A stretch of DNA of 64,000 bases. Source: Magnetococcales bacterium (GTDB taxonomy: Bacteria > Pseudomonadota > Magnetococcia > Magnetococcales > JADFYX01). Location: the NCBI GenBank assembly GCA_015231305.1, contig JADGBW010000001.1, positions 46,190 to 110,189 of the forward strand, read 5' to 3'. How positions within the stretch are numbered: the stretch's first letter is position 1; every line of letters starts with the position of its first letter. Below the pieces are notes generated by a model. That model worked only from the letters and a program-made list of their open reading frames with translations. It did not search any database and had not been told where the DNA came from. The translations under genes were made by a program, and so were the position numbers. Positions 1 through 64,000 of the stretch are shown here, in pieces.

Positions 1-227
1 CATTGGGGAATAAATACCGCTACATCAGGGTTTATGGATCTTATTTTAGCCTCAAGATTAATATCTGTAGGTTGTGGTAAAAGATTTAAATCAATACCTG
101 TTACAACATGCCCAGATAACTTTAGAGCAGTGGCGACACTTGCTGGTTCTACCGGAAATATTGTCCAACGAGAGGGGGAATTATTGATACTATTATATAC
201 TTTGGGAACAATAACCACCACTTCCAT
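1..227 (-). CDS. Partial CDS (5' end only, runs off left edge); N-terminus resembles the B12-binding part of B12/radical SAM proteins
   Basis: Reverse translation from ATG (227-225, AAGGAAA upstream) reads MEVVVIVPKVYNSINNSPSRWTIFPVEPASVATALKLSGHVVTGIDLNLLPQPTDINLEAKIRSINPDVAVFIPQ with no stop to position 1. The pattern (..A..L...GH.V..IDLN....PDV..) resembles the N-termini of the ORFs at 4402 and 7144. It is absent from the ORF track because it is truncated. Confidence 0.4.
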   Translation of the reverse strand, partial: MEVVVIVPKVYNSINNSPSRWTIFPVEPASVATALKLSGHVVTGIDLNLLPQPTDINLEAKIRSINPDVAVFIPQ

Positions 228-695
228 AGATGTTTCCTTAATTTCAGTTCATATATATACTGAAGTTCAGCTACAAACTGCTTGTATATAGGATAAATGG
301 CTATCCCATTAGGTTAGTTTTTGTCTTTTTTAAGTGTAACACAAACAGAATAATCAATATATAAGACATAAGCTAATTAATAGAACCAAACCAATTTTGA
401 AAACCATATTTTTTTCAATATTTTCAAATATTTGCAAATAAATATTATTGTTTGGTTTAATTATCATCACTCACATTGTTCTGCTTTAAATGGCATGTAT
501 ATTGCTTTTATTCTTATATAGTTAATTATAGAAACATAGTATTAAGTAGCTTTACTGTTTGGTTTAAATAGTATTTTTACAACAACACCTATATAAAAAT
601 AATATTTTTCTCAAATTTTATAACAGGAAAAATTTACCATTATTTTAGATTGGTAAAGTATCAGTTAAGAATGAAAATTGTTCTTAGGAGTCGCA

Positions 696-2729
696 ATGGC
701 CTTACAGCAAAAACAGAATTCTGCTGAAATTAATTCTACAGCTGCAACAAACAAAGAAACTGTTGATAGAGACCAGGATAACAGCGAAACTTTAATTGCT
801 AAAGCTATGCAATATCATCAAAACAATGATCTTGTCAAAGCAGCAAATATGTACGACCAAGCTCTGCTTAAAGATCCAAGAAATATTAAACTGTTGTATT
901 TAAGGGGAATGCTCTGTTTAGATTTAGAGGATCATCAAAAAGGAGTGGATCTATTAAGCCTAGCAGTTTCTTTAAACCCTACCGACCAAATGTTAAATGA
1001 AAGCCTTGCAAATGCTCATTGGGCTAATAACAACCTGCTACAAGCCCTAAATTGTTTTAATAAAATTCTTACCTTTAACCCAACTTCTACAAAAACCTTG
1101 TATAACAAGGGGTGCGTACTGCTAGAACAAGAAGATTACGAGAATGCTAAAACCTGTCTAGAAGAAGCCTTGAAACTTGACTCTACATTTTATCTAGCTT
1201 ATGAAAAACTTTCTAAAACTCATGCAAAATGCAACGAAAGATATTTTGAAAAATTTTATTTAAAATTACAAAATCACTATGACCCCCAAGTTGTTGAAGA
1301 TGATTTTCTTACCTCTTATGATCTGTTATTTCTTGATGCAAAGTTGGCGTTAAAAACTGCTCGTGAAAAAAACCAAATCAAACAGACCATATATATAAAA
1401 TCTACACAAGTTTGTTATTATACAGGAAATAAAATTAGTGACCCTCCTAAAAATCTTATATGGGTTCCAGTACAAGAAATGTTCGATTATTTCCATAGGA
1501 CCAGATACCGCTTACCATCAGCAATTGAGTTTAACCCAGAAAGTGAAGAACAGACGTTAACTGCCAAGACTTTTACTAAACTGCTTGAAAATATATATCT
1601 GTCTAAAAACAAGGTTTCTACAGAGTTTTTTTATGTAAATAAAAATAGAAAACCAGATTTTAACCCTGAAGAACGTCTCCGTTTTTTTCTTTATGCCTCA
1701 CGCAATACAGTTGTTATGCAATATTGCTCACGCAACATTGCCAAAGCATTAGAAAACAACGGCTGTGAGGTAAACTTTTTAATTGAAGAGAGTGACTTAG
1801 AAGATATAACTACCTTAAAATTACTTACCACACATTTTGAATTTAATCCACATGCTGTAATTAACATTAACCATATTGATAATCAATGGTTGCACCCTGA
1901 TGTTTATAACATCGTATGGTGGCAGGATTATATGAATGGAATGGAGGAAAAAAAGGAAAATAAGTGGCGTGAACGAGATATTGTGTTAACAGCTGACCCA
2001 GCCCTTATTCCATATTTAGAAATGTCTGGTGCAAAGGATATTAAACGTCAGGAATTTTGTGTTGATACAACAATTTTTCAAAACACTACCCCAATATCCC
2101 AACGCCGTAAAGCAGTTTTTATAGGTAACAACTATATAATCCGTCTAGAAAAAAGGTCAGGTGAAGATATAGCTCTATCGATGTTACAAGATATGCTAGA
2201 TAAAGGAGAACCATACACTAAGGATTATCTTAATTTTGTAGCAAAAAAAAGTGGCTTACCTATTGAATATATTTTTGACCTTGGGCCTCTACTTACACAT
2301 GTTGTACGTGAAACTTCTGTTAAGTGGTTATGTGAATTAGCACCAAAACTTGATCTTGAAGTTGAAATATATGGACGAGGATGGGATGATCATCCTGTTA
2401 TCAGCCCATATTTTAAAGGTGAGGTAGAGCACGGACCTAAAGTTGCTGCACTCTATAATCAGGCCAAATATGCTCTCTCATCTAGTCCATACGTTGTCGA
2501 TAGCCAAAGGCTTTCAGAAATAGCCGCTTGCGGTGTAATACCTGTTATGTATGATGCTCGACCTTTTGCACAAAAACCCCACTGGGATGATGAATGTCTG
2601 TGGTTTCACTCCAAAGAAGAGTTTATTGACTGTTTTAATAACACAACAAAAAATGACCCAGCAATAATTGCACAGACAAACTCATACGATGCATTTGCAA
2701 AACGTATTATCAAATGGATAAAACCATGA
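696..2729 (+). CDS. TPR-repeat protein with C-terminal CgeB-like (Glyco_trans_1_2-like) putative glycosyltransferase domain
   Basis: The ORF track starts at TTG 678. ATG 696 is preceded by AGGAG and is the more likely start. The N-terminal ~190 aa are TPR-like (AMQYHQNNDLVKAANMYDQALLKDPRN...). The C-terminus (IYGRGWDDHP...ALYNQAKYALSSSP...SQRLSEIAACGVIPV) matches the G.GW / lY..a...L / R..E..A.G pattern of CgeB-type transferases. Confidence 0.55.
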   Translation: MALQQKQNSAEINSTAATNKETVDRDQDNSETLIAKAMQYHQNNDLVKAANMYDQALLKDPRNIKLLYLRGMLCLDLEDHQKGVDLLSLAVSLNPTDQMLNESLANAHWANNNLLQALNCFNKILTFNPTSTKTLYNKGCVLLEQEDYENAKTCLEEALKLDSTFYLAYEKLSKTHAKCNERYFEKFYLKLQNHYDPQVVEDDFLTSYDLLFLDAKLALKTAREKNQIKQTIYIKSTQVCYYTGNKISDPPKNLIWVPVQEMFDYFHRTRYRLPSAIEFNPESEEQTLTAKTFTKLLENIYLSKNKVSTEFFYVNKNRKPDFNPEERLRFFLYASRNTVVMQYCSRNIAKALENNGCEVNFLIEESDLEDITTLKLLTTHFEFNPHAVININHIDNQWLHPDVYNIVWWQDYMNGMEEKKENKWRERDIVLTADPALIPYLEMSGAKDIKRQEFCVDTTIFQNTTPISQRRKAVFIGNNYIIRLEKRSGEDIALSMLQDMLDKGEPYTKDYLNFVAKKSGLPIEYIFDLGPLLTHVVRETSVKWLCELAPKLDLEVEIYGRGWDDHPVISPYFKGEVEHGPKVAALYNQAKYALSSSPYVVDSQRLSEIAACGVIPVMYDARPFAQKPHWDDECLWFHSKEEFIDCFNNTTKNDPAIIAQTNSYDAFAKRIIKWIKP

Positions 2730-2874
2730 ACTTAAATGAAAACACTATAAAACACTCACCTTCTTATATTTTTTTAATTAAACAAAACAAGGTTTTGCAC
2801 CCTTCTAATGTGTGTTATCTTTTAATTAATAAATATTACCAATTAGCATTAAAAGACAGAGAGCTTTAAAGACA

Positions 2875-3360
2875 ATGTCTGCAACTAACTTTGCTAAGCA
2901 GCCATTTGCACTGCTTGATAAAACCCTTATTTCACATCTTAAAAAAGAAGCTATAAAAGCAGATCTTGGACGCTCCAGAATATGCTTACACACAACACAT
3001 GATGATCCAATTCAAGAGATGATTATTGTACATACTGGACGTTCCTTAGACAGACCTCATCGACATCATGGTAAGAGCATCTCCATTATGGTATTAGAGG
3101 GTGTTATGCGCATACCGATTTTTGATGACTACGGCACAGTAAAAAACTGTTTTGAGTTATCCACAATATCCTCTGGTGCTCCTTTTGTAACTCGGCTATC
3201 ACATGGTGAATGGTATGCTTGTGTACCAATTAGTGATCCTGTAGTTATTTTTGAATCCTTAGGAGGGCCATTTAGCAAAGGCAGCAATTTTTATCCTAGT
3301 TGGGCTCCAGAAGGTGGAGAAGAACTTGCAAAATTTCTACAACGCTCTGTAGCAATTTAG
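2875..3360 (+). CDS. WbuC-family cupin-fold protein (O-antigen-cluster associated)
   Basis: RSRICLHTTHDDPIQEMIIVHTGRSLDRPHRHHGKSISIMVLEG fits my recollection of the WbuC cupin signature (R.C.H...d...eM.i......PHrH....es...l.G). Size and sugar-cluster context also fit. Confidence 0.55.
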   Translation: MSATNFAKQPFALLDKTLISHLKKEAIKADLGRSRICLHTTHDDPIQEMIIVHTGRSLDRPHRHHGKSISIMVLEGVMRIPIFDDYGTVKNCFELSTISSGAPFVTRLSHGEWYACVPISDPVVIFESLGGPFSKGSNFYPSWAPEGGEELAKFLQRSVAI

Positions 3361-3403
3361 CTGTATAACTATATAGAAAAAGTACATTAAAACGGATTTT
3401 AAA

Positions 3404-4405
3404 ATGTTAAAAACTACAGTGTCAAATGACAAAGTGACTAAAGGGTTTGTCATTGGCAAACAGGCTGAAGAATTTATAGAATCGTATTTAGATTTTCCTA
3501 TTCCTCTTTTGTTAAAGTTTCCTAAATATTTTACATTAGAACCAATAAACCGCTGTAACGCAAAATGTATAATGTGTGGAATTGATTTTGACTCAAAAAC
3601 AAAAGCGGTGATGAGCCAGTCTCTTTTAGAAAAAATTGCTAAAGAGATGGCAGTACATAAAAACCACATTGAAAAAGTCATCATTGCGCTTGATGGTGAA
3701 CCACTAATGGACAAGTCACTACACAACAAAGTAAGGCACTTAAAAGATGTTGGGTTAAAGTTAGTAAATGTAACTACAAATGCCAGCATGCTTTCCAAAA
3801 AACGAGCAACACAGCTAATTGAAGCAGGATTAGATGAAATTTATATTACAATAGACTCACTAAAAAAACCGGTCTACGAAGCTATACGTATAGGTCTAAA
3901 TTTTGATGAAGTTTATAACAACACCTGCTCGTTTATAAAACTACGAAATAAGTTAAACCCTAACCTTAAAATCCGGGTATTAATGGTGCAACAAGAGTTA
4001 AATTTTAACGAGCCGGATGAGTTTGAAAAACATTGGCGCGCTCTTTTAGCAAGCCATGATCAAGTGGCTATACAAAAAGCACACAACTGGGCTAGTACCG
4101 CAGATGTTGTACAGTTTGGTGATGAGCCAGATATTAACAAGATACCATGTATATCTCTGTGGGGCACACTAGGCATTCATGCTGATGGTCGGGTTGGTAT
4201 ATGCTGTATGGACACAAAATGCGTATATCCTCTTGGCGACCTAAACCACAACACAATAGAAGAGATATGGTCATCAAAGGCAATGAATGATGCGCGAGAG
4301 TTACATTTAAACGGTCATCGTGCTAACATTCCTCTATGTGATGGCTGTACAGTGTGGCGTGCTGATAAACGGAAACTTTCAGGAAATATTGGAACCTCAA
4401 AATGA
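3404..4405 (+). CDS. Radical SAM enzyme with C-terminal SPASM-like Cys cluster
   Basis: CNAKCIMCG gives the CxxxCxxC motif near the N-terminus. A GEPL motif is present. The C-terminal cysteines are CISLWG...GICCMD...CDGC. The stop overlaps the next start (ATGA at 4402-4405). Confidence 0.8.
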   Translation: MLKTTVSNDKVTKGFVIGKQAEEFIESYLDFPIPLLLKFPKYFTLEPINRCNAKCIMCGIDFDSKTKAVMSQSLLEKIAKEMAVHKNHIEKVIIALDGEPLMDKSLHNKVRHLKDVGLKLVNVTTNASMLSKKRATQLIEAGLDEIYITIDSLKKPVYEAIRIGLNFDEVYNNTCSFIKLRNKLNPNLKIRVLMVQQELNFNEPDEFEKHWRALLASHDQVAIQKAHNWASTADVVQFGDEPDINKIPCISLWGTLGIHADGRVGICCMDTKCVYPLGDLNHNTIEEIWSSKAMNDARELHLNGHRANIPLCDGCTVWRADKRKLSGNIGTSK

Positions 4406-6282
4406 ACCTCCCTATAACTACCTCCTCCCCTGATATTAAATATGATAACAGCTCTTTACACACGCTGTGTGACTATTTAAATAAGCAATATTCTATATCT
4501 CCAAAACTACTTTTGGTGCAGACTCCTCAAATAGACTTTAAAACTTTTGATCCAAATATTGCCAAAAAAAAAGGATACTATAATTATCCGCCAACAGGTT
4601 TGCAGTATCTATATGAATCTATAAAAGATCTTGGTATTGAAGTACGCATTCTCAACCTAAACCTAGAAATTTTACGCCGTTGCCATGAGTCACCACACTT
4701 TGATCATTCGCAATGGATGGATATCTTAACTACTGAATTAGAAAGTTACCAACCTTCAATTGTAGGTGTCTCTTGCATGTTTGATGTGGGTATAGATGCC
4801 ATGTTAGATATTTTTAAATTATTAAAAAAAGAGAATAATAGAATAGTTATAGCTGGTGGCTTAATTCCTACCCATGAGTGGCAAACCCTTTTAAAGCGAA
4901 AACTGTGTCACTTTGTGGTTGAAGGTGAAGGTGAAAACAAACTACCGTTTTTACTATCCAACTTGTTTAATTGGCAAACTGAAAAAGAGGTTCCTGGAGT
5001 TCATTTTAATTTGGGGGATATACCAGGCGAAAGCCAGGGGCCGAAAGATGTTGTAGAGTTTGATTTTGACTTAATTGAAAGTTACTCACAAATATCAGTT
5101 GAGGAACATTATAAATATGGATCACTAAATCCGTTTGGACGTATGGCAGGTATTGATGACGCACCTTTTAGTGCTATCCAGTTGCACCGCGGATGCCGTG
5201 CTGTTTGCACATTTTGCTCAGTTCACGGCTTAATGGGCAAAGGAGTTAGGCGACGTAAAGTAGCAACAGTTATAGATGAGATGGCTTTTTTAATAGAAAA
5301 AAAGGGTGTTAAACATTTTGAATGGCTAGATGATGATCTGCTTTTTTATAAAAAAGAGTTTCAAGCTTTATTACAAATAATCATTGATAAAAAATGGAAT
5401 ATCACGTGGTCAGCCAATAACGGTCTTATTGTTGCTGCCATTGATGAAAAAACCATGGCACTCATCAAAGATTCCGGATGTATTGGTATAAAGCTCGGTT
5501 TTGAAAGCGGCAACCAAGAGATGCTGCGTAATGTGCAAAAGCCTGGCGGCACACTGGAAAAATACAATAAAGCCTGCAAAATATTAAGCCGCTATCCAGA
5601 AGTATTTACTGGTGCAAATATAATAGTTGGTTTTCCTGATGAATATTTTTTTCAGATGATGGATAGCTTTCTTTTTTATCTGCAAAGCGGTACAGACTGG
5701 GGGGCTTTTAATACCTGTCAAACAGTTCGTGGGGCATCTGCTTTTTCTGATTTTGGTAGCTATTTTGATGCTCAAATGGAAGGTGGAGGCACAAATGTAA
5801 AAAACTTCAATCCTGCTAGACGTGAAGTAAGTGGAGAGGTTGATCTTAAGGTTACAATTCTTAGTGGCTATGATATTTTTAGCATTGACCCAAAAAGTCA
5901 GCCAAGTGAAGAGCAGATCCAAGAGATATGGTTCACTTTTAACCTTTTGGGTAATTTTATTTTTAATAAAAACCTAAAAGCTAATGGTCGAGTTCAAAAT
6001 TTTATTGGTTGGGTTGAAATGGCGCAGATTCCATACCAAACAAATCCGTACATGGCTCTTTTCCTGGGTTTAGCACATCAAATTGCAGAGCGACCAAAAA
6101 TAGCTTTAGAATATTTAGGAAAAACTCGCGAAGTACTTGCAAAAAATCGTTATTGGCAAGGTAGATTTGCAGCATTCGATCTTAACTGGGTAGTGAATGA
6201 TTTCCCCCAAAATCGAGAGGCAACTTTCTTGGTTATGTCTGAGTTACGCCGTAGGGCCGAAAGTTATTTTTCAACGGTATAA
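4402..6282 (+). CDS. B12-binding-domain radical SAM enzyme
   Basis: The N-terminal B12-binding-like region reads PPTGLQYLYESIKDLGIEVRILNLN...PSIVGVSCM. It is followed by HRGCRAVCTFCSV (CxxxCxxC). It is translationally coupled to the upstream SPASM enzyme. Confidence 0.8.
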   Translation: MNLPITTSSPDIKYDNSSLHTLCDYLNKQYSISPKLLLVQTPQIDFKTFDPNIAKKKGYYNYPPTGLQYLYESIKDLGIEVRILNLNLEILRRCHESPHFDHSQWMDILTTELESYQPSIVGVSCMFDVGIDAMLDIFKLLKKENNRIVIAGGLIPTHEWQTLLKRKLCHFVVEGEGENKLPFLLSNLFNWQTEKEVPGVHFNLGDIPGESQGPKDVVEFDFDLIESYSQISVEEHYKYGSLNPFGRMAGIDDAPFSAIQLHRGCRAVCTFCSVHGLMGKGVRRRKVATVIDEMAFLIEKKGVKHFEWLDDDLLFYKKEFQALLQIIIDKKWNITWSANNGLIVAAIDEKTMALIKDSGCIGIKLGFESGNQEMLRNVQKPGGTLEKYNKACKILSRYPEVFTGANIIVGFPDEYFFQMMDSFLFYLQSGTDWGAFNTCQTVRGASAFSDFGSYFDAQMEGGGTNVKNFNPARREVSGEVDLKVTILSGYDIFSIDPKSQPSEEQIQEIWFTFNLLGNFIFNKNLKANGRVQNFIGWVEMAQIPYQTNPYMALFLGLAHQIAERPKIALEYLGKTREVLAKNRYWQGRFAAFDLNWVVNDFPQNREATFLVMSELRRRAESYFSTV

Positions 6283-6289
6283 ATAAAGC

Positions 6290-7021
6290 CTATTTTATAG
6301 AAAACAGTAGATTCATAGTGGAGTCTAAGCGATATTTTTTTGGCATATTGTCCATATTATAAAAACCTTTTTTACCCTGTATATATTGAATAAAACGAGA
6401 TTTATATACTAAGTCATAGCCCAATTTATCATCAATAAAAGACACTAACTCGTTAATATTTAAACAGCGGAAGGGAATTTTTGCATCGTAATAGTTCTCT
6501 ACACTAATAAATGTTGGAACATCACCAATTAAACTGTCGGAAAAAAGAATGTGAGGAGCTTTAAAAGTAGCTAGCTGGCTAAGTAAACCTTGCCAATCAT
6601 CAATATAACGCAAAACACTGCCAAGGTGAATAATATCAACTCTCTCTAAACTTTTAGGTATGGAGTCATGAAAAAATATACGCTTATCCCCTCCATGGCA
6701 CTCTTTTCCAACTTTACATGCAGCAGCATTATCTACCACATGAAATTCAATTTTTATATTATCTGGTAGAGTAGCTGCAACCATGGGAAAACGATCTCCC
6801 AATCCACCACCAAAATCAAGTATCACCACTTTGTTATCACGCTTGCTTGTAGCAGCCAAAAAAGCTAAGGAGTACTCCTCACTAACGGCACCTTGTTCAT
6901 AAGCTTTTTGTACATGACCTTTAGTTTTTTGCAACCATTGCTCACTCTCAAAAACAGCATCTGATCCAGCTTTTGTTTCAGCAAAGGAGTTATATATACC
7001 ACTGAACACTTGAAATGACAT
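6290..7021 (-). CDS. SAM-dependent methyltransferase (resembles the LIC12133/TIGR04325-type O-antigen-cluster family)
   Basis: ILDFGGGLGD is a glycine-rich SAM-binding motif. The N-terminus MSFQVFSGIYNSFAE fits the family. The track start is TTG 7066; ATG 7021 with an upstream GGGAAG is the more likely start. Confidence 0.6.
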   Translation of the reverse strand: MSFQVFSGIYNSFAETKAGSDAVFESEQWLQKTKGHVQKAYEQGAVSEEYSLAFLAATSKRDNKVVILDFGGGLGDRFPMVAATLPDNIKIEFHVVDNAAACKVGKECHGGDKRIFFHDSIPKSLERVDIIHLGSVLRYIDDWQGLLSQLATFKAPHILFSDSLIGDVPTFISVENYYDAKIPFRCLNINELVSFIDDKLGYDLVYKSRFIQYIQGKKGFYNMDNMPKKYRLDSTMNLLFSIK

Positions 7022-7143
7022 TTTGCTTGCTTCCCTATTTTCAACTAGTATTCGACAGTTTTGCAAAAATTGCAGTTTACTGCTAGAATATTAGTAATTT
7101 AAGCTATCTTTTTAATTGAGTAAAATTAGGATTTTGAATTGTT

Positions 7144-8967
7144 TTGAAAATAAAGTCAAAAAACATTGTTGAATATCGGCAATTATATGTACACATCGCT
7201 ACATCAGCCCCAAGAAGCAGCCGTGGCCTAAAAGTTTTATCACCTGCTCCTTATGTTCTAAAATCTTATGTTAACTGGCGACTGCCAACAGATATAAAAG
7301 CAAAAATAAAAATTGATGTAACTATTTTTGACCCTGATGACTCACCAGAGTTAATGGCAACAAAATTACTTGCAGACACACCAGATATTATTGCTTTTTC
7401 TCTATATGTTTGGAACCATCAAGAGACTCTTAAGTGCGCTAAATTAATAAAAAAGAGTCACCCTGAAATCACCATTATCCTTGGCGGCCCCCAAGCTTCT
7501 CCTATAGCTGAGGAATTACTTTCAACAAACTCATTTATCGATATAATTCCTTTTATTACATCTCCTGGTGAGACAATTTTCTACCACTTAATTTCAGCAG
7601 CCATAAACCAAAAACCCCTAACAGATGTAGCGGGGTTAATGTTACGCCTTAAAGACGGCACAGTTGTAAAAACTGCTGAGAAAATTGAACCTTTGGATTT
7701 TAATACCGCGCCATCACCATTTTTAGATGGAACAATCTCCTTTGACGATGACTGTGAATATTTAGCAGTACTGGAGACATCAAGAGGCTGCCCATTTGAT
7801 TGTGGTTACTGTTTTTGGGGTTCAGGTGGCAAGGATATGAACTACTATCCGCAAAAGCGAGTAGAACAAGAGATCGATATTATCTACAGTGAACAACAGA
7901 TAAAACATGTCTACTTTGCTGATGCTGACATATTAATTAGAAAAAATCGCGCAGAATGGATGGTTGACCGCCTACTTAAAAAAGGCAGTGGAACTGGGGT
8001 AAGTTTTGAGCTAGACGCCAGGAATATTACCAAGCCAAAACGAGGGGTGGTTGAAAAACTTGCCAAGCTACCAGATTTTCAATTTGTATTTGCAATTCAA
8101 ACTACAAACCCCGATGCCCTTGAGGCTATAGGTGTCACCCGACCCAGCCCTGAAATTTTTAAAGATAGACTTGAAACACTACGTAGCTGGATTGAAAATG
8201 TAAGTGCTGTGGTTGATATTATGCTCCCCTTACCACAGGACACATTTCAAGGGTTCCGTAAAACCCTAAACGATGTACTAGCTTTAACCCCAACCAGGCT
8301 AGTTTTAAACTATCCGGTATATCTTCTACCTGGTACTCGTTTTTATAATGAAAGAGAGCAACTTGGCCTTATATATCGTAAAGATCCACCTCATCCGGTA
8401 GTGGAAACAATAAATTTTCCTAAAGCTTACGTAAACAGCGCTCTTTTACTTGGTATATGGTGCGAAATTATCACTTACTATCACCCTGCTGCCGGAATAT
8501 TTTTTCATGACCTAACAAAAAATGAACCTAAAACAAAACCCATTGATCGTATGGAAGCCTGGATTAGAGCCATAGAAAAAAAACTACCTTTAATGGAATA
8601 TTGCGACAATCTGGTAGATTTTGCAGTAATATCGGTTGAGAACCTAAATGCCGCAAAAGGGGCCTTATTAAAACGAGCATGTGAACCAAAAAGTGGTTTG
8701 TTGATTTACACAACAATACTAGAAATTGAAACTGGTAGGTTTTCAAACTATACAAAGCCCATACAAGTTGCTGTTTATGTATATAAAAGTGCTGTTGAGT
8801 CTGGCATCACTTGGCTGGATAAGGAAACAATGGAGGCTCTTTTTCCTAAAAGTTATGGAGATTTGGCTTTTAAAAATATACCACCTCGTTTTAAGCCATA
8901 TGAAGATACCGTTGAGGTACAAAAACAAGCTATAAAAACTCTACAAGAGTCAATGCATAGCAACTAA
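7144..8967 (+). CDS. B12-binding-domain radical SAM enzyme
   Basis: The B12-binding-like N-terminus reads ...LLADTPDIIAFSLYVWN...IILGGPQAS. It is followed by TSRGCPFDCGYCFW (CxxxCxxC). The TTG start is uncertain. Confidence 0.75.
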   Translation: MKIKSKNIVEYRQLYVHIATSAPRSSRGLKVLSPAPYVLKSYVNWRLPTDIKAKIKIDVTIFDPDDSPELMATKLLADTPDIIAFSLYVWNHQETLKCAKLIKKSHPEITIILGGPQASPIAEELLSTNSFIDIIPFITSPGETIFYHLISAAINQKPLTDVAGLMLRLKDGTVVKTAEKIEPLDFNTAPSPFLDGTISFDDDCEYLAVLETSRGCPFDCGYCFWGSGGKDMNYYPQKRVEQEIDIIYSEQQIKHVYFADADILIRKNRAEWMVDRLLKKGSGTGVSFELDARNITKPKRGVVEKLAKLPDFQFVFAIQTTNPDALEAIGVTRPSPEIFKDRLETLRSWIENVSAVVDIMLPLPQDTFQGFRKTLNDVLALTPTRLVLNYPVYLLPGTRFYNEREQLGLIYRKDPPHPVVETINFPKAYVNSALLLGIWCEIITYYHPAAGIFFHDLTKNEPKTKPIDRMEAWIRAIEKKLPLMEYCDNLVDFAVISVENLNAAKGALLKRACEPKSGLLIYTTILEIETGRFSNYTKPIQVAVYVYKSAVESGITWLDKETMEALFPKSYGDLAFKNIPPRFKPYEDTVEVQKQAIKTLQESMHSN

Positions 8968-9133
8968 AATTTGCTATGTATTATATTCAAATAGCTATTG
9001 TTGCAACCTAGAGTCTTAACACCTTGTTTTATTCCTCTATTTTTACACTTGCAACCTTGACAATAAACCATCACTCAGTTAACAATTAAGGGCTATCTTT
9101 CTTTAATTAAACTTAAACCTTTAAGAATACTTA

Positions 9134-10816
9134 ATGCGCATTGGCCTTGATTTTGACAATACCCTGGCAGTCTACGATAAACTATTTATTGAGACAGCTA
9201 TGGAAAAAGGATTTATTCCAGAAAACACTACCATAACAACAACTGGTGGTGGTAAAGATATTGTCCGAGGTATGGTTCGCAGCCTTCCTGATGGTGAAGA
9301 TAAGTGGCAGACACTACAAGCTGAAGTATACGGCCCACGTATGTCAAAAGCAGTTTTAATGGATGGTGTCACACTATTTTTAAATGAGGCAGTACGCCAA
9401 AAGGCAGAGCTTTTTATAGTCAGCCATAAAACACAATTTGCTGTTTTTGATCATGAAAAAAAATATGACCTAAGAAAGACAGCACTTGCCTGGATGACTG
9501 AAAAAAAGTTTTTTGCAAAAGATGGTTTTGCCATTCCTAGGCAAAACGTTTTTTTTACCCATACACGTAGTGAAAAAGTAAACCAAATAGCAAAGTTAAA
9601 CTGCGACTATTTTATTGATGACCTACCAGAAGTATTTGCAGACCCTGGTTTTCTTGCTAAAATAGTACAAATTTTAATAGATCCACTTGGAAATGCCGAC
9701 ACCAATGGACCATTTCAACCTTTTTGTGGTTGGGCTGCAATTAACCAAGAAGTATTTGGTGTTCCCATAGTTAAGAGTAATTCTGTTAGTGTTAAGACCG
9801 ATTATGAAGTACTTAGAATTGCAGAAAAACTTACAGGTAATAAAGTAAAATCTTTAGAAACACCGATAAAAGGTGGTAACAACCGTCTTTTTAAAGTGGT
9901 TACAGAAAAAGAAAATTTTGCTCTGAAGTTTTATCTTCACTTACCTGAAGACCCTAGAGATAGACAGGGCACAGAAACCCGCGCACTTTCATTTTTAAAC
10001 AGCCAATCTGTTACTCAGGTTCCCCTTTTATATACCACTGATAAAGAAAACAGATGTTCTATTATGGAGTGGATAGATGGTAGTGCTATTACCACCCCAA
10101 CCACCCCTGACATAGATGCAGTTTTGGCTCTTATAAAGCAACTCCATAAACTAGGAGAAAAACCAGAAGCCATGGGCCTGCCCTTAGCGTCCGCTGCTTG
10201 TCTATCTGGAGCCGCCCTTGAGAGCCAAATAAGCGAGCGCATGTTAAGGCTGGCAATTAATCAAGATAAACACCCAGATCTTGAGCTTTTTATAATTAAC
10301 GATTTTACCCCATTTTTAAACCAAACCATAACCAGTATTAAATCCGCTTTCCAAAACAAGCAATTAGACTTTAACGCTGAAACACAAGTTAAATACAGGG
10401 TTTTAAGCCCATCAGACTTAAGCTTTCCCAACACTCTTCGGCGAATGAATGGTGATGTGGTTTTTCTTGACTTTGAATATTTTGGTTGGGATGACCCTGT
10501 TAAACTAGCATCTGATTTTCTTCTTCACCCCGGCATGCAGATTGCCGATAAAGATAAGGAGAGGTTTATTTGCGAGATAACAAAATTGTTTGATGCAGAC
10601 ACATCATTCAAATTCCGCTTGCAACAACTTTTCCCTCTATTTGGTTTGTGCTGGTGTTTAATTATACTAAATGTATTTCTACCAGAAGGATGGCGAAGAA
10701 GATCTTTTGCTGCCAACCCTGAGGAGAAACAAATTGCCCTTGACAGGCAGCTAGAAAAAGCTCGTAACCTACTTTTATCTCTGCAAAAAAATGGCAGCGG
10801 AATAAAATATGCTTGA
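9134..10816 (+). CDS. Fusion protein: N-terminal HAD-like hydrolase and C-terminal choline/aminoglycoside-kinase-fold phosphotransferase
   Basis: The N-terminus has GLDFDNTLA (HAD DxDxT motif). The C-terminus has SPSDLSFPNTL (catalytic-loop D....N) and FLDFEYFGWDDPVKLASDF (the iDfEy...dp..D motif of choline-kinase-like enzymes). Confidence 0.6.
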   Translation: MRIGLDFDNTLAVYDKLFIETAMEKGFIPENTTITTTGGGKDIVRGMVRSLPDGEDKWQTLQAEVYGPRMSKAVLMDGVTLFLNEAVRQKAELFIVSHKTQFAVFDHEKKYDLRKTALAWMTEKKFFAKDGFAIPRQNVFFTHTRSEKVNQIAKLNCDYFIDDLPEVFADPGFLAKIVQILIDPLGNADTNGPFQPFCGWAAINQEVFGVPIVKSNSVSVKTDYEVLRIAEKLTGNKVKSLETPIKGGNNRLFKVVTEKENFALKFYLHLPEDPRDRQGTETRALSFLNSQSVTQVPLLYTTDKENRCSIMEWIDGSAITTPTTPDIDAVLALIKQLHKLGEKPEAMGLPLASAACLSGAALESQISERMLRLAINQDKHPDLELFIINDFTPFLNQTITSIKSAFQNKQLDFNAETQVKYRVLSPSDLSFPNTLRRMNGDVVFLDFEYFGWDDPVKLASDFLLHPGMQIADKDKERFICEITKLFDADTSFKFRLQQLFPLFGLCWCLIILNVFLPEGWRRRSFAANPEEKQIALDRQLEKARNLLLSLQKNGSGIKYA

Positions 10817-11660
10817 AAACCCTACTACACCGAAACTTATCTACCCAGACACCCCTCCTCTGGACAATCGCTCGAGACAACTTCGTAAGCTTGTTTTACG
10901 AGCAATGGTAGGTGGTGGACGCGGACACCCTGGCTCGGCTCTCTCTTTAATTGAGATTTTACGTTGTCTTTACGATGATATTTTGAATGTAAAAGCCGAT
11001 AAGCCAAATTGGGATAAAAGAGACCGTTGCATATTAAGCAAAGGTCATGGTTGCTTGGCACTTTACGCTATACTCTCTGATAAAAAATTTTTTCCAGCAT
11101 CACAGCTAGATACATTTTGCCACTTCGACTCCATTCTAGGGGGACACCCAGAATGGGGTAAAATTCCTGGAGTTGAGGCATCTACAGGTGCGTTAGGACA
11201 CGGCCTATCTATAGGTGTTGGTCATGCTATTGCAGCTAAGTTACAAAAAAGAAAAAGCCGTTCTATTGTAGTGATGGGTGATGGTGAGATAAATGAAGGC
11301 TCGGTTTGGGAAGCAGCAATGACCGCAGCAAAACACAAATTAGATAACTTAATTGCTGTTATCGATTATAATAAATTACAGTCTTACGGCCCTACAAAGC
11401 AGGTAATGGACATGGAACCCATGACCGACAAATGGCAAGCATTTGGTTTTACTGTTATAGATGTAGATGGGCACAATATGCTTGAGTTAAAAAAAGCATT
11501 TAAAAAACCACCTATTGACGGCAAACCTACTGCTATTATTTGCCATACAATTAAAGGCAAAGGGTTGCCCCCTGCTGAAAACAACCCAACATGGCATCAT
11601 AAATCCCGAATAACACCAGAACAGTTAGAGCAACTGTATCAAGCCCTGGAAGAGAATTAA
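10809..11660 (+). CDS. Transketolase, N-terminal (TPP-binding) subunit of a split transketolase
   Basis: GHPGSALSLIEIL, SKGHGCLALYA, GALGHGLSIGVG and GDGEINEGSVWEA are transketolase N-terminal signatures. It overlaps the upstream gene by 8 nt. Confidence 0.85.
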   Translation: MLENPTTPKLIYPDTPPLDNRSRQLRKLVLRAMVGGGRGHPGSALSLIEILRCLYDDILNVKADKPNWDKRDRCILSKGHGCLALYAILSDKKFFPASQLDTFCHFDSILGGHPEWGKIPGVEASTGALGHGLSIGVGHAIAAKLQKRKSRSIVVMGDGEINEGSVWEAAMTAAKHKLDNLIAVIDYNKLQSYGPTKQVMDMEPMTDKWQAFGFTVIDVDGHNMLELKKAFKKPPIDGKPTAIICHTIKGKGLPPAENNPTWHHKSRITPEQLEQLYQALEEN

Positions 11661-12589
11661 TGCGTAAAACCTCACTTAATTCTGTAACTAAACTAGCCAA
11701 AAAAGATAAGCGAGTCCTGTTTATAGGTTCAGATCTTGGCGCAGGAACAATGGATGAGTTTCGCGAAAGTTATCCTGAGCGTTTTTTTATGGAAGGAATA
11801 GCTGAGCAAAATATGATTGGTATGGCAGCAGGGCTAGCAATGGACGGTTTTATTCCATACCTAAACACAATTGCCAGCTTTATAACCCGCCGTTGTTTAG
11901 AACAAATTACAATTGATTTATGCCTACATAACCTACCTGTTCGGCTGCTAGGTAATGGTGGTGGCTTGGTTTATGCTCCTCTAGGTCCAACTCACCTTGC
12001 ACCTGACGATATCGCCCTTATGCGCGCCTTACCCAACATGACCATTGTTGCTCCATCAGATGCCATGGAGATGCAAGAAATAATGAAGCAAACTTTGGAT
12101 ATTCCTGGGCCTGTTTATATACGCTTGGGTAAAGGTGGAGACCCAGTGGTTTTCCCCAAAGGTGGTAAAACAAAAATTGGTAAGGCTATGCAGCTTCGTG
12201 AGGGACGCCACGCTATTTTTATTTCCACGGGCATCATGACCCATAAAGCTATAGTTACAGCAGATATGTTAGCTAAAAAAGGTCTAGACTGTGCTGTTTT
12301 GCACTGCCATACAATTAAACCCTTAGATGATGAGGCAATATTGTCTGCAGCATCTGATTTTCCTTTAATTATAACACTTGAAGAACATTCACGTGTTGGT
12401 GGGCTTGGAAGTGCAGTGGTAGAGCTACTTGCAGACAACGGCCCCTACCCCAGACTTAAAATTTTACGCCTTGCTCTACCAGATAGTTTTCAAAAAAATT
12501 ATGGCTCTCAAGATGCTCTGTTAGAGGCTGCCGGACTCTACCCCAAAAAGATAGCAAAAACCCTTCTAAACACTATGTTCGGAGCTTAA
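11660..12589 (+). CDS. Transketolase, C-terminal (pyrimidine-binding) subunit
   Basis: ERFFMEGIAEQNMIGMAAGLAMDGFIPY and GPTHLAPDDIALMRALPNMTIVAPSD are the supporting motifs. The start overlaps the previous stop (TAATG). Confidence 0.85.
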   Translation: MRKTSLNSVTKLAKKDKRVLFIGSDLGAGTMDEFRESYPERFFMEGIAEQNMIGMAAGLAMDGFIPYLNTIASFITRRCLEQITIDLCLHNLPVRLLGNGGGLVYAPLGPTHLAPDDIALMRALPNMTIVAPSDAMEMQEIMKQTLDIPGPVYIRLGKGGDPVVFPKGGKTKIGKAMQLREGRHAIFISTGIMTHKAIVTADMLAKKGLDCAVLHCHTIKPLDDEAILSAASDFPLIITLEEHSRVGGLGSAVVELLADNGPYPRLKILRLALPDSFQKNYGSQDALLEAAGLYPKKIAKTLLNTMFGA

Positions 12590-12595
12590 AACATA

Positions 12596-13660
12596 ATGTC
12601 AAAACTTTATAGCAGTTTAAAATTCCTTCGCTTTCATGATCACCTTGAAGCTCTGAAAAACCGCAAAGTCATAGCACCAGTTCATATTCGCATAAAACCA
12701 ACAAACCACTGTAACCATGACTGCTGGTATTGTGCTTATAAAGTAGACCATTTACAGCTTGGTGAAGATATTGTTGAAGCTGACATTATCCCTAAGGAAA
12801 AAATGGTTGAGATTGTTGAAGATATAATAGACATGGGAGTAAAGGCAGTTACATTTTCTGGTGGTGGTGAACCTCTACTATACAAAACATTGCCTGAAAC
12901 AATAGAACGCTTAGCCCAAGGTGGAGTTAAAGTTGCAACTTTAACCAACGGCAGTAATTTAAAAGGTCGCACAGGTGATGCTTTAGCTAAATATGGCACA
13001 TGGGTGCGTATATCAATAGATGCTTGGGATGATGCTAGCTATAACAAAGCACGGGAAATAAAAGGCAACAATTTCAGCCAAATTGTTAGAAACATGAGGG
13101 AATTTGCCGATAAAAAATCACCCTGTGTACTTGGTGTTAGCTTTGTGGTAACAAAAGACAATTATAAACATCTCATTGAGGCCTGCAAAATATTTAAACA
13201 AGCTGGTGTAAACCATGTAAAACTATCTGCTGTTGTTATCTCTAATGATGGCAGAAAAAACAATCAATACCATGGGGAAATTATGAAAGAAGTCTCTGGC
13301 TTAATTACCAAAGCCCAAGAGCTTAACGATGAAAATTTCACCATTATCAATCACTATCACGAACTTGATGAACGGTTTGATAAAACCTACAAAACTTGTT
13401 CATTTCTGCAATTTTTAACAGTTATCGGAGCCGACTGCCAAGTATACTCATGTCAAGATAAAGCCTATAATGATAAGGGGCTGATGGGATCTTTTAAAGA
13501 CCGTTCATTTAAAGATTTTTGGTTTTCCGAAGAGAACTACAAACGGATTTATTCACTTGATCCCACAACTGATTGCAAACATCACTGTGTCTCTCATGGA
13601 AAAAACCTAGCGATTAACGAATTTTTAGATACAGACCCAGATCACGGCCTGTTTGTATAA
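12596..13660 (+). CDS. Radical SAM enzyme
   Basis: CNHDCWYCAY gives CxxxCxxC at aa ~39-46. FSGGGEPLL is also present. The start lies 6 nt after the transketolase C-subunit stop. Confidence 0.75.
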   Translation: MSKLYSSLKFLRFHDHLEALKNRKVIAPVHIRIKPTNHCNHDCWYCAYKVDHLQLGEDIVEADIIPKEKMVEIVEDIIDMGVKAVTFSGGGEPLLYKTLPETIERLAQGGVKVATLTNGSNLKGRTGDALAKYGTWVRISIDAWDDASYNKAREIKGNNFSQIVRNMREFADKKSPCVLGVSFVVTKDNYKHLIEACKIFKQAGVNHVKLSAVVISNDGRKNNQYHGEIMKEVSGLITKAQELNDENFTIINHYHELDERFDKTYKTCSFLQFLTVIGADCQVYSCQDKAYNDKGLMGSFKDRSFKDFWFSEENYKRIYSLDPTTDCKHHCVSHGKNLAINEFLDTDPDHGLFV

Positions 13661-13749
13661 CAAATAAATAAGGTTGGCCTGGTAATGGAGAGCATCCCTT
13701 CCTAGTAGGGTTTAGAGAAAAGCTCCAAGAAAGAAAGAGGAAAAAGAAA

Positions 13750-14424
13750 ATGAAAATGAAAATGAAAAGAGTAGACTTCATATCCGAACTACACACAAAA
13801 ACCAAGCGCAATTATGTTCAAAGAGTAGTAGAACATGACAAAGCCAAATGTGCCGTAAAGGCCAAACAGTGGGACTTTGACTATTGGGACGGAGATAGGC
13901 AATACGGGTATGGTGGTTATAGTTATGACGGCAGATGGTTATCGGTAGCTAAAAAGATGGCAAAACACTACGGCCTAAAAGCCGGTGACCGTATCCTAGA
14001 TGTAGGGTGTGGAAAAGCATTTTTATTATACGAATTCACTCAAGCTGTACCGGGTTGTGAAGTTGTAGGTCTAGATATATCCCCCTACGCAATAAAACAC
14101 GCCAAAGAAGAGGTAGCTCCATTTATAAAAGAGGGCAACGCAACCAACTTACCATTTGAAGATAACAGCTTCGACTTTGTATTCTCCATAACCACACTAC
14201 ACAACTTCCCCTGCTACGATCTAGAAAAAGCATTATCAGAGATAGAACGCGTAGGCAAAGACAAAAAACTAGTAGTTGTGGAGTCCTACCGCAACGAAGA
14301 AGAAAAAGCCAACCTACTATACTGGCAGCTAACCTGCGAATCCTTCTACAAGCCCGACGGCTGGCAATGGTGGTCAGAACATTGTGGCTATAGTGGAGAT
14401 TGGGACTTTATCTTTTTTGAGTAA
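13750..14424 (+). CDS. Class I SAM-dependent methyltransferase
   Basis: ILDVGCGKAFLL is motif I. VVGLDISPYAI and FDFVFSITTLHN follow. The gene is visibly more GC-rich than its neighbours. Confidence 0.75.
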   Translation: MKMKMKRVDFISELHTKTKRNYVQRVVEHDKAKCAVKAKQWDFDYWDGDRQYGYGGYSYDGRWLSVAKKMAKHYGLKAGDRILDVGCGKAFLLYEFTQAVPGCEVVGLDISPYAIKHAKEEVAPFIKEGNATNLPFEDNSFDFVFSITTLHNFPCYDLEKALSEIERVGKDKKLVVVESYRNEEEKANLLYWQLTCESFYKPDGWQWWSEHCGYSGDWDFIFFE

Positions 14425-14537
14425 AATTTCAAAAAGCAGGTATTTTATAAAAAGTAATTACAATAAAATAAAACATAAATAAGAATAGGCTATAAATGGT
14501 TAAAAGCCTAACTCCATATGTAGGTAGGGAAATAAAT

Positions 14538-14760
14538 ATGGACAAAACCATAATAGCAATTAAAGTCCAAGCCTTAAAATTAAATCCAGCGGATCGCCTT
14601 GTTTAGCTAATGCTATTATTAGCAGCCTAGATGAAGTAGATAGTAAAATGGACCGTCTATGTGGTCCAAAGAGGCTGAAGAACGCTTATCTGCCTATAAA
14701 AGAGGTGAGCTAAAGGCTATTTACATGGATAAGGTGCTTGATACACACCTAACACAGTAA
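14538..14760 (+). pseudogene. Frameshifted remnant of a small addiction-module (antitoxin-type) component
   Basis: Three frames together read MDKTIIAIKVQALKLNPADRLV / LANAIISSLDEVDSKMDRL / WSKEAEERLSAYKRGELKAIYMDKVLDTHLTQ*. This matches the ..L..eeR..La..L..SL......W..Ea.rR...y..G layout of the putative addiction-module component family. Two frameshifts are needed, and no partner toxin gene is present. Confidence 0.45.
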
Positions 14761-14834
14761 ACATCTTTTTGCTGTATACTTTTTACACCACCACCAGAAT
14801 AAAAAACTAACAAACTACTAAGTCAAGATTTAAC

Positions 14835-16361
14835 CTACTCCATCAAAGTTTTAATATACCCGAAAATATGGTCCGCTCCTACAGTTTTGCGGTTGCAGAC
14901 TATAGCTACATCTAGGGCTGCGGCTGCGCTGCCTAGAAATAGGGCTAGCTTGGGGTGTATGCCACCGGCTAGGCTTAAACCAGAAAGGGATAGGAATGCG
15001 TCTCCTGCTCCTATACGGTCTACTACGTGGGTGGATAGGGCTGGTATGTCGTGGACTTTTCTGGCATCTAGGTTCAACATTACAGCACCGGTCTGACCCA
15101 TGGTTATGGCGAAGTATTTTGCTTTTACTGCTGCTGCTAGATCATCCGCAATCATGGTTATTGGGTCATGCCTGTTGTGTGAGGCTAGGCGAACCTCTGG
15201 CTCATTTATAGATGCGTAGTCTAAATTAGGATACCTAGTTATTACATGATGCCCCCTGTTACCACTGTTAATTTGAGTATTCACTGCTAAAAATTTGGCT
15301 GAATCACTCAGGGCTGCAACCATGCTGCTTGAGATAAAACCGTTGCCATAATCTGCCACCAAAACCACATCATAATCTTTGGCATTTTGGTTTATCCACT
15401 GACAAATATCAGCGTCTTGCTCAGCAGAAAGAGGTGCGTTATCATAGAGGTACACCTCAAACAATTTATTCATGTTGTTGTCTATGTAACGCTTTTTTAC
15501 CAGAGTCTGCCCTTGGTTAAAATAATAGAAATTTGGCGTTACATTTTCAGCAAGCTTTCCACGTATAAATGTTTCGTGAACATCATCTTTACCTAACCCA
15601 GTTAATAAGGTAACTTCACCTGCAAACTCTGCTAAATGGTTGGCAACAGCAAGTGAGCCTCCAGCAAAAAATTCGTTCGACCCATAATGGACTGAAATAA
15701 TATTTCCACTTTTACCAGTCATACCCATAGGGGTTGAATAACAATATTCATCAACAATTGCTTCTCCAACCACCAATACTTTAAGAGATTTAAGAGCTTT
15801 TACCTGATCAATAATTTCATTTGCAGTGTACTCTTTTTTCAGGCGGTGCAGATAGTTTCTCACACTTGGAGATAGCTCTGCCAAGATATCGTTATCTTCT
15901 TCATCACCTGTAAATGCTGGGTTATCTAAAACAAGTAAACGACCACCAAAAGCTTCTACTGCTTGTTTTTCTTGAACTCTATCTGAGCTATAGCCGTTTT
16001 GATCTGACTCTTTCATGTTAGAAGTAAATAGGAATAAGTCTGGCTGTATTTCCCTGATGATTGCAGCAGCATTGGGAGCATCCAAAATCACTACCCAATC
16101 AACACAAGATAGCTCTGCAACACTCTCTGCTCGCATTGCAACTGAATAAGCTGACTGACTAGGGCTTTGGCTAACAAATCGATCAGTAGCAATGGACACT
16201 ACCAATACGTCACCCTCTTGCCTTGCTTTACGCAGGTTTAAGATATCACCCAGATGTAGAGAGTTGAAAGTACCGTGACAGTAGACTATTTGCCTGTCTT
16301 GACCCTTCAAAAAGCGGATCTTTTGGGCTAACTCATTTTTTGAAATAATTTTTTGTGACAT
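14835..16361 (-). CDS. Bifunctional sugar-phosphate nucleotidyl(cytidylyl/adenylyl)transferase and PfkB-family sugar kinase (HldE/RfaE-like, reversed domain order)
   Basis: The N-terminus has CHGTFNSLHLGDILNLRKARQEGDVLVVSIATD (cytidylyltransferase HxGH-type motif). The C-terminus has VLVVGEAIVDEY...GGSLAVANH...DRIGAGDAFLS (PfkB signature). Confidence 0.75.
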   Translation of the reverse strand: MSQKIISKNELAQKIRFLKGQDRQIVYCHGTFNSLHLGDILNLRKARQEGDVLVVSIATDRFVSQSPSQSAYSVAMRAESVAELSCVDWVVILDAPNAAAIIREIQPDLFLFTSNMKESDQNGYSSDRVQEKQAVEAFGGRLLVLDNPAFTGDEEDNDILAELSPSVRNYLHRLKKEYTANEIIDQVKALKSLKVLVVGEAIVDEYCYSTPMGMTGKSGNIISVHYGSNEFFAGGSLAVANHLAEFAGEVTLLTGLGKDDVHETFIRGKLAENVTPNFYYFNQGQTLVKKRYIDNNMNKLFEVYLYDNAPLSAEQDADICQWINQNAKDYDVVLVADYGNGFISSSMVAALSDSAKFLAVNTQINSGNRGHHVITRYPNLDYASINEPEVRLASHNRHDPITMIADDLAAAVKAKYFAITMGQTGAVMLNLDARKVHDIPALSTHVVDRIGAGDAFLSLSGLSLAGGIHPKLALFLGSAAAALDVAIVCNRKTVGADHIFGYIKTLME

Positions 16362-16393
16362 CGTATCAGTAAAAAATACTCTTTTTAATATTT

Positions 16394-17503
16394 TTAGAAG
16401 GGTCCAACATATGCCGGGTTGGGAATATCACGAAGGGAGGTTCTTCTCACCCTTTTACACATCTCTTGAGTTGGTAATTTTTGCTCGTCATCAACAAGAG
16501 AGACAATAGCTTTAACGATAGTTTCTGCATCAGGGTAGTAGTCGTCTGCAAGATGTTTTGATGTAGGAGCCGGATGGTCTGGAAGGGTAATGCGCATTGG
16601 TGGCTTTTTTAAATATTGAAAAGCATTTTCAACAGTTCTTGCCATTATCTCTCCACTAACACCACAAGAAGCCCAGCCAGTGTCTAGAACCATCAGTAAG
16701 CCTGTTTTTTCTACTGATGCTAAAACTGGGTCCATGTCTAGAGGTCGCACAGACCGCATATCTATAATTTCAACTTCAACCCCATGTTCAGCCAAAACTT
16801 GAGCAGCTGCTATTGCTTCAATGGTCATGTGAGAGAACGTAGCAACTGTTATGTGGCTACCTTTTTTAACAATACTGGCTTTGTCTAAGGGAACAAGATA
16901 TTGCTCTTTTGGTACGTCACCTTTTAAGTTATACAGCCATCTGTGTTCTATGAACATTACTGGGTTATTATCTTTTATAGCACTAAGTAACATACCTTTT
17001 GCATCATATGGTGTTGTAGGCATAACAACTTTTAAACCGGGTATGTGGGCAAAAAGAGATTGTAAACTTTGAGCATGTTGCGGACCCTGCCCCCAACCGC
17101 GTCCAATTAACATCCGCACTACCAACGGTACAGTTACTTGACCATTAAAAACATAATGTAGTTTAGCTGCATTATTTATAAGTTGATCTAAGGATAAAAG
17201 CGCAAAATCTATTCGTTGATGAACCAAAATAGGCCGAAAACCACTCGTAGCCAGCCCAATACATACACCAGTCATACCATTTTCAGCTAATGGCATCTCA
17301 GTTACCCGGTCTGGGCCAAATTTTTCTACAAGACCTTCTGTGGTTCTAAATATTGACTTTGGGTCAGCGACACCTTCACCAATAACCATGATAGATTTAT
17401 CACTCTCCATAGCCTGATACTGGGCCTCTTGGAGAGCTTCGCCAAAGTTAATTTCTCGTATGTTTTTCTCGGTGGAAGCATTATCTATAGTACTACTGGG
17501 CAT
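16394..17503 (-). CDS. 2-oxoacid dehydrogenase E1 component, beta subunit-like (TPP enzyme)
   Basis: INFGEALQEAQYQAMESDKSIMVIGEGV, RVTEMPLAENGMTGVCIGLATSGFRPI and RPLDMDPVLASVEKTG are the supporting motifs. The likely start is ATG 17503 (MPSSTIDNAS), overlapping the alpha-subunit stop. The track start is 17548. Confidence 0.85.
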   Translation of the reverse strand: MPSSTIDNASTEKNIREINFGEALQEAQYQAMESDKSIMVIGEGVADPKSIFRTTEGLVEKFGPDRVTEMPLAENGMTGVCIGLATSGFRPILVHQRIDFALLSLDQLINNAAKLHYVFNGQVTVPLVVRMLIGRGWGQGPQHAQSLQSLFAHIPGLKVVMPTTPYDAKGMLLSAIKDNNPVMFIEHRWLYNLKGDVPKEQYLVPLDKASIVKKGSHITVATFSHMTIEAIAAAQVLAEHGVEVEIIDMRSVRPLDMDPVLASVEKTGLLMVLDTGWASCGVSGEIMARTVENAFQYLKKPPMRITLPDHPAPTSKHLADDYYPDAETIVKAIVSLVDDEQKLPTQEMCKRVRRTSLRDIPNPAYVGPF

Positions 17504-18470
17504 AAGTGAAGTCCCCACTAGTTTGGGGTTTTGGATCAGGGCTAGCAAAGCTAAATTGAAAAGATGCTTCTACCTCTGCTTTTACATTTTCTTCTAAGGT
17601 TGCAAAGTCCTTTTGGCTCCAGCCAAATTTCTGCGTCAACTCTTCGGCTGCTCTTTTCAAAGGACAGCGATCTTCCCTAAACTTTGGAGTTTCATTTGGG
17701 CGATAGCCAAGATCATCATCAAACTCATGGCCAACATGACCAAGCCACCTATATGTTTTAAACTCTAAAAATTGTGGCCCCTCTCCTCTTCTGGCTTTTG
17801 CTACTGCTTCACCAGCCAAGTGTGCAACCTCAACCACATCGTTGCCGTCGCCAGTATAAACCCCCAAGCCATGGGCCTTAGCAACCCCAGATATAGATCT
17901 AATTGGCTGTCTTTCGGCGAGAGGGGTATATACAGACATACCATTATTTTCACAAACAAAAATAGTGGGGATGTTTTTTAAGGCAGCAAAATTCATAGAC
18001 TCATGTAAAACTCCCTCTTCAAAACAGCCGTCTCCAAAAAATACAACAGAGACATGTTCTTCTTGTTTTAATTTAAATGACCACCCCGCACCAACAGCAA
18101 GGGGAACTGTACCACCAACAATAGGTACTGCTCCAGAAAACCCAGCTGCGTTATCTATGAGGTGCATAGACCCCCCCCTACCACCACAGCAACCAGTGGC
18201 TTTACCATATATTTCAGCCATCATTGCATTTAAGTCTCCACCCTTAGCCATATAATGACCGTGTGAACGGTGGTTTCCAAAAACTACATCTGGTGTAGTA
18301 AGGTTAGCACAAACACCTGCGGAAATTGCCTCTTCTCCAATACAAAGATGAACAGGGCAACGCATTTCCTGTTCATGATATCGGTTAGCTATGGCCTCTT
18401 CAGCCCGACGAATCCGTAACATACTATGATACAGAGCAGGCAGATCGATGGTGCTTTCTTCAGTCTTCAC
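17493..18470 (-). CDS. 2-oxoacid dehydrogenase E1 component, alpha subunit-like (TPP-binding)
   Basis: RRAEEAIANRYHEQEMRCPVHLCIGEEA is present. The TPP motif is FFGDGCFEEGVLHESMNFAALKNIPTIFVCENNG. Confidence 0.85.
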   Translation of the reverse strand: MKTEESTIDLPALYHSMLRIRRAEEAIANRYHEQEMRCPVHLCIGEEAISAGVCANLTTPDVVFGNHRSHGHYMAKGGDLNAMMAEIYGKATGCCGGRGGSMHLIDNAAGFSGAVPIVGGTVPLAVGAGWSFKLKQEEHVSVVFFGDGCFEEGVLHESMNFAALKNIPTIFVCENNGMSVYTPLAERQPIRSISGVAKAHGLGVYTGDGNDVVEVAHLAGEAVAKARRGEGPQFLEFKTYRWLGHVGHEFDDDLGYRPNETPKFREDRCPLKRAAEELTQKFGWSQKDFATLEENVKAEVEASFQFSFASPDPKPQTSGDFTYAQ

Positions 18471-18851
18471 AACTATTCTTCAGCCTCATAAAAAGTAATA
18501 TAAACTACTTGATTTTATGAATTATGGGTAATATTTCATAATTTGTAAATTTAATTCAATTTCTCATCATAACAAAAAAACTACGCAATTTAAATCTGGT
18601 TACTAAAAAATATTCATAGCACCATGATTAATACCAACTAAGGATAAACTATAATTTCTTAAATGGATAAGCAGTTTATTTTTATTAAAGATATTCTCTC
18701 AATATCATCTATAATCCATATACTTAATAAAAACTACTTTTTACTTTCATCTTGTTGGATCAAGGTTAATATAGCACTTTATAAATTATGGATATGAAGT
18801 ATAAACGAACAGAGAGTCTTAGAACAATATTCCAGTTTTATTATTTTTTGT

Positions 18852-18880
18852 TTGACAGCATTCAAATACACTGTTATGTT
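18852..18880 (+). promoter_or_regulatory. Sigma70-type promoter for the cold-shock gene (-35 TTGACA, 17-nt spacer, -10 TATGTT)
   Basis: TTGACA lies at 18852-18857 and TATGTT at 18875-18880, with an A/T-rich tract upstream. This implies a leader of roughly 210 nt before ATG 19100, as in cspA-type genes. Confidence 0.5.
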
Positions 18881-19099
18881 CCTGTCAATTAATTGGTAAT
18901 TGTATTGAAAACATAGCCCCCTACAAGTGGTAAAAGCCTCATTGCAATCTTCATGGTCATTGTTCTTTCCTCAGATTCCGTTTCGGTTCTCAGACATGAT
19001 ATGCAAGTTAAAGACTCGTCGATTCCTAAATGGGTGTCTGGAGGTTCTGTCTCAATGTTAAGCCAAGTTCATTTCAATTTGCGTAAGGAGTAGTACAAA

Positions 19100-19312
19100 A
19101 TGTCAGATCGTGAAACAGGTATTGTAAAGTGGTTCAACGACAGCAAAGGCTTTGGCTTTGTAGAACGTGACGAGGGCCGTGGTGATGCATTTGTTCATCA
19201 TTCAGCAATCGGTGGCGAGGGTTTCAAATCTCTCCAAGAAGGACAGCGTGTTGAGTTCACATGTGTAGAAGGTCAAAAAGGTCCAGCTTGTGAAGATGTA
19301 ACACCTCTATAA
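19100..19312 (+). CDS. cspA: Cold-shock protein, CspA family
   Basis: [15 protein letters not shown] carries RNP1 and DAFVHHSAI carries RNP2. The protein is 70 aa and AAGGAG lies upstream. Confidence 0.9.
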
Positions 19313-19343
19313 GCTGATCTAAAACTTAGAATTTCTAGGTTAA

Positions 19344-19374
19344 ACACCGTCCCAATTGGGACGGTGTTTTTTTA
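19344..19374 (+). terminator. Rho-independent terminator of the cold-shock gene
   Basis: ACACCGTCCC-AATT-GGGACGGTGT is a perfect 10-bp stem followed by a T7 run. Confidence 0.8.
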
Positions 19375-19546
19375 TGGGATAATTTCAAAAATAAAAATTC
19401 TTCTTTACCAGTTTTAATCTGATTTTTGAAATTCTGATAAATCAACAATATAGATTGTAAATCATTAGATTCAACACATTCCCACCTTTTTAAGGAAAAA
19501 TAAATTTTATTTTTAATTGGTTTAAACAAGTAACAGGTTCATTTTT

Positions 19547-20773
19547 TTATAGCTTAATTGCTTGGGATATAACCAACTTTAAAGACTTTTTCATATCATG
19601 GTTAAGGCTGAAGGTTTCATATAGATCTTCACTGCACTTATCTCTTTTAGCTGGATCACTCAACAAAGCATCTACTTTTTCGCACATCTCTTCCTGGTCA
19701 TTAAACACTAGAGAGTCTGCATTTTTTTTAAAGTAGTATTCTGAGTCATAGTGACGATAACTAAGAAGGCAGCCAACATTTCTTACAATTTCAATGGGTC
19801 GAGGAAAAAAGCAGGTTTCAAATGTTGTGCTGCCAAAATCAACAGAGACAGGAATATGGTGATATAATAAACCTCTTGCTACTATACTTTGTGTAGGCTC
19901 CGCATCAAGATTATCGGTCATCCAATCGTCACCAATCAATAAAAATTCCTTACCAAACTCTTTTTTCAATCGGTGAACAAACCCTCTTCTGGTTCCTCGA
20001 GCATGATAGTATCTATAAGCTAAAATAACTTGCAAAAATAATCTTGCTTGCTCTGATGGTGGCTTAGAATAAATAAAGGTCCATAACTGATCCATATCAT
20101 AACGAGATAAGGTGGGGTCAGCAATTGCTATTTCTACCATATTTTGAGCTAATAAATCGACTTGTTGATCAATAACTTCAGGCTTTTTAGGCAGTATGCC
20201 CATATATATAATTTTTGCTTGTGATATATTTTTTTTAACATGGTGAGAAGATTTTTTTACCAGCTCCATATAATTGTTAGTTGTGGCTTGTTTAGGCTTT
20301 AACCACTGCATAAATGGATAAGTATGGAGCTTTGATGACAATCCTAATGGAGCAAATATAATAGATTTAAACCCTAAGCGTCGATACTCTAGGGCAGCCT
20401 TTTCACATGGCGACCAAAATAGAATTCGTAAATCTTTTATAACAGCATTTACATGATCAACATCATAGTGCTGCCATAGCTGTTTTAAGTTTTCAACTGG
20501 ATGCCCCCAAGTAACAGATATTATTGGACAGGTTATGTTAAAGCTAGCTACTAGATTTAACACACTTTTTTTAATCTTATCACCAAAAAGGTTTGCAGTA
20601 AAAACCAAGTCGCACTCTTCACCTAGAAGAGTATCTTTTTTGTCGTTCTTGGTATCTTCTAAATAATTATTTTCAAGGTGCAGCATATAAACATCATGGC
20701 CTAACCCTAACAACTCACCTTGTAGTGAGTAGAAAAAATCATACAGACCATTAGTAACAATTAAAATCCGCAT
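19547..20773 (-). CDS. CgeB-like putative glycosyltransferase, tandem paralogue 1
   Basis: It aligns by eye along its full length with the ORF at 20847-22079. The C-terminus (FLLIGDDW...LYHHIPVSVDFGS...FFPRPIEIVRNVGCLLSY) resembles the CgeB/Glyco_trans_1_2 pattern. Confidence 0.45.
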   Translation of the reverse strand: MRILIVTNGLYDFFYSLQGELLGLGHDVYMLHLENNYLEDTKNDKKDTLLGEECDLVFTANLFGDKIKKSVLNLVASFNITCPIISVTWGHPVENLKQLWQHYDVDHVNAVIKDLRILFWSPCEKAALEYRRLGFKSIIFAPLGLSSKLHTYPFMQWLKPKQATTNNYMELVKKSSHHVKKNISQAKIIYMGILPKKPEVIDQQVDLLAQNMVEIAIADPTLSRYDMDQLWTFIYSKPPSEQARLFLQVILAYRYYHARGTRRGFVHRLKKEFGKEFLLIGDDWMTDNLDAEPTQSIVARGLLYHHIPVSVDFGSTTFETCFFPRPIEIVRNVGCLLSYRHYDSEYYFKKNADSLVFNDQEEMCEKVDALLSDPAKRDKCSEDLYETFSLNHDMKKSLKLVISQAIKL

Positions 20774-20846
20774 TATCCTTTTTTCTCATGTAAAAAAATT
20801 GTGACTCAAAAATAGTAAATACATTTATTTTAACCTTGGTTTAACC

Positions 20847-22079
20847 TTAAGAATAGAGCTTCATTGCATGATCTATTACTTTTTTTAGAGATCGTACCAT
20901 CCCTTGTTGTTGGCTAAATGTGTTAAGAATATTATGCCGATAAATATCTCTTTCTTGTTTATTATTCAACAAAAAATCAATTTTTTCACACATATCATCA
21001 GCATCATCAAAAACAAGAGATTTTACATTTTCTTGAAAAAATTGTTCAGAGTCATAGCGACGATAACTTAAAAGACAACCGATATTTTTTACTATTTCAA
21101 TAGGACGAGGGAAAAAGCTAGTTTCAAAAGATATACTACCAAGATCAATTGAAACAGGAACATGGTGGTACAATACCCCCCTTGTTTGCAGGGATTGGCT
21201 TGGCTCAGCTTCAAGGTTATCTGCTATCCAATCATCTCCAAACAGTAAAAATTGGTTACCAAACTCCTTTTTTAAGCGTCTTACAAAAACTCTTCTGGTT
21301 CCTCTAGCATGATAATATCTAAATACTTCGGCTATGGTAAAAAAATCTCTAGGTCGCTGTCTTGGTTCTACGGAGGAAATGTATGACCACAATTTATCAA
21401 TATCAGCCCGTGATAATTTAGGGTCAGCAATCGTTGCTTCAGCTAATGTTCTGGATAATAAATCAATTTTTGGGTCTATGTTTTCTGGTTTTGCAGGCAA
21501 TATACCTAGGTAAATTATTTTAGTGTTGGAAATATCTTTTTCAGGGGGAGGGTTGGTTTGCTTAATATAATCTTGAAATACTTGAGGGTTGGCTTCATGA
21601 GGTTTTTTCCAACAAAAAAATGGAAATGTTTGCATCTTGTCAGAGTAACCAAGTGGAGCAAAGACTATAGATTCAAACCCCAAAGCAAGATACTCTTGAG
21701 TTGCTTTTTCACATGGTGACCAAAATAAAATTTTAAGATTTTTAATAATGTCGTTTGTTATTTTAGAGTTATATTTTTTCCATAACTCTGATATCTCTTC
21801 AACAGGATGCCCCCAAGTGATAGATATAATAGGACAATTGACATTAAAACGAGCAAGGATATCTAATATTTTTGGATCTTCATTAGTTTCAAAAATATTA
21901 GCTGTTATAACAAGATCACAATCAGCACCAGATAGAGCCTCTTTTTTAATATTTGCGCTGTTGTCCAAATACATCGGCTCTAGATGCACCATATAAACTT
22001 CATGGCCTAATAGCAGAAGTTCGGTTTGAAGAGAGTAAAAGTATTCGTACAACCCCGCCGTTATGACCAGAACTCGCAT
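20847..22079 (-). CDS. CgeB-like putative glycosyltransferase, tandem paralogue 2
   Basis: MRVLVITAGLYEYFYSLQTELLLLGHEVYMVHLE compares with MRILIVTNGLYDFFYSLQGELLGLGHDVYMLHLE in paralogue 1. Shared blocks are WGHPVE, ILFWSPCEKA, YYHARGTRR, RLKKEFG and FFPRPIEIV. Confidence 0.45.
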   Translation of the reverse strand: MRVLVITAGLYEYFYSLQTELLLLGHEVYMVHLEPMYLDNSANIKKEALSGADCDLVITANIFETNEDPKILDILARFNVNCPIISITWGHPVEEISELWKKYNSKITNDIIKNLKILFWSPCEKATQEYLALGFESIVFAPLGYSDKMQTFPFFCWKKPHEANPQVFQDYIKQTNPPPEKDISNTKIIYLGILPAKPENIDPKIDLLSRTLAEATIADPKLSRADIDKLWSYISSVEPRQRPRDFFTIAEVFRYYHARGTRRVFVRRLKKEFGNQFLLFGDDWIADNLEAEPSQSLQTRGVLYHHVPVSIDLGSISFETSFFPRPIEIVKNIGCLLSYRRYDSEQFFQENVKSLVFDDADDMCEKIDFLLNNKQERDIYRHNILNTFSQQQGMVRSLKKVIDHAMKLYS

Positions 22080-22144
22080 TTTTCACCTCTTGATGTGAAT
22101 AATGTATGAATATTTTTTTATCAGCTATTTTCCAGGTTATACAG

Positions 22145-22990
22145 TTATTGATGGGATAAGTTAAGATCGAGAAAACTATCTGTGCTCTGGACGTTATCTG
22201 AATCAAGAAGCTTATACTCAATTGCAGAAAGCAGATAAATAACACGGCGACTAAATTCACGGGTCTGCTTATAACTAGCTTCAGCTCTTTTATCCTGCTT
22301 GTTACGAAGAGCGCTTATAACATTTTTTGCATGTGTGTGAAATGCCTTATGAGTTTCATCTAATTTTGCTATCTCTGGCAAATCACTATACCTCTTTACT
22401 CCAGTTGCATTTATCCAAACCCCAAGAGCACAAATTTCTGAAGACTCCAAAGTGATATCCTTTCCCCGGTGTCTAAAGGCTTCCATTAGGTTTCTCTCCC
22501 ACCTTAAATGGATTAATCTCGCCTGACTTACTTTTAGTGTGCCCTTATCTTCTGGTAAAGCATGATATGGCCCAGCAAAAAGCCTCTGAAAAAGGCTGCG
22601 TGGCTGTCTTGCATTCGAGGTTGTTATATGAGACTTTTCAAGAGCCTCTAACTCCATTTCAGTTAAATGAAAAATAATATCCCTACTTAAACGACGGACA
22701 GTTTCTAGCTCTTGAGAAATATTTTTTTCACCACCATCATTACATGCAATAGCAAGACGACTTGCAGCTTGGTGAAAAGCTTTATGGGCAACAAGAAGAG
22801 GTTGAATTGATTCCAATGCACCATAATTTCTTTGCGCTGGTCCATTGAGCCAACGACCTAACTCACAATCCTCATGAGATTGTGCTTCTAAGGAGATAGA
22901 ACTACCTTTAGTGGCTGACTCCATCTCATACTCCCAATTAAGGTGAGCAATTCGGGCCAAGCCCAGGTCTAGTTTAGGGTTACTGCTCAT
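22145..22990 (-). CDS. Stand-alone protein with two tandem CZB (chemoreceptor zinc-binding) domains
   Basis: The H...C...HxxxH pattern occurs twice. Copy 1 is IAHLNW...EDCELGRWLNG...VAHKAFHQAA. Copy 2 is LIHLRW...EICALGVWINA...THKAFHTHA. Confidence 0.7.
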   Translation of the reverse strand: MSSNPKLDLGLARIAHLNWEYEMESATKGSSISLEAQSHEDCELGRWLNGPAQRNYGALESIQPLLVAHKAFHQAASRLAIACNDGGEKNISQELETVRRLSRDIIFHLTEMELEALEKSHITTSNARQPRSLFQRLFAGPYHALPEDKGTLKVSQARLIHLRWERNLMEAFRHRGKDITLESSEICALGVWINATGVKRYSDLPEIAKLDETHKAFHTHAKNVISALRNKQDKRAEASYKQTREFSRRVIYLLSAIEYKLLDSDNVQSTDSFLDLNLSHQ

Positions 22991-23135
22991 AAAAAAGCCT
23001 ATATAAGTACATTGAAAAATTAGTGAAGTATGTGAACATAATAATACCCATTATCCTGGCACTTTACCTTCATGTTTGTCAAGCTATAGCAAGGTATAAT
23101 CATGTAAAAAAACCTACATATTTTTTAAGAAAAAT

Positions 23136-23171
23136 TAAAAAAAACCCGCACAGTATGTACAGGTTTTTTTT
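23136..23171 (-). terminator. Probable rho-independent (bidirectional-looking) terminator after the feoB / Cys-rich peptide unit
   Basis: The minus-strand RNA forms CCUGUACA-UAC-UGUGCGGG (8 bp including 2 G-U pairs) followed by a U-run. A-runs and T-runs flank it on both sides. Confidence 0.5.
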
Positions 23172-23208
23172 AAAAAATTATGATGTTTTAAAAAACAGTT
23201 ACATGTAT

Positions 23209-23394
23209 TTAACTTTCTTCTTTACCTACCTTTGCCACAGGCATACATCCTCCTCCAGATGAAGAGCAACCACCACACCCCTCCCCCGGTTTTTTTTCAG
23301 CAAACATCTGCTTTGTGCTATTGAATACATAACGCAGACATAAAAGCATGATTATGCCTACAACAAGAGTATTTAACCAATCACTAGAATTCAT
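23209..23394 (-). CDS. FeoB-associated Cys-rich small membrane protein
   Basis: It has one N-terminal TM helix (LNTLVVGIIMLLCL) and a C-terminal GCGGCSSSGGGC. It overlaps the feoB stop by 4 nt. Confidence 0.75.
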   Translation of the reverse strand: MNSSDWLNTLVVGIIMLLCLRYVFNSTKQMFAEKKPGEGCGGCSSSGGGCMPVAKVGKEES

Positions 23395-25526
23395 ATAAAT
23401 AGATTACCTACTGTTAGAACCACAAAAGACAAACTCCAAGCCAAAACCAGGGAAAAAGCAACAGAGAAGCCCGCCCATTTCCAAGACCCTGCCTCACGTC
23501 GAATAACTGCTATAGTAGCAAGACAAGGGGTATAGAGTAAGACAAAGATCATGAAGGCAAAAGCTACTAATGGGGACATGGTTTTTGACAATACATTTTT
23601 CAGACTAGTAGACTCCTCCGTTGACTCTTCATCTTGTGCGTAAATAACTGCATAACTAGCAACCACCACCTCTTTGGCAACAAACCCGGTTAAGATTGCA
23701 ACAGTATCGCGCCATGTAAATTCTAGTGGCGCAAAAATTGGAGCAATAGATTGAGAAACTCTACCAAGATAGCTGTTAGAAAGATGTTCCTGAGCCATTT
23801 TCTGCTTAAAACCAGCAATAGCTATAGAATTCTCAGAACTTTCTGGCTCACTGCGTAGCTGTTCTATCTTGGAATCATAATCCATACTATATTTTACATC
23901 TTGTGGAAACTCTTGCAAAAACCAAAGCACAATAGAGCCAACCAAAATTACCCCAGCAATCTTTTGCAGAAAATTAAGAGCCTTATCCCACATATGAACT
24001 AAAACCGCCCGTAAAGTTGGCAAGCGATAAGGGGGAAGCTCCATTACAAAAGCCTCTGGCTCTCCTTCTGGGATAAGCTTATTTAAAAGAACTGATGCTC
24101 CCATGGCAATAACAATACTTAACATATACATTATGAAAACCATGGTTCCGGCCATTTCACTAAAAAATGCACCTGCAAACAAAATAAATACCGGAAGACG
24201 AGCTGCACAAAGCATAAACGGATTGATTATAATAGCTATCAGCCGGGAACGGTCACTCTCAATAGTGCGTGTAGCCATTACTGCTGGCACATTACAACCA
24301 AAGCCCATCACAAGGGGAATCAAAGCCTTACCATGAAGACCAAAGGAGTGCATTACCCTGTCCATTAAAAATGCTGCACGGGTTAGGTAACCGGTCTCAC
24401 TAAATACAGCCATGAAGAAAAATAGAATGACAATATTTGGTAGAAAAATAATTGTTCCACCAACCCCTGCTACCACCCCATCAATTATCAAATCATGGGC
24501 CATACCAGCAGGAATTATATTATCAAGAAATTCTGAAACAACCCCAACACCAGCGTCTATCCAGTTCATAGGATATTCACCAACAGAAAAGGTCGTCTGA
24601 AACATTATCCATAATAGGGCAACAAAAACTGGGATACCAAGCACACGATGGAGAAAAAACATATCCAGTTTTTTTGTCATATCATAACGTTGACCTGGAT
24701 CTTCTACTACCTCTACAGCCTCTAAAACCATACCATGGACAAAACCATAACGGGCATCAGCAAACAACATTTCACATTCACCATCATGATCACGAGCCAA
24801 ATCATAACGCTCGCGTCTTACCATCTCTAAGAGATAGTCATGGTCCTTCTCTTTGCTGATCATCACCTCATCACCCTCTAGTAGCTTAATCGCCAACCAG
24901 CGGCTCTGGGTTTCACTCATCTCGTCTTGATGAAGCTGTGAAATTTTCTCTTGTACCCTTATAACAGCATCAGATAAATGTTCGTCGTAGTTTATAAAAG
25001 CCTGTTTAATTTCATCAGGGTTATTTGCCACCTCAATGATGCAATCTTTTAGTTTTTCTAACCCTTCCCCGGTAATAGCATTAGTCTCGATAACTGGTCC
25101 GCCCAACATGTTAGACAAGGCTGCACTATTAATTTTTAGCTTTTTACGGTTAGCCTCATCGATCATATTGAGAACGAAAATTGTCTTTTTACCCATCTCA
25201 ATAAGTTGGCTTGTGAGAAACAGCGACCTCTCAAGGTTTCCAGCATCAAGTATGTTGATTACAATATCTGCTTTTTCAGCATGAATATAATCCCGACTCG
25301 CGCTCTCTTCAGGAGACTGGGTTGTCAGAGCATAAATTCCTGGCAAATCAGTAATATTAATAGTTTTGCCTTGATGCTCAAATGATCTCTCTTTTGCTGC
25401 AACTGTTACGCGAGGATAGTTGCCAACATTGTCTTTAGAACGACACAGTTTATTAAGAATAGTAGTCTTACCACAATTGGGATTACCAACTAACCCAATT
25501 GTAATTGTTGAGGGTTCTGACTTCAT
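23391..25526 (-). CDS. feoB: Ferrous iron transporter FeoB
   Basis: The N-terminal G-domain has GNPNCGKTT (G1), DLPG and NMID. It is followed by a polytopic membrane domain. Total length is 711 aa. Confidence 0.95.
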   Translation of the reverse strand: MKSEPSTITIGLVGNPNCGKTTILNKLCRSKDNVGNYPRVTVAAKERSFEHQGKTINITDLPGIYALTTQSPEESASRDYIHAEKADIVINILDAGNLERSLFLTSQLIEMGKKTIFVLNMIDEANRKKLKINSAALSNMLGGPVIETNAITGEGLEKLKDCIIEVANNPDEIKQAFINYDEHLSDAVIRVQEKISQLHQDEMSETQSRWLAIKLLEGDEVMISKEKDHDYLLEMVRRERYDLARDHDGECEMLFADARYGFVHGMVLEAVEVVEDPGQRYDMTKKLDMFFLHRVLGIPVFVALLWIMFQTTFSVGEYPMNWIDAGVGVVSEFLDNIIPAGMAHDLIIDGVVAGVGGTIIFLPNIVILFFFMAVFSETGYLTRAAFLMDRVMHSFGLHGKALIPLVMGFGCNVPAVMATRTIESDRSRLIAIIINPFMLCAARLPVFILFAGAFFSEMAGTMVFIMYMLSIVIAMGASVLLNKLIPEGEPEAFVMELPPYRLPTLRAVLVHMWDKALNFLQKIAGVILVGSIVLWFLQEFPQDVKYSMDYDSKIEQLRSEPESSENSIAIAGFKQKMAQEHLSNSYLGRVSQSIAPIFAPLEFTWRDTVAILTGFVAKEVVVASYAVIYAQDEESTEESTSLKNVLSKTMSPLVAFAFMIFVLLYTPCLATIAVIRREAGSWKWAGFSVAFSLVLAWSLSFVVLTVGNLFI

Positions 25527-25545
25527 ATTTGAACTTCCATTTTAT

Positions 25546-25564
25546 AGAAATGATAATCATTACT
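25546..25564. promoter_or_regulatory. Fur-box-like operator immediately upstream of feoB
   Basis: AGAAATGATAATCATTACT matches the consensus GATAATGATAATCATTATC at 14 of 19 positions by my count. It lies 20 nt upstream of the feoB ATG. Confidence 0.55.
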
Positions 25565-25795
25565 AAATACAAACAGAAATAATCCCTGCTTAAATACAGA
25601 TAACAGAGTTATTTAGTTATTATAAACAGTAAAACAAACTAGAAATTCTAAAAAGCAGAGAGCTAAAACTTTGCTGCTACTTAATGGCTGTTAGAGCTAT
25701 ATTAAAGCCTGTAATTTAAAAATAATTTCATCTAAATTATACAAGCTAAAAACATATAATTGCATAGAAATATATTGTTAGCTTAAAAAATAAGT

Positions 25796-25836
25796 CAAAC
25801 AGAAATATGGGAAAAAATCTCCCATATTTCTGTTTG
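25796..25836 (-). terminator. Perfect 17-bp hairpin between feoA and feoB (terminator/attenuator candidate)
   Basis: CAAACAGAAATATGGGA-AAAAATC-TCCCATATTTCTGTTTG. On the minus strand it is followed by ACUUAUUUUUUAAGC. It lies ~75 nt downstream of the feoA stop. Confidence 0.6.
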
Positions 25837-25910
25837 GTAATAGATGAAAATTTTTACCTTCTGTTTATGCAGACTAAGATAAAGAACCTAGGATATTTAC
25901 TTGATATTAT

Positions 25911-26171
25911 TTAGTTACTAGTAACCAATATTTTCTGTGCATCATCATTGCGGATTGTAAGACGATACCCCAATATTGAATAAACTCTAGGATCACCAAA
26001 GGGAGCCAATGTGTCTAAAGAGATATCTTTGCCGCGGACTATACCCAAGGCCATTAAACGACGCTTGCTTGCATCATCACCTTCTAAACCAACAATTTGC
26101 ACTGTTTTGTCGCTTTCTATATCTGCTAAGGTCATTGATGTTTTATTAAGAGTTTTTGGCATTTTTTTCAC
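25911..26171 (-). CDS. feoA: FeoA family protein
   Basis: The 86-aa protein reads MTLADIESDKTVQIVGLEGDDASKRRLMALGIVRGKDISL, which is FeoA/SH3-like. Confidence 0.85.
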   Translation of the reverse strand: MKKMPKTLNKTSMTLADIESDKTVQIVGLEGDDASKRRLMALGIVRGKDISLDTLAPFGDPRVYSILGYRLTIRNDDAQKILVTSN

Positions 26172-26346
26172 TCGATTTTTAATGGTTTTTTCAGATCCAA
26201 CAATTTGCGATCTGAGTGAGAATGGTTCTTGTTACCTTTTTATATAGAGAAAGTCAACATTTTTTCATGTAATTTTTAATTGGTAGTTAAGCTAATAACT
26301 GTTTATATTAGAAGTTATTCTTACTAGTTATATTAGCGGGAAATTA

Positions 26347-28437
26347 ATGAAAGAACATCTAAACACTTCTGGTAAAATCCTTATTATTGAGGAGAAACCT
26401 TGCAAACTTTTAACAAGCTTAACTCCCAGTACTTACAGCTTAACAAACGCGCAAAAAAGTGAAGATGTTTTTAGTATACTTGGAAGCAAAAAAATTGAAT
26501 TGGTTATAATAGATGCTTCAGAAAACCAAGCTAAATATTTTCAACTATTAACAGAGATTAGAGACTCATTTGATAGCCAACAACTACCAGTTTTAGTTAT
26601 TTTATCTTTAGATAACAAACTATCTGTCAAGACTGCACTAGAAGCTGGGGCAAATGATTATCTCTGTGCCTCTCAGATTAATGACCATATAGAGCAGCGA
26701 ATATATTGGCTGATAAAGCAGTCAGAAAAACATTTTGCCCAAACAAGTAAACTTAAGAAAAAAGCTTCACTGCAATCTGATTTTAAACAGATTGAAAGCG
26801 CTCTATTGCAAACATCATTTTATGATTTGTCAATTTTTGGCAACCCACTAAACCAAACACTAAAACTCACACTTAGTATTATCCTATCGGCCCCCCTATT
26901 ACCTGAAGACCCTGCTGGTGCAATTTTTTTAGCAGACCCCGAAGAAAATGAGCTTCACCTTGCCTGTCAACTTGGCCTGCCTGATGACCTAACTAAAAAG
27001 TGTGCAATAGTAAAAAAAGGTGAGTGCCTTTGCGGTATGGTTCTTAAGGATAAAATGTTAAGCCATTACGAATACGACAATGTGCAGCATACTATAAAAT
27101 CAGAAGAATCAAACCCACATGGTCACTATATTATCCCAATTATATCTGATAAAAACAGTATACTAGGGGTGTTAAACATTTACCTTGACCACAACAAGAA
27201 AAAACCAAAAGAGCTTGGCTTATTTTTAAGTGATGTTGCTTTAATTTTAGCAATGATAATTTCCAGAAAAAATTATGAATCACGCTTATTAGCATCCCAA
27301 AACCGTTTTCGTTCAATATCCAATAGCTCAAATGATGGAATTATTGCAACAGACCAACTTGGTCGCATAACATTTGCTAACCCAGCAACCAATAGAATTT
27401 TTAACTATAATGAAAATGAATTGGTTGGAAAAATGGTAACAACAATAATCCCAGAGAGATTTCAACAAGCACATAGAGATGGTATGCAACGGGCTGTTGT
27501 ATTAGGCAAAACATCACTAATAGGCAAAACTATTGAACTATTTGGTCTTAGAAAAGATGGTGATGAAATTCCTGTAGAAATTTCTATAGCTATGTGGCAT
27601 GCGGAAGATAAAGTAGCTTTTTCTGCTTTTATTAGAGATGTTAGCGAACTTAAAAAATTAAACAGTGAACTATTAAATGCTAAAATTGAGGTAGAAGAGT
27701 TTAACGAAAAATTAGCCCAAGCAAACAATACTCTTATTGAAGAACGTAATATTATTGAAAATATTGTTCTTAAAATCCAACATTCACCACTATTTGACCA
27801 GACCAACTTACGAATTATTGAAAGACCCTTGGAAAAAAATTCTGGTGATCTTATTTGCGCGGCAAAACGAAATGATGGAGCAAGAAGAGTTTTATTAGGA
27901 GATTTTGCAGGCCATGGTTTAACTGCAGCTATTGCGTGTCCACTTATATCTGAAATATTTTACGCTAACGGCCTGAATGTTCCATTTGAAAAAATGTTTG
28001 CAGACCTCAACACACGCCTATTAAAAGCACTTAACGAAGACATGTTTATGGCATGTAGTTGTATTGAGTTGAACTCTGATAAAAACCTTGTAACTCTGTT
28101 TAACGCTGGTATGGTTGATATTTTTATATTACGCCAAGGAAATATAATTCATCAAGAACCTTCAGGGTTTGTTCCTAGGGGGTTAATAGATGTACCCGAT
28201 AAAGAAAAAATAACATTTCCAGTACAAAAGGGAGATAGAATTATTCTCTGTACAGATGGTTTTGAAGAAGCAGTTAACCCATCAGGAAAAATGTTTGGTG
28301 AGATACGTTTTAAAAGAATTTTAGAGGACACCATTAAAAAGAACAGACCACTGGAATATATATTTGATCAAATTAATAATTATCGCCAAGGTGGCAAACA
28401 GGAAGATGACATGACCCTGGTAGAATTTACTTGTTGA
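26347..28437 (+). CDS. REC-GAF-PAS-PP2C (SpoIIE/RsbU-type) serine phosphatase
   Basis: The N-terminus is receiver-like (ILIIEE...ELVIIDAS). A GAF-like middle region and a PAS domain follow (SNDGIIATDQLGRITFANPA). The PP2C motifs are GDFAGHGLTAA, LCTDGFEEA and DDMTLVEF. Confidence 0.8.
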   Translation: MKEHLNTSGKILIIEEKPCKLLTSLTPSTYSLTNAQKSEDVFSILGSKKIELVIIDASENQAKYFQLLTEIRDSFDSQQLPVLVILSLDNKLSVKTALEAGANDYLCASQINDHIEQRIYWLIKQSEKHFAQTSKLKKKASLQSDFKQIESALLQTSFYDLSIFGNPLNQTLKLTLSIILSAPLLPEDPAGAIFLADPEENELHLACQLGLPDDLTKKCAIVKKGECLCGMVLKDKMLSHYEYDNVQHTIKSEESNPHGHYIIPIISDKNSILGVLNIYLDHNKKKPKELGLFLSDVALILAMIISRKNYESRLLASQNRFRSISNSSNDGIIATDQLGRITFANPATNRIFNYNENELVGKMVTTIIPERFQQAHRDGMQRAVVLGKTSLIGKTIELFGLRKDGDEIPVEISIAMWHAEDKVAFSAFIRDVSELKKLNSELLNAKIEVEEFNEKLAQANNTLIEERNIIENIVLKIQHSPLFDQTNLRIIERPLEKNSGDLICAAKRNDGARRVLLGDFAGHGLTAAIACPLISEIFYANGLNVPFEKMFADLNTRLLKALNEDMFMACSCIELNSDKNLVTLFNAGMVDIFILRQGNIIHQEPSGFVPRGLIDVPDKEKITFPVQKGDRIILCTDGFEEAVNPSGKMFGEIRFKRILEDTIKKNRPLEYIFDQINNYRQGGKQEDDMTLVEFTC

Positions 28438-28460
28438 ACTTAGTCTGACAGCTCTCCCTA

Positions 28461-28490
28461 CACCTACACCGCAAACCGCCGAATCTAGGT
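28461..28490. repeat. Solo arm (copy D) of the structured repeat family
   Basis: CACCTACACCGCAAACCGCCGAATCTAGGT matches the reverse complement of the left arm of copy A (CACCGCCAACTGCCGAATCTAGG) at 21 of 23 positions by eye. Confidence 0.5.
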
Positions 28491-28555
28491 TGAAATTTAT
28501 TATTTATATGTTATTGTAAATTGGGTGAGTTTAATATTGCTAAGGACAATAAAAA

Positions 28556-28861
28556 ATGGCTAAAAGTGCTTTACGGGTATTGCGCGAAGGAAATTGCTTA
28601 ACTTATCAAATTTCTGGATCATTTGATTACAAACTTGTTAAAGTTTTCAAAAAAACTTATAAAACAGAGGGTAAAGCTGAACGTTATGTTGTTGACCTAA
28701 TGCTGACAGAAAAAATTGATAGCTCAGCCATAGGCGGATTGATGTACTTTCACCATTTTGCTGGTGGTAAAGGGTCTGATATAACTTTAGCAAATGCTAA
28801 CAATGAGATAAAACGTCTGTTGAATATTGCACAGCTACATCACGCATTTAAAATTGAATAG
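28556..28861 (+). CDS. STAS-domain anti-sigma-factor antagonist
   Basis: The protein is 101 aa. VVDLMLTEKIDSSAIGGLMYF carries the phosphorylatable-Ser region (iDSsaig.L). Confidence 0.75.
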   Translation: MAKSALRVLREGNCLTYQISGSFDYKLVKVFKKTYKTEGKAERYVVDLMLTEKIDSSAIGGLMYFHHFAGGKGSDITLANANNEIKRLLNIAQLHHAFKIE

Positions 28862-28904
28862 TAAAAACTAGCTAGTTAATACCATCACAATATATTCTAT
28901 TTGT

Positions 28905-29804
28905 TCAATCTAGCAGCACCACCGCTAAAACTTCATTGCCACTACCAATATATTCTAACCTATCAAAACTGCCACTTTTTGCCATAGCAATACCATAACC
29001 GTGGCTTTTATATGACCCAAATGGGTCGGCATCTATTATAGACTTCCAATCAAACCCTTTTCCTTGATCCTTGATTAAAAACCTGATTTCATCTTCTGTA
29101 CGCTCAATTTTAACAACAACATACTTATCAGCATTTTCAGGCAGGGCTAATCGCCTCTCAACCTCTTTATCCCAAATATTTTTCTCATTCAAAACTGTTT
29201 TATCAGCGTAGGTTATGCCAAGGTTGCCGTGTTCAATAGCGTTAACAATTAGTTCACGTAGACCAAAAACCCTTTTTTCTGGCTCGGGACATATTAATGC
29301 TAATTGATCAGCTAGCTTTCTTGCATCGTTTAAAGTTTGCAGTTTAAACAGTGCCTCTTGCATGAGCATTAATGTATCATCAAATAGTTTGATTTTCTCT
29401 TGAAACTCTTCTTGAATGGCATGGTTTGCAAGCCACCTCTCCATTGCGGGAACCAAAGAGTTTAAATTCTCCTTGGCGACAACATCACAAACACCACAAT
29501 CAATTAGCTTTAATGTAAGGTCACGCTCAATATCATCAGTAACAACAATAAAAGGTACTCCACGGCCTTCTCTACGCCATAAAGTTAAAATTTGAGAGTT
29601 ACAAAAGTCTGGGCTGCTACTCTGAGCAATAAAAAGATCCCAGCTTCTTATCTCAAGAGCCTCTTCCATGCTCGATACAGAGTCAACAAGGAAACATTTT
29701 ACCTTAAAGTCTCGTTTGTTAAGCTCACGACGCATCATCTGAAAATCTTCTTCAGAATTTTCAATAACTAATACATAGAAAGTCTTTTGATCAACCACGG
29801 TCAT
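28905..29804 (-). CDS. Receiver-like domain fused to an RsbW/SpoIIAB-type anti-sigma serine kinase (HATPase_c)
   Basis: The C-terminus has LRELIVNAIEHGN (N-box), IKDQGKGFD (G1) and SHGYGIAMA (G2). The N-terminus is REC-like (YVLVIENSEEDFQMM...WDLFIAQ), and the acceptor position looks atypical. Confidence 0.65.
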   Translation of the reverse strand: MTVVDQKTFYVLVIENSEEDFQMMRRELNKRDFKVKCFLVDSVSSMEEALEIRSWDLFIAQSSSPDFCNSQILTLWRREGRGVPFIVVTDDIERDLTLKLIDCGVCDVVAKENLNSLVPAMERWLANHAIQEEFQEKIKLFDDTLMLMQEALFKLQTLNDARKLADQLALICPEPEKRVFGLRELIVNAIEHGNLGITYADKTVLNEKNIWDKEVERRLALPENADKYVVVKIERTEDEIRFLIKDQGKGFDWKSIIDADPFGSYKSHGYGIAMAKSGSFDRLEYIGSGNEVLAVVLLD

Positions 29805-29847
29805 AGTCCTTATCGTCCTAGAACCTCAGCTATGGTTTCTAGGGTTG

Positions 29848-31170
29848 TTAAGTTTGGTGGTTACGCAACCCTTTTACCATTGCTGGTAGAGTGCGAATCA
29901 TAATATAGGTCAAAATAGGCAGATGAACAATAAGCATTACACCAATAACTACATCTGCCAAAGACCACACCAAAGCAACAGGTAAAAACGGTCCGCAGAA
30001 GGTCGCCACAGCAAAAAACCAACGATATACTATAACGTTACCACCCCAAAGATAGTTATAGCAGCGTTCGGAAAAATAGGCCCAATTGATGATTGTAGTA
30101 AAGGCAAACAGACCTAAACAGACAAAAACCAGAGCTCGCCCAACTCCACCTAAACCAGTCTGAAAAGCTGTTACTGTAAGATAAGCTCCTGTTAGGCCAT
30201 GCCAATCACCTATTGAAAGGATAACCAAGCCTGTAATTGTGCAGACAATTAGAGTATCTACCAAAGGAACTAAAGCAGCAAGGTAAGCTCCCTGTGCAGG
30301 TGAATCATCGTTGGCCCCATGTAAAAATGGTGCGATACCCATCCCTGAAAAATGCGAAAAAACACCTCTCGAAACCCCAAACTGTATTGTTTGCATAAGA
30401 GTGTAACCAGCAACCCCTCCTCCTAAAGAGTATGGGTTGAAAGCATAGGTAAAAACAGAAGTTAGAGCTTTGATAGCTTCTATTGGATTATTGAATAGTA
30501 TAACCAGGCCACCAACAATATAAGCAATAACCATAAAAGGTGCGCTAGCCACACTAAAATTAATAATTGATTTTATACCACCAACCACAACAATAGCTAC
30601 AGCCGCAAACAATATGAAAGCTACTATAAATGTCGAAAAGCCAAGCTCGTTTGTAACAGCATGAGAAACAGAGTTAGCTTGAATAAGATTGGCACTAACC
30701 AGACCTTGAAAAAGAATAAGCCCTGCTAAAAGAGGAGCTAACGATGGAAAACGTTTACCAACAAATTTCTCTATATATGCCATAGGAGTAGCAAAAAGGG
30801 GAGATTTAGTATCTTTAGTGCTACTGCTAACAGAAATATATACTGAGCACATCCTAAATGAAGCTCCAGCTAAAGCTGACATCCACATCCAAAAAAGTGC
30901 TCCAGGACCACCTAAGTGTATTGCAGTACCAACACCGGCAAGGTTTCCAACCCCAATACCAGCAGCAAGAGCAGTAACAAAAGCATCTGTATGGTGAATA
31001 TGTTTTTCGGTTTTGTCTCTATTTCTACCTCTGCTCTGCCATGCCTGTTTAAGAACCTTAAACGAGCGTCGTAGTGCAAACCCGCGAGTTAAAACAAGAA
31101 AAAGCACGCCTATTTCAAGGTAGATTAAACTGAGCAATGGATTCCATATCCAAGATGCCAGCAACTCCAT
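29848..31170 (-). CDS. Alanine/glycine:cation symporter (AGCS) family transporter
   Basis: The 440-aa polytopic protein has an N-terminus (IWNPLLSLIYLEIGVLFLVLTRGFALRRSFKVLKQAW) and internal motifs typical of sodium:alanine symporters. Confidence 0.85.
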   Translation of the reverse strand: MELLASWIWNPLLSLIYLEIGVLFLVLTRGFALRRSFKVLKQAWQSRGRNRDKTEKHIHHTDAFVTALAAGIGVGNLAGVGTAIHLGGPGALFWMWMSALAGASFRMCSVYISVSSSTKDTKSPLFATPMAYIEKFVGKRFPSLAPLLAGLILFQGLVSANLIQANSVSHAVTNELGFSTFIVAFILFAAVAIVVVGGIKSIINFSVASAPFMVIAYIVGGLVILFNNPIEAIKALTSVFTYAFNPYSLGGGVAGYTLMQTIQFGVSRGVFSHFSGMGIAPFLHGANDDSPAQGAYLAALVPLVDTLIVCTITGLVILSIGDWHGLTGAYLTVTAFQTGLGGVGRALVFVCLGLFAFTTIINWAYFSERCYNYLWGGNVIVYRWFFAVATFCGPFLPVALVWSLADVVIGVMLIVHLPILTYIMIRTLPAMVKGLRNHQT

Positions 31171-31564
31171 TAACGTAGACTCCTAAAGCACAACAAACTC
31201 AATTGATTAGCCCGTAAAATGACAGCACGAAGTACGCATATGGTGTAATGGATTAACATATTTATTCAAAAAAAAATTTTAGTTAACGGGTAAGGGATAA
31301 AAGAAAACCGAGAAAGGCTTTAAAAACTAACCCCACAACTAGCGCAATGAATATAGCAAAACCCAACTGACCCAAAAATGTTCTTTCTTTTTTTGCCACT
31401 GATTTTCAACCAGAATATTCCAATAACGCTTCATGGCAAAATGGCCACGAATACTCACCCAACAATCACAAGCTAAAAGCAGTAAAAATACCTTTAACTA
31501 GTGAATGTTGGATGATGTGTCATAAAGTAATAATTATACAGAAATAACAACTACCAGAATTATA

Positions 31565-31927
31565 CTAAAGGAAGCTAAACCGTTTTTTCTTACAGTAGAA
31601 GTAACCACCAACGGCTCCAACTCCTATTAAAAGCCATGGATTTATAGCTCCCAGGCTGAAACCAAGAACTTTACCTGACATAAGTGAAGCAGGCAGAGCT
31701 TTTAGAGTTGCGCCAGATGTCATTGCTGCTGTTTGAGAAGTAGCAGCCCCTGTAGTAGCTCCGGCAGCACCAGCAGTTGTTGCTCCAGTAGCGACCATAC
31801 CCTTTGCACCAGCAGCTTTAGCAGCAACAGTTGCAACTTTTGGAGCCTGAAACTCAAGAGTTCCTGGTCCCATAATTGTTACAGCTTCACCAGTTTTTAA
31901 TGTTGTGACAATTTCTTGTACAGGCAT
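31565..31927 (-). CDS. Hypothetical small protein: Ala/Gly/Thr-rich low-complexity region, single C-terminal TM helix and a basic tail
   Basis: GAGGGA lies upstream of the ATG. The sequence runs ...AAKAAGAKGMVATGATTAGAAGATTGAATSQTAAMTSGA... then INPWLLIGVGAVGGYFYC-KKKRFSFL. I recognise no family. Confidence 0.5.
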   Translation of the reverse strand: MPVQEIVTTLKTGEAVTIMGPGTLEFQAPKVATVAAKAAGAKGMVATGATTAGAAGATTGAATSQTAAMTSGATLKALPASLMSGKVLGFSLGAINPWLLIGVGAVGGYFYCKKKRFSFL

Positions 31928-32052
31928 TTGTTATTCCCTCTTTTTTTGCTTAATATCAGAATTAAAATTTTCCTTAACTACCAATTTAATAAACGAATAA
32001 CAGTGTATCCTATAGTTGTGTTATATTCCAATGATATTTGCATTTCAATTTA

Positions 32053-32071
32053 GTTAATCGTAATCATTATC
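32053..32071. promoter_or_regulatory. Fur-box-like operator in a divergent promoter region
   Basis: GTTAATCGTAATCATTATC matches GATAATGATAATCATTATC at 16 of 19 positions by my count. It lies 126 nt from the ATG of the minus-strand gene at 31927 and 88 nt from the plus-strand gene at 32159. Confidence 0.6.
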
Positions 32072-32158
32072 ATTACTTGCGGTGTAGTTTATACTCATAT
32101 ATCTTGCAATCACAGATTATCACTAATATTTTTTAAATCTTTCTTCCAAGGTTCCTTC

Positions 32159-32674
32159 ATGCTTTTTTCCGAAAAATATCGTCTTATAAAAATATTTTTA
32201 AGTATATTTATTTTACTTCTTTTTTGCATATATGCTCAAATAGAAGGCAAGAGAATTAAAGATAATGAAATGGAAAAACATTCCAGCTGCCTTAAAAAAT
32301 CTCACATATGCAAAAACCTGACATTAAGCTACTACGGTATGGTAAGTGAAGTTACAAATAACAGTTTTACTTTTCATCCTAGAGTTTCTAAAGGGTTTGG
32401 TGGTGGAGATAAATTTGAATCTATACAACCACTGCACATAGAAGATACACCTCAAAACAGCCTGAAAACTGGTGACAAAATAAACCTTTTAGTTAGGTAC
32501 GACGAGCAATCTCTCCCTAATTTCGTAAAGTTCTATCAAATAAAAGGAGAGAGACGCTTTATAAAATATTTTATCTCATGTTTAGGCTTGGGGTTATGGT
32601 TGCTGCTATTTTTGCAGAGATATAATATATCTTGGCAGACAAAATCATTGTTTACCCCTAGAGTGGAGAGTTAA
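32159..32674 (+). CDS. Hypothetical membrane protein (hydrophobic N- and C-terminal segments)
   Basis: The N-terminal segment is IKIFLSIFILLLFCIYA and the C-terminal segment is FISCLGLGLWLLLFL. There is no recognisable domain. Confidence 0.4.
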   Translation: MLFSEKYRLIKIFLSIFILLLFCIYAQIEGKRIKDNEMEKHSSCLKKSHICKNLTLSYYGMVSEVTNNSFTFHPRVSKGFGGGDKFESIQPLHIEDTPQNSLKTGDKINLLVRYDEQSLPNFVKFYQIKGERRFIKYFISCLGLGLWLLLFLQRYNISWQTKSLFTPRVES

Positions 32675-32677
32675 ACA

Positions 32678-33148
32678 GTGCCAGATTTATTTACACATTT
32701 TGTATCAGGCTACATACCTGGAGAGTCCAACCCAAAAGGCCGTAACGATGCTCTTTTAGTAACTGGAGCCGTACTACCAGATATTTTGTCCAGAATACCG
32801 CAAATTGTGTTTGGCAATTTTATGGGTTTAAATGTTACCAATTTCTTTGGTGCACTGCATACCCCAGCAGGGTTTGGACTTTTTTGTTATCTTCTTGCTC
32901 ATTTTTTTCCGGCTGATGGTCGAAAAAAAGTATTCACATTACTTTTTGCTGGCAGTTTATTGCACTTTATACTAGACCTCATGCAAGCTCAATTTAACCA
33001 GGGTGTCTACATGCCTTTTTTTCCCTTTTCATTTAAAACCACTCAGTGGGGTATATTTCACTACAATGACAGCCTTTATCTTTTTCCTGTTTTGTTAGCC
33101 ATTACTATATTTACCTACTGGCGAAGGCGGGTAAAAACAAAATTATAG
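32678..33148 (+). CDS. YdjM-like membrane-bound metal-dependent hydrolase (DUF457-like)
   Basis: It has a GTG start 4 nt after the previous stop. MPDLFTHFVSGY is followed by several TM segments and conserved His residues (LHTP, LLHFILD). Confidence 0.5.
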   Translation: MPDLFTHFVSGYIPGESNPKGRNDALLVTGAVLPDILSRIPQIVFGNFMGLNVTNFFGALHTPAGFGLFCYLLAHFFPADGRKKVFTLLFAGSLLHFILDLMQAQFNQGVYMPFFPFSFKTTQWGIFHYNDSLYLFPVLLAITIFTYWRRRVKTKL

Positions 33149-33351
33149 AAAAAAGTTTGAACAATTATTTTTCATACCTAATTTTAATGAACATTATGTT
33201 AGATAATAGTGACTATCATAAATAAACATGCGTACACTTTCTTAGTAACTTGCGATTTTTTTATATTTTGCGCAATATATAAACAGACTCAAAGGATGCA
33301 ACAAGCTAGCAAGCTGAATATAAAACCGCATTTTTCTAGGAACATGAGCTA

Positions 33352-34641
33352 ATGATCAAAAAAATCTCTATAGATCAATTAGAAGCAGGTATGTTTGTAA
33401 ATGACTTCAACCATGACTGGAAGAACCCCTGCTGCCAAGATAAGGACCCTAACGCTTTTAGAGGTGCAAGGTTTATTCAAACTGACGATGAAGTAAGGGC
33501 AATAATTAACCATGGTATAACAGAACTTTATATTGATTCTGAAAAAGGCAAAGATGTAGAGTCAGCACAATCTGCCCAGGATATTGAAGCAAGCTTAGAA
33601 GCGCAAATGCGTGCGTTGGATGATGATTTTGAAGATGAACCTAAACCTGTTAGAGAGGTCCATTTTAACGACGAGGTAAAACAGGCAAGCCAAGCAAAAG
33701 ATCAAGCCAGAAAGCTAGTTGGCAATATTTTAGTAGATTCTCGTTTGGGTAAACAAGTTACACTAGCTCCTGTTAAAGATGCTGTTACCCAAATGGCAGA
33801 GTCTATGTTTAGAAACCCTGATGCTATCTTATCCTTAAGCCTTATTAAAAAAAGAGATGAATATACCTTCATGCACTCGGTTAATGTCGGGGTTTTTCTC
33901 ATGTCTTTTTGTCGTGCAATGGAGATGAAAGAAGAAGAGATAATAAATGTTGGCATTGGTGGTATGCTTCATGATATCGGCAAAATGCATACACCTGAAG
34001 AGGTACTTAACAAAAAAGGCAAGTTAACAGATGAAGAGTTTGCAATAATGCAAGAACATGTAGTTTTCAGTCGTAAAATTTTAGAAGATACACCAGGAAT
34101 TGAAGATATAAGCATAAAGGTTGCTGCTCAACATCATGAACGCTTCGATGGTACAGGCTACCCGATGGGATTAAAGGGTGATGATATAAACTTTTTTGGT
34201 CAGATGGCAGCAATTGTCGATGTTTACGATGCCATAACATCGGACCGTTGTTACCATAAAGGCAACCCACCAAATTTGGCCTTAAAAAGAATGTTAGATT
34301 GGAGCAAGCACCATTTTAACATGGAGCTATTCCAAAAATTTATCCAGTGTGTAGGCATTTATCCTATGGGAACCTTAGTACGATTGAAAAATAATTTAGT
34401 TGGTGTTGTTCTCCGCCCTAATAAAGAGAGCCTTCTGCACCCTGTTATAAAAATAGTACTTAACGCAAAAACCAAAAAATTAGTACAACCAAAAGAGTTA
34501 AACCTCCTTGCTTTCAAAGACGCTAAACAAGACAAAAAAACAGAAGGCTTTGCAATTGCAGGAGCAGAGTCCAGCGAAAAATGGAAGATCAACCCAGCAA
34601 AATATATGACAGAGCCACAACTATATAAAGATAGCAATTAA
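33352..34641 (+). CDS. HD-GYP domain protein (probable c-di-GMP phosphodiesterase)
   Basis: MLHDIGK and HHERFDGTGYP are the supporting motifs. The N-terminus MIKKISIDQLEAGMFV is typical of the accessory domain seen on HD-GYP proteins. Confidence 0.85.
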   Translation: MIKKISIDQLEAGMFVNDFNHDWKNPCCQDKDPNAFRGARFIQTDDEVRAIINHGITELYIDSEKGKDVESAQSAQDIEASLEAQMRALDDDFEDEPKPVREVHFNDEVKQASQAKDQARKLVGNILVDSRLGKQVTLAPVKDAVTQMAESMFRNPDAILSLSLIKKRDEYTFMHSVNVGVFLMSFCRAMEMKEEEIINVGIGGMLHDIGKMHTPEEVLNKKGKLTDEEFAIMQEHVVFSRKILEDTPGIEDISIKVAAQHHERFDGTGYPMGLKGDDINFFGQMAAIVDVYDAITSDRCYHKGNPPNLALKRMLDWSKHHFNMELFQKFIQCVGIYPMGTLVRLKNNLVGVVLRPNKESLLHPVIKIVLNAKTKKLVQPKELNLLAFKDAKQDKKTEGFAIAGAESSEKWKINPAKYMTEPQLYKDSN

Positions 34642-34662
34642 AGCTAAGAAAAATATATAAAA

Positions 34663-34681
34663 TACCTGTCTGTAACAGGTA
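34663..34681 (+). terminator. Weak hairpin after the HD-GYP gene (possible terminator)
   Basis: TACCTGT-CTGTA-ACAGGTA is a 7-bp stem. The downstream tract AAAATTTC is not a good U-run. Confidence 0.3.
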
Positions 34682-34765
34682 AAATTTCATGCAACATTCA
34701 CATTTAACTGGTTCTGTTATATGCTATAGGGGTAGTTTGCGTTAATTACTAAAATAGTAGGCATA

Positions 34766-37700
34766 ATGAACCATCCACTGCTGAAGTCTCTTACACCAAT
34801 TTTAGAACAATCCTCCGCTGGCAACATAGCCACAATTGGCAATGTACCAGACGGTTCTTTAGCTTGGCTTACTGCCCTTTTGTCTAGAGAATCTCAAAAC
34901 CCTTTGGTTTTGGTTACAGGCAAAAACAGCAGGGCTGAAGCTTTATATAGGGAACTGCTATTTTTCTCAGAACAAGCAGGCCCAGCACTGCCCTTGCTAC
35001 CATTTCCGGCTTGGGAGACCTTACCATTTGAGAGGTTGTCACCTTTTCCTCCTCTTGTGGGAGAGAGAGTTACCACTCTTTTCCGCTTAACACAGATGGC
35101 TGGTCTTGGCCCTGTTTTAGCAGAAGATGAAGCAGGTCATAGCCGTGGAGTTATCATCACCACCCCACGAGCATTAATGCAACGTTTAATGCCTAGAAAC
35201 CTATTAACCAAACACGGTTTTTCTATCACCTCTGGAGACCAGCTAGACCTACCATCTTTTCGTACTTTTCTCACAACAGCTGGTTATTATTCAGCCTCAC
35301 AAGTTGCAGAACCCGGTGAATTTTCTGTTAGAGGAGGAATATTAGACTTTTTTCCTCCTGGCCATGAAGACCCGGTACGAATAGAACTGTTTGGTGATGA
35401 GGTTGAAACTTTGCGTCTGTTTGACCCTGTTAGCCAACGCTCAACAGATCGCATACAAAGGGTACAAGCCCTGCCTGTGAGTGAAGTTTTACTTAACGAT
35501 AAAACAATAAAACATTTTCGTACTAACTTTAGACAAATTTTTGGTGGTAGTAGTTCTAGTTTGGATCTTTATAAAGAGATATCAAACGGTGAAAAAGTAC
35601 AAGGTATGGAACATTTCCTACCGTTGTTTTATGAAGAAACCCAAACCCTGTTTGATTATTTACCAGATGGCACCAGCTTTATATTGGATACCAATACTTT
35701 CAGTGAAATGGAGTCCTTTGCTGCTGAAATAGAACAACGCCATAAACTTCTAAGCCAACAAGATTCAACCCAACCCCAAGCTCTCTCAGCTAGTTACCAC
35801 CTATCACCAGAAAAGTTGTATCTGAAAACAGCAGAAATTAAGGAAAATTTAGCACATTTTAAGGTTATACAAACTGATCCTCAACAACCTGAAAATGCAA
35901 TATCTATAGGCTTTAGCCAAACACCTGACTTTATAGCCCAAGCCCATTTAAACCAAGATGATAAAAATATATCAGCCTTAGAGCGAGCTATATTATTTAT
36001 TAAAAATGGTCAGGTAGAAGGTTTGCGAATTTGCGTTGCAGTACGCACAATTGGGCAACGCGAACACCTAAGAGAAACACTTGAAGATAATAAAATTGTA
36101 GTTTCTGACTCACTAAATTGGGAGCTTGGTTTAGCTGCTCCTCCTGGTCCTGTGCGTTTAATTATTGGTGATGTAGATAGAGGCTTTATACACAACCGTT
36201 TTGGCATAATAATGCTCACAGAAGGGAGCATATTTGGAACCAAAGTACGCAGAAGACAGCTTGACCAACGTTATCTTGACCAACTATTAGCAAGCTTTGC
36301 CGACTTAAAAGAGGGTAATTTAGTTGTTCACAACGACCACGGTATAGGCCGTTTTGGTGGTTTGCACTCTTTAGATGTTGGGGAAATTCGCAACGATTTT
36401 CTGCTTATTTTCTATTCAGGATCAGACAAACTTTACGTCCCAGTAGAAAACCTTGATAGGGTGAGCAAATATTCTGGAGCTGATGAGTCAACATTAGATA
36501 AACTTGGTGGCAACAAATGGAAGGCAACCAAGAAAAAAGCCAAGAAAAAAATATTGGAGATGGCGTCAGACCTAGTTGCCCTGCAAGCACAAAGAGAGTC
36601 TAAAAAAGGTTTTTCCTTCTCAGGCATCGACCCTGCATATCAAGAGTTTGCTGCTAACTTCCCTTTTGATGAAACGTTGGATCAATCCCACGCAATAAAC
36701 ACAACATTAGAAGATATGGCATCTACCCGTCCTATGGATAGGTTGATATGTGGCGATGTTGGTTTTGGTAAAACTGAAGTAGCCCTGCGTGCTGCATTTA
36801 GAGCGTTGATGGATGGCAAACAGGTGGCTATTCTCACCCCAACAACCATCCTTGCCCAACAGCACTATGAGACATTTTCCAACCGTCTTGCAGCATACCC
36901 TGTAAACATAGAGCTATTATCACGTTTTCGCTCTCCAGCCCAACAGAAAAAAACTGTCTCGCAACTAAAAGTTGGAGTGGTAGATTTAATAGTAGGAACC
37001 CACCGCTTATTGCAAAAGGATATCACTTTTAAAGATTTAGGATTGTTAATTGTCGATGAAGAACAACGCTTTGGTGTTACCCATAAAGAGCGCATAAAAC
37101 AGCTACGAACAACAGTTGATATTCTAACCCTAACAGCAACCCCTATTCCACGTACCATGCACATGGCAATGGCAGGGGTGAGAGATATTTCAATAATCTC
37201 CACACCTCCAGTTGATAGGCTCTCCATCCGTACACTTATCTGCCAATATGAAAAAAATGTTGTACGTGAAGCTATACTCCGAGAGATACATCGTGGTGGG
37301 CAGGTCTATTATCTATATAACCGTGTGCAAGATATTGAAAAAATGGGTGCTAGGTTAAATGAATTAGTACCAGAAGCCAAAATTGGTATAGCTCACGGAC
37401 AGATGCGAGAAAGCCATTTAGAAAAAATTATGCTCTCATTTTATGCTCAAGAGTTTAACCTGCTTTTATGTTCTACAATTATCGAAAACGGTGTTGATAT
37501 CCCCACTGCCAACACTATAATTATCCACCGTGCAGATAAGTTTGGTTTAGCCCAACTACATCAATTAAGGGGTAGGGTTGGCAGGTCAAAACACCGCGCT
37601 TATGCATACCTGCTTACCCCTCACCCTGACAGCATATCAGCAGACGCAAAAAAACGTTTAGATGCCATAGAAAACCTATCTGGCCTTGGTGCTGGGTTTA

Positions 37701-38323
37701 TGCTAGCCACCCACGATTTAGAAATTAGAGGAGCAGGCAACCTGTTGGGTGATGAACAGTCTGGTCAAGTTCGTGAAGTTGGCTATGAGCTATACAATCA
37801 AATGTTAAAAGAGGCCATCCGCGCCCTTAAAAGTGGCGGTGATACTAGTATTGCAGATAAAGAAGCCGAAGAGGAAATTGTACCTGCAATTAGCATGCAC
37901 TTATCCACCCACATACCAATGGAATATATATCTGATGTGCAGTTACGCTTAACCTTATACAAGCGCATAGCTGAGCTTTCCGACTCTGAAGAGATTTCAC
38001 AAATGCGAGTAGAGCTAATAGACCGTTTCGGCCCCCTACCCGACTCTGTAGATTATCTATTAAAAGTAATGGGAATAAAACATCACTGCCAAAAATTAAA
38101 AATTCTAAAACTAGAAGCCGGCCCCAAAGGCGCAGCCCTATCATTCCACCCAGAACCAGCAATAAACACCGAAGCCCTAATTAACATGATACAAAAAGGC
38201 GGCGGCTGGGTAGTTTTCAAACCAGAATCAAGAACCCTATCCTTCAGAGAACGCAACTGGGTAGATCCAACAAACCGCCTAGAAGATATTGGCGAACTGT
38301 TGCAAGCTCTCGAGGTTAAGTAA
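34766..38323 (+). CDS. mfd: Transcription-repair coupling factor Mfd
   Basis: The protein is 1185 aa. GDVGFGKTEVALRAAF (motif I), VDEEQRFG (motif II), LTATPIPRT and QLRGRVGRS support the call. Confidence 0.95.
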   Translation: MNHPLLKSLTPILEQSSAGNIATIGNVPDGSLAWLTALLSRESQNPLVLVTGKNSRAEALYRELLFFSEQAGPALPLLPFPAWETLPFERLSPFPPLVGERVTTLFRLTQMAGLGPVLAEDEAGHSRGVIITTPRALMQRLMPRNLLTKHGFSITSGDQLDLPSFRTFLTTAGYYSASQVAEPGEFSVRGGILDFFPPGHEDPVRIELFGDEVETLRLFDPVSQRSTDRIQRVQALPVSEVLLNDKTIKHFRTNFRQIFGGSSSSLDLYKEISNGEKVQGMEHFLPLFYEETQTLFDYLPDGTSFILDTNTFSEMESFAAEIEQRHKLLSQQDSTQPQALSASYHLSPEKLYLKTAEIKENLAHFKVIQTDPQQPENAISIGFSQTPDFIAQAHLNQDDKNISALERAILFIKNGQVEGLRICVAVRTIGQREHLRETLEDNKIVVSDSLNWELGLAAPPGPVRLIIGDVDRGFIHNRFGIIMLTEGSIFGTKVRRRQLDQRYLDQLLASFADLKEGNLVVHNDHGIGRFGGLHSLDVGEIRNDFLLIFYSGSDKLYVPVENLDRVSKYSGADESTLDKLGGNKWKATKKKAKKKILEMASDLVALQAQRESKKGFSFSGIDPAYQEFAANFPFDETLDQSHAINTTLEDMASTRPMDRLICGDVGFGKTEVALRAAFRALMDGKQVAILTPTTILAQQHYETFSNRLAAYPVNIELLSRFRSPAQQKKTVSQLKVGVVDLIVGTHRLLQKDITFKDLGLLIVDEEQRFGVTHKERIKQLRTTVDILTLTATPIPRTMHMAMAGVRDISIISTPPVDRLSIRTLICQYEKNVVREAILREIHRGGQVYYLYNRVQDIEKMGARLNELVPEAKIGIAHGQMRESHLEKIMLSFYAQEFNLLLCSTIIENGVDIPTANTIIIHRADKFGLAQLHQLRGRVGRSKHRAYAYLLTPHPDSISADAKKRLDAIENLSGLGAGFMLATHDLEIRGAGNLLGDEQSGQVREVGYELYNQMLKEAIRALKSGGDTSIADKEAEEEIVPAISMHLSTHIPMEYISDVQLRLTLYKRIAELSDSEEISQMRVELIDRFGPLPDSVDYLLKVMGIKHHCQKLKILKLEAGPKGAALSFHPEPAINTEALINMIQKGGGWVVFKPESRTLSFRERNWVDPTNRLEDIGELLQALEVK

Positions 38324-38896
38324 AAACCCTCTTAATATTCCAATAAGCAAAATAGAAAATAATAGTCAATATATTAACAATCTGATCTACTTAAATAACT
38401 TTTATATTTTTTTCGACAGAGAATATCTGTACTTTATTATCTGTCGGCAGAATATAACTTCATACACAAAAAGCAAATGTACTACTCGCTAATAATATAT
38501 TAATTTCGCATTATATTTACAATAAATAAACACCACATAAATAACAAAAAATATAGCTACTAATTAACTTATAATTAATAGCAATACAGCATAAAAAGCT
38601 AGTGTTAAAATGTCGCTAAGTTGTATCAATCTAAGATTTAACCCAATATAGATTCAGTTAAACTAAAGAAGAACAAACAACTCTATACAACCGATCAAAA
38701 ATAATTTTCTGCAATTTTTACTACTGTTTATTTTATCAACTAACAATTCGCATATACAAACAACAAATATATTTCTTGCATTATTATATGGTGCTATTAT
38801 ATAGTTTATTAAATCTAGAAGTCCTGCCTGTCCACCATGACTTCTGTTTTGATTAGATGATAACTATATGTCATTAATTTTTTAAAACAGGGAATA

Positions 38897-41215
38897 ATGG
38901 TAATGGGGTGGGTTAAAAACAAATTGTATGATTTAATAGTTAGTGTGTTAGGGTTTATTTTTGTATTTATTCTAAATACTTACATTTATATCAGGCAAAA
39001 TGAAAAAGTATATTATCTAACAATTTTCCTTATAATTTCATACTATTTTGGTGGGGTACTAGGCTGGTCTGGTTTTAGATATTTGTCAGATGGTCTTCGT
39101 TACCTTACTCCTAATATACCTATATCAAATTATCCTAGCAATACTATAATTCTACTAATTTTCGCATGTTTTTCAATAGTTTTAGTTAGTTTAATATTCT
39201 TTCAGTTACTGACAAGGAATAATATTAATGGTGAACATCCAACAATTAAACGAAATAATGCTTTACAAACACAAGGATTATTTCATTTCAATAAGAAAGA
39301 AATATTAACACTGGCGACTGTTCTTTTTGTTGAGTTTAGTTTTGTCTTTTTGATACTGATTCTTTTCAACCTTTATATTTTCGACCTGGAGCTGTTTGCC
39401 AACCTTTCTCCCATGTACCGAGGATTAAGTAATTCTGATCTTCATAATGGGGATACAGAGTTAATCAGACATGGTTTACAAGGAGCTATATTGGTTGTCT
39501 TCATTGTTTATGCATACTTTTTCCATTACTTTTCCTCTCAAGACAGCAACAAACAATTACAATCAATACCACTTAGAAAATCCAATAAGTTAGAAAAAAA
39601 TACACAAAATAATATCCTAGTAGTTGCACCGATCGTGCTTATGTTTACTGCTATTACATTACCAGGCTTAATTGCTTTTTTTAGTTACAGTCTTTCTGAA
39701 ACACCTACTGTCATATACGAACTAATTGATGCTTATATTTATGGTGAATTGTGGTTTTATTTGTTTCTTTTAATTTTTATTGTATTTTTAGCTGTTCGGG
39801 TCGGTAATCTACATTTTCGTATAGGTGCTCATCCTGCTGTTTATTCAGGACTGATAATTTTTATTTCGGTAGCCATACTGTTTGGTTTTGAATATTACCG
39901 CATGTCTACGCCGGAACACCCTCAGGGCCGGATGTCATTTGTTACTCATATGGGAGAAACAAAAACTGTCCGTCTTCCAGCTTTTTCATCAGTCAAACAA
40001 AATACTACCAATCACTATTCTCAATCGTCATTAGTTCTTAAAAAGACTAAAACTGAACAGTACGACCCATCAAAAAAAATTATTTTAGAAGAACAATTGA
40101 TAGTTACAACTAAAAATGAGTGGAAAAACTCAACAAAAAATCAAATACAAAAAAAATCTCAAGAAGACTTAATAGCTTCTAAGCAAGATAAAAAAGTAAT
40201 TGCTGATCAACAAATTATGTTTGTTACAGATCTCATGACCGAACTCGACTCATTATTTGATAGGGAAGCAGAAAACCCTCGTATACTCTTTTTGAATATT
40301 AAGCAAGCTGTTAATAATTCTGGAAAAAAAATAAATGGTGAGAATAATAAAAATGAGCAGTTAACCCAAAATGTTCTTAAGTTAATTTCAAGTTTTGTAA
40401 AGTTCAAAAAACCTCATGTACAAGAGGACCCATTTGTTATAACTGAAGGAATTGCTGAACCACATAATTTAATTTGGAAACCAATTATCACTTACTTCCT
40501 TACTGGATTTGAAGTAGGCCACTCGAGAGATCCAAAGATTTTTTGTATTAAAAACAAGTTGGAAGAAAAATGTATCTATCAAAGTAGAGAAGCTTTTGTT
40601 TCATCTCTAAAAACTTTTATGAGCAATTATTATTCATCAAACCCTGGTCAAACTTTTAGAATGTTGCTTAACGGAACTGCTGATCAATTACCGATTCACC
40701 AAGAAGTAAACAATAGCACAAACCGCTTCTCTTCCAATTATGAATTGGCACGAAGCAGGGCTGAACGAGTAGCTAGATGGCTAGGAGCTGGGCAATTACC
40801 TCAATGGGATCCTACTCATATTAAAATCACCTCTCAAAGTAATGATATACAAGAAAAAGTTGGCACACCTTCTGATCAACGCCATGTTCGGATCACATTA
40901 TTATCTGGTAATGATACTAGTGGAACACATACCTCAACTTGGAAAACACCAAAAGATTTAACAGGTGCCACAACCTCTGAACCAGTATCCCTAACAGATA
41001 CTATGTTTTTTAGTGCTAACGCTATCACCACCACAGGTTATGGAATTATGCCAGTTCGTAACGATATAAAGCTATTTACAAGTTTAGAAAATTTATTTGA
41101 AATATTGATAGTTTCAGTATTCCTAGCTGCTGCTGTTAGTTTGAATGGCCCAAACTATACAAACAAAAAAAGACAATCAACTTTGAATGCTTCAACCCAA
41201 GAAAATACAAATTAA
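38897..41215 (+). CDS. Unusual membrane protein: ~8 N-terminal hydrophobic segments, long soluble region with an OmpA/MotB-like domain, and a C-terminal K+-channel pore helix/selectivity filter with one TM
   Basis: The OmpA-like core is FRMLLNGTADQLPI...RFSSNYELARSRAERVARWL...HIKITSQSND. The pore sequence is LTDTMFFSANAITTTGYGIMP (TTTGYG at nt 41027-41044), followed by LFEILIVSVFLAAAV. Confidence 0.6.
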   Translation: MVMGWVKNKLYDLIVSVLGFIFVFILNTYIYIRQNEKVYYLTIFLIISYYFGGVLGWSGFRYLSDGLRYLTPNIPISNYPSNTIILLIFACFSIVLVSLIFFQLLTRNNINGEHPTIKRNNALQTQGLFHFNKKEILTLATVLFVEFSFVFLILILFNLYIFDLELFANLSPMYRGLSNSDLHNGDTELIRHGLQGAILVVFIVYAYFFHYFSSQDSNKQLQSIPLRKSNKLEKNTQNNILVVAPIVLMFTAITLPGLIAFFSYSLSETPTVIYELIDAYIYGELWFYLFLLIFIVFLAVRVGNLHFRIGAHPAVYSGLIIFISVAILFGFEYYRMSTPEHPQGRMSFVTHMGETKTVRLPAFSSVKQNTTNHYSQSSLVLKKTKTEQYDPSKKIILEEQLIVTTKNEWKNSTKNQIQKKSQEDLIASKQDKKVIADQQIMFVTDLMTELDSLFDREAENPRILFLNIKQAVNNSGKKINGENNKNEQLTQNVLKLISSFVKFKKPHVQEDPFVITEGIAEPHNLIWKPIITYFLTGFEVGHSRDPKIFCIKNKLEEKCIYQSREAFVSSLKTFMSNYYSSNPGQTFRMLLNGTADQLPIHQEVNNSTNRFSSNYELARSRAERVARWLGAGQLPQWDPTHIKITSQSNDIQEKVGTPSDQRHVRITLLSGNDTSGTHTSTWKTPKDLTGATTSEPVSLTDTMFFSANAITTTGYGIMPVRNDIKLFTSLENLFEILIVSVFLAAAVSLNGPNYTNKKRQSTLNASTQENTN

Positions 41216-41274
41216 AACAAACAAACTACTAATAAAAAAACAAATATAAATACAGGTTAAAGAAGGATAATTCG

Positions 41275-43392
41275 ATGGCAAACAAAAAAAACAGTCAGTC
41301 CAATAACGATAAAGGAAGTGAACAAGAACAACAATTAAATAAAAGCCATCCTACTTTTAAGCAAAGTATTCGTCATTATATTTATGAAAAGTCACAATCT
41401 CCATCCCGTTTTCCGTTCAGCTTTATAGCACTCCTTATTATCGGACTCTTAATCTCTGTTGCTGGTTACCAGGAAAGAAACAGGGATGCTTATGAATATA
41501 TAAAAGCTGATTTTAGCGAAGAGTTTTCTAAATTTGAAGAACTCCGTTTGACAGTTTTAAATCAACAAAATAAATTTGAAAACCAACAAAATGAATTCAA
41601 GAAGCAAAAAAAACAATATTTGACGAATTTGACAAAGCAACAATTTCAATTTGAAGAACAGAAACAACTCTATATAACAGAACTATCCGAGCAAAAGTAT
41701 GATTTGATCAAACAAAAAGAAGAAATTTTAATTTTACAAAAAGAATTAGAAACTGCTGCCAAGAAGAGGTTAGAAGAGGCAAAACAAGAGGCTGATAAGA
41801 CTCTAGAAAAGATATTGGGAGACCAGAAAGAAAGAAAAAAACAGTTAGAAGAACGAAGAAAGAAAAAAGAACAGGATTCTGAAAAATTGGATATGGTTGC
41901 CCGCCAGTTGGTGGAGCTGGAAACAAAAAGTGAAAAATATTTAATAAATTTTCAAACTTTAAATGGCCAATTAACAGAGCAATCTAGCCGAATTGAAGAG
42001 CTAGTTAGGGAGAGTCATGATATATACCAAAGATTAAATTCACTAGGAAAAAAACTTGGTGAAAAATCTATTCCAAGCACTGAAAAACCGAATCTGGATA
42101 CCCTAATTATAAAAATTGATAAGGCTATTCTAACTAATAGGCTCTCTCTTCCAGTTGGAAAAAGCGCAAAAGACCTTATAAACAATGGCCGACTCCACTA
42201 TCCTAACAACAATGTTTGGGATGAGAAGAAATTAGCAGTAATTGAACGTTATGTGACTTTAGCCAAAGCAGCAATAGGCAATAAAAACAAAGGTCGAGCT
42301 GCCTCAATGATTGACAAAATAAAAACTCTGGATAGTACTAACCCACATATAATAACACTTAATAACAAGCTTCAAGATTTAATAAAAATCACACAAACTA
42401 TTCCAGAAGAAAAACTTCTTATCATTGAGAAACAGATTAAAGCAGGCCGCCTCTCAAAACCAAAAGATGATAATGCCAGCGAAGCATTAAAGCAGCTAGA
42501 TCTACTCTATCCAAATCATGCAAAACTCAAAGCATTATGGATCATGATGGCTGAGGGCTATACAGAAAAAGCGCAAGAAATGATCAACGAGAAGAAAATT
42601 TCCAATGCTCAAATTTATCTTGATAAAGCACTAAAAATTGACCCTTACAACCAGTCTGCAAAACTGTTGCAGAAAAATTTAGTCTCTGACATAACCGTAA
42701 CAAAGACAAGCAAACTGATAGTAAGTAAAAGCCCATTGGAACAGCAGACCTTAAAGGAACTGTTAGCGTTATCTGATAGACAAATTAAAGCTTGGCACCT
42801 CTACTATCCGCAAAAATCTAACGCCATTAAGACTTTAAATATTGCCAAGAAAAACTATGGAGATTTGGAGGAAATCCAAAACCGAATTGATACTATTGCT
42901 TCACGCTATCTTGGAGCATCTCGACGAGCATTAAAAAATGAAGATTTTGAAAAAAGTTGGGAGTCTTTACAGCACTCGTTAAAAACCCGTCCTGAAGGTG
43001 TTGATGGATCCTTTGAACTAATACAAAGCCTGTTAAGTCAAGATACCACAGAAAACAGAAACAGCATTGATGGCTTGTTAAAACTAGCACAGGAATCTCT
43101 AAATAAAGGATTAATTACTAAACCATTTTTATTTAGTATGAAAGCTTATTTGGCACCAGTTAGAGTTCTTGAACCAGAAAATGAAAAACTTGCTGTTTAC
43201 GAGGGTGGTGCTATAACTCGCTACGTCAAATTAGTCCAATATTGGGTGAATGATAAGAAAAATTATGAGCGTGCTATTGGCTATATAAAAAGTGGCCTAG
43301 AGGCATACCCAAACAATTCAGACCTACTAGATCTACTTGGCAGAGTTGAGAAAGCCGCCAAAGAACAATCGGCACTTAATGGGGACAATTAA
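41275..43392 (+). CDS. Membrane-anchored coiled-coil protein with C-terminal TPR-like/helical repeats
   Basis: It has a single TM (FPFSFIALLIIGLLISVAGY). About 190 aa are K/E/Q-rich and heptad-like (QKELETAAKKRLEEAKQEADKTLEKILGDQKERKKQLEERRKKKEQ). Repeated modules follow, such as IKAGRLSKPKDDNASEALKQLDLLYPNHAKL and ALKIDPYNQSAKLL. Confidence 0.6.
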   Translation: MANKKNSQSNNDKGSEQEQQLNKSHPTFKQSIRHYIYEKSQSPSRFPFSFIALLIIGLLISVAGYQERNRDAYEYIKADFSEEFSKFEELRLTVLNQQNKFENQQNEFKKQKKQYLTNLTKQQFQFEEQKQLYITELSEQKYDLIKQKEEILILQKELETAAKKRLEEAKQEADKTLEKILGDQKERKKQLEERRKKKEQDSEKLDMVARQLVELETKSEKYLINFQTLNGQLTEQSSRIEELVRESHDIYQRLNSLGKKLGEKSIPSTEKPNLDTLIIKIDKAILTNRLSLPVGKSAKDLINNGRLHYPNNNVWDEKKLAVIERYVTLAKAAIGNKNKGRAASMIDKIKTLDSTNPHIITLNNKLQDLIKITQTIPEEKLLIIEKQIKAGRLSKPKDDNASEALKQLDLLYPNHAKLKALWIMMAEGYTEKAQEMINEKKISNAQIYLDKALKIDPYNQSAKLLQKNLVSDITVTKTSKLIVSKSPLEQQTLKELLALSDRQIKAWHLYYPQKSNAIKTLNIAKKNYGDLEEIQNRIDTIASRYLGASRRALKNEDFEKSWESLQHSLKTRPEGVDGSFELIQSLLSQDTTENRNSIDGLLKLAQESLNKGLITKPFLFSMKAYLAPVRVLEPENEKLAVYEGGAITRYVKLVQYWVNDKKNYERAIGYIKSGLEAYPNNSDLLDLLGRVEKAAKEQSALNGDN

Positions 43393-43478
43393 ACACACGA
43401 TAAAAAAATAATTATATACTTGATTTATAATTGTCCAAGTTTTAGTGGATAGGATGTGGATACTTATCGTTTGGCAAT

Positions 43479-43536
43479 GGTGTATCAGGCAGGTTTGCAG
43501 TCACTTAGTTAGTGAGATGCTTACACCTGATACACC
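43479..43536 (+). repeat. Structured repeat, copy B (hairpin with conserved apex)
   Basis: GGTGTATCAGG (43479-43489) pairs perfectly with CCTGATACACC (43526-43536). The apex GCAGTCACTTAGTTAGTGA (43497-43515) matches the copy A apex with compensatory changes. Confidence 0.6.
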
Positions 43537-43767
43537 AATTAACCTTGGAAGTCTTACCAGGCACACATTGATACCATACATTTATTGAAATACATCGAAG
43601 ATATCTATGTTACTCATACCCATAGCGTATAGAGTGATTATCTGTTCATGCAAAACTGTAATTATGGTTTGACCATTCTATATCATCTATTTATTGAGAT
43701 GCTATTTCAAAACCTATACCAACAATTAAGCACAGTTAAAATAGATTAATATGGAACGGTTTTACTC

Positions 43768-46233
43768 TCAGTTTTTTTCACACCACTCTTGCCAAATTCT
43801 TTTAAATTCCGCAGTTAAAAAACTGGTGAATTTATTATGATCACATATTGGTGAATTTTTAAGTTTGCTGCTCAACCCATTGCGTATATTTTGGAGCTTT
43901 TTAGGTGATGATATTAAATCTACCACTAGTTTTACGTACTCTTCTAAATTATCTGTAACCAACTTATTTAAACCAACACTGTTGAGGACACTATACGCGT
44001 GGCGACCTGCAAATGTTTCTCCGCGTGTTGTTACTACAGGCACTCCCATAAAAAGAGCTTCTATGGTAGTTAGGCCACCAGAATATGGTAGAGTATCCAA
44101 AGCTAAGTCTACTCGGTTGTAACTGTTTAACAGCTGTAGGTGAGGTGTACGACCCTCAATAATTATTCTATCTATATCCACTCCTGCTCTCTCAAAATAA
44201 TTATTTATTCTTATAATATTTGCTTGGCTATCCATTCCGCTATAGATAAGAAGAAGCTTAGCATTTGGAGATAAGAGAAGAATTTGTGACCACACTTCTA
44301 ACATCTTTTCATTTATCTTTTCTGGGTTACCAAAATTACCCAACATAATATGGTCTTTTATTATATCTAAATGTGGGCTATCAAATGTGGGGGCATTATT
44401 TGGAGGGGTGTAACTTACCCATGAATCGGGCATTCTAATAATTTTTTCTGTATAATACTTTTCATCTCCATCAGGAGCATAACATTTATCAGCTATTACA
44501 TAGTCCATAGTTGGCAAACCTGTAGTACCAACATAACCTGCCCAACTTATCTGTATAGGAGAAGGTTTTTGCAAAAAAACAGGTAATCTATTTTTTGCAG
44601 TATGACCGGCTAAATCTAGTAGAATATCAATTTTATCATCATTAATTAGCTGGGCGAGTTCACTATTTCTCATAAATTTAGTAAATACAAAATTATCAGA
44701 ATAACTTTCAAACTGTTTTGTCATATTATCGGGGTTACGGTCTGAATAGCAGAAAATTTCCAGATCAGACTTAGAGTGATATTTAAAAAAACCAAGCATA
44801 AAAAAGCCTACAGGATGTTTACCAAGATCTCTAGAAACGACACCTATGCGGAGCTTGCGGTTTAAAGAAATTATATTATCATGATTAAATTTTTTTGCTT
44901 TTAAACTATTATTAAAAGTTTCTACCTCGTGTTTGTGTATCAAGTATAGGTTTTCAAGGCTTTGTCCTGGAATATATTGACTACAAAACAGTAAGTTGCT
45001 AGAAAATTCTGCACAATCGGGTTTAAAAAAAATAGCTTTTTGGTAATTGGCAACTGCATCATTTAGTTTATACTGTTTTTGCAGAACAGAACCCATTATA
45101 TTATAAGCTTGGGAGTTTTCAGGTTCTATTAATATAGCTTTTTGGCAAACTTCCAACGCTTCATCTAGTTTACCTTGTTCTTTTAGGGCGACCCCAAGGT
45201 TAGTATAAGCAGTTACATAATCAGGATTTAAAGATATTGCTTTTTGATAAACCGCTATTGCCTCATCAAATTTCCCTTGTTCTTCTAAAATTGAACCAAG
45301 ATTAATGTAGGTAGTTGCAAAATCAGGATCTTTGGATATAGCTTTCTGGCAAAACTTAACTGCTTCTTCTAGCTTACCTTGTTCTTTTAAGGCAACCCCA
45401 AGATTATTGTAAGCAGTAACATAGCTAGGCTTTAATGATATTGCTTTTTGGTAATTTTCAATTGCAGAAGACAATTTTCCCTGCTCTTGTTTAATACTTC
45501 CAAGCGTGCTTATAGCCTCTACAAAATTAGGATTAATTTGTATTGATTTTGTTAAACTGATAAACGCCTCATCAAGCTTACCTTGTTTCTTTAGAGTCAA
45601 ACCAAGATGGTAATGATTGATTGGATTGTTAGGATTTAATGAAACAGCTTTTTGGTTGCTTTTAAATGCTTCTTCTAACCTGTTTTGTTCAAATAGAGCA
45701 ATAGCAAGGTTGTTGTGTGCAGGTTCAAAACTAGGATTAATGGATATTGCTTTTTTATGACTTGCAATTGCTTCATCAAATTTTTCTTGCTGATATAGGG
45801 TTATTCCAAGGTTGTCGTGAACTTCTACTAAATTAGGATTTATAGCGATTGCTTTTTGAAAATTTTGTACAGCTTCGTCATAACATTTTTTATTCTTAAG
45901 AGCGATACCAAGATTATTATAAGCTTGGGCAAATTTAGGATTTATAGATATGGCCTTTTTGCATGCTATTATTGCTTCATTAACTTTGCCAATTCTAGTT
46001 AGAGCATCACCCATGCTCAGCAAAGCATCAACATTATCGCTGTGTATATCTAGAACTTTTTTATACCAATATATGGCATCTGCTAACAAACCAGATTGAT
46101 GATATTTTACAGCTTTGTTAAAAGCAATTTGCTTTCCATCACTTTTAATATTTTGAGAAGTATTTGCATTTTTGGTGTATTTAGAGATTTTTTTTTGCCG
46201 TCTCCTCTCTGCTCTATTCATCTTTATACCCAT
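43768..46233 (-). CDS. TPR-repeat protein with C-terminal GT41 (O-GlcNAc transferase/SPINDLY-like) glycosyltransferase domain
   Basis: There are more than ten canonical 34-aa TPRs (A..Y..AI.INP....A..NLG). The C-terminus has RIGVVSRDLGKHPVG...DILLDLAGHTAKNR...ISWAGYVGTTGLPTMDYVIAD...PYSGGLTTIEALFMGVPVVT. Confidence 0.8.
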   Translation of the reverse strand: MGIKMNRAERRRQKKISKYTKNANTSQNIKSDGKQIAFNKAVKYHQSGLLADAIYWYKKVLDIHSDNVDALLSMGDALTRIGKVNEAIIACKKAISINPKFAQAYNNLGIALKNKKCYDEAVQNFQKAIAINPNLVEVHDNLGITLYQQEKFDEAIASHKKAISINPSFEPAHNNLAIALFEQNRLEEAFKSNQKAVSLNPNNPINHYHLGLTLKKQGKLDEAFISLTKSIQINPNFVEAISTLGSIKQEQGKLSSAIENYQKAISLKPSYVTAYNNLGVALKEQGKLEEAVKFCQKAISKDPDFATTYINLGSILEEQGKFDEAIAVYQKAISLNPDYVTAYTNLGVALKEQGKLDEALEVCQKAILIEPENSQAYNIMGSVLQKQYKLNDAVANYQKAIFFKPDCAEFSSNLLFCSQYIPGQSLENLYLIHKHEVETFNNSLKAKKFNHDNIISLNRKLRIGVVSRDLGKHPVGFFMLGFFKYHSKSDLEIFCYSDRNPDNMTKQFESYSDNFVFTKFMRNSELAQLINDDKIDILLDLAGHTAKNRLPVFLQKPSPIQISWAGYVGTTGLPTMDYVIADKCYAPDGDEKYYTEKIIRMPDSWVSYTPPNNAPTFDSPHLDIIKDHIMLGNFGNPEKINEKMLEVWSQILLLSPNAKLLLIYSGMDSQANIIRINNYFERAGVDIDRIIIEGRTPHLQLLNSYNRVDLALDTLPYSGGLTTIEALFMGVPVVTTRGETFAGRHAYSVLNSVGLNKLVTDNLEEYVKLVVDLISSPKKLQNIRNGLSSKLKNSPICDHNKFTSFLTAEFKRIWQEWCEKN

Positions 46234-46618
46234 TTCAAAATATTCAATTTATAGTAAATGCCTAGAAAATACTTTTTAAGATCACACCAATATAGCTATT
46301 TTTCTAACTATTAATATTATTCTTATTTTCAAAAATGCATAACAAAAACACTAATATTTCAATATATGTAAAGAAAAGTGGCTATTTGGTTCTATATCAT
46401 AATTTATAACTGGTGTTTTAGATTTTAATTTGCGCAAATTGAATGGACTTTGCTGGTGATTAAATGCACTATTATGTGTTATAGTTTTTCGTAGAAAACA
46501 TCTTAAAAGCTTGTTAAAAAATAATATTACAAAATAGTTTATATTAATAAAAAATATTTGGTGAAGATTTACTTAAACACATTTAAAAATTCAATTTATG
46601 ATACTCCAGGGAAAACCA

Positions 46619-47494
46619 ATGAAAACATTTTTGTCTATCATTACGGTTTTTACAATTATAATTAGCCCTTTTGCTTTTGCAAATAATAAACAGCTTATTT
46701 CTACCTATGTTAGCCAAGCACCTATTATAGACGGTAAAAATACCGATAATTCATGGTCTAAAGCAACAGCAATTATCACCCGTGATCTTATTACCAAAAA
46801 AGATATAACTATAAAATCTATTCATACTAACGATCATATCTATATTCTTGTACAGTACCCAGACAGTAATGAAGAGAGGCAGCATAAAACTCTTTTTTGG
46901 GACGAAACCTTGGAGATGTACAAAGCTGGCCCAGAGAGAGAAGATAGCTTTGTTATTAAGTGGAGTATGGAGGTAGGCCCTATAGACCTTAGCCTTTCTA
47001 GCAACCGGCCATATCAGGCTGATATATGGTATTGGAAAGCAGCCCGTACCGACCATGCTGGTTATGCTGATGATAAGATGCATAACTACAGCCTTTACAA
47101 ACAGAAAAAAACCAAACAACTGCTATCTAAAAGTGGTAGATTATTTTATCTATCCCGTACTGGGGACAAGGGAAAGTCTGCTTATTCTACAGTATTTCAA
47201 GATAACTATTCTGGTAAAAGAATATCGCGGTTTATATTTCGCAAACCAGAAGGAAGCAGAGCTGACGTAAGGGCTAAGGGCAACTTTAAAAATGGAGTGT
47301 GGACAATTGAATTTGCAAGAAAGCTAACTACAGGACATAACGATGATGTTTCATTTAATCTCGCTGGTAAATACCAATTTGGGGTATCAATTTATGAAAT
47401 TGCAGGCAGAGGAAAAGAGGTAAGAGCAGTAAAGCCTCTTTTTGGAGGTGGCGAAATAAGTGAAAGCCTATTGCTAATGTTTAATAAAAATTAG
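46619..47494 (+). CDS. Secreted EB_dh/DOMON-like (cytochrome c-552/DMSO-reductase-like haem-binding domain family) protein
   Basis: The signal peptide is MKTFLSIITVFTIIISPFAFA. APIIDGKNTDNSWSKA and ADIWYWKAARTD are characteristic motifs. The alternative start is 46598. The stop TAG abuts the kinase ATG. Confidence 0.6.
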   Translation: MKTFLSIITVFTIIISPFAFANNKQLISTYVSQAPIIDGKNTDNSWSKATAIITRDLITKKDITIKSIHTNDHIYILVQYPDSNEERQHKTLFWDETLEMYKAGPEREDSFVIKWSMEVGPIDLSLSSNRPYQADIWYWKAARTDHAGYADDKMHNYSLYKQKKTKQLLSKSGRLFYLSRTGDKGKSAYSTVFQDNYSGKRISRFIFRKPEGSRADVRAKGNFKNGVWTIEFARKLTTGHNDDVSFNLAGKYQFGVSIYEIAGRGKEVRAVKPLFGGGEISESLLLMFNKN

Positions 47495-50400
47495 ATGAAT
47501 AAAATCCCCTTTCATATAGCAAAAAACCTTGGCTTTGGCTTCCTTTTTCTGGTGCTAATGGTTTTGCTTTCCTTCTCATACCAATATCAAAAAGAGTCCG
47601 CAAGCGAGCTAAATATAATAATTGAAAAAATTGTACCAAAAGAAAAGCAACTACAAAGAATAAATGAACACCTTAATACTGCTATCCAAGATTTTCAGAT
47701 CTACAAACGATTAGATAAAGTGACAACAGAAGACGTTCTAATGCCGTTGAACGCCTTACGCACAAAAATTTTTCAACTTGAAAAACAGTTAGCCACTCAC
47801 GATGAAAGTTTCATACCTAATAGCTTTATAAAACCTATCAATATTATCCGCATTTCCTTTCTTGCACATATCGAAGAGTTTAACAGTACGGGAGATCCTA
47901 CTAATGATATTAATGCATCTTTATTAGATAAAATAGCGGACAAATCTTCCACTCTTCGAGAAAATTTTAAGTTGCTGTTTGTGAGAAGCTCGACAACAGA
48001 TATTTCTGAAAAGACTCTTAAAATAATAAACTCCTGCTCCAAATTGTTGAGCATTTTGGATGAAGAGTTAAGACTATATTTAGCCCAAGAGCATTTACGC
48101 TTAGACGGAGCAAAAAAAGCCACTAAGATAGCAATTAAGCTACTAGAAAACTTGCATTTAGTTGAATTGTTAAGCAACGAGGAATTTAGTACAGATAAAG
48201 ACAATAAAATTTCTGTTTTGGTTACAAGATTAACCAGAAACCTAAAAAAATTTCTTATTGGTTTAACACATTATACTGAAGAAGAGAAAGAGAGTGGCGG
48301 TCAGACTGATACACTATACGAGATAGAAAATCGTATTAACCTGCTGTGGGAAGAAGCATCTTTGGATCTAGATACTATTAACTTGTATTTAGATAATTAT
48401 GTAGAATCTTCCCATAAACACCTTGCTGAACACCATGCAGATCGTACTGTGGATCTACTGTGGAATTCAGGCTTCGCCCTTTTTCTTATATTAACTATTT
48501 CTACCTTTCTTGGCAGAAGCCTAAACCAACGCATAAACGTTTTAACCATTGGAGCCAAAGCTTTTTCTGAAGGTCTATCTGATCACCGCATTACCCTCAA
48601 CACAAACGACGCTTTTTCAGAACTTGCAGATGTTTTTAACCAGATGGCTTCGGAAAGAAAACGCTATGAAGAGAGCCTTCAAACTGAAAAAAACTATGTG
48701 AATGATATAATTGAAAACTCCATGAACATGATTATCTCCGTTGATAAAAACAAACGGATTGTAGTGTTCAACCAAACTGCCCAAGAGACATTTGGATATA
48801 GTTTGCAAGAGGTACGTGGTAAGGCAAGCTCTTTGCTATACTATGATAATGAATTTCAAGATCAAGTAAGCAAAGATCTTAAGTCAAAAGGCCGTTTTAG
48901 TGGAGAGATAATTAACAAACGCAAAAATGGAGAACCGTTTTCATCTTATCTTAATGCTGTAGTACTGTTAGACAAAGACGGTAATTTTAATGGTGTAGTT
49001 GGTAATTCACGTGAGATTACTGAAGAAAAAGAGATAGAGACAGTACGTTTGCAAAAAGATGCAGCAGAAGCTGCAAGTGCTACTAAAAGTGAATTTTTAG
49101 CCAACATGAGCCATGAAATCCGCACCCCTATGAATGCTATAATAGGCTTGTCTGATATAGCATTAGGCATGGACATGCCACCTCGATTACATGATTATTT
49201 AAATAAAATAAATAACGCGTCACAATCACTATTACGCATAATAAATGATATACTAGATTTTTCTAAGATAGAGGCTGGAAAACTAGATTTAGAACCCCAT
49301 GATTTTATGCTTCGCGATATCTTCGAACAACTGTCAGCTCTTTTTCAAGACCGTGAAAATGATGGTGATGTAGAACTAATAATAAACATCTCTAAAGAGT
49401 GCCGTTATGCGTTAAATGGTGACTCTTTACGTCTTGAGCAGATCCTCATCAATTTATTAAACAATGCAATAAAGTTTACCCATGTAGGTGAGGTTGAAGT
49501 TTCTGTTTCGACCTTAGAGCAACTACCTGATAAGACTAAAAGCGGCCCTATTGTTCTGCAATTTTCAATTAGAGATACCGGAATTGGCATGACCCAAAAA
49601 CAGATTGAAAATCTTTTCCAATCTTTCCAACAAGCAGACTCTTCAACCACCAGAAAGTATGGAGGCACAGGTCTTGGTTTAACCATTAGTAAGCGGTTAA
49701 CACAGATAATGGGAGGTCGGATATGGGTAGAGAGTATACCAGAAGAAGGCAGCACATTCCATTTTACTGTAACTATGCTAAGACGACCTAATGCAGAAGA
49801 TAAACAAGACTTAATACCACCTATAGATATGCAACATTTAAAAGTAATGGTTGTAGATGATAGCCTAACTTCTTTAAAATCACTAAAATCGACACTAGAG
49901 CTATTTTCTTTTGATGTAACAACGGTTTTAAATGGTAAAGAAGCTATTATAGCTGCGAAAGAAGGAGTTACTTTAAAAGTACCTTATCAACTAATTATTG
50001 TGGATTGGTTGATGCCAGAAATGGATGGTTTAAAAACAGTTATTCAACTAATAAATGCTACCAATGCACAAGTTGATAAACCAAGAACAATTTTATTAAC
50101 TACAAACAAACAAGATGAAGAGATGATTAAACTAGGCAAAAATGCAGGGGTTGATGCTTTTTTGCCTAAACCAATAAATTGTTCCCGACTATATTATACT
50201 ATATTAGATATTTTTGGCAAAAAGGTAGTAGAAAAATACCACTCGCGAAGGGATGATATAGATAAAAAAATAATAATAGAAAATATAGCAGGTGCTCGTA
50301 TTCTATTAGTAGAAGACAATCCAATTAACCGCCAAGTAGCAGATGAAGTTTTAAAGGGCGTTGGCATTGTGGCAGATATGGCAGAAGATGGTGTACAAGC

Positions 50401-51355
50401 TGTAAAAATGGTGTATGAAAAGCAATATGATGCTGTATTAATGGATATCCAAATGCCCAATATGGACGGCCATACAGCAACTGTAAAAATAAGATCAGAT
50501 GAACGTTTTGCCAACCTACCAATTATCGCTATGACAGCACATGCTATGAAAGGAGATAGAGATAAAAGTATAGCTCATGGTATGAACGATCATATTGTAA
50601 AACCTATTGATAAAAAACAGCTGTTTAACACCATTACAAAATGGATAACCAATAAAAAACAGATTAAACCAGTTATTCCAATTATTCCAAATAATAAAAC
50701 AACAAATGACAATGGAGCTAAACTGCCAGATTCACTACCAGGAATAGATTTAAAATCTGTCCTTATACGCCTCAATAATAACCATAAGTTATGCAAATCA
50801 ATATTATTTGAATTTCATAAAGATTTTACAACAGCTGCAAAAGATATTCGCAACCTACTTGAAACAAAACAACCCAATGACCTTAAAGATGCTCTAAATA
50901 TTGCTCACTCTGTAAAAGGTATTGTTGGCAACTTCTCAGCAAAAAATTTATATAACTCTGTCCATGCATTAGAAATTGCTATCAAAGAAAAACGATATGA
51001 AGAACTACCAGACCTAGTAGATGGATTTGAGATATTCTTAAACGAAGTTATAAAATCTATTGAAGTTGTAAAAAAGAGAGAAGATGAAGCTACTTTTAAG
51101 GAACCGAAAGTAAATTGTGACTCAGAACCATTCAATATAGATATTATAACAACACTGCTTAAAGAGTTGAAAAAAGGGTTAGTTAACTCTAACTTCCAAT
51201 CACAGGAAATATTTGATACCTTAAAGCCGAAACTTGTAGGAACTGGAGCCGGAGATGATGTTGCTAAACTAGAAGAATCAATTGATCAACTTGATTTTCA
51301 AAAAGCGTTGATTCAATTATCTGCTATTGCAAGAAAACTAAATACCACTATATAG
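47495..51355 (+). CDS. Hybrid sensor histidine kinase (TM-sensor, HAMP, PAS, HisKA, HATPase_c, REC, REC, HPt)
   Basis: FLANMSHEIRTPMNAI is the H-box. NLLNNAIKFT, DTGIGM and GGTGLGLTISK follow. The two receivers show MVVDD...IIVDWLMPEMDG and LLVEDNPINR...VLMDIQMPNMDG. The HPt motif is AHSVKGIVGNF. Confidence 0.9.
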   Translation: MNKIPFHIAKNLGFGFLFLVLMVLLSFSYQYQKESASELNIIIEKIVPKEKQLQRINEHLNTAIQDFQIYKRLDKVTTEDVLMPLNALRTKIFQLEKQLATHDESFIPNSFIKPINIIRISFLAHIEEFNSTGDPTNDINASLLDKIADKSSTLRENFKLLFVRSSTTDISEKTLKIINSCSKLLSILDEELRLYLAQEHLRLDGAKKATKIAIKLLENLHLVELLSNEEFSTDKDNKISVLVTRLTRNLKKFLIGLTHYTEEEKESGGQTDTLYEIENRINLLWEEASLDLDTINLYLDNYVESSHKHLAEHHADRTVDLLWNSGFALFLILTISTFLGRSLNQRINVLTIGAKAFSEGLSDHRITLNTNDAFSELADVFNQMASERKRYEESLQTEKNYVNDIIENSMNMIISVDKNKRIVVFNQTAQETFGYSLQEVRGKASSLLYYDNEFQDQVSKDLKSKGRFSGEIINKRKNGEPFSSYLNAVVLLDKDGNFNGVVGNSREITEEKEIETVRLQKDAAEAASATKSEFLANMSHEIRTPMNAIIGLSDIALGMDMPPRLHDYLNKINNASQSLLRIINDILDFSKIEAGKLDLEPHDFMLRDIFEQLSALFQDRENDGDVELIINISKECRYALNGDSLRLEQILINLLNNAIKFTHVGEVEVSVSTLEQLPDKTKSGPIVLQFSIRDTGIGMTQKQIENLFQSFQQADSSTTRKYGGTGLGLTISKRLTQIMGGRIWVESIPEEGSTFHFTVTMLRRPNAEDKQDLIPPIDMQHLKVMVVDDSLTSLKSLKSTLELFSFDVTTVLNGKEAIIAAKEGVTLKVPYQLIIVDWLMPEMDGLKTVIQLINATNAQVDKPRTILLTTNKQDEEMIKLGKNAGVDAFLPKPINCSRLYYTILDIFGKKVVEKYHSRRDDIDKKIIIENIAGARILLVEDNPINRQVADEVLKGVGIVADMAEDGVQAVKMVYEKQYDAVLMDIQMPNMDGHTATVKIRSDERFANLPIIAMTAHAMKGDRDKSIAHGMNDHIVKPIDKKQLFNTITKWITNKKQIKPVIPIIPNNKTTNDNGAKLPDSLPGIDLKSVLIRLNNNHKLCKSILFEFHKDFTTAAKDIRNLLETKQPNDLKDALNIAHSVKGIVGNFSAKNLYNSVHALEIAIKEKRYEELPDLVDGFEIFLNEVIKSIEVVKKREDEATFKEPKVNCDSEPFNIDIITTLLKELKKGLVNSNFQSQEIFDTLKPKLVGTGAGDDVAKLEESIDQLDFQKALIQLSAIARKLNTTI

Positions 51356-51480
51356 GATTTTATTTTTTTAAATAAGCCTAAATTCTACATATACATACAG
51401 ACCAACTTTAACCTTTTAAAAGTCATAAAAACACTATATGAATACAAATTTAAAATTTTTTAGAGTTGAGGTGTATTAGA

Positions 51481-52896
51481 ATGGCTGGTATTGAAAAACC
51501 TCTTATTCTTATTGTTGATGATATACCAGGCAACATCAAGACTCTTGCTGCCATCCTTTCTGATAGTTATGAAATTATATTTTCCACAAACGGAGAAGAC
51601 GCACTTACAAAAGCCCAAGATAGACCCATAGATTTGATTCTTCTTGATATATCTATGCCAGGTATGGACGGCTATGAAGTTTGTAGACGATTAAAAGGTA
51701 ATGAACAAACCAGCGATATACCAGTTATATTTGTTACAGCAAAACAAGAATCTTTCAATGAGACCATGGGATTTGAGGTAGGTGCGGTTGATTATATAAC
51801 CAAGCCTATTAGCCCGCCAGTAGTAAAAATTAGAATACATACCCAACTACAAAATAGAGAGTTAAACCGTAGCTTAGCTCAATCCAACCAATTTATTCGT
51901 AAAACATTTGGCCGCTATATGTCTGATGAGGTGGTAGAGAGTATTTTGGACACACCAGAAGGGTTACGCTTGGGTGGTGAGAAAAAATTAGTTACAGTCA
52001 TGATGAGCGACCTTCGTGGCTTCACAGCCATGGGTGAGAGGTTAACACCTGAAGAGGTCATCTCCATGCTTAATATTTATTTGGAAATCATGACCGAGGT
52101 CATACTAAAATATCAGGGAACAATAATTGAATTTTTGGGTGATGGTATTCTTGCTCTTTTTGGTGCGCCAATTACAAGAGATGATGATGCTCAAAGAGCC
52201 ATGGCATGCGTTTTAGAGATGCAGTTAGTAATGTCTCAAGTCAACAAAAAATTCCGTGAAAAAGGTTTTGAAGAGGTTACAATGGGCTGTGGAGTAGACA
52301 CAGGCTATGTTGTGGCCGGAAATATAGGGTCTGACTTAAGAAGTAAATATGGGGTAGTAGGAAACACTATTAACTTAGCTGCACGCATAGAGTCATTTAC
52401 TGTTGGTGGTCAAATACTTATTACAGAAAATACCATGAAAGCTTGCAGTGCTACATTGCGGATAGATGATCAATGGCAAGTTAGTGCTAAAGGCGTTGAA
52501 CATACCTTAACCGTTTATCATGTGGGAGGAATTGAAGAGCCATATAATATTCAACTTAAAAAACAAGACAATATTAAACCACATCATGTAAAAGAAGGGC
52601 TGACAGTAAGGCTGACAATTCTAGAAGGTAAACGTGTAAACCAAAGAGCACATGATGGCAAAATAACAGCACTACTTCCTTCACTAATAGTTATAAAAAC
52701 AGAGTTATCTGCAAGAAGGTTAACCAACCTAAAAGTTGAACTTTTAGACAAACAAGGGGCAACTATAACAAACCAACTTTATGGTAAAGTAGTTGGGCAA
52801 GAAGAAAAAACAGGTTATATACAAGTGCAATTGACTTCTATTCCACCAGAGGCCAGCAAGGCTTTACAAAATTTGTTAAATACTGAAACAATTTAA
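51481..52896 (+). CDS. Response regulator with class III adenylate/guanylate cyclase output domain
   Basis: The REC domain shows ILIVDD...LILLDISMPGMDG. The cyclase domain shows VTVMMSDLRGFT, EFLGDGILALFGAP, GNIGS and GNTINLAARIES. A ~110-aa C-terminal domain is unassigned. The track start is TTG 51466; ATG 51481 has GAGGTG upstream. Confidence 0.85.
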   Translation: MAGIEKPLILIVDDIPGNIKTLAAILSDSYEIIFSTNGEDALTKAQDRPIDLILLDISMPGMDGYEVCRRLKGNEQTSDIPVIFVTAKQESFNETMGFEVGAVDYITKPISPPVVKIRIHTQLQNRELNRSLAQSNQFIRKTFGRYMSDEVVESILDTPEGLRLGGEKKLVTVMMSDLRGFTAMGERLTPEEVISMLNIYLEIMTEVILKYQGTIIEFLGDGILALFGAPITRDDDAQRAMACVLEMQLVMSQVNKKFREKGFEEVTMGCGVDTGYVVAGNIGSDLRSKYGVVGNTINLAARIESFTVGGQILITENTMKACSATLRIDDQWQVSAKGVEHTLTVYHVGGIEEPYNIQLKKQDNIKPHHVKEGLTVRLTILEGKRVNQRAHDGKITALLPSLIVIKTELSARRLTNLKVELLDKQGATITNQLYGKVVGQEEKTGYIQVQLTSIPPEASKALQNLLNTETI

Positions 52897-53054
52897 TAAA
52901 CTACCTTTTTTTAAAAAACTTACAGCTATTATTGTCACACAAGTATAGGTATTGACTTAAAAATAGCACCAACTCTCTTTACAAGTTAAGAAAACTACCA
53001 GCTTTTTAGAAAACGTAATAACTAACTCAAAATAAAAAAACTGACCATAATTTA

Positions 53055-53273
53055 ATAATCCTAGATTCGGCAGTTGGCGGTGCGTGCATGGCGTAAGATA
53101 TTGGTTTATCTGGTGTATTTGGGGAAATCGCAGTCACCTTGTTGGTGATAAGATTTTCCCCAAATATGCCAGGTGAATCAATGGCTTGCGTCAGGTGCGT
53201 GGCGACAACTGCTGGATCTAGGATAATGGTAGTTCCCGCAACTCACCACCAACTGCTGCAACTAGGATAATCC
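53055..53273 (+). repeat. Structured repeat, copy A (long imperfect hairpin of ~173 nt plus a duplicated terminal segment)
   Basis: ATAATCCTAGATTCGGCAGTTG (53055-) pairs with CAACTGCTGGATCTAGGATAAT (53206-53227). The inner arms pair with many G-T (G-U) positions. The apex is GCAGTCACCTTGTTGGTGATAAG (53130-53152). The right end recurs at 53250-53273. Confidence 0.65.
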
Positions 53274-53331
53274 TTGTGACATTACCAATTTCATGGATAT
53301 ATAGTACAATCTTCTTCTATAAGAAATATCC

Positions 53332-55782
53332 ATGGTTAAGGTTAAAAAAATGAATAACAACCAAGCAACTATAACAATTCCAATCTCAGGTATGTCATGT
53401 GCCTCATGCTCTGGTCGAGTAGAGAAAAAACTAAAAAGCTTGGATGGAGTAATAAAAGTATCTGTTAATCTTACAACAGCAAAAGCTACAGCTACCGGAG
53501 CCATGACTGTGGATTCTATGTTAGCTGCTGTTAAAGAGGCAGGGTATGAAGTTCCTACCATTTCTGCAACATACACCATACAGGGGCTATCTTGTGCTTC
53601 ATGTGTTGGAAGAACTGAAAAGGCTTTTCATGATATTCCCGGAGTTGCCAATGCTCAGGTAAACTTAGCCACTCGTAAAGCTACTGTTAAGTTTGTGCCA
53701 GATACAGTTAGCTTTTCTATTTTGCAAGAAAAAATTGACGAAATTGGTTTTAAATTAGGGGAAATAAGAGGAGATGAAACTCCAAAAGATTTAGCAGAAG
53801 AGGAACGCCTTCAAGAGCATAGAGAGATAAAAAAACGATTAACAATTGGTGGCATATTGGTTGTTGCTACTTTCATAATAATGCATTGGCAAAATTTAGG
53901 CTTGGATTCAATTATTGAAATTCCACGTCAGCTTAACTATTGGTTGCAATGCTTGCTTATTTCCCCAGTTCAATTTTGGGTGGGTAGATATTTCCATCAA
54001 AGTGCTTGGGCAATGGCTAAGCACGGTTCTGCCAACATGCATACTTTAGTAACAGTAGGTACTTTTTCTGCTTATATATACTCCCTATTAGTACTCTTGG
54101 TTCCTAGTCTGTTTATAGCTAAAGGGGTTGCAGCAGAGGTATATTTTGATACATCTGGGTCAATAATTGTTCTTATTCTACTCGGTCGTTTTTTAGAAAA
54201 CCGCGCCAAAGGCCGAACTTCTCAAGCAATCCGCAAGCTTATTGGTCTCTCTCCTAAAACCGCGCGGGTAATTAAAAGCAAAAAAGAGGTAGATATTTCA
54301 TTAGCTGAGGTTTTGGTTGGCGATATTGTAGTTGTACGGCCTGGAGAAAAAATACCTGTTGATGGAGTGGTTAAAGAAGGCAGCTCTTTGGTTGATGAGT
54401 CTATGTTAACTGGTGAGCCACTAGGGGTTAGTAAAAAGCCTGGAGATGAGGTAGTTGGAGGAACTATAAATAATAGTGGCTCTTTTAAATTTACCACCAC
54501 AAAAATTGGCAACGATACTGTTTTGGCACAAATTGTTACCATGGTGCAGCAAGCCCAAGGAGCAAAACCACCCATAGCTCGCTTAGCAGATAAAATAGCC
54601 TCAGTTTTTGTACCAGTTGTAATAGGCATTGCCACAACTACATTTTTTATATGGTGGCTTTTTGGTCCCGAACCACCTCTTACCTATGCGCTTTTAAACT
54701 TTGTATCAGTGTTGATTATAGCTTGTCCCTGTGCCTTGGGGCTAGCCACACCTACTTCTATAATGGTTGGTACTGGTAAGGGTGCTGAGAACGGTATTTT
54801 AATTCGCGGTGGAGAGTCATTAGAGATAGCCCACAAGCTAGATACAGTAGTTTTTGATAAAACAGGAACCCTTACAAAAGGCAAACCTGTTGTAACCGAT
54901 TGGAGTGGCGATGATGATAACCTTGCTATTTTAATAAGTGCTGAAAAAAATTCTGAGCACCCCATAGCAGAGGCCATTGTGGCTCATGGAGTTGAGAAGA
55001 AACTTTCACTTGGCAAGGTAGAGTCATTTATTGCAAATTCTGGCAAAGGTATAACAGCTACTGTTGATGGTCGTCGTGTACTGGCCGGAACAAGGCTTTT
55101 AATGGATGAAGCCGGAATAGATATAACCATGCACCTAGAAACTATGACAAAATTTGAAAACCAGGCAAAGACAGCAATTATTGCTGCTGTTGATGGCATA
55201 GCTGTAGGTGTTTTAGCTGTAGCAGATACCGTTAAAAAAGAGAGTAAAGAAGGGATTGATAAACTAAAAAACATGGGCATAGAGGTTATTATGCTCACAG
55301 GTGACAATCAACGTACTGCTCATGCTATTGCAGAGCAACTTGGTATTGATAAAATTGTGGCAGAAGTATTACCAACTAATAAATCAGAAGAGATAGAACT
55401 GCTGCAAGCTAGTGGCAAAGTTGTAGCCATGGTTGGTGATGGAATAAATGATGCCCCTGCCCTTGCTCGTGCTGATGTTGGTATTGCTATTGGTACAGGA
55501 ACTGATGTCGCTATGGAGTCAGCAGATATAACCCTTATGCGTGGTGACCCCCGTAGTGTTGCTATAGCAATTCAGCTCTCTCGTGCTACCATAACAAATA
55601 TAAAACAGAATCTTTTTTGGGCCTTTGCATATAATATTATCTTAATCCCATTAGCTGCTGGAGTGTGGTTCCCATTGTTTGGAGTTTTACTCTCACCAAT
55701 TTTTGCTGCTTCTGCCATGGGTCTATCAAGTGTTACTGTAGTTAGTAATGCCTTGCGACTTAAAAATTTCAAACCAAATTAA
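53332..55782 (+). CDS. copA: Copper-translocating P1B-type ATPase
   Basis: There are two HMA domains (GMSCASC, GLSCASC). CPC sits in a TM helix ([13 protein letters not shown]). DKTGTLT and GDGINDAP are present. The start could be 53332 or 53350. Confidence 0.9.
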
Positions 55783-55875
55783 TTGAAATTTGACTTTTTT
55801 ATCATCGCTATATATTGCCAACTTCTGAATTTAGAAAAAAACGAAATTTCAAAAAAAGTGGATGAAAAATATAAA

Positions 55876-56589
55876 ATGCTTATTTATTTTGTAGGAACAT
55901 CAAGATCAGGATCAACTTGGCTGTATGAACGTTTTGTTGAGCACCCACAAATTTTACAGCCTGAATTTCATGCAGATGGCAACAACAAAAGCAGCAACTT
56001 TTGGAAAAAAGATATCAACTTTATTAGAAGGTTGGTTAAAGATTTTAAACTGTTTTTTAAAGGTGAGTTTAACTCTGACATTACAGATGGTAGTGGATAT
56101 ATTGCAAAAGAGAATATACTAGAGTTAAAAAAAGCTTTTCCTGATGCAAAGCTAATCTACTGTGTAAGAAACCCTATTAAAATATTTTGGTCCCACGTCC
56201 ACTTTGTTAGCAGTGGGGATGTTAACCTTGAAGTACTAAAAAGCTTTAAAGAGTCACCTGATAACTATTATGAAAATACAAGGCACGATTTAAATATTAC
56301 CCGTTGGGAAGAAATTTTTGAGCAAAAAATATATAAATTTTTCTTTACTGATATCCGTGACAACCCCCAACAAGTTTTAGACGGTCTAGCAAATTATATA
56401 GGTGTAAAACCTTGGCAAGTGGAAGATACAAAATTAAAAGAGAAAATAAATGTATCAAACGCTTCTAAAAATAATAGTATTCCTGAAGATTGTTTAGCGT
56501 GGATGAATGAAAACCAAAAGAGCAACATCGATTGGTGTGAAAATTATTTTAAAAAAGATTTTACACACTGGAGACAAGGGCAGGAATAA
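55876..56589 (+). CDS. Sulfotransferase-family protein
   Basis: VGTSRSGSTWLYERF is 5'-PSB-loop-like and CVRNPIKIFWSHV is 3'-PB-like. The track start TTG 55783 is unlikely; ATG 55876 begins MLIYFVGTSRSG. Confidence 0.6.
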   Translation: MLIYFVGTSRSGSTWLYERFVEHPQILQPEFHADGNNKSSNFWKKDINFIRRLVKDFKLFFKGEFNSDITDGSGYIAKENILELKKAFPDAKLIYCVRNPIKIFWSHVHFVSSGDVNLEVLKSFKESPDNYYENTRHDLNITRWEEIFEQKIYKFFFTDIRDNPQQVLDGLANYIGVKPWQVEDTKLKEKINVSNASKNNSIPEDCLAWMNENQKSNIDWCENYFKKDFTHWRQGQE

Positions 56590-56645
56590 CCCAAGCAAAA
56601 GTAGTTAACATTTAATTTTTTTTAGTTTGTAGCAAAGATAATTTA

Positions 56646-59600
56646 ATGAGTGTAAACCAGAGATTTTTAGCACTAATTATTATTATGGCATCACTAGCCA
56701 CTGTAACTGGCTTTGGTGGTATTTGGCTGCTTTATAAAACTGCAACCAACCAAGAACAAATTAGACTAACAGAATTTGTACAGAGTCGCGCCCGTCTTAT
56801 GGAGGCTATTGCTAGGTTTAATGCAGCAAATAGTTCTGACCTACCTGGAGGTAGTGAATTAGCGACAGTTTCACAAATAAAAGAAGCCCACAAACAGTTT
56901 TCTGGTTTTGGAGAGTCTGGTGAGTTTACCCTTGCCAAAAAAGTAGACGACAATATTGTTTTTATACTTAACCATCGCCACAACAATAAAGAGTCTACCA
57001 ACTTAGTAGCATTTGATTCCAAATTAGCGGAACCAATGCGTAGAGCACTAATGGGTAAATCAGGAATTATTATTGGTCCTGATTATCGGGGAGTAGATGT
57101 TATAGCCGCCCACGAACCCATAGCCGTACTAAATTTTGGTATTGTGGCAAAAATTGATTTAACTGAAATACGCGCACCTTTTATAAAAGCTACACTTTAT
57201 TGGATATTTTTTGCATTAAGTCTTGTTGCTCTTGCTGTATTTATTTTTTATAAAATTGGCTCCCCTATTTTAAACACTATACAACAAAATGAAAAAAAAC
57301 TTGGCTTACAAGTCAACTGTATAAACAAGCTACAACAGCAGTTTATTCAAGCTACTCATCCTGATAAACTTTTTAATAATTTGTTGGAAGAAGTATTAAA
57401 AATTACTGACAGTGCATACGGATTTGTAGATGAGGTGCTTTATGATAAAAATGGTGATGCATATCTACAAGCATTGGCAATTAGCAATATTGCCTGGAAT
57501 GAAAAATTGCAAAGGTTCTCTTCAGACAACACTCCACCCGGCTTAATTTTGCAACAAATGCACGGGATTTATGCCGAACCTTTTAAAACAGGCATACCAT
57601 ATATATCCAACAACCCAAAAATAAACATACAAAATAGTAACCCTACTGATGACCCAACACCGTTAAAAAGCTTTATTGGGCTACCATTAAAAATTGATGA
57701 TAAAGTTGTTGCAGTTATAGGCTTAGCAAACAGATCTTCTGGGTATGACCAAGAGTTAATCGATTTTTTAAAACCAGTAACAACAGCATGTGCCAGAGTT
57801 ATTGAAAATTATAAAAATCAAATAAATATGTTACATGCTAAAGAAGCCTTAAAGGCAAGTGAAGACCGCTTCAGATCTCTTGTGGAGTCTACTTCAGACT
57901 GGATTTGGGAGATGGATACCTTTGCAAACTTCCAATATGTAAGCCCAAGAGTAAAAGATATTTTAGGATATGAGCCTGAAGAACTTATCGGCAAAATGAC
58001 TGGTTTTGACCTTATGCCACCTGATGAGGCAAAAAAAGTACATGCTAAATATAGTGAATTTGTTGCAGAAGAAAAATCTTTTAGTGGGATGACCTACATT
58101 ATTACCAATAAAAGCGGTCAAAACAGAGTGATGGAATCTAATGCCCGCCCTTTCTTTGACAATAACGGGAAATTACTAGGATATAGGGGTATAGACCGGG
58201 ACATTACAAAACGTATAGAACAAGAGACGATATTTAAAAAGGTAGAACTACGCCAACGCCTGATACTAAACTCAGCTGGAGACGGTATATATGGCATTGA
58301 TATTAATGGCATGGCTACATTTGTAAACCCTGCTGCTGCTAATATGATTGGCTGGCAACAAGAAGAACTTATTGGTTTAGATCTTCATAGCGTTTTACAT
58401 AAAAAACATGCCGATGGTTCGCAATATTTACATAAAGATTGCCCAATTTATACATCTTTAAAAGATGGTAAAACCCATACAATTAAACATGAGGTTTTCT
58501 GGAGAAAGGATGGCAATAGTTTTCCCGTTGAATATATAAGCACACCTATTATTGAACAAGATAATATTGTAGGAGCAGTGGTTATATTCAGAGACATCAC
58601 CCAACGTAAAAAGATTGAGAAACGTCTGCGTGAGTTAACTGAGGCAGTTGAGCAGAGTCCGGCAAGTGTTGTAATTACTGATACTGATGGAATTATCCAG
58701 TATGTTAATCCACAATTTTGCAATTTAACTGGTTACTCCTCCAAAGAGTCAATTGGCGTTAGCCCAGGAATTTTAAAATCTGGAAGTATGTCAGAAAGTG
58801 CATATAAACAATTGTGGGATACAATATTAGCTGGAAAAATATGGCATGGTGAATTTCATAACAGAAAGAAAAATGGCGATCTATATTGGGAGTCGGCAAG
58901 CATATCTCCTATTCGTGATTCTGAAAATAGAATAACAAATTTTCTAGCTGTTAAAGAAGACATAACAGAACGAAAAAAAATTGAAGATGAGCTAAAACGT
59001 TCTAAGGAGATAGCAGAAAAGGCTAATGAGTCTAAAAGCATGTTTCTTGCTGCTATGAGCCATGATATCCGTACTCCTATGAATGCAATATTAGGTATGG
59101 CAGAGATTCTGTCTGAAAGTAAATTAGATGATGAACAAAGTCACTATTTAAAGGTAATAAATAGTGCTGGTGAAGGTCTTTTAGCTCTTATAAATGATAT
59201 TCTAGATTTATCGAAAATAGAAGCTGGAAAACTAGAACTTGAGACTATTCCATTTTCTCCACATGAGTTGGCTGGTAATACAGTAAAAATACTAAAAACC
59301 AAAGCGTTAAGCCAAGGTGTCGGGCTTTCTAGCAAAATTGACAACTCTATACCTGACCAGATAGTGGGCGACCCTCAAAGAATTAAACAAATTTTATTAA
59401 ACCTACTATCAAACGCGCTTAAATTTACCGAAAGAGGAAAAATTGTTTTAACTATAACGCAAATTCAAAATAAATATTTACGTTTATCTGTTTCTGATAC
59501 AGGAGTAGGTATAGCAAAAGAGAGACAAGAGACTATATTTCAGCCGTTTAAACAGGCAGAAAGCTCTACCACTCGTCGTTTTGGTGGAACCGGACTTGGT

Positions 59601-60143
59601 CTGTCTATCTGTCAAAAGTTAGTATCATTGATGGAAGGAAAAATTTGGGTAGATAGTACACTAGATGAAGGAAGCACTTTTTACTTTGAAATACCACTTC
59701 AGTTAGCTACAAAAACCGATACACAGCAGCAGACTGGGTTTAATAATAACGTTATAAAGGGTTCTAAAAATATTGGTTTATCCATTCTATTGGCAGATGA
59801 TGCCCCAGAAAATTGTTTTGTTGTAGAAGCATATTTAAAAAGTACAGCCCACAATTTAACCATAGTTGGTGATGGCTTAAAAGCACTAGAGAAATTTAAA
59901 AAAGGTGCTTATGATATTGTGCTTATGGACATTAATATGCCTGTTTTAAATGGTTACGAGGCAACTAAAAAAATTAGAGAATGGGAGAGAGAAAAATCAC
60001 GTTCGCCAACGCCTATATTGGCACTAACAGCTAACGCAATGAAAGAGGATATCAATAAAACTCGCGAAGCTGGCTGTAACCTACATATATCTAAACCCAT
60101 ACGCAAGCAACGACTGCTTGAGGTTATTGGTTTATTTTCTTAA
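56646..60143 (+). CDS. Hybrid sensor histidine kinase (periplasmic sensor between two TMs, GAF, three PAS, HisKA, HATPase_c, REC)
   Basis: The TMs lie at aa ~7-30 and ~185-205. The GAF region shows AYGFVDEV...IGLANR. PAS blocks are present (WIWEMD.., GIYGIDINGMATFVNPAA, VVITDTDGIIQYVNPQF). H-box is FLAAMSHDIRTPMNAI, followed by GGTGLGLSICQ. The REC domain shows ILLADD...VLMDINMPVLNG. Confidence 0.9.
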   Translation: MSVNQRFLALIIIMASLATVTGFGGIWLLYKTATNQEQIRLTEFVQSRARLMEAIARFNAANSSDLPGGSELATVSQIKEAHKQFSGFGESGEFTLAKKVDDNIVFILNHRHNNKESTNLVAFDSKLAEPMRRALMGKSGIIIGPDYRGVDVIAAHEPIAVLNFGIVAKIDLTEIRAPFIKATLYWIFFALSLVALAVFIFYKIGSPILNTIQQNEKKLGLQVNCINKLQQQFIQATHPDKLFNNLLEEVLKITDSAYGFVDEVLYDKNGDAYLQALAISNIAWNEKLQRFSSDNTPPGLILQQMHGIYAEPFKTGIPYISNNPKINIQNSNPTDDPTPLKSFIGLPLKIDDKVVAVIGLANRSSGYDQELIDFLKPVTTACARVIENYKNQINMLHAKEALKASEDRFRSLVESTSDWIWEMDTFANFQYVSPRVKDILGYEPEELIGKMTGFDLMPPDEAKKVHAKYSEFVAEEKSFSGMTYIITNKSGQNRVMESNARPFFDNNGKLLGYRGIDRDITKRIEQETIFKKVELRQRLILNSAGDGIYGIDINGMATFVNPAAANMIGWQQEELIGLDLHSVLHKKHADGSQYLHKDCPIYTSLKDGKTHTIKHEVFWRKDGNSFPVEYISTPIIEQDNIVGAVVIFRDITQRKKIEKRLRELTEAVEQSPASVVITDTDGIIQYVNPQFCNLTGYSSKESIGVSPGILKSGSMSESAYKQLWDTILAGKIWHGEFHNRKKNGDLYWESASISPIRDSENRITNFLAVKEDITERKKIEDELKRSKEIAEKANESKSMFLAAMSHDIRTPMNAILGMAEILSESKLDDEQSHYLKVINSAGEGLLALINDILDLSKIEAGKLELETIPFSPHELAGNTVKILKTKALSQGVGLSSKIDNSIPDQIVGDPQRIKQILLNLLSNALKFTERGKIVLTITQIQNKYLRLSVSDTGVGIAKERQETIFQPFKQAESSTTRRFGGTGLGLSICQKLVSLMEGKIWVDSTLDEGSTFYFEIPLQLATKTDTQQQTGFNNNVIKGSKNIGLSILLADDAPENCFVVEAYLKSTAHNLTIVGDGLKALEKFKKGAYDIVLMDINMPVLNGYEATKKIREWEREKSRSPTPILALTANAMKEDINKTREAGCNLHISKPIRKQRLLEVIGLFS

Positions 60144-60154
60144 TAGTTATGGTG

Positions 60155-60646
60155 CTATATAGTTACGTCAACTCTAACATCTTTTGCCAGCGGTATAGTT
60201 GATAGTTGCTCTTTTGAGAAGCGATGTCCACTATCATGAGCCGCTTTAAGAAAAAGCTTTGCAACAGCTCTATTAGGAGAACCTTGAGAGACAATAACAC
60301 TAGGAGTGGTAAAAACTAACCCTTGAGGTGGTTTATGTTTCATCTCCTCTTTTTGCACCTGTGCCTCTTGATTCGCCATCTCTTGTTTTGCCTTCTCCTC
60401 TTCTTTCACCTCTTGCGCCACCATATCATAAGAGACAGTTTGGTTTTTAGAACCATCATCTTGAGGATCAGGATCAATCATATCGCGTTTTACATCATCA
60501 GCCAAATCATTAGCAGTGGCTTTGGATGTGGGACTTATACGCACAGCAGCTCCAGCACTAATCTCTTGTACCGCAGCCCGAAAGCTAACTCGGTCTTGCA
60601 GCTCACTGGTTACGCCACCTATAGCCCTACTATGTAATGGTAACAT
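60155..60646 (-). CDS. Hypothetical protein (acidic/Lys-rich central region)
   Basis: AAGGAGG lies 6 nt upstream of ATG 60646 (MLPLHSRAIGG...). The track start GTG 60670 would include that RBS. I recognise no family. Confidence 0.4.
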   Translation of the reverse strand: MLPLHSRAIGGVTSELQDRVSFRAAVQEISAGAAVRISPTSKATANDLADDVKRDMIDPDPQDDGSKNQTVSYDMVAQEVKEEEKAKQEMANQEAQVQKEEMKHKPPQGLVFTTPSVIVSQGSPNRAVAKLFLKAAHDSGHRFSKEQLSTIPLAKDVRVDVTI

Positions 60647-60731
60647 AATAAACCTCCTTATCTTGAGCACAACACTGGCTCAAGTATACTAATAACTAAT
60701 CCTTAATATTAGTATCGGAGTATATGCTGTT

Positions 60732-61364
60732 TTACTTTAACTTTTGATCAAAACCGCAATATTGAGTGATGAGACAATCATCACATTTAGGGGAGCGAGC
60801 CGTACAGACATAACGACCATGGAGTATTAACCAATGGTGGGCATGTTGTAGATATGGTGGAGGTATTATTTTAACTAATTTTGCCTCAATTTTTTTTGGG
60901 TTTTTCTCTTTCACCAAACCTAGGCGGTTAGAAACCCGTAATACATGAGTATCTACTGCTAATGTTGGCTGGTTAAAAGCTACATTTAAAATAACGCTGG
61001 CAGTTTTATGCCCAACACCTGGCAATGCCTCAAGCCCTGCTCGGTTGTCTGGAACTTGTGAGTTATGCTTTTCTATTAACATTTGGCTTAAAGCGTATAC
61101 ACTCTTGGCTTTATTATTAAAAAGCCCAATAGTACGGATTAACTCCCTTATTCCATCCTCACCCAAAATTACCATAGCTTCAGGGTTAGGGGCAGCCGCA
61201 AAAAGAGCTGGTGTTGCTTTGTTAACACTAATATCTGTTGCTTGAGCAGAAAGAACCACGGCAACTAAAAGCTGAAAATTGTTTTTATAGGTTAATTCAC
61301 TCTTAGGATGAGGATTAACTTTCATCAAGATATCAAATAGTGCAATAATGTTATTTTTTTTCAT
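60732..61364 (-). CDS. nth: Endonuclease III
   Basis: The HhH-GPD motif is LPGVGHKTASVIL. The catalytic region is AVDTHVLRV. The C-terminal 4Fe-4S cluster is CTARSPKCDDCLITQYC. Confidence 0.9.
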   Translation of the reverse strand: MKKNNIIALFDILMKVNPHPKSELTYKNNFQLLVAVVLSAQATDISVNKATPALFAAAPNPEAMVILGEDGIRELIRTIGLFNNKAKSVYALSQMLIEKHNSQVPDNRAGLEALPGVGHKTASVILNVAFNQPTLAVDTHVLRVSNRLGLVKEKNPKKIEAKLVKIIPPPYLQHAHHWLILHGRYVCTARSPKCDDCLITQYCGFDQKLK

Positions 61365-61412
61365 TTAAAATCACAAAACTAAATTTAACAAAAAATTAAT
61401 ATTAAAGAAATT

Positions 61413-63449
61413 ATGCCCATTACAAAACACTACTCAACTTGTGCCTTGGACTGTCCAGGAGCCTGTGCTCTTTTAGTTAACATAGAAGATAGACAGCTTA
61501 AATCTATTAAAGGTGATACTGAACACCCTTTTACCCAAGGAGTTATCTGCGGCAAAGTTTCCCGCTATGCTGATATTCAAAATGGCAAACGAATTTCAAC
61601 TCCCCTTTTAAGAGTAGGAACAAAAGGTGATGGAGAGTATAAAGAGATAAGTTGGGACAGTGCAATGGAACGGATTGTAGAAGGTATTCAATCCGCCACA
61701 AAAAAACATGGTCCAGAATCAATATTGCCATATAATTCTAGTGGAACCATGGGGATTATACAAAAACAGGCTATTGATCGTTTAGGTAACAGAGCTGGTT
61801 TTTCCCGAATAAATGATACCGTATGTTACTCCATTGGCTTTTCTGGCTGGCAAGCCGGTGTGGGCAAAGCTATTGGCCCCAACCCCACAGAGATAAGTGA
61901 TAGTGATCTTGTTGTTCTATGGGGTATTAATGCTGCAACCACTCATATTACATTGATGCATCATGTAAAAAAAGCCCGTAAAAAAGGGGCAAAACTAATT
62001 GTTGTTGACCCCTACCGCAATAAAACAGCAAAAATTGCAGACCAACATATTGCCCCCCTACCCGGCTCTGATGGCGCTTTGGCCTGTGCTATGATGCATG
62101 TTCTGCTTAAAGAAGATTTTGCCAATTGGGATTATCTGCAAAAAATGACAGATTTTGATGGTGATCTACTAGCACACCTTGAAGAAAAAACTCCAGAATG
62201 GGCTGCCCCTTTAACAGGTCTTTCAACTGATGAAATAATAAACTTTGCCCGTAGCTATGGAGAGGCCCAAGCTCCGTTTATTAGAGTTGGCATTGGTATG
62301 AGCCGTCAAAACAACGGTGCTGTTAATATTCATAGTGTCTCCTGTCTGCCAGCAATAACAGGAGCGTGGGAAAAAAAAGGTGGGGGTGCTCTGTTTGCTA
62401 CAGGAGATGGCTTTCATGTAAACAAAGAGCCTGTTTTGCAAAACAAATGGCGCAAAAAAAAGGTAAGGCAAATAGATACCAGTCTTTTAGGACAAGCTCT
62501 TATTGATGACAACCTTGAGCCTCCAATTGCAGTTTTATTGGTATTTAATGGTAACCCTGCTGGTAGCCTCCCTGGGTTAAACAAGGTTCATAAGGGGCTG
62601 CAAAGAGAAGATCTTTTCACCGTTGTCCATGAACAGGTGATGACCGATACAGCCCGTTATGCCGATATTATTCTACCTGCCACCACCTTTTTAGAGCATG
62701 AAGATATTTATAAATCATACGGACAAACCACATTACAATATGCTGGCAAGCTACTTCCCCCTAAAGATGAAGCACGTTGCAACCATGATATGGTTAACGA
62801 CTTAGCAATACGTTTAGGTTATAATGATGAAGCTTTCACATTTAGTTCTGCTGAGATGATAAAACAAGTTGTGGCTGCTTCTAATTATCCACCTATTAAA
62901 CAATGGACTAACGAGCAGTGGTTAGAGTGCGCTCCATCTTGGGAAGATAGCCATTTTATAAAAGGTTTTCCCCAAAAAGATGGTAAATTTCATTTCTACC
63001 CACGTTGGTCAAACCCAGACATGCCGCCAGTACCAGACCATTGGGCAGTTAATAGACGGGACAATATTTTAATTAAAAACCGTTACCCCCTTGATTTTAT
63101 GCTTCCCCCTGCAAATGAGGTTTTAAACACAACATTTAGCAGTTCTGAGAAAATAAATAAAAAGCGTGGTGGCCCAAAATTAATGCTAAACCCTATTGAT
63201 GCCAAAAGTAGAAATATTACAGATGGTGATACAATCCAGGTGTTTAATGATCTGGCCTGTTTAACATTAAAAGCTCAGGTAACTACTGCTGTACGGCAGG
63301 GTTTGTCTCTTTGTGAAATAAATTATTCAGGTGATGAGTTTCCAGAAGGCATCTCTCTTAATGCTCTAAGCCATGACAATTGGGTTGCCCCCAACGGTGG
63401 CCCAGCTTTTCATGATAACCGGGTAGAGGTAGAGCTGGTTAAACCTTAA
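61413..63449 (+). CDS. Molybdopterin (bis-PGD) oxidoreductase family protein, cytoplasmic type
   Basis: The N-terminal Fe-S motif is CALDCPGACAL...C. LWGINAATTH and the C-terminal beta-barrel domain fit the family. There is no Tat signal. Confidence 0.8.
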   Translation: MPITKHYSTCALDCPGACALLVNIEDRQLKSIKGDTEHPFTQGVICGKVSRYADIQNGKRISTPLLRVGTKGDGEYKEISWDSAMERIVEGIQSATKKHGPESILPYNSSGTMGIIQKQAIDRLGNRAGFSRINDTVCYSIGFSGWQAGVGKAIGPNPTEISDSDLVVLWGINAATTHITLMHHVKKARKKGAKLIVVDPYRNKTAKIADQHIAPLPGSDGALACAMMHVLLKEDFANWDYLQKMTDFDGDLLAHLEEKTPEWAAPLTGLSTDEIINFARSYGEAQAPFIRVGIGMSRQNNGAVNIHSVSCLPAITGAWEKKGGGALFATGDGFHVNKEPVLQNKWRKKKVRQIDTSLLGQALIDDNLEPPIAVLLVFNGNPAGSLPGLNKVHKGLQREDLFTVVHEQVMTDTARYADIILPATTFLEHEDIYKSYGQTTLQYAGKLLPPKDEARCNHDMVNDLAIRLGYNDEAFTFSSAEMIKQVVAASNYPPIKQWTNEQWLECAPSWEDSHFIKGFPQKDGKFHFYPRWSNPDMPPVPDHWAVNRRDNILIKNRYPLDFMLPPANEVLNTTFSSSEKINKKRGGPKLMLNPIDAKSRNITDGDTIQVFNDLACLTLKAQVTTAVRQGLSLCEINYSGDEFPEGISLNALSHDNWVAPNGGPAFHDNRVEVELVKP

Positions 63450-63471
63450 TTTTGCTGTTTGTTAATAGATA

Positions 63472-63837
63472 TTAACGACGACGGAGTATATAAATAATAA
63501 CAAGCACTACTGTAGCCCCTACTCCATCAGCAACCCAGTCCCAAATATCGGCATAACGACCAGGAACAAATGATTGATGCCATTCGTCAGTGGCTCCATA
63601 AACTACGGCATAAAGCCAAGCCCAGAATAGAGACCAAATATTGTTCGAAAAAATGGAAGATACCCTTAAAGCAAAATATGCCAACAATCCATAAGCGGTA
63701 GCATGAAAAAGTTTATCTTGATGTAAAAATGTTGGCCCAGAAATTTGTAATGTTTGTGACGATAGATAGAATATAATTGCGCTATATGCTATTAAAGCAA
63801 AACACCAAAATATTTGGAAAATAGTTTTGTGAGACAT
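63472..63837 (-). CDS. VanZ-family membrane protein
   Basis: DKLFHATAYGLLAYF and TDEWHQSFVPGRYADIWDWVADGVG are the supporting motifs, with four TM segments. Confidence 0.7.
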   Translation of the reverse strand: MSHKTIFQIFWCFALIAYSAIIFYLSSQTLQISGPTFLHQDKLFHATAYGLLAYFALRVSSIFSNNIWSLFWAWLYAVVYGATDEWHQSFVPGRYADIWDWVADGVGATVVLVIIYILRRR

Positions 63838-63855
63838 AGCAGTTTTTTTTAACCG

Positions 63856-63965
63856 ATAATCCTATATTCGGCAGCTTTTTGCACTTAACGGTACAAGCTT
63901 TTGCTTCACCTGGAAAGTCAGAAAAAAATCTCATCACCAACAAGGTGTTTTCAATTTTTTTCTGA
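63856..63965. repeat. Structured repeat, copy C (possibly truncated by the window end)
   Basis: ATAATCCTATATTCGGCAG differs by one mismatch from the copy A left end. An inner hairpin joins TCAGAAAAAAAT (63918-63929) to ATTTTTTTCTGA (63954-63965). Its apex ATCACCAACAAGGTG is the reverse complement of the copy A apex core. Confidence 0.55.
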
Positions 63966-64000
63966 TTCACAAGATAAAGCAATATGTAGCGCTAATAATG

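Follow-up and report, generated by a model that had tools for sequence, protein, structure and literature searches.

Two ThDP-dependent enzyme pairs in a probable surface-glycan island of a Magnetococcales bacterium

Gene content of the island

The window, by which we mean the whole 64-kb stretch of DNA that was analysed, comes from a Magnetococcales MAG and carries what is probably a surface-glycan island, for flagellin, another protein or a cell-surface glycan. Two ThDP-dependent modules lie in convergent operons, one on the plus strand (9134-14424) and one on the minus strand (18470-14835), as listed in Table 1. The split transketolase N and C genes that a first-pass annotation had placed at 10809-12589 are borne out by their Pfam domains. 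The same annotation had reported an E1 alpha/beta pair at 16394-18470 with an 11-nt overlap, and this too can be read directly from the start and stop codons on the minus strand, where the E1 beta ATG occupies 17503-17501 and the E1 alpha TAG 17495-17493.

In another Magnetococcales locus, L006, the left-arm gene set (678-8967) likewise flanks the transketolase (TK) cassette. A cold-shock gene stands between the E1 operon and the two Glyco_trans_1_2 genes, an arrangement that is syntenic in locus L010. A Pfam scan of the 64-kb window found no SDR/dehydratase, GmhA-like (SIS) or DegT gene, and flagellin and export genes are absent from it as well. Among the scanned ORFs of at least 80-90 amino acids, no E2 (lipoyl/2-oxoacid_dh) or E3 (Pyr_redox) domain was found by Pfam across the 64 kb.

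Table 1. Annotated features of the window, with strand and basis of assignment.
Feature	Coordinates	Strand	Basis
TPR-glycosyltransferase	678-2729	+	Pfam/NCBIfam; left arm
WbuC cupin	2875-3360	+	Pfam/NCBIfam; left arm
Radical-SAM-SPASM	3404-4405	+	Pfam/NCBIfam; left arm
B12-radical-SAM	4402-6282	+	Pfam/NCBIfam; left arm
TIGR04325 methyltransferase	6290-7066	-	Pfam/NCBIfam; left arm
KedN5-like B12-radical-SAM C-methyltransferase	7144-8967	+	Pfam/NCBIfam; left arm
HAD phosphatase-kinase fusion	9134-10816	+	Invariant motifs, AF2 model, Foldseek
TK-N, transketolase-like N subunit (ThDP-binding)	10809-11660	+	Pfam Transketolase_N 2.9e-46
TK-C, transketolase-like C subunit (pyrimidine-binding and C-terminal domain)	11660-12589	+	Transket_pyr 4.7e-30, Transketolase_C 5.1e-24
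Radical-SAM enzyme, twitch/SPASM-like, 354 aa	12596-13660	+	Pfam Radical_SAM 1.8e-26; SPASM match weak
Class I SAM methyltransferase, final gene of TK operon	13750-14424	+	Pfam Methyltransf_11/25/31
HldE-like protein, third gene of E1 operon	14835-16361	-	Pfam CTP_transf_like and PfkB
E1 beta (pyrimidine-binding subunit)	16394-17503	-	Transket_pyr 8.6e-35, Transketolase_C 1.2e-30
E1 alpha (ThDP-binding subunit, alphaKADH2 type)	17493-18470	-	Pfam E1_dh 8.1e-62
Two Glyco_trans_1_2 glycosyltransferases	19547-20773, 20847-22079	-	Pfam PF13524

The E1 alpha/beta pair and its HldE-like neighbour

E1 alpha is 325 aa long from a GTG start (the NCBI call, 309 aa, starts 16 codons later) and, when aligned to human PDH E1, retains the ThDP motif GDG...ENN and the equivalent of human alpha-His263 (LGH). 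E1 beta, which in the PDB is nearest to human PDH E1 beta (E 2e-71), retains beta-Glu59 and beta-His128. Separate alpha and beta subunits with an intact ThDP motif and catalytic Glu/His, as in the alphaKADH2 type, are thus present. The E2/E3 partners and curated family scores of canonical PDH, BCKDH or acetoin dehydrogenase E1 subunits were not found: E1 alpha reaches 275 bits on NCBIfam PDH_E1_alph_y, well under the cut-off of 393.85, and E1 beta, with 316.4 bits, falls just under its cut-off of 321.

We defined the E1 clade by the motifs Q[EQ]MRCP[MV]H and FGDGCFEE in E1 alpha. It is carried by at least 526 loci or species-level genomes from many phyla, spanning Proteobacteria, Nitrospirota, Chloroflexota and others, in cell-surface glycan clusters, and we read the neighbourhoods of 80 of these loci. 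The glycan context was conserved in all 80, and the E2/E3 motifs (DHR..DG or C.N.GC.P[ST]K) were found in none, so that the earlier claim that no E2/E3 genes lie nearby holds for the related loci as it does for the window. An HldE-like gene occurs near E1 in 61-64 of the 80 loci, an SPASM-type radical-SAM gene in 54 and a GmhA-like SIS gene in 53, together with glycosyltransferases, DegT and Wzm/Wzt. The candidate keto-sugar maker expected beside an alphaKADH2 enzyme, an extended SDR, is found in 61/80, but the window offers radical-SAM candidates only. The closest E1 relatives have DegT and SDR genes as neighbours; the one of Magnetococcus sp. DMHC-6 adjoins flagellin genes. Some members of the clade are fused alpha-beta single proteins, and E1 beta ends in a clade-specific GPF tail, the pattern D.P...[FY].GPF being conserved across 79 sequences.

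The HldE-like protein has a reversed domain order, with a cytidylyltransferase-like N-terminus and a PfkB kinase C-terminus, and its best NCBIfam match is HldE at 129 bits (cut-off 521). In 64 of the 80 loci an ortholog is encoded no more than 10 kb from E1, and in 40 it stands directly upstream. The kinase motif GAGD is retained; the nucleotidyltransferase motifs are changed from HxGH to HLGD, from NKGPGRP to SQSPSQS and from FSSS to FTGD, and these alterations are confined to the window and two related loci (L009 and L010). Nucleotide activation in the window lineage is consequently left without explanation, which counts against the reading that we favour below.

In related loci, GmhA and HldE of the ADP-heptose pathway (GmhA/HldE/GmhB) are the families that the isomerase and the kinase/nucleotidyltransferase match best, and the HAD phosphatase could fill the GmhB role. 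However, all scores lie far under the cut-offs for equivalogs, and the domains of the HldE-like protein stand in reverse order. The pathway takes an HldE with active kinase and nucleotidyltransferase plus GmhA; a GmhA-like gene is missing from the window, whose HldE-like protein lacks the HxGH, KGPxRP and SS nucleotidyltransferase motifs.

The split transketolase and its cassette

TK-N (283 aa) shares 8 nt with the gene before it and 1 nt with TK-C (309 aa). In the PDB, TK-N comes closest to the split TK of Carboxydothermus hydrogenoformans (6yak, E 1e-70, about 50% identity), and its GHPG, SKGHG, GGHPE, GDG..N and WHH motifs, which include the ThDP motif and donor-site histidines, are retained. 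TK-C matches 6yaj at E 4e-60, with DXS also close, and keeps R318 and E366 (IAEQN) of human TK. The pair thus resembles canonical TK in fold, cofactor, catalytic Glu and donor residues, and the C. hydrogenoformans enzyme also in its split layout. In contrast, R318 is the only one of the acceptor/phosphate residues to be kept: S345G, H416G, D424L and R474K place G, G, L and K at these positions, Q428H is changed as well, and GxLGQG in TK-N has become GALGHG. These acceptor-pocket changes are conserved in orthologs, as is the TK-C motif G[NS]GGGxVYAPLGPTH in loci L006-L010. The context also differs, being glycan synthesis and not the pentose-phosphate pathway.

The cassette has the order HAD phosphatase, APH-type kinase, TK-N, TK-C, and the TK clade is found in at least 589 metagenome loci. 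Among the 42 loci used for neighbourhood counts, 39 have a HAD gene and 38 a kinase gene directly upstream of the TK pair, while an HldE-like gene is present in 32 and a GmhA-like SIS gene in 22. An SDR stands just upstream of the cassette in 22 of 27 long loci (the window has none), and an RmlD-like reductase or two DegT genes follow just downstream in related loci. E2/E3 motifs were not found in the 80 TK loci checked. The fixed association with HAD and APH-type kinase, usually accompanied by GmhA/HldE-like genes, points to a chemistry that is at least partly one of sugar phosphates.

In the window the first two genes are fused, residues 1 to about 215 being a HAD-type phosphatase and about 230-560 a small-molecule kinase of APH/choline-kinase fold. 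DxDxT (D6, D8, T10), S97-H98-K99, K148 and D162-D163 of the HAD part are invariant in 40 homologs, and PF00702 is precomputed on one homolog (P0282). The AF2 model of the fusion has a pLDDT of 89.5, and Foldseek matches of the kinase include LicA choline kinase (E 1e-9), NahK, APHs and MTR kinase. Orthologs of the 354-aa radical-SAM enzyme follow the TK pair in L006, L008, L009, L010, L115 and L123, and those of the last methyltransferase of the operon (MT224) were found in 21 of the 42 TK loci and in 13 of the 80 E1 loci.

The E1 and TK modules are nearly always found apart, a TK pair being present within 10 kb in 6/80 E1 loci and absent in 74/80, and the window lineage joins both around one HldE-like gene. 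L009 and L010 preserve this joint arrangement, with dN/dS of 0.02-0.09. In locus L037, orthologs of the radical-SAM enzyme and MT224 come after E1 alpha/beta and not after a TK pair, so that the two ThDP enzymes hold equivalent positions. For E1 alpha, E1 beta, TK-N and TK-C, dN/dS against two related genomes is 0.025-0.085 (E1 alpha, 0.06-0.085), and for the HldE-like gene it is 0.03-0.05. Since this indicates strong purifying selection, the two ThDP enzyme pairs are real, functional genes. The first-pass annotation had placed both in one sugar cluster, and the view of them as accessory enzymes of glycan clusters is supported.

Proposed chemistry, alternatives and significance

The alphaKADH2 pairs AviB1/B2, Pau11/12, the aldgamycin pair and, in vitro, KbDH add acetyl branches to keto sugars (PMC12247030; PMC4425429; PMC10338323). 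The actinomycete pairs of this type (AviB1/AviB2 of avilamycin, Pau11/Pau12 of paulomycin, EvdU5/EvdS3 of everninomicin, the aldgamycin pair and KbDH-alpha/beta of kibdelomycin) resemble the E1 clade in architecture and context: alpha and beta are separate, the ThDP machinery is intact, E2/E3 are missing, the neighbours in the sugar-biosynthesis cluster are SDR, aminotransferase and reductase genes, and transfer of a pyruvate-derived C2 unit onto a keto sugar would be the expected chemistry. They differ in acting on deoxyhexose/pentose units of actinobacterial secondary metabolites, whereas the E1 clade belongs to cell-surface glycan clusters and goes together with heptose-type activation by GmhA/HldE-like proteins and with a pair of SPASM radical-SAM enzymes. 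Signature motifs of its own, a GPF tail conserved at the C-terminus and, in some members, fusion into a single protein set the E1 clade further apart.

For split TKs, a further role put forward in the literature is hydroxyacetyl branching of keto sugars (PMC12247030). It has been proposed for miharamycin and amipurimycin, where the function is unproven, and the family counts 13 putative members, all from Streptomycetes and none characterised in vitro (PMC12247030). By gene layout, these TKs are like the pair described here, with split N/C genes in a sugar-modifying cluster beside potentially keto-forming oxidoreductases. Unlike them, the TK clade occurs in Gram-negative and environmental bacteria, with a fixed HAD phosphatase and APH-type kinase and usually GmhA/HldE-like genes.

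Each of the two ThDP enzymes belongs to a large family, spread over the sugar clusters of hundreds of bacteria, in which it probably adds two-carbon pieces to unusual sugars. For both modules we infer donors, acceptors, product and target glycan as follows. In Module 1 (E1 alpha, E1 beta and the HldE-like protein), an alphaKADH2-type enzyme operating without E2/E3 would decarboxylate pyruvate to hydroxyethylidene-ThDP and transfer the acetyl equivalent onto the keto group of a heptose-type sugar from the GmhA/HldE paralogs. The resulting C2 branch, acetyl or hydroxyethyl, could then be elaborated by a neighbouring radical-SAM enzyme, reductase or aminotransferase. In Module 2 (HAD-kinase fusion, TK-N, TK-C, radical-SAM enzyme and methyltransferase), the TK pair would form dihydroxyethyl-ThDP from a ketose or hydroxypyruvate donor and pass a glycolaldehyde unit to a non-canonical acceptor. 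This may yield either an unusual ketose phosphate, activated via kinase, phosphatase and HldE-like steps, or a hydroxyacetyl branch on a keto sugar. Taken as a whole, this scheme of an E1-made acetyl branch and a TK-derived glycolaldehyde transfer in a surface-glycan island is the one that we favour, with modest confidence. With no SDR/dehydratase, GmhA-like or DegT gene in the window, its keto-sugar acceptor would need radical-SAM oxidation or genes elsewhere, which weighs against it.

The first-pass annotation had suggested that one system supplies a ketose phosphate and the other installs the branch. The second part is supported in that the E1 context (GmhA-like, HldE-like, SDR, aminotransferase and glycosyltransferase genes) fits, by analogy, an AviB1/B2-type (alphaKADH2) acetyl-branching enzyme linked to heptose-type activation. 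The first part does not stand in its plain form. An ordinary TK dedicated to sedoheptulose-7-P, or a larger ketose phosphate, for a heptose route would agree with the near half identity of TK-N to a functional split TK, with its retained donor-site histidines, and with a cassette tied to GmhA-like, HldE-like, kinase and phosphatase genes, all of them for sugar-phosphate enzymes. However, the acceptor/phosphate pocket is remodelled, judging from the conserved substitutions, and the TK has a cassette of its own whose extra APH-type kinase would be superfluous for dedicated supply. Moreover, 74 of the 80 E1 loci manage without a nearby TK pair though most have GmhA-like and HldE-like genes, and central-metabolism sedoheptulose-7-P is evidently enough there. 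We therefore regard a supplier role as unlikely.

The island has four radical-SAM enzymes, and the kinase-TK cassette might also dispose of or recycle the 5-deoxyribose that they release by way of 5'-deoxyadenosine, with an MtnK-like kinase and the TK converting it, for example, towards 7-deoxysedoheptulose-type products. The kinase fold, which is that of kinases for small molecules and for sugars at the anomeric position (MTR kinase and NahK among them), would allow this, radical-SAM genes are abundant in the island, and D424L would suit a less hydroxylated acceptor. A precedent is the reported formation of 7-deoxysedoheptulose from 5-deoxyribose by a transketolase in Synechococcus (PMC8102628). 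Yet most TK loci examined have HldE-like, SIS, SDR, DegT or reductase genes and no nearby radical-SAM gene, a nucleosidase and an MtnA-type isomerase are absent, and the kinase has no NCBIfam MtnK match, all of which makes such salvage very improbable. A catabolic or housekeeping role for the E1 pair, as the E1 of a 2-oxoacid or acetoin dehydrogenase with E2/E3 encoded elsewhere, is hardly credible, and so is the accompanying view that the TK serves the pentose-phosphate pathway of the cell and that the sugar genes are nearby by chance. True PDH E1 subunits do come first among the PDB matches, both active-site histidines for reductive acetylation are retained and E1 beta nearly reaches its cut-off, but the score of E1 alpha, the clade's own motifs, tail and fused forms, its glycan context across many phyla with no E2/E3 motif and the non-canonical TK pocket all speak against it.

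Going beyond the favoured two-module scheme, the E1 module (GmhA-like, HldE-like, SDR, E1 alpha/beta and two SPASM radical-SAM enzymes) and the TK cassette could each be a widespread but so far undescribed way of making higher-carbon surface sugars, in which a C7 heptose-type precursor and a ThDP-delivered C2 unit give a branched or carbocyclic C9 sugar. We consider this doubtful. A conceivable product is a caryose-like 4,8-cyclo-nonose formed via a C4 acetyl branch and then radical C7-C8 ring closure. If the C9 reading were true, the window lineage would combine acetyl and glycolaldehyde transfers in a single glycan.

To our knowledge, E1-type ThDP-dependent C-branching of sugars is known only from actinomycete antibiotics, and the branchers known to us in Gram-negative surface polysaccharides are YerE-type enzymes. 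The latter, ThDP flavoenzymes resembling acetolactate synthase, introduce branches into LPS sugars, yersiniose among them. They share the role proposed here, in that they use ThDP to place a carbon branch on a keto sugar of surface polysaccharides in Gram-negative bacteria, but belong to the decarboxylase ThDP superfamily as single chains with FAD, and no YerE-type gene is present here. Both enzyme types of the window are large families in surface-glycan clusters over many phyla. Their cultured carriers, which include Methylomonas, Herbaspirillum, Propionivibrio and Paramagnetospirillum strains, are tractable organisms for the discovery of new branched or extended sugars. The two families also offer candidates for new ketone-accepting carboligases, of interest for tertiary-alcohol biocatalysis, and a way to test the still unproven idea of transketolase branching.

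Two ThDP gene pairs in convergent operons

The first-pass annotation had claimed that two TPP-dependent C2-transfer systems, a split transketolase (TK-N and TK-C) and an orphan pyruvate-dehydrogenase-like E1 alpha/beta pair, lie in one sugar cluster, and the genes of both pairs were borne out by our ORF map and by Pfam and NCBIfam scans. The 11-nt overlap that it reported between the E1 genes was read directly in the sequence (ATG 17503-17501 versus TAG 17495-17493), and its statement that the usual partner subunits E2 and E3 are missing nearby also held: a scan of all sizeable ORFs in the 64-kb window turned up no lipoyl, 2-oxoacid_dh or pyridine-nucleotide-disulfide oxidoreductase domain. 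The two systems form convergent operons, TK on the forward and E1 on the reverse strand. A long AT-rich stretch precedes the E1 operon, which is parted by a cold-shock gene from two more glycosyltransferases, and a promoter-like site lies ahead of it (18549-18521) and a terminator-like hairpin behind it (14668-14649), neither site type being commoner than in shuffled sequences. The WbuC cupin and TIGR04325 methyltransferase families, both represented in the left arm, are typical of O-antigen or nonulosonic-acid loci.

Features of the island and glycan-related genes elsewhere in the window
Feature	Position	Strand	Basis or remark
TPR-glycosyltransferase	678-2729	+	Pfam/NCBIfam scan
WbuC-family cupin, small ORF	2875-3360	+	TIGR04366, 95.7 bits, over cut-off
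rSAM-SPASM	3404-4405	+	Pfam/NCBIfam scan
B12-rSAM	4402-6282	+	Pfam/NCBIfam scan
TIGR04325 (LIC12133-type) methyltransferase	6290-7066	-	opposite strand to left-arm genes
KedN5-like B12-rSAM	7144-8967	+	Pfam/NCBIfam scan
HAD-kinase fusion, 560 aa (HAD part predicted)	9134-10816	+	motifs, AF2 model, Foldseek
TK-N	10809-11660	+	ORF map, Pfam and NCBIfam scans
TK-C	11660-12589	+	ORF map, Pfam and NCBIfam scans
rSAM	12596-13660	+	Pfam/NCBIfam scan
Methyltransferase	13750-14424	+	Pfam/NCBIfam scan
HldE-like protein, reversed domain order	16361-14835	-	same operon as E1 alpha, E1 beta
E1 beta, true ATG at 17503	17503-16394	-	ORF map, Pfam and NCBIfam scans
E1 alpha	18470-17493	-	ORF map, Pfam and NCBIfam scans
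CspA-type cold-shock gene, 70 aa	19100-19312	+	opposite strand, between glycosyltransferases and AT-rich region upstream of E1 operon
Strong terminator of cold-shock gene, 12-bp stem	19342-19369		
TPR protein with GT41 (O-GlcNAc-transferase-like) domain, 821 aa	43768-46233	-	glycan-related, distant from cluster
Sulfotransferase	55783-56589	+	glycan-related, distant from cluster

The transketolase pair and its cassette

Among PDB sequences, TK-N best matches the split TK of Carboxydothermus hydrogenoformans, a functional enzyme (E 1e-70), and it has retained the ThDP motif as well as the histidines of the donor site. In TK-C, the catalytic Glu and the first arginine are still present. When TK-C was compared with human TK, we found S345 replaced by G, H416 by G, D424 by L and R474 by K; the His and Asp are also missing from other glycan-cluster split TKs. 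Because these four residues are replaced and a G[NS]GGGxVYAPLGPTH motif is conserved among TK-C orthologs, the pair is probably not a standard pentose-phosphate enzyme. A DXS-like, pyruvate-using TK, for which the good scores of TK-C against DXS would speak, was rejected as the main view, as TK-N keeps the histidines of the TK donor site and shows no checkable DXS features.

A metagenome scan yielded at least 589 TK loci. Neighbors were counted in 42 loci of 6 kb or longer: the TK pair is directly preceded by a HAD domain (39 loci) and an APH-type kinase (38 loci), and an HldE-like gene (32), a GmhA-like gene (22) and an ortholog of the window-type methyltransferase (21) are further neighbors. 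An extended SDR is found just upstream of the cassette in 22 of 27 long loci, and the genes just downstream are either an RmlD-like reductase or a pair of DegT genes. The cassette also occurs with Maf-like (MptE-like) and CMP-sugar genes in Paramagnetospirillum caucaseum, with Wzm/Wzt in one 5-Mb genome, and with the window's left-arm genes in another Magnetococcales MAG.

In the window, the upstream partner is a single 560-aa protein. In its N-terminal part, the motifs of a HAD phosphatase (DxDxT, S, K and DD) do not vary among 40 homologs, and one homolog bears PF00702; the HAD assignment is predicted from these two features, the domain having no PDB sequence match in a profile search and no Pfam family. 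The C-terminal part is modeled with an APH/choline-kinase fold, for which the Foldseek matches included LicA (E 1e-9), NahK and MTR kinase; the AF2 model reached a pLDDT of 89.5 with a 40-sequence alignment and 37 from the single sequence.

The E1 clade and its relation to the transketolase

With human PDH E1 as the reference, the ThDP-binding and catalytic residues of the window E1 pair are intact, and neither subunit reaches the NCBIfam equivalog cut-offs. The alpha subunit matches a protein from a Magnetococcales MAG at 100% identity. When one genome per GTDB species was scanned for the clade motifs Q[EQ]MRCP[MV]H and FGDGCFEE, at least 526 loci were found, in Magnetococcales, Nitrospira, Nitrosomonadaceae, several cultured Methylomonas, Methylobacter, Gallionella, Polaromonas, Herbaspirillum and Propionivibrio, as well as in Chloroflexota, Planctomycetota, Elusimicrobia and others. 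Not one of the 80 loci whose neighborhoods were counted contained an E2 or E3 signature motif. An HldE-like gene lies within 10 kb of E1 in 64 of them (directly upstream in 40), accompanied by an extended SDR (61/80), a GmhA-like SIS protein (53/80) and one or two SPASM/twitch radical-SAM genes (54/80). The usual order is rSAM, SDR, SIS, HldE-like, E1 alpha, E1 beta, a small protein and rSAM, followed by glycosyltransferases and, in some loci, Wzm/Wzt; in the nearest relatives, a DegT aminotransferase and an SDR come after E1 alpha/beta. The SDR of L013 proved to be a GDP-fucose synthase and is not typical of the module. In Magnetococcus sp. DMHC-6 the module adjoins two flagellin genes, flgK, flgL and fliW. 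Five loci (L013, L032, L054, L085 and L086) encode a fused E1 alpha-beta protein of about 690 aa. Unlike PDH E1 beta, the beta subunits of the clade carry about 35 extra C-terminal residues with a conserved D.P...[FY].GPF at the very end (79 orthologs, L001-L088; window 16394-16500, reverse strand), a tail that might close the active site or cover the surface where E2 would bind.

The E1 and TK systems are independent in distribution. A TK pair is nearby in only 6 of the 80 E1 loci, and the TK loci examined held neither an E1 pair nor any ORF whose best match was E1 alpha or beta. Each module normally comes with an HldE-like, SIS and SDR set of its own. In a gammaproteobacterial MAG (L037, 6584-10489), the genes directly after E1 alpha and beta are orthologs of rSAM354, the radical-SAM gene linked to TK in the window (53% identity), and of the window methyltransferase (39%). 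Since these orthologs follow E1 alpha/beta there and not TK, the two ThDP enzymes appear to fill equivalent slots, and this gene order suggests that the rSAM and methyltransferase can partner either of them.

The merged arrangement of the window, with a single HldE-like gene for both systems, recurs in two related MAGs, L009 and L010 (83-94% identity), and purifying selection is strong on every gene compared (dN/dS 0.02-0.09). In this lineage, the HldE-like protein (L009 2223-3749; L010 12116-13642) has lost all the canonical cytidylyltransferase motifs, which are retained in more than 60 orthologs: FN..HLGD stands in place of FD..HxGH, SQSPSQS in place of NKGPGRP and FTGD in place of FSSS. 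The altered N-domain, with a dN/dS of 0.05-0.08, is still under purifying selection and thus not simply decaying, for which reason a decaying pseudogene was rejected. L010 has an additional 755-aa gene (TPR, B12-binding and radical SAM; 13791-16058) between the HldE-like and methyltransferase genes, where the window shows just a gap of 410 bp (14424-14835).

Proposed chemistry and known sugar branchers

We favor a model in which E1 would transfer an acetyl (C2) unit from pyruvate to a keto group on an activated sugar of heptose type, and TK would transfer a glycolaldehyde unit to a non-canonical acceptor. The TK product could be an unusual ketose phosphate, for which the linkage of the cassette to a kinase, a phosphatase and an isomerase argues. 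It could also be a hydroxyacetyl branch on a keto sugar, and here the SDR, reductase and aminotransferase flanks, the slot equivalence with E1 and the proposal made for miharamycin (PMC12247030) argue in favor. The weak points of the model lie in the window itself, which contains no SDR, GmhA-like or DegT gene and no flagellin or export gene, and in which the nucleotidyltransferase motifs are altered.

ThDP sugar branchers are a known kind of enzyme. The alphaKADH2 branchers, E1-type pairs that add C2 units to keto sugars, have been described for avilamycin, paulomycin, everninomicin, aldgamycin and kibdelomycin (PMC4425429; PMC10338323; PMC12247030), and their expected gene context matches that of our E1 clade, which differs in its tie to a heptose-type activation set. 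Our literature searches returned nothing relevant on transketolase with flagellin glycosylation islands, or on heptose with radical SAM and thiamine. According to a 2025 review, secondary metabolites are the known setting of E1-type branchers, the ThDP branchers known from LPS are YerE-type enzymes, and split TKs amount to only 13 uncharacterized cases, all in Streptomyces (PMC12247030). Set against that account, the large E1 and TK clades found here in surface-glycan clusters of many phyla, together with GmhA/HldE paralogs and radical-SAM genes, appear to be a new form of this known kind.

Follow-up and report, generated by a model that had tools for sequence, protein, structure and literature searches.

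Intergenic hairpin repeats in a Magnetococcales genome: probable members of a cross-phylum MITE family that shares its ends with IS1380-like insertion sequences

The 64,000-nucleotide stretch of Magnetococcales DNA analyzed here (the window) has a low GC content (36.7%) and carries, after a response-regulator gene and before copA, a long hairpin that recurs, in whole or in part, at several other sites of the same stretch. This raises the question of whether these repeats are mobile DNA or functional RNA. The first-pass annotation had offered both answers, a mobile repeat of the MITE or REP type, possibly with a RAYT/TnpA (IS200/IS605)-like partner, and a transcribed structured RNA. In our opinion, it is highly probable that the repeats represent a MITE, in whole copies and in fragments left by decay, that is mobilized in trans by an IS1380-like transposase. 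The MITE and a set of autonomous elements share their ends and a 5-bp target duplication, and we infer mobilization of the former by the DDE transposase of the latter.

A profile built from 37 related elements, which was used to refine the coordinates, finds five copies or fragments in the window (Table 1), all of them in intergenic DNA, as the first-pass annotation had stated. The end motif has four matches with up to 3 mismatches (0 expected) and the apex motif has three (0.03 expected); in a repeat search, copy A is linked to positions 63894-63957 (inverted, 75%) and 28467-28489 (91%). Copy A has no coding capacity, its sole ATG being followed by a stop two codons later, and the plus strand is its wobble-rich and better-folding strand. 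The solo end fragment that adjoins it is directly followed by another ATAAT, at 53267-53271. A promoter-like site of copA is seen at 53276-53305, downstream of copy A. Copy B, located between convergent genes, combines a perfect 11-bp stem (GGTGTATCAGG/CCTGATACACC) with the apex TCACT-TAGTT-AGTGA, and the compensatory change from TCACC/GGTGA is just as originally described; copy D, previously listed as a solo arm, is indeed a solo end. For copy C, the different stem noted earlier is real, with GGGG/CCCC of copy A replaced by AAAA/TTTT, but its extent had been set too short: the reverse complement of C is collinear with A throughout (stem TCAGAAAAAAAT/ATTTTTTTCTGA versus TTTGGGGAAATC/GATTTTCCCCAAA in A), and, given this homology over model positions 31 to 165 and the cut at the end of the window, C is a whole inverted element rather than a 110-nt one. 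About 23 nt separate the 3' end of copy C from the downstream start codon of vanZ (63837), and this copy may supply or displace the vanZ promoter and may thereby affect expression of the gene.

Table 1. Positions of the MITE copies, their parts, and flanking repeats in the window
Feature	Position	Strand	Evidence or remark
Copy D, solo terminal repeat plus ~14 nt of arm	28458..28489	-	Model positions 2-33, E value 0.007
Copy B, central/apex relic, no terminal repeats	43477..43532	+	Model positions 52-108, E value 0.016
Copy A, left copy of target-site duplication (ATAAT)	53055..53059	.	Read off the sequence
Copy A, complete MITE, 163 bp, CCTAG...CTAGG	53060..53222 (profile match 53059-53223, full model)	+	nhmmer E value 1e-32 to 5e-47
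Copy A, left terminal inverted repeat CCTAGATTCGGCAGTTGG	53060..53077	+	First 9 nt same as ISEcp1 IRL
Copy A, apex palindrome TCACC-TTGTT-GGTGA, symmetry center	53134..53148	+	Motif also at transposase gene start in autonomous ISs
Copy A, AATCAATGGCTTG, exact match to IHF consensus WATCAANNNNTTR	53176..53188	+	Right arm only
Copy A, right terminal inverted repeat, minus-strand reading CCTAGATCCAGCAGTTGT	53205..53222	-	End-motif search
Copy A, right copy of target-site duplication (ATAAT)	53223..53227	.	Read off the sequence
Lone end fragment from another, inverted copy, adjoining A	53240..53266 (profile match 53240-53267)	-	Model positions 1-28, E value 2.2 (weak alone)
Copy C, ATAAT flank	63856..63860	.	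Sequence
Copy C, MITE inverted relative to A, cut by window end	63861..64000 (profile match 63860-63994)	-	Model positions 31-165, E value 1e-23

The imperfect hairpin reported for copy A was confirmed as a near-perfect 163-bp hairpin with flanking ATAAT. Its arms together with these flanks (53055-53127 and 53155-53227, 73 nt each) show 74% Watson-Crick complementarity. The two strands fold very differently: with RNA parameters, the predicted energy is -119.5 kcal/mol (z-score, -12.7) for the plus strand versus -81.5 kcal/mol (z-score, -6.0) for the minus strand, and with DNA parameters the 163-bp element gives -51.5 versus -29.9 kcal/mol. In the plus-strand fold, 15 of the 74 pairs are G-U, and alignment of one arm against the other shows 14 mismatches of the G-T type on the plus strand versus a single one of the C-A type (binomial P of ~5e-4), which bears out the earlier statement that the arms differ mostly by G-U-compatible transitions. 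Searches of the window against Rfam 15 gave no matches at the gathering thresholds and, below them, only generic miRNA-precursor (hairpin) models that were far under the cutoff; no terminator-like site (GC-rich stem plus U tract) was detected in positions 52850-53400.

Outside the window, the terminal repeat CCTAGATTCGGCAGTTG is found in inverted pairs at well over 100 public loci, and in 22 aligned elements it is invariant or nearly so at both ends. Among 185,579 species-representative genomes, a 19-nt end query (ATWATCCTAKATTCGGCRG) matched at least 116 stretches, compared to an estimated ~35 expected by chance, and many of these contain two inverted matches 100 to 200 bp apart, in many taxa; a metagenome scan (query TCCTAGATTCGGCAGTTG) added at least 120 more. 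The lengths of the inverted pairs cluster at ~165 and at 177 to 180 bp (with one extra base counted per end). Family members range overall from 40 to 235 bp, and the derivatives of 40 to 127 bp look like internal deletions. The interiors are lineage specific; each forms a single full-length hairpin with the apex TCACC-N5-GGTGA or a near variant, to which GTAG adjoins in a gammaproteobacterial subfamily.

With the caveat that the taxon labels of MAGs depend on binning, copies with significant profile scores come from Magnetococcales, Coxiellaceae, Oceanospirillaceae, and several other Gammaproteobacteria, as well as from Chlamydiales, Verrucomicrobia, Puniceicoccaceae, Bdellovibrionota, and unclassified Pseudomonadota; one such copy is found in a cultured isolate, Paraglaciecola sp. 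MB-3u-78. Relatives of other lengths with matching flanks are seen in Geobacteraceae, Methylacidiphilum, and Betaproteobacteria. An unannotated copy with both ends (CCTAGAAAAAGCAGTTGAG) is present in Legionella adelaidensis NCTC12735 and represents the sole match in the plasmid collection. Among the matches listed, the related genome nGRbin4 accounts for at least 13 loci and other MAGs for several each. In the relative nJSWbin3, the regions upstream of the copA and vanZ orthologs are without a full element, with flanks that are too diverged or rearranged to be aligned as filled and empty sites. In Methanosarcina, Bacillota, and Planctomycetales there are single, unpaired end matches that may be due to chance, and a scan of viral contigs with a 16-nt end gave 23 single matches in which the repeat does not extend further, i.e., the chance level. 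The IHF site of copy A, whose mirror site in the left arm is broken by a wobble change, was considered as a possible family-wide feature and dropped: the exact consensus occurs in 6 of 41 elements, all of the Magnetococcales type, and is thus only a lineage-specific lead.

The flanks of the family members carry the signature of transposition. In a census of 109 inverted pairs taken from the genome scan, the metagenome scan, and the window, 72 have identical 5-bp flanks and 19 more have flanks with one mismatch. At least 15 different sequences are found among the identical flanks, including ATTAT (27 cases) and ATAAT (25 cases), two counts that are inflated because the scan patterns fixed one flank, as well as ATAAA (4), ATGAA (3), TTAAA (2), TTTAT (2), and TTCAT; ATAAA, ATGAA, TTAAA, and TTCAT are not palindromic. 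There is no fixed relation between the type of duplication and the orientation of the element (TTA, 17; TAA, 10). A 3-bp TAA/TTA duplication with the ends TCCTAG...CTAGGA, which could be read in 49 of 56 pairs, was abandoned, since the autonomous elements and the copies with other, nonpalindromic flanks define a 5-bp duplication and the ends CCTAG...CTAGG. The IS5/Harbinger-type partner that a 3-bp duplication had suggested was dropped on the basis of the same 5-bp flanks and of the IS1380-like autonomous element.

Elements of 1.64 to 1.7 kb share the MITE ends and the 5-bp duplication and encode, in one open reading frame (ORF), a DDE transposase of the IS1380 kind. In L172, a contig of 1,894 bp, the MITE ends lie 1,638 bp apart around a 531-amino-acid ORF that matches Pfam domains PF13701 (DDE_Tnp_1_4; E value of 2.7e-24, 85.7 bits versus a threshold of 34.7) and PF01609, as well as the NCBIfam model NF033539 for the IS1380 family transposase (E value of 5.6e-44); in the latter case, its score of 150 bits is under the 180-bit cutoff. 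The element in L216 has the same ends and a transposase that is 40% identical to the one in L172. Three more examples are a same-end element in L264 (ends CCTAAATCCGGCAGTTG), a 1,645-bp element in L265 with a perfect TTCAT duplication, and a copy on the Polaromonas sp. P1-6 plasmid (CP087967.1) with a perfect TTAAA duplication, whose product is annotated only as "transposase." More than 4,783 homologs of the transposase were found at E values of up to 1e-20; these are mostly unnamed and mostly encoded on metagenome contigs of 1.6 to 2 kb. Annotated IS1380-family transposases on plasmids are only ~25% identical to it, which, together with the score below the NCBI cutoff, sets the partner transposases apart as a distant clade. 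No IS1380-like transposase is encoded by the ORFs scanned in the window, and no recurrent transposase adjoins the ends in the 116 genome loci listed.

The assignment to IS1380 is also consistent with the structure of the ends. Ends that begin with CC and target duplications of 4 to 5 bp are typical of the IS1380 family, and the MITE ends, which begin with CC and are flanked by a 5-bp duplication, fit this pattern. The first nine bases of the MITE end CCTAGATTC are identical to those of the ISEcp1 IRL (CCTAGATTCTACGT), and ISEcp1 is likewise flanked by 5-bp AT-rich direct repeats (PMC6061673). In contrast to ISEcp1 and its IS1380 relatives, the MITE has a longer and more conserved inverted repeat of ~17 to 20 nt, and the copies in the window encode nothing. 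An IS30-type partner, considered because the IRL of Escherichia coli IS30 (TGTAGATTCAATT) shares TAGATTC with the MITE end, has been superseded by the IS1380-like element. Two further observations were made in the search for partners: an IS30-like fragment in L079 is unrelated to the MITE ends, and a 2.6-kb "pair" of ends in L120 encloses lexA and a dinB-like gene.

Comparison with these autonomous elements suggests where the hairpin comes from. In all five ISs, TCACC-N5-GGTGA lies 57 to 100 nt in from the end that adjoins the start of the transposase, and there this palindrome encodes the peptide His-Pro-x-Gly-Glu; in the Polaromonas copy, the annotated ATG sits in the loop of the apex hairpin. 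The 5' end of the IS aligns with positions 1 to 92 of the MITE profile (E values of 3e-8 for L172 and 2e-6 for L216) and, when reversed, with positions 75 to 165, whereas the 3' end matches the terminal repeat only (positions 145 to 165). As both arms match the IS 5' end and are mirrored at the palindrome, the MITE looks like a fold-back of the IS end. Its body would consist of the transposase-proximal end in two inverted copies, each comprising the terminal repeat, the leader, and the first codons, that are joined at the small palindrome from the start of the transposase gene, and it would have been born by fold-back, or template switch, at this palindrome. The resulting gene-free element of ~163 bp, placed between two copies of a 5-bp AT-rich target, would be mobilized by the DDE transposase that a 1.64- to 1.7-kb IS1380-like IS supplies in trans, and the copies in the window would represent insertions into intergenic DNA. 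On the available alignments, such a template switch is the simplest and most likely origin of the MITE, and it would explain why the hairpin spans the whole element, why the apex is conserved, and why the stems are specific to lineages. We keep this origin conditional, since the IS-to-profile alignments are weak in the middle and no MITE was found with arms that match one of the sampled ISs, nor a MITE and an IS in a single genome that correspond in this way. By itself, such an origin leaves the wobble bias toward one strand and the conserved asymmetric features unexplained.

Covariation between the arms is very strong. The consensus hairpin of 22 elements of the 162- to 169-nt class, drawn from all lineages, has 57 pairs, 36 of which have changed on both sides. 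Paired cells make up 89.4% of the total, compared to 71.6% ± 0.9% in shuffled controls, none of which (0 of 500) reaches the observed value, and to 38 to 47% in slid controls; 243 cells have changed on both sides versus 93 ± 8 after shuffling. This pattern fits selection, repeated birth of palindromes, and arm-to-arm correction alike and cannot separate them.

The preference for G-U pairs on one strand is likewise a property of the whole family. The numbers of G-U pairs on the two strands are 16 versus 2 in one copy from contig L129 and 2 versus 13 in its other copy, 12 versus 1 in L119, 12 versus 2 in L055, 0 versus 12 in L064, 8 versus 1 in L069, and 6 versus 0 in L138; the presence of both orientations within the single contig L129 shows that the bias tracks the element and not the strand of the genome. 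When elements were oriented by a purine/pyrimidine-coded, and hence transition-blind, alignment to copy A, the wobble-rich strand proved to be the same "top" strand in 28 of the 37 informative elements and in 20 of the 22 with a clear orientation, with totals of 241 G-U pairs on that strand versus 88 on the other. Some wobbles are common across phyla: alignment columns 34/139 are U-G in 13 of 22 elements, and columns 35/138 are G-U in 12 of 22. Subfamily consensuses contain 52 G-U pairs among 497 and almost no C-A, whereas private changes at Watson-Crick pairs yielded G-U in 50 cases and A-C in 30, which indicates a bias that is more marked in the lineage that propagates than among copies decaying after their insertion. 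Of the earlier argument for selection on structure, the G-U bias stands as a real and family-wide feature; the part based on a preserved apex on variable stems is weakened, as the apex apparently derives from the transposase gene start and the arms appear to be two copies of one IS end. In our reading, the strand bias belongs to the way in which the element itself propagates. Possible causes are selection for folding of one strand, strand-specific deamination in a single-stranded stage, and a motif that must be directly oriented on both arms.

Could the elements primarily be functional structured RNAs, i.e., cis-regulatory hairpins or small RNAs that fold on the wobble-rich strand, with the transposon-like ends being secondary? 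The strong asymmetry of fold energies between the strands, the G-U asymmetry in many lineages, the covariation, and the predominance of one top strand as the wobble-rich one would all agree with such a role. However, covariation is to be expected anyway if the arms copy one IS end, and duplicated targets, solo ends, and derivatives with deletions reflect the behavior of a transposon. The absence of an Rfam family, other than the subthreshold generic hairpin models, and of a terminator-like U tract also argues against this option, as does the placement of the copies: among 25 copies with clear neighbors, the top strand has the sense of both genes in 4 and runs antisense to the two genes in 8, with 10 copies lying between convergent genes and 3 between divergent ones, so that no bias toward the sense orientation is seen. 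We therefore regard a structured RNA as a very unlikely identity of the element, and a host RNA function is not what the strand bias suggests. An even less credible option, to which we give next to no weight, is a palindrome of the REP/BIME type or one derived from IS200/IS605, with single-stranded mobility conferred by a Y1 (HUH) transposase such as RAYT. The hairpin shape and the one-strand bias do hold with DNA folding parameters, and the GTAG next to the apex in the gammaproteobacterial subfamily is suggestive of such a palindrome. Nevertheless, the flanks vary between copies yet match within each copy, which is unlike the product of a hairpin-guided single-strand transposase, as Y1 enzymes make no duplication. 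In addition, the terminal inverted repeats of the MITE are long and exact, five elements carry a DDE transposase flanked by identical ends, and no ORF of the Y1 type recurs near the copies in the 116 loci listed. Accordingly, of the mobile repeat proposed in the first-pass annotation, the MITE stands, with its terminal repeats, 5-bp duplications, presence in many genomes, and autonomous elements, and both the REP-like variant and the RAYT/TnpA partner give way to a DDE transposase of the IS1380 kind.

A further option concerns the way in which such a MITE would move. Its transposition or copying might need one specific strand in a folded, single-stranded form, whether DNA or RNA, in which case the wobble bias would have been selected in transposition-competent lineages. 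This would be consistent with the sharp contrast between the consensuses and the much less biased private changes, with the bias following the element in both orientations within one contig, and with the wobble positions shared across phyla. On the other hand, the wobble at GTGC/GTGC could reflect a motif that is needed in direct orientation on both arms, a mutational bias acting on a master copy would have a similar effect, and the sample is small, with subfamilies that are not independent. In addition, DDE transposases of the IS1380-type superfamily act, as far as is known, on ends that are double-stranded, and their mechanism is not known to include a single-strand step. Such a requirement is a possibility that we consider doubtful. 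The same low weight goes to the combined proposal of a cross-phylum fold-back MITE whose propagation depends on the single-stranded hairpin of one strand, with G-T (G-U) wobble tolerated on that strand only and kept there through extensive compensatory change. If true, dependence on a one-strand hairpin would imply a strand-specific single-stranded step in DDE mobilization of the IS1380/piggyBac-related kind.

As a hairpin MITE with an IS1380-like partner, the element resembles several well-known bacterial repeats. Like Correia/NEMIS elements of Neisseria, ERIC of enterobacteria, RUP, Chunjie, and QMITE, it is intergenic and noncoding, measures 100 to 250 bp, has terminal inverted repeats with a target duplication, and is predicted to form very stable RNA hairpins, in some cases with IHF-like sites. 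Correia and ERIC elements duplicate TA; compared to them, the MITE differs in its ends and in its 5-bp duplication. Chunjie, with 9-bp repeats, and QMITE, in which QMITE1 has a length of 300 to 400 bp and 2- to 3-nt repeats and QMITE2 has 7- to 9-bp repeats, were considered as possible identities of the MITE and rejected as different elements. Furthermore, Correia, ERIC, RUP, Chunjie, and QMITE are each confined to one genus or family, whereas the MITE is found in several phyla, and, in contrast to classical hairpin MITEs, it has an identified autonomous relative. With fold-back transposable elements it shares its layout as a single long inverted repeat, both arms of which would come from one end of a transposon. 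Fold-back elements of the classical kind occur in eukaryotes, are far longer, and consist of subrepeats; in the MITE, the center of symmetry is a defined 15-nt palindrome from the start of a transposase gene. Integron attC sites are similar in that their ends are conserved, the paired stretch in between is variable, and one strand is clearly preferred for folding. These are recombined as folded single strands by a tyrosine recombinase, without target duplication; given the 5-bp duplications and the DDE partner of the MITE, the resemblance is one of form only.

Under the reading favored here, the hairpin sites of the window are to be annotated as transposon copies and relics and not as regulatory RNAs. 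The family also connects an abundant MITE, which has near-invariant ends in several phyla, with a clade of IS1380-like transposases that is very large and almost without names. In the literature searched, which lay outside ISfinder and subscription journals, no paper contains the end sequence or describes an IS1380-derived MITE; within that scope, the family, its cross-phylum breadth, and its fold-back architecture seem to be undescribed. The apparent birth by fold-back at a palindrome of the transposase gene would offer a simple and testable route to hairpin MITEs. Elements of this kind are well known, and the strand bias is the sole feature that could lead somewhere new: it could hold clues to how IS1380-family elements transpose, a mechanism that is poorly known; the family includes ISEcp1, a main mobilizer of blaCTX-M resistance genes. 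Finally, many copies are located at contig ends, which suggests that these repeats probably break MAG assemblies.

Many of the MITE copies at genome and metagenome loci (e.g., L029, L034, L039, L040, L054, L094, L118, L144, L157, and L166) have a contig end no more than about 100 nt away. Evidently, short-read MAG assemblies are broken by this MITE family and its IS. The contig end of L079, from a gammaproteobacterial MAG with numerous MITE copies, carries at positions 6930 to 7304 a broken IS30-like transposase fragment adjoined by a TnpB-like C terminus and an IS200/IS605-type right end; this remnant is unrelated to the MITE ends.

On the 3' side of copy A, the complete MITE of the window, positions 53223 to 53271 contain, in this order, ATAAT, a 10-nt spacer, 27 nt from one end of an inverted copy, and ATAAT again. 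This arrangement suggests either two successive insertions at the same spot, with the older copy mostly lost, or a product of aberrant transposition. In the unannotated Legionella adelaidensis copy (see the table), both terminal repeats show the same change, CCTAGAAAAAGCAGTTGAG replacing CCTAGATTCGGCAGTTG, so that the two ends co-vary, presumably tracking a variant transposase. The replicon that carries it is labeled a plasmid, yet rho, fumC, and trxA are present on it.

Two observations concern the boundaries of the transposase gene in autonomous IS1380-like elements with the same ends as the MITE. In the IS on the Polaromonas sp. P1-6 plasmid CP087967.1 (L267, positions 420 to 450), the annotated start codon is located within the loop of a TCACC-AAATG-GGTGA hairpin, which may govern the initiation of transposase translation. 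In L172, the transposase ORF enters the terminal inverted repeat (positions 132 to 136), where the TAG of the CCTAG end serves as its stop codon.

Coordinates of the unannotated MITE copy and of selected genes in the window
Feature	Location	Strand	Source
Unannotated MITE copy	L143 20001-20178 = NZ_LR134433.1 211345-211522		Legionella adelaidensis NCTC12735
821-aa TPR protein gene	43768-46233	-	Window
Large hybrid sensor kinase gene	47495-51355		Window
Large hybrid sensor kinase gene	56646-60143		Window

Among the other genes of the window, the 705-aa ORF (positions 41275 to 43392) upstream of copy B, the apex relic, corresponds to what the first-pass annotation called a coiled-coil gene; it has no match in NCBIfam or Pfam. 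The repeats with a 102-nt period at positions 45017 to 45959, inside the TPR protein gene, are ordinary 34-residue TPR units. The two hybrid sensor kinase genes share 71 to 74% DNA identity around the phospho-acceptor region (49063 to 49287 versus 59012 to 59236). The window has two genes (55783 to 60143) that the orthologous region of the related MAG nJSWbin3 lacks; they separate copA from the next gene common to both. An adjacent pair of paralogous genes at positions 19547 to 22079 encodes proteins of 408 and 410 aa (DNA identity, ~73%), each with a weak glycosyltransferase-like domain.
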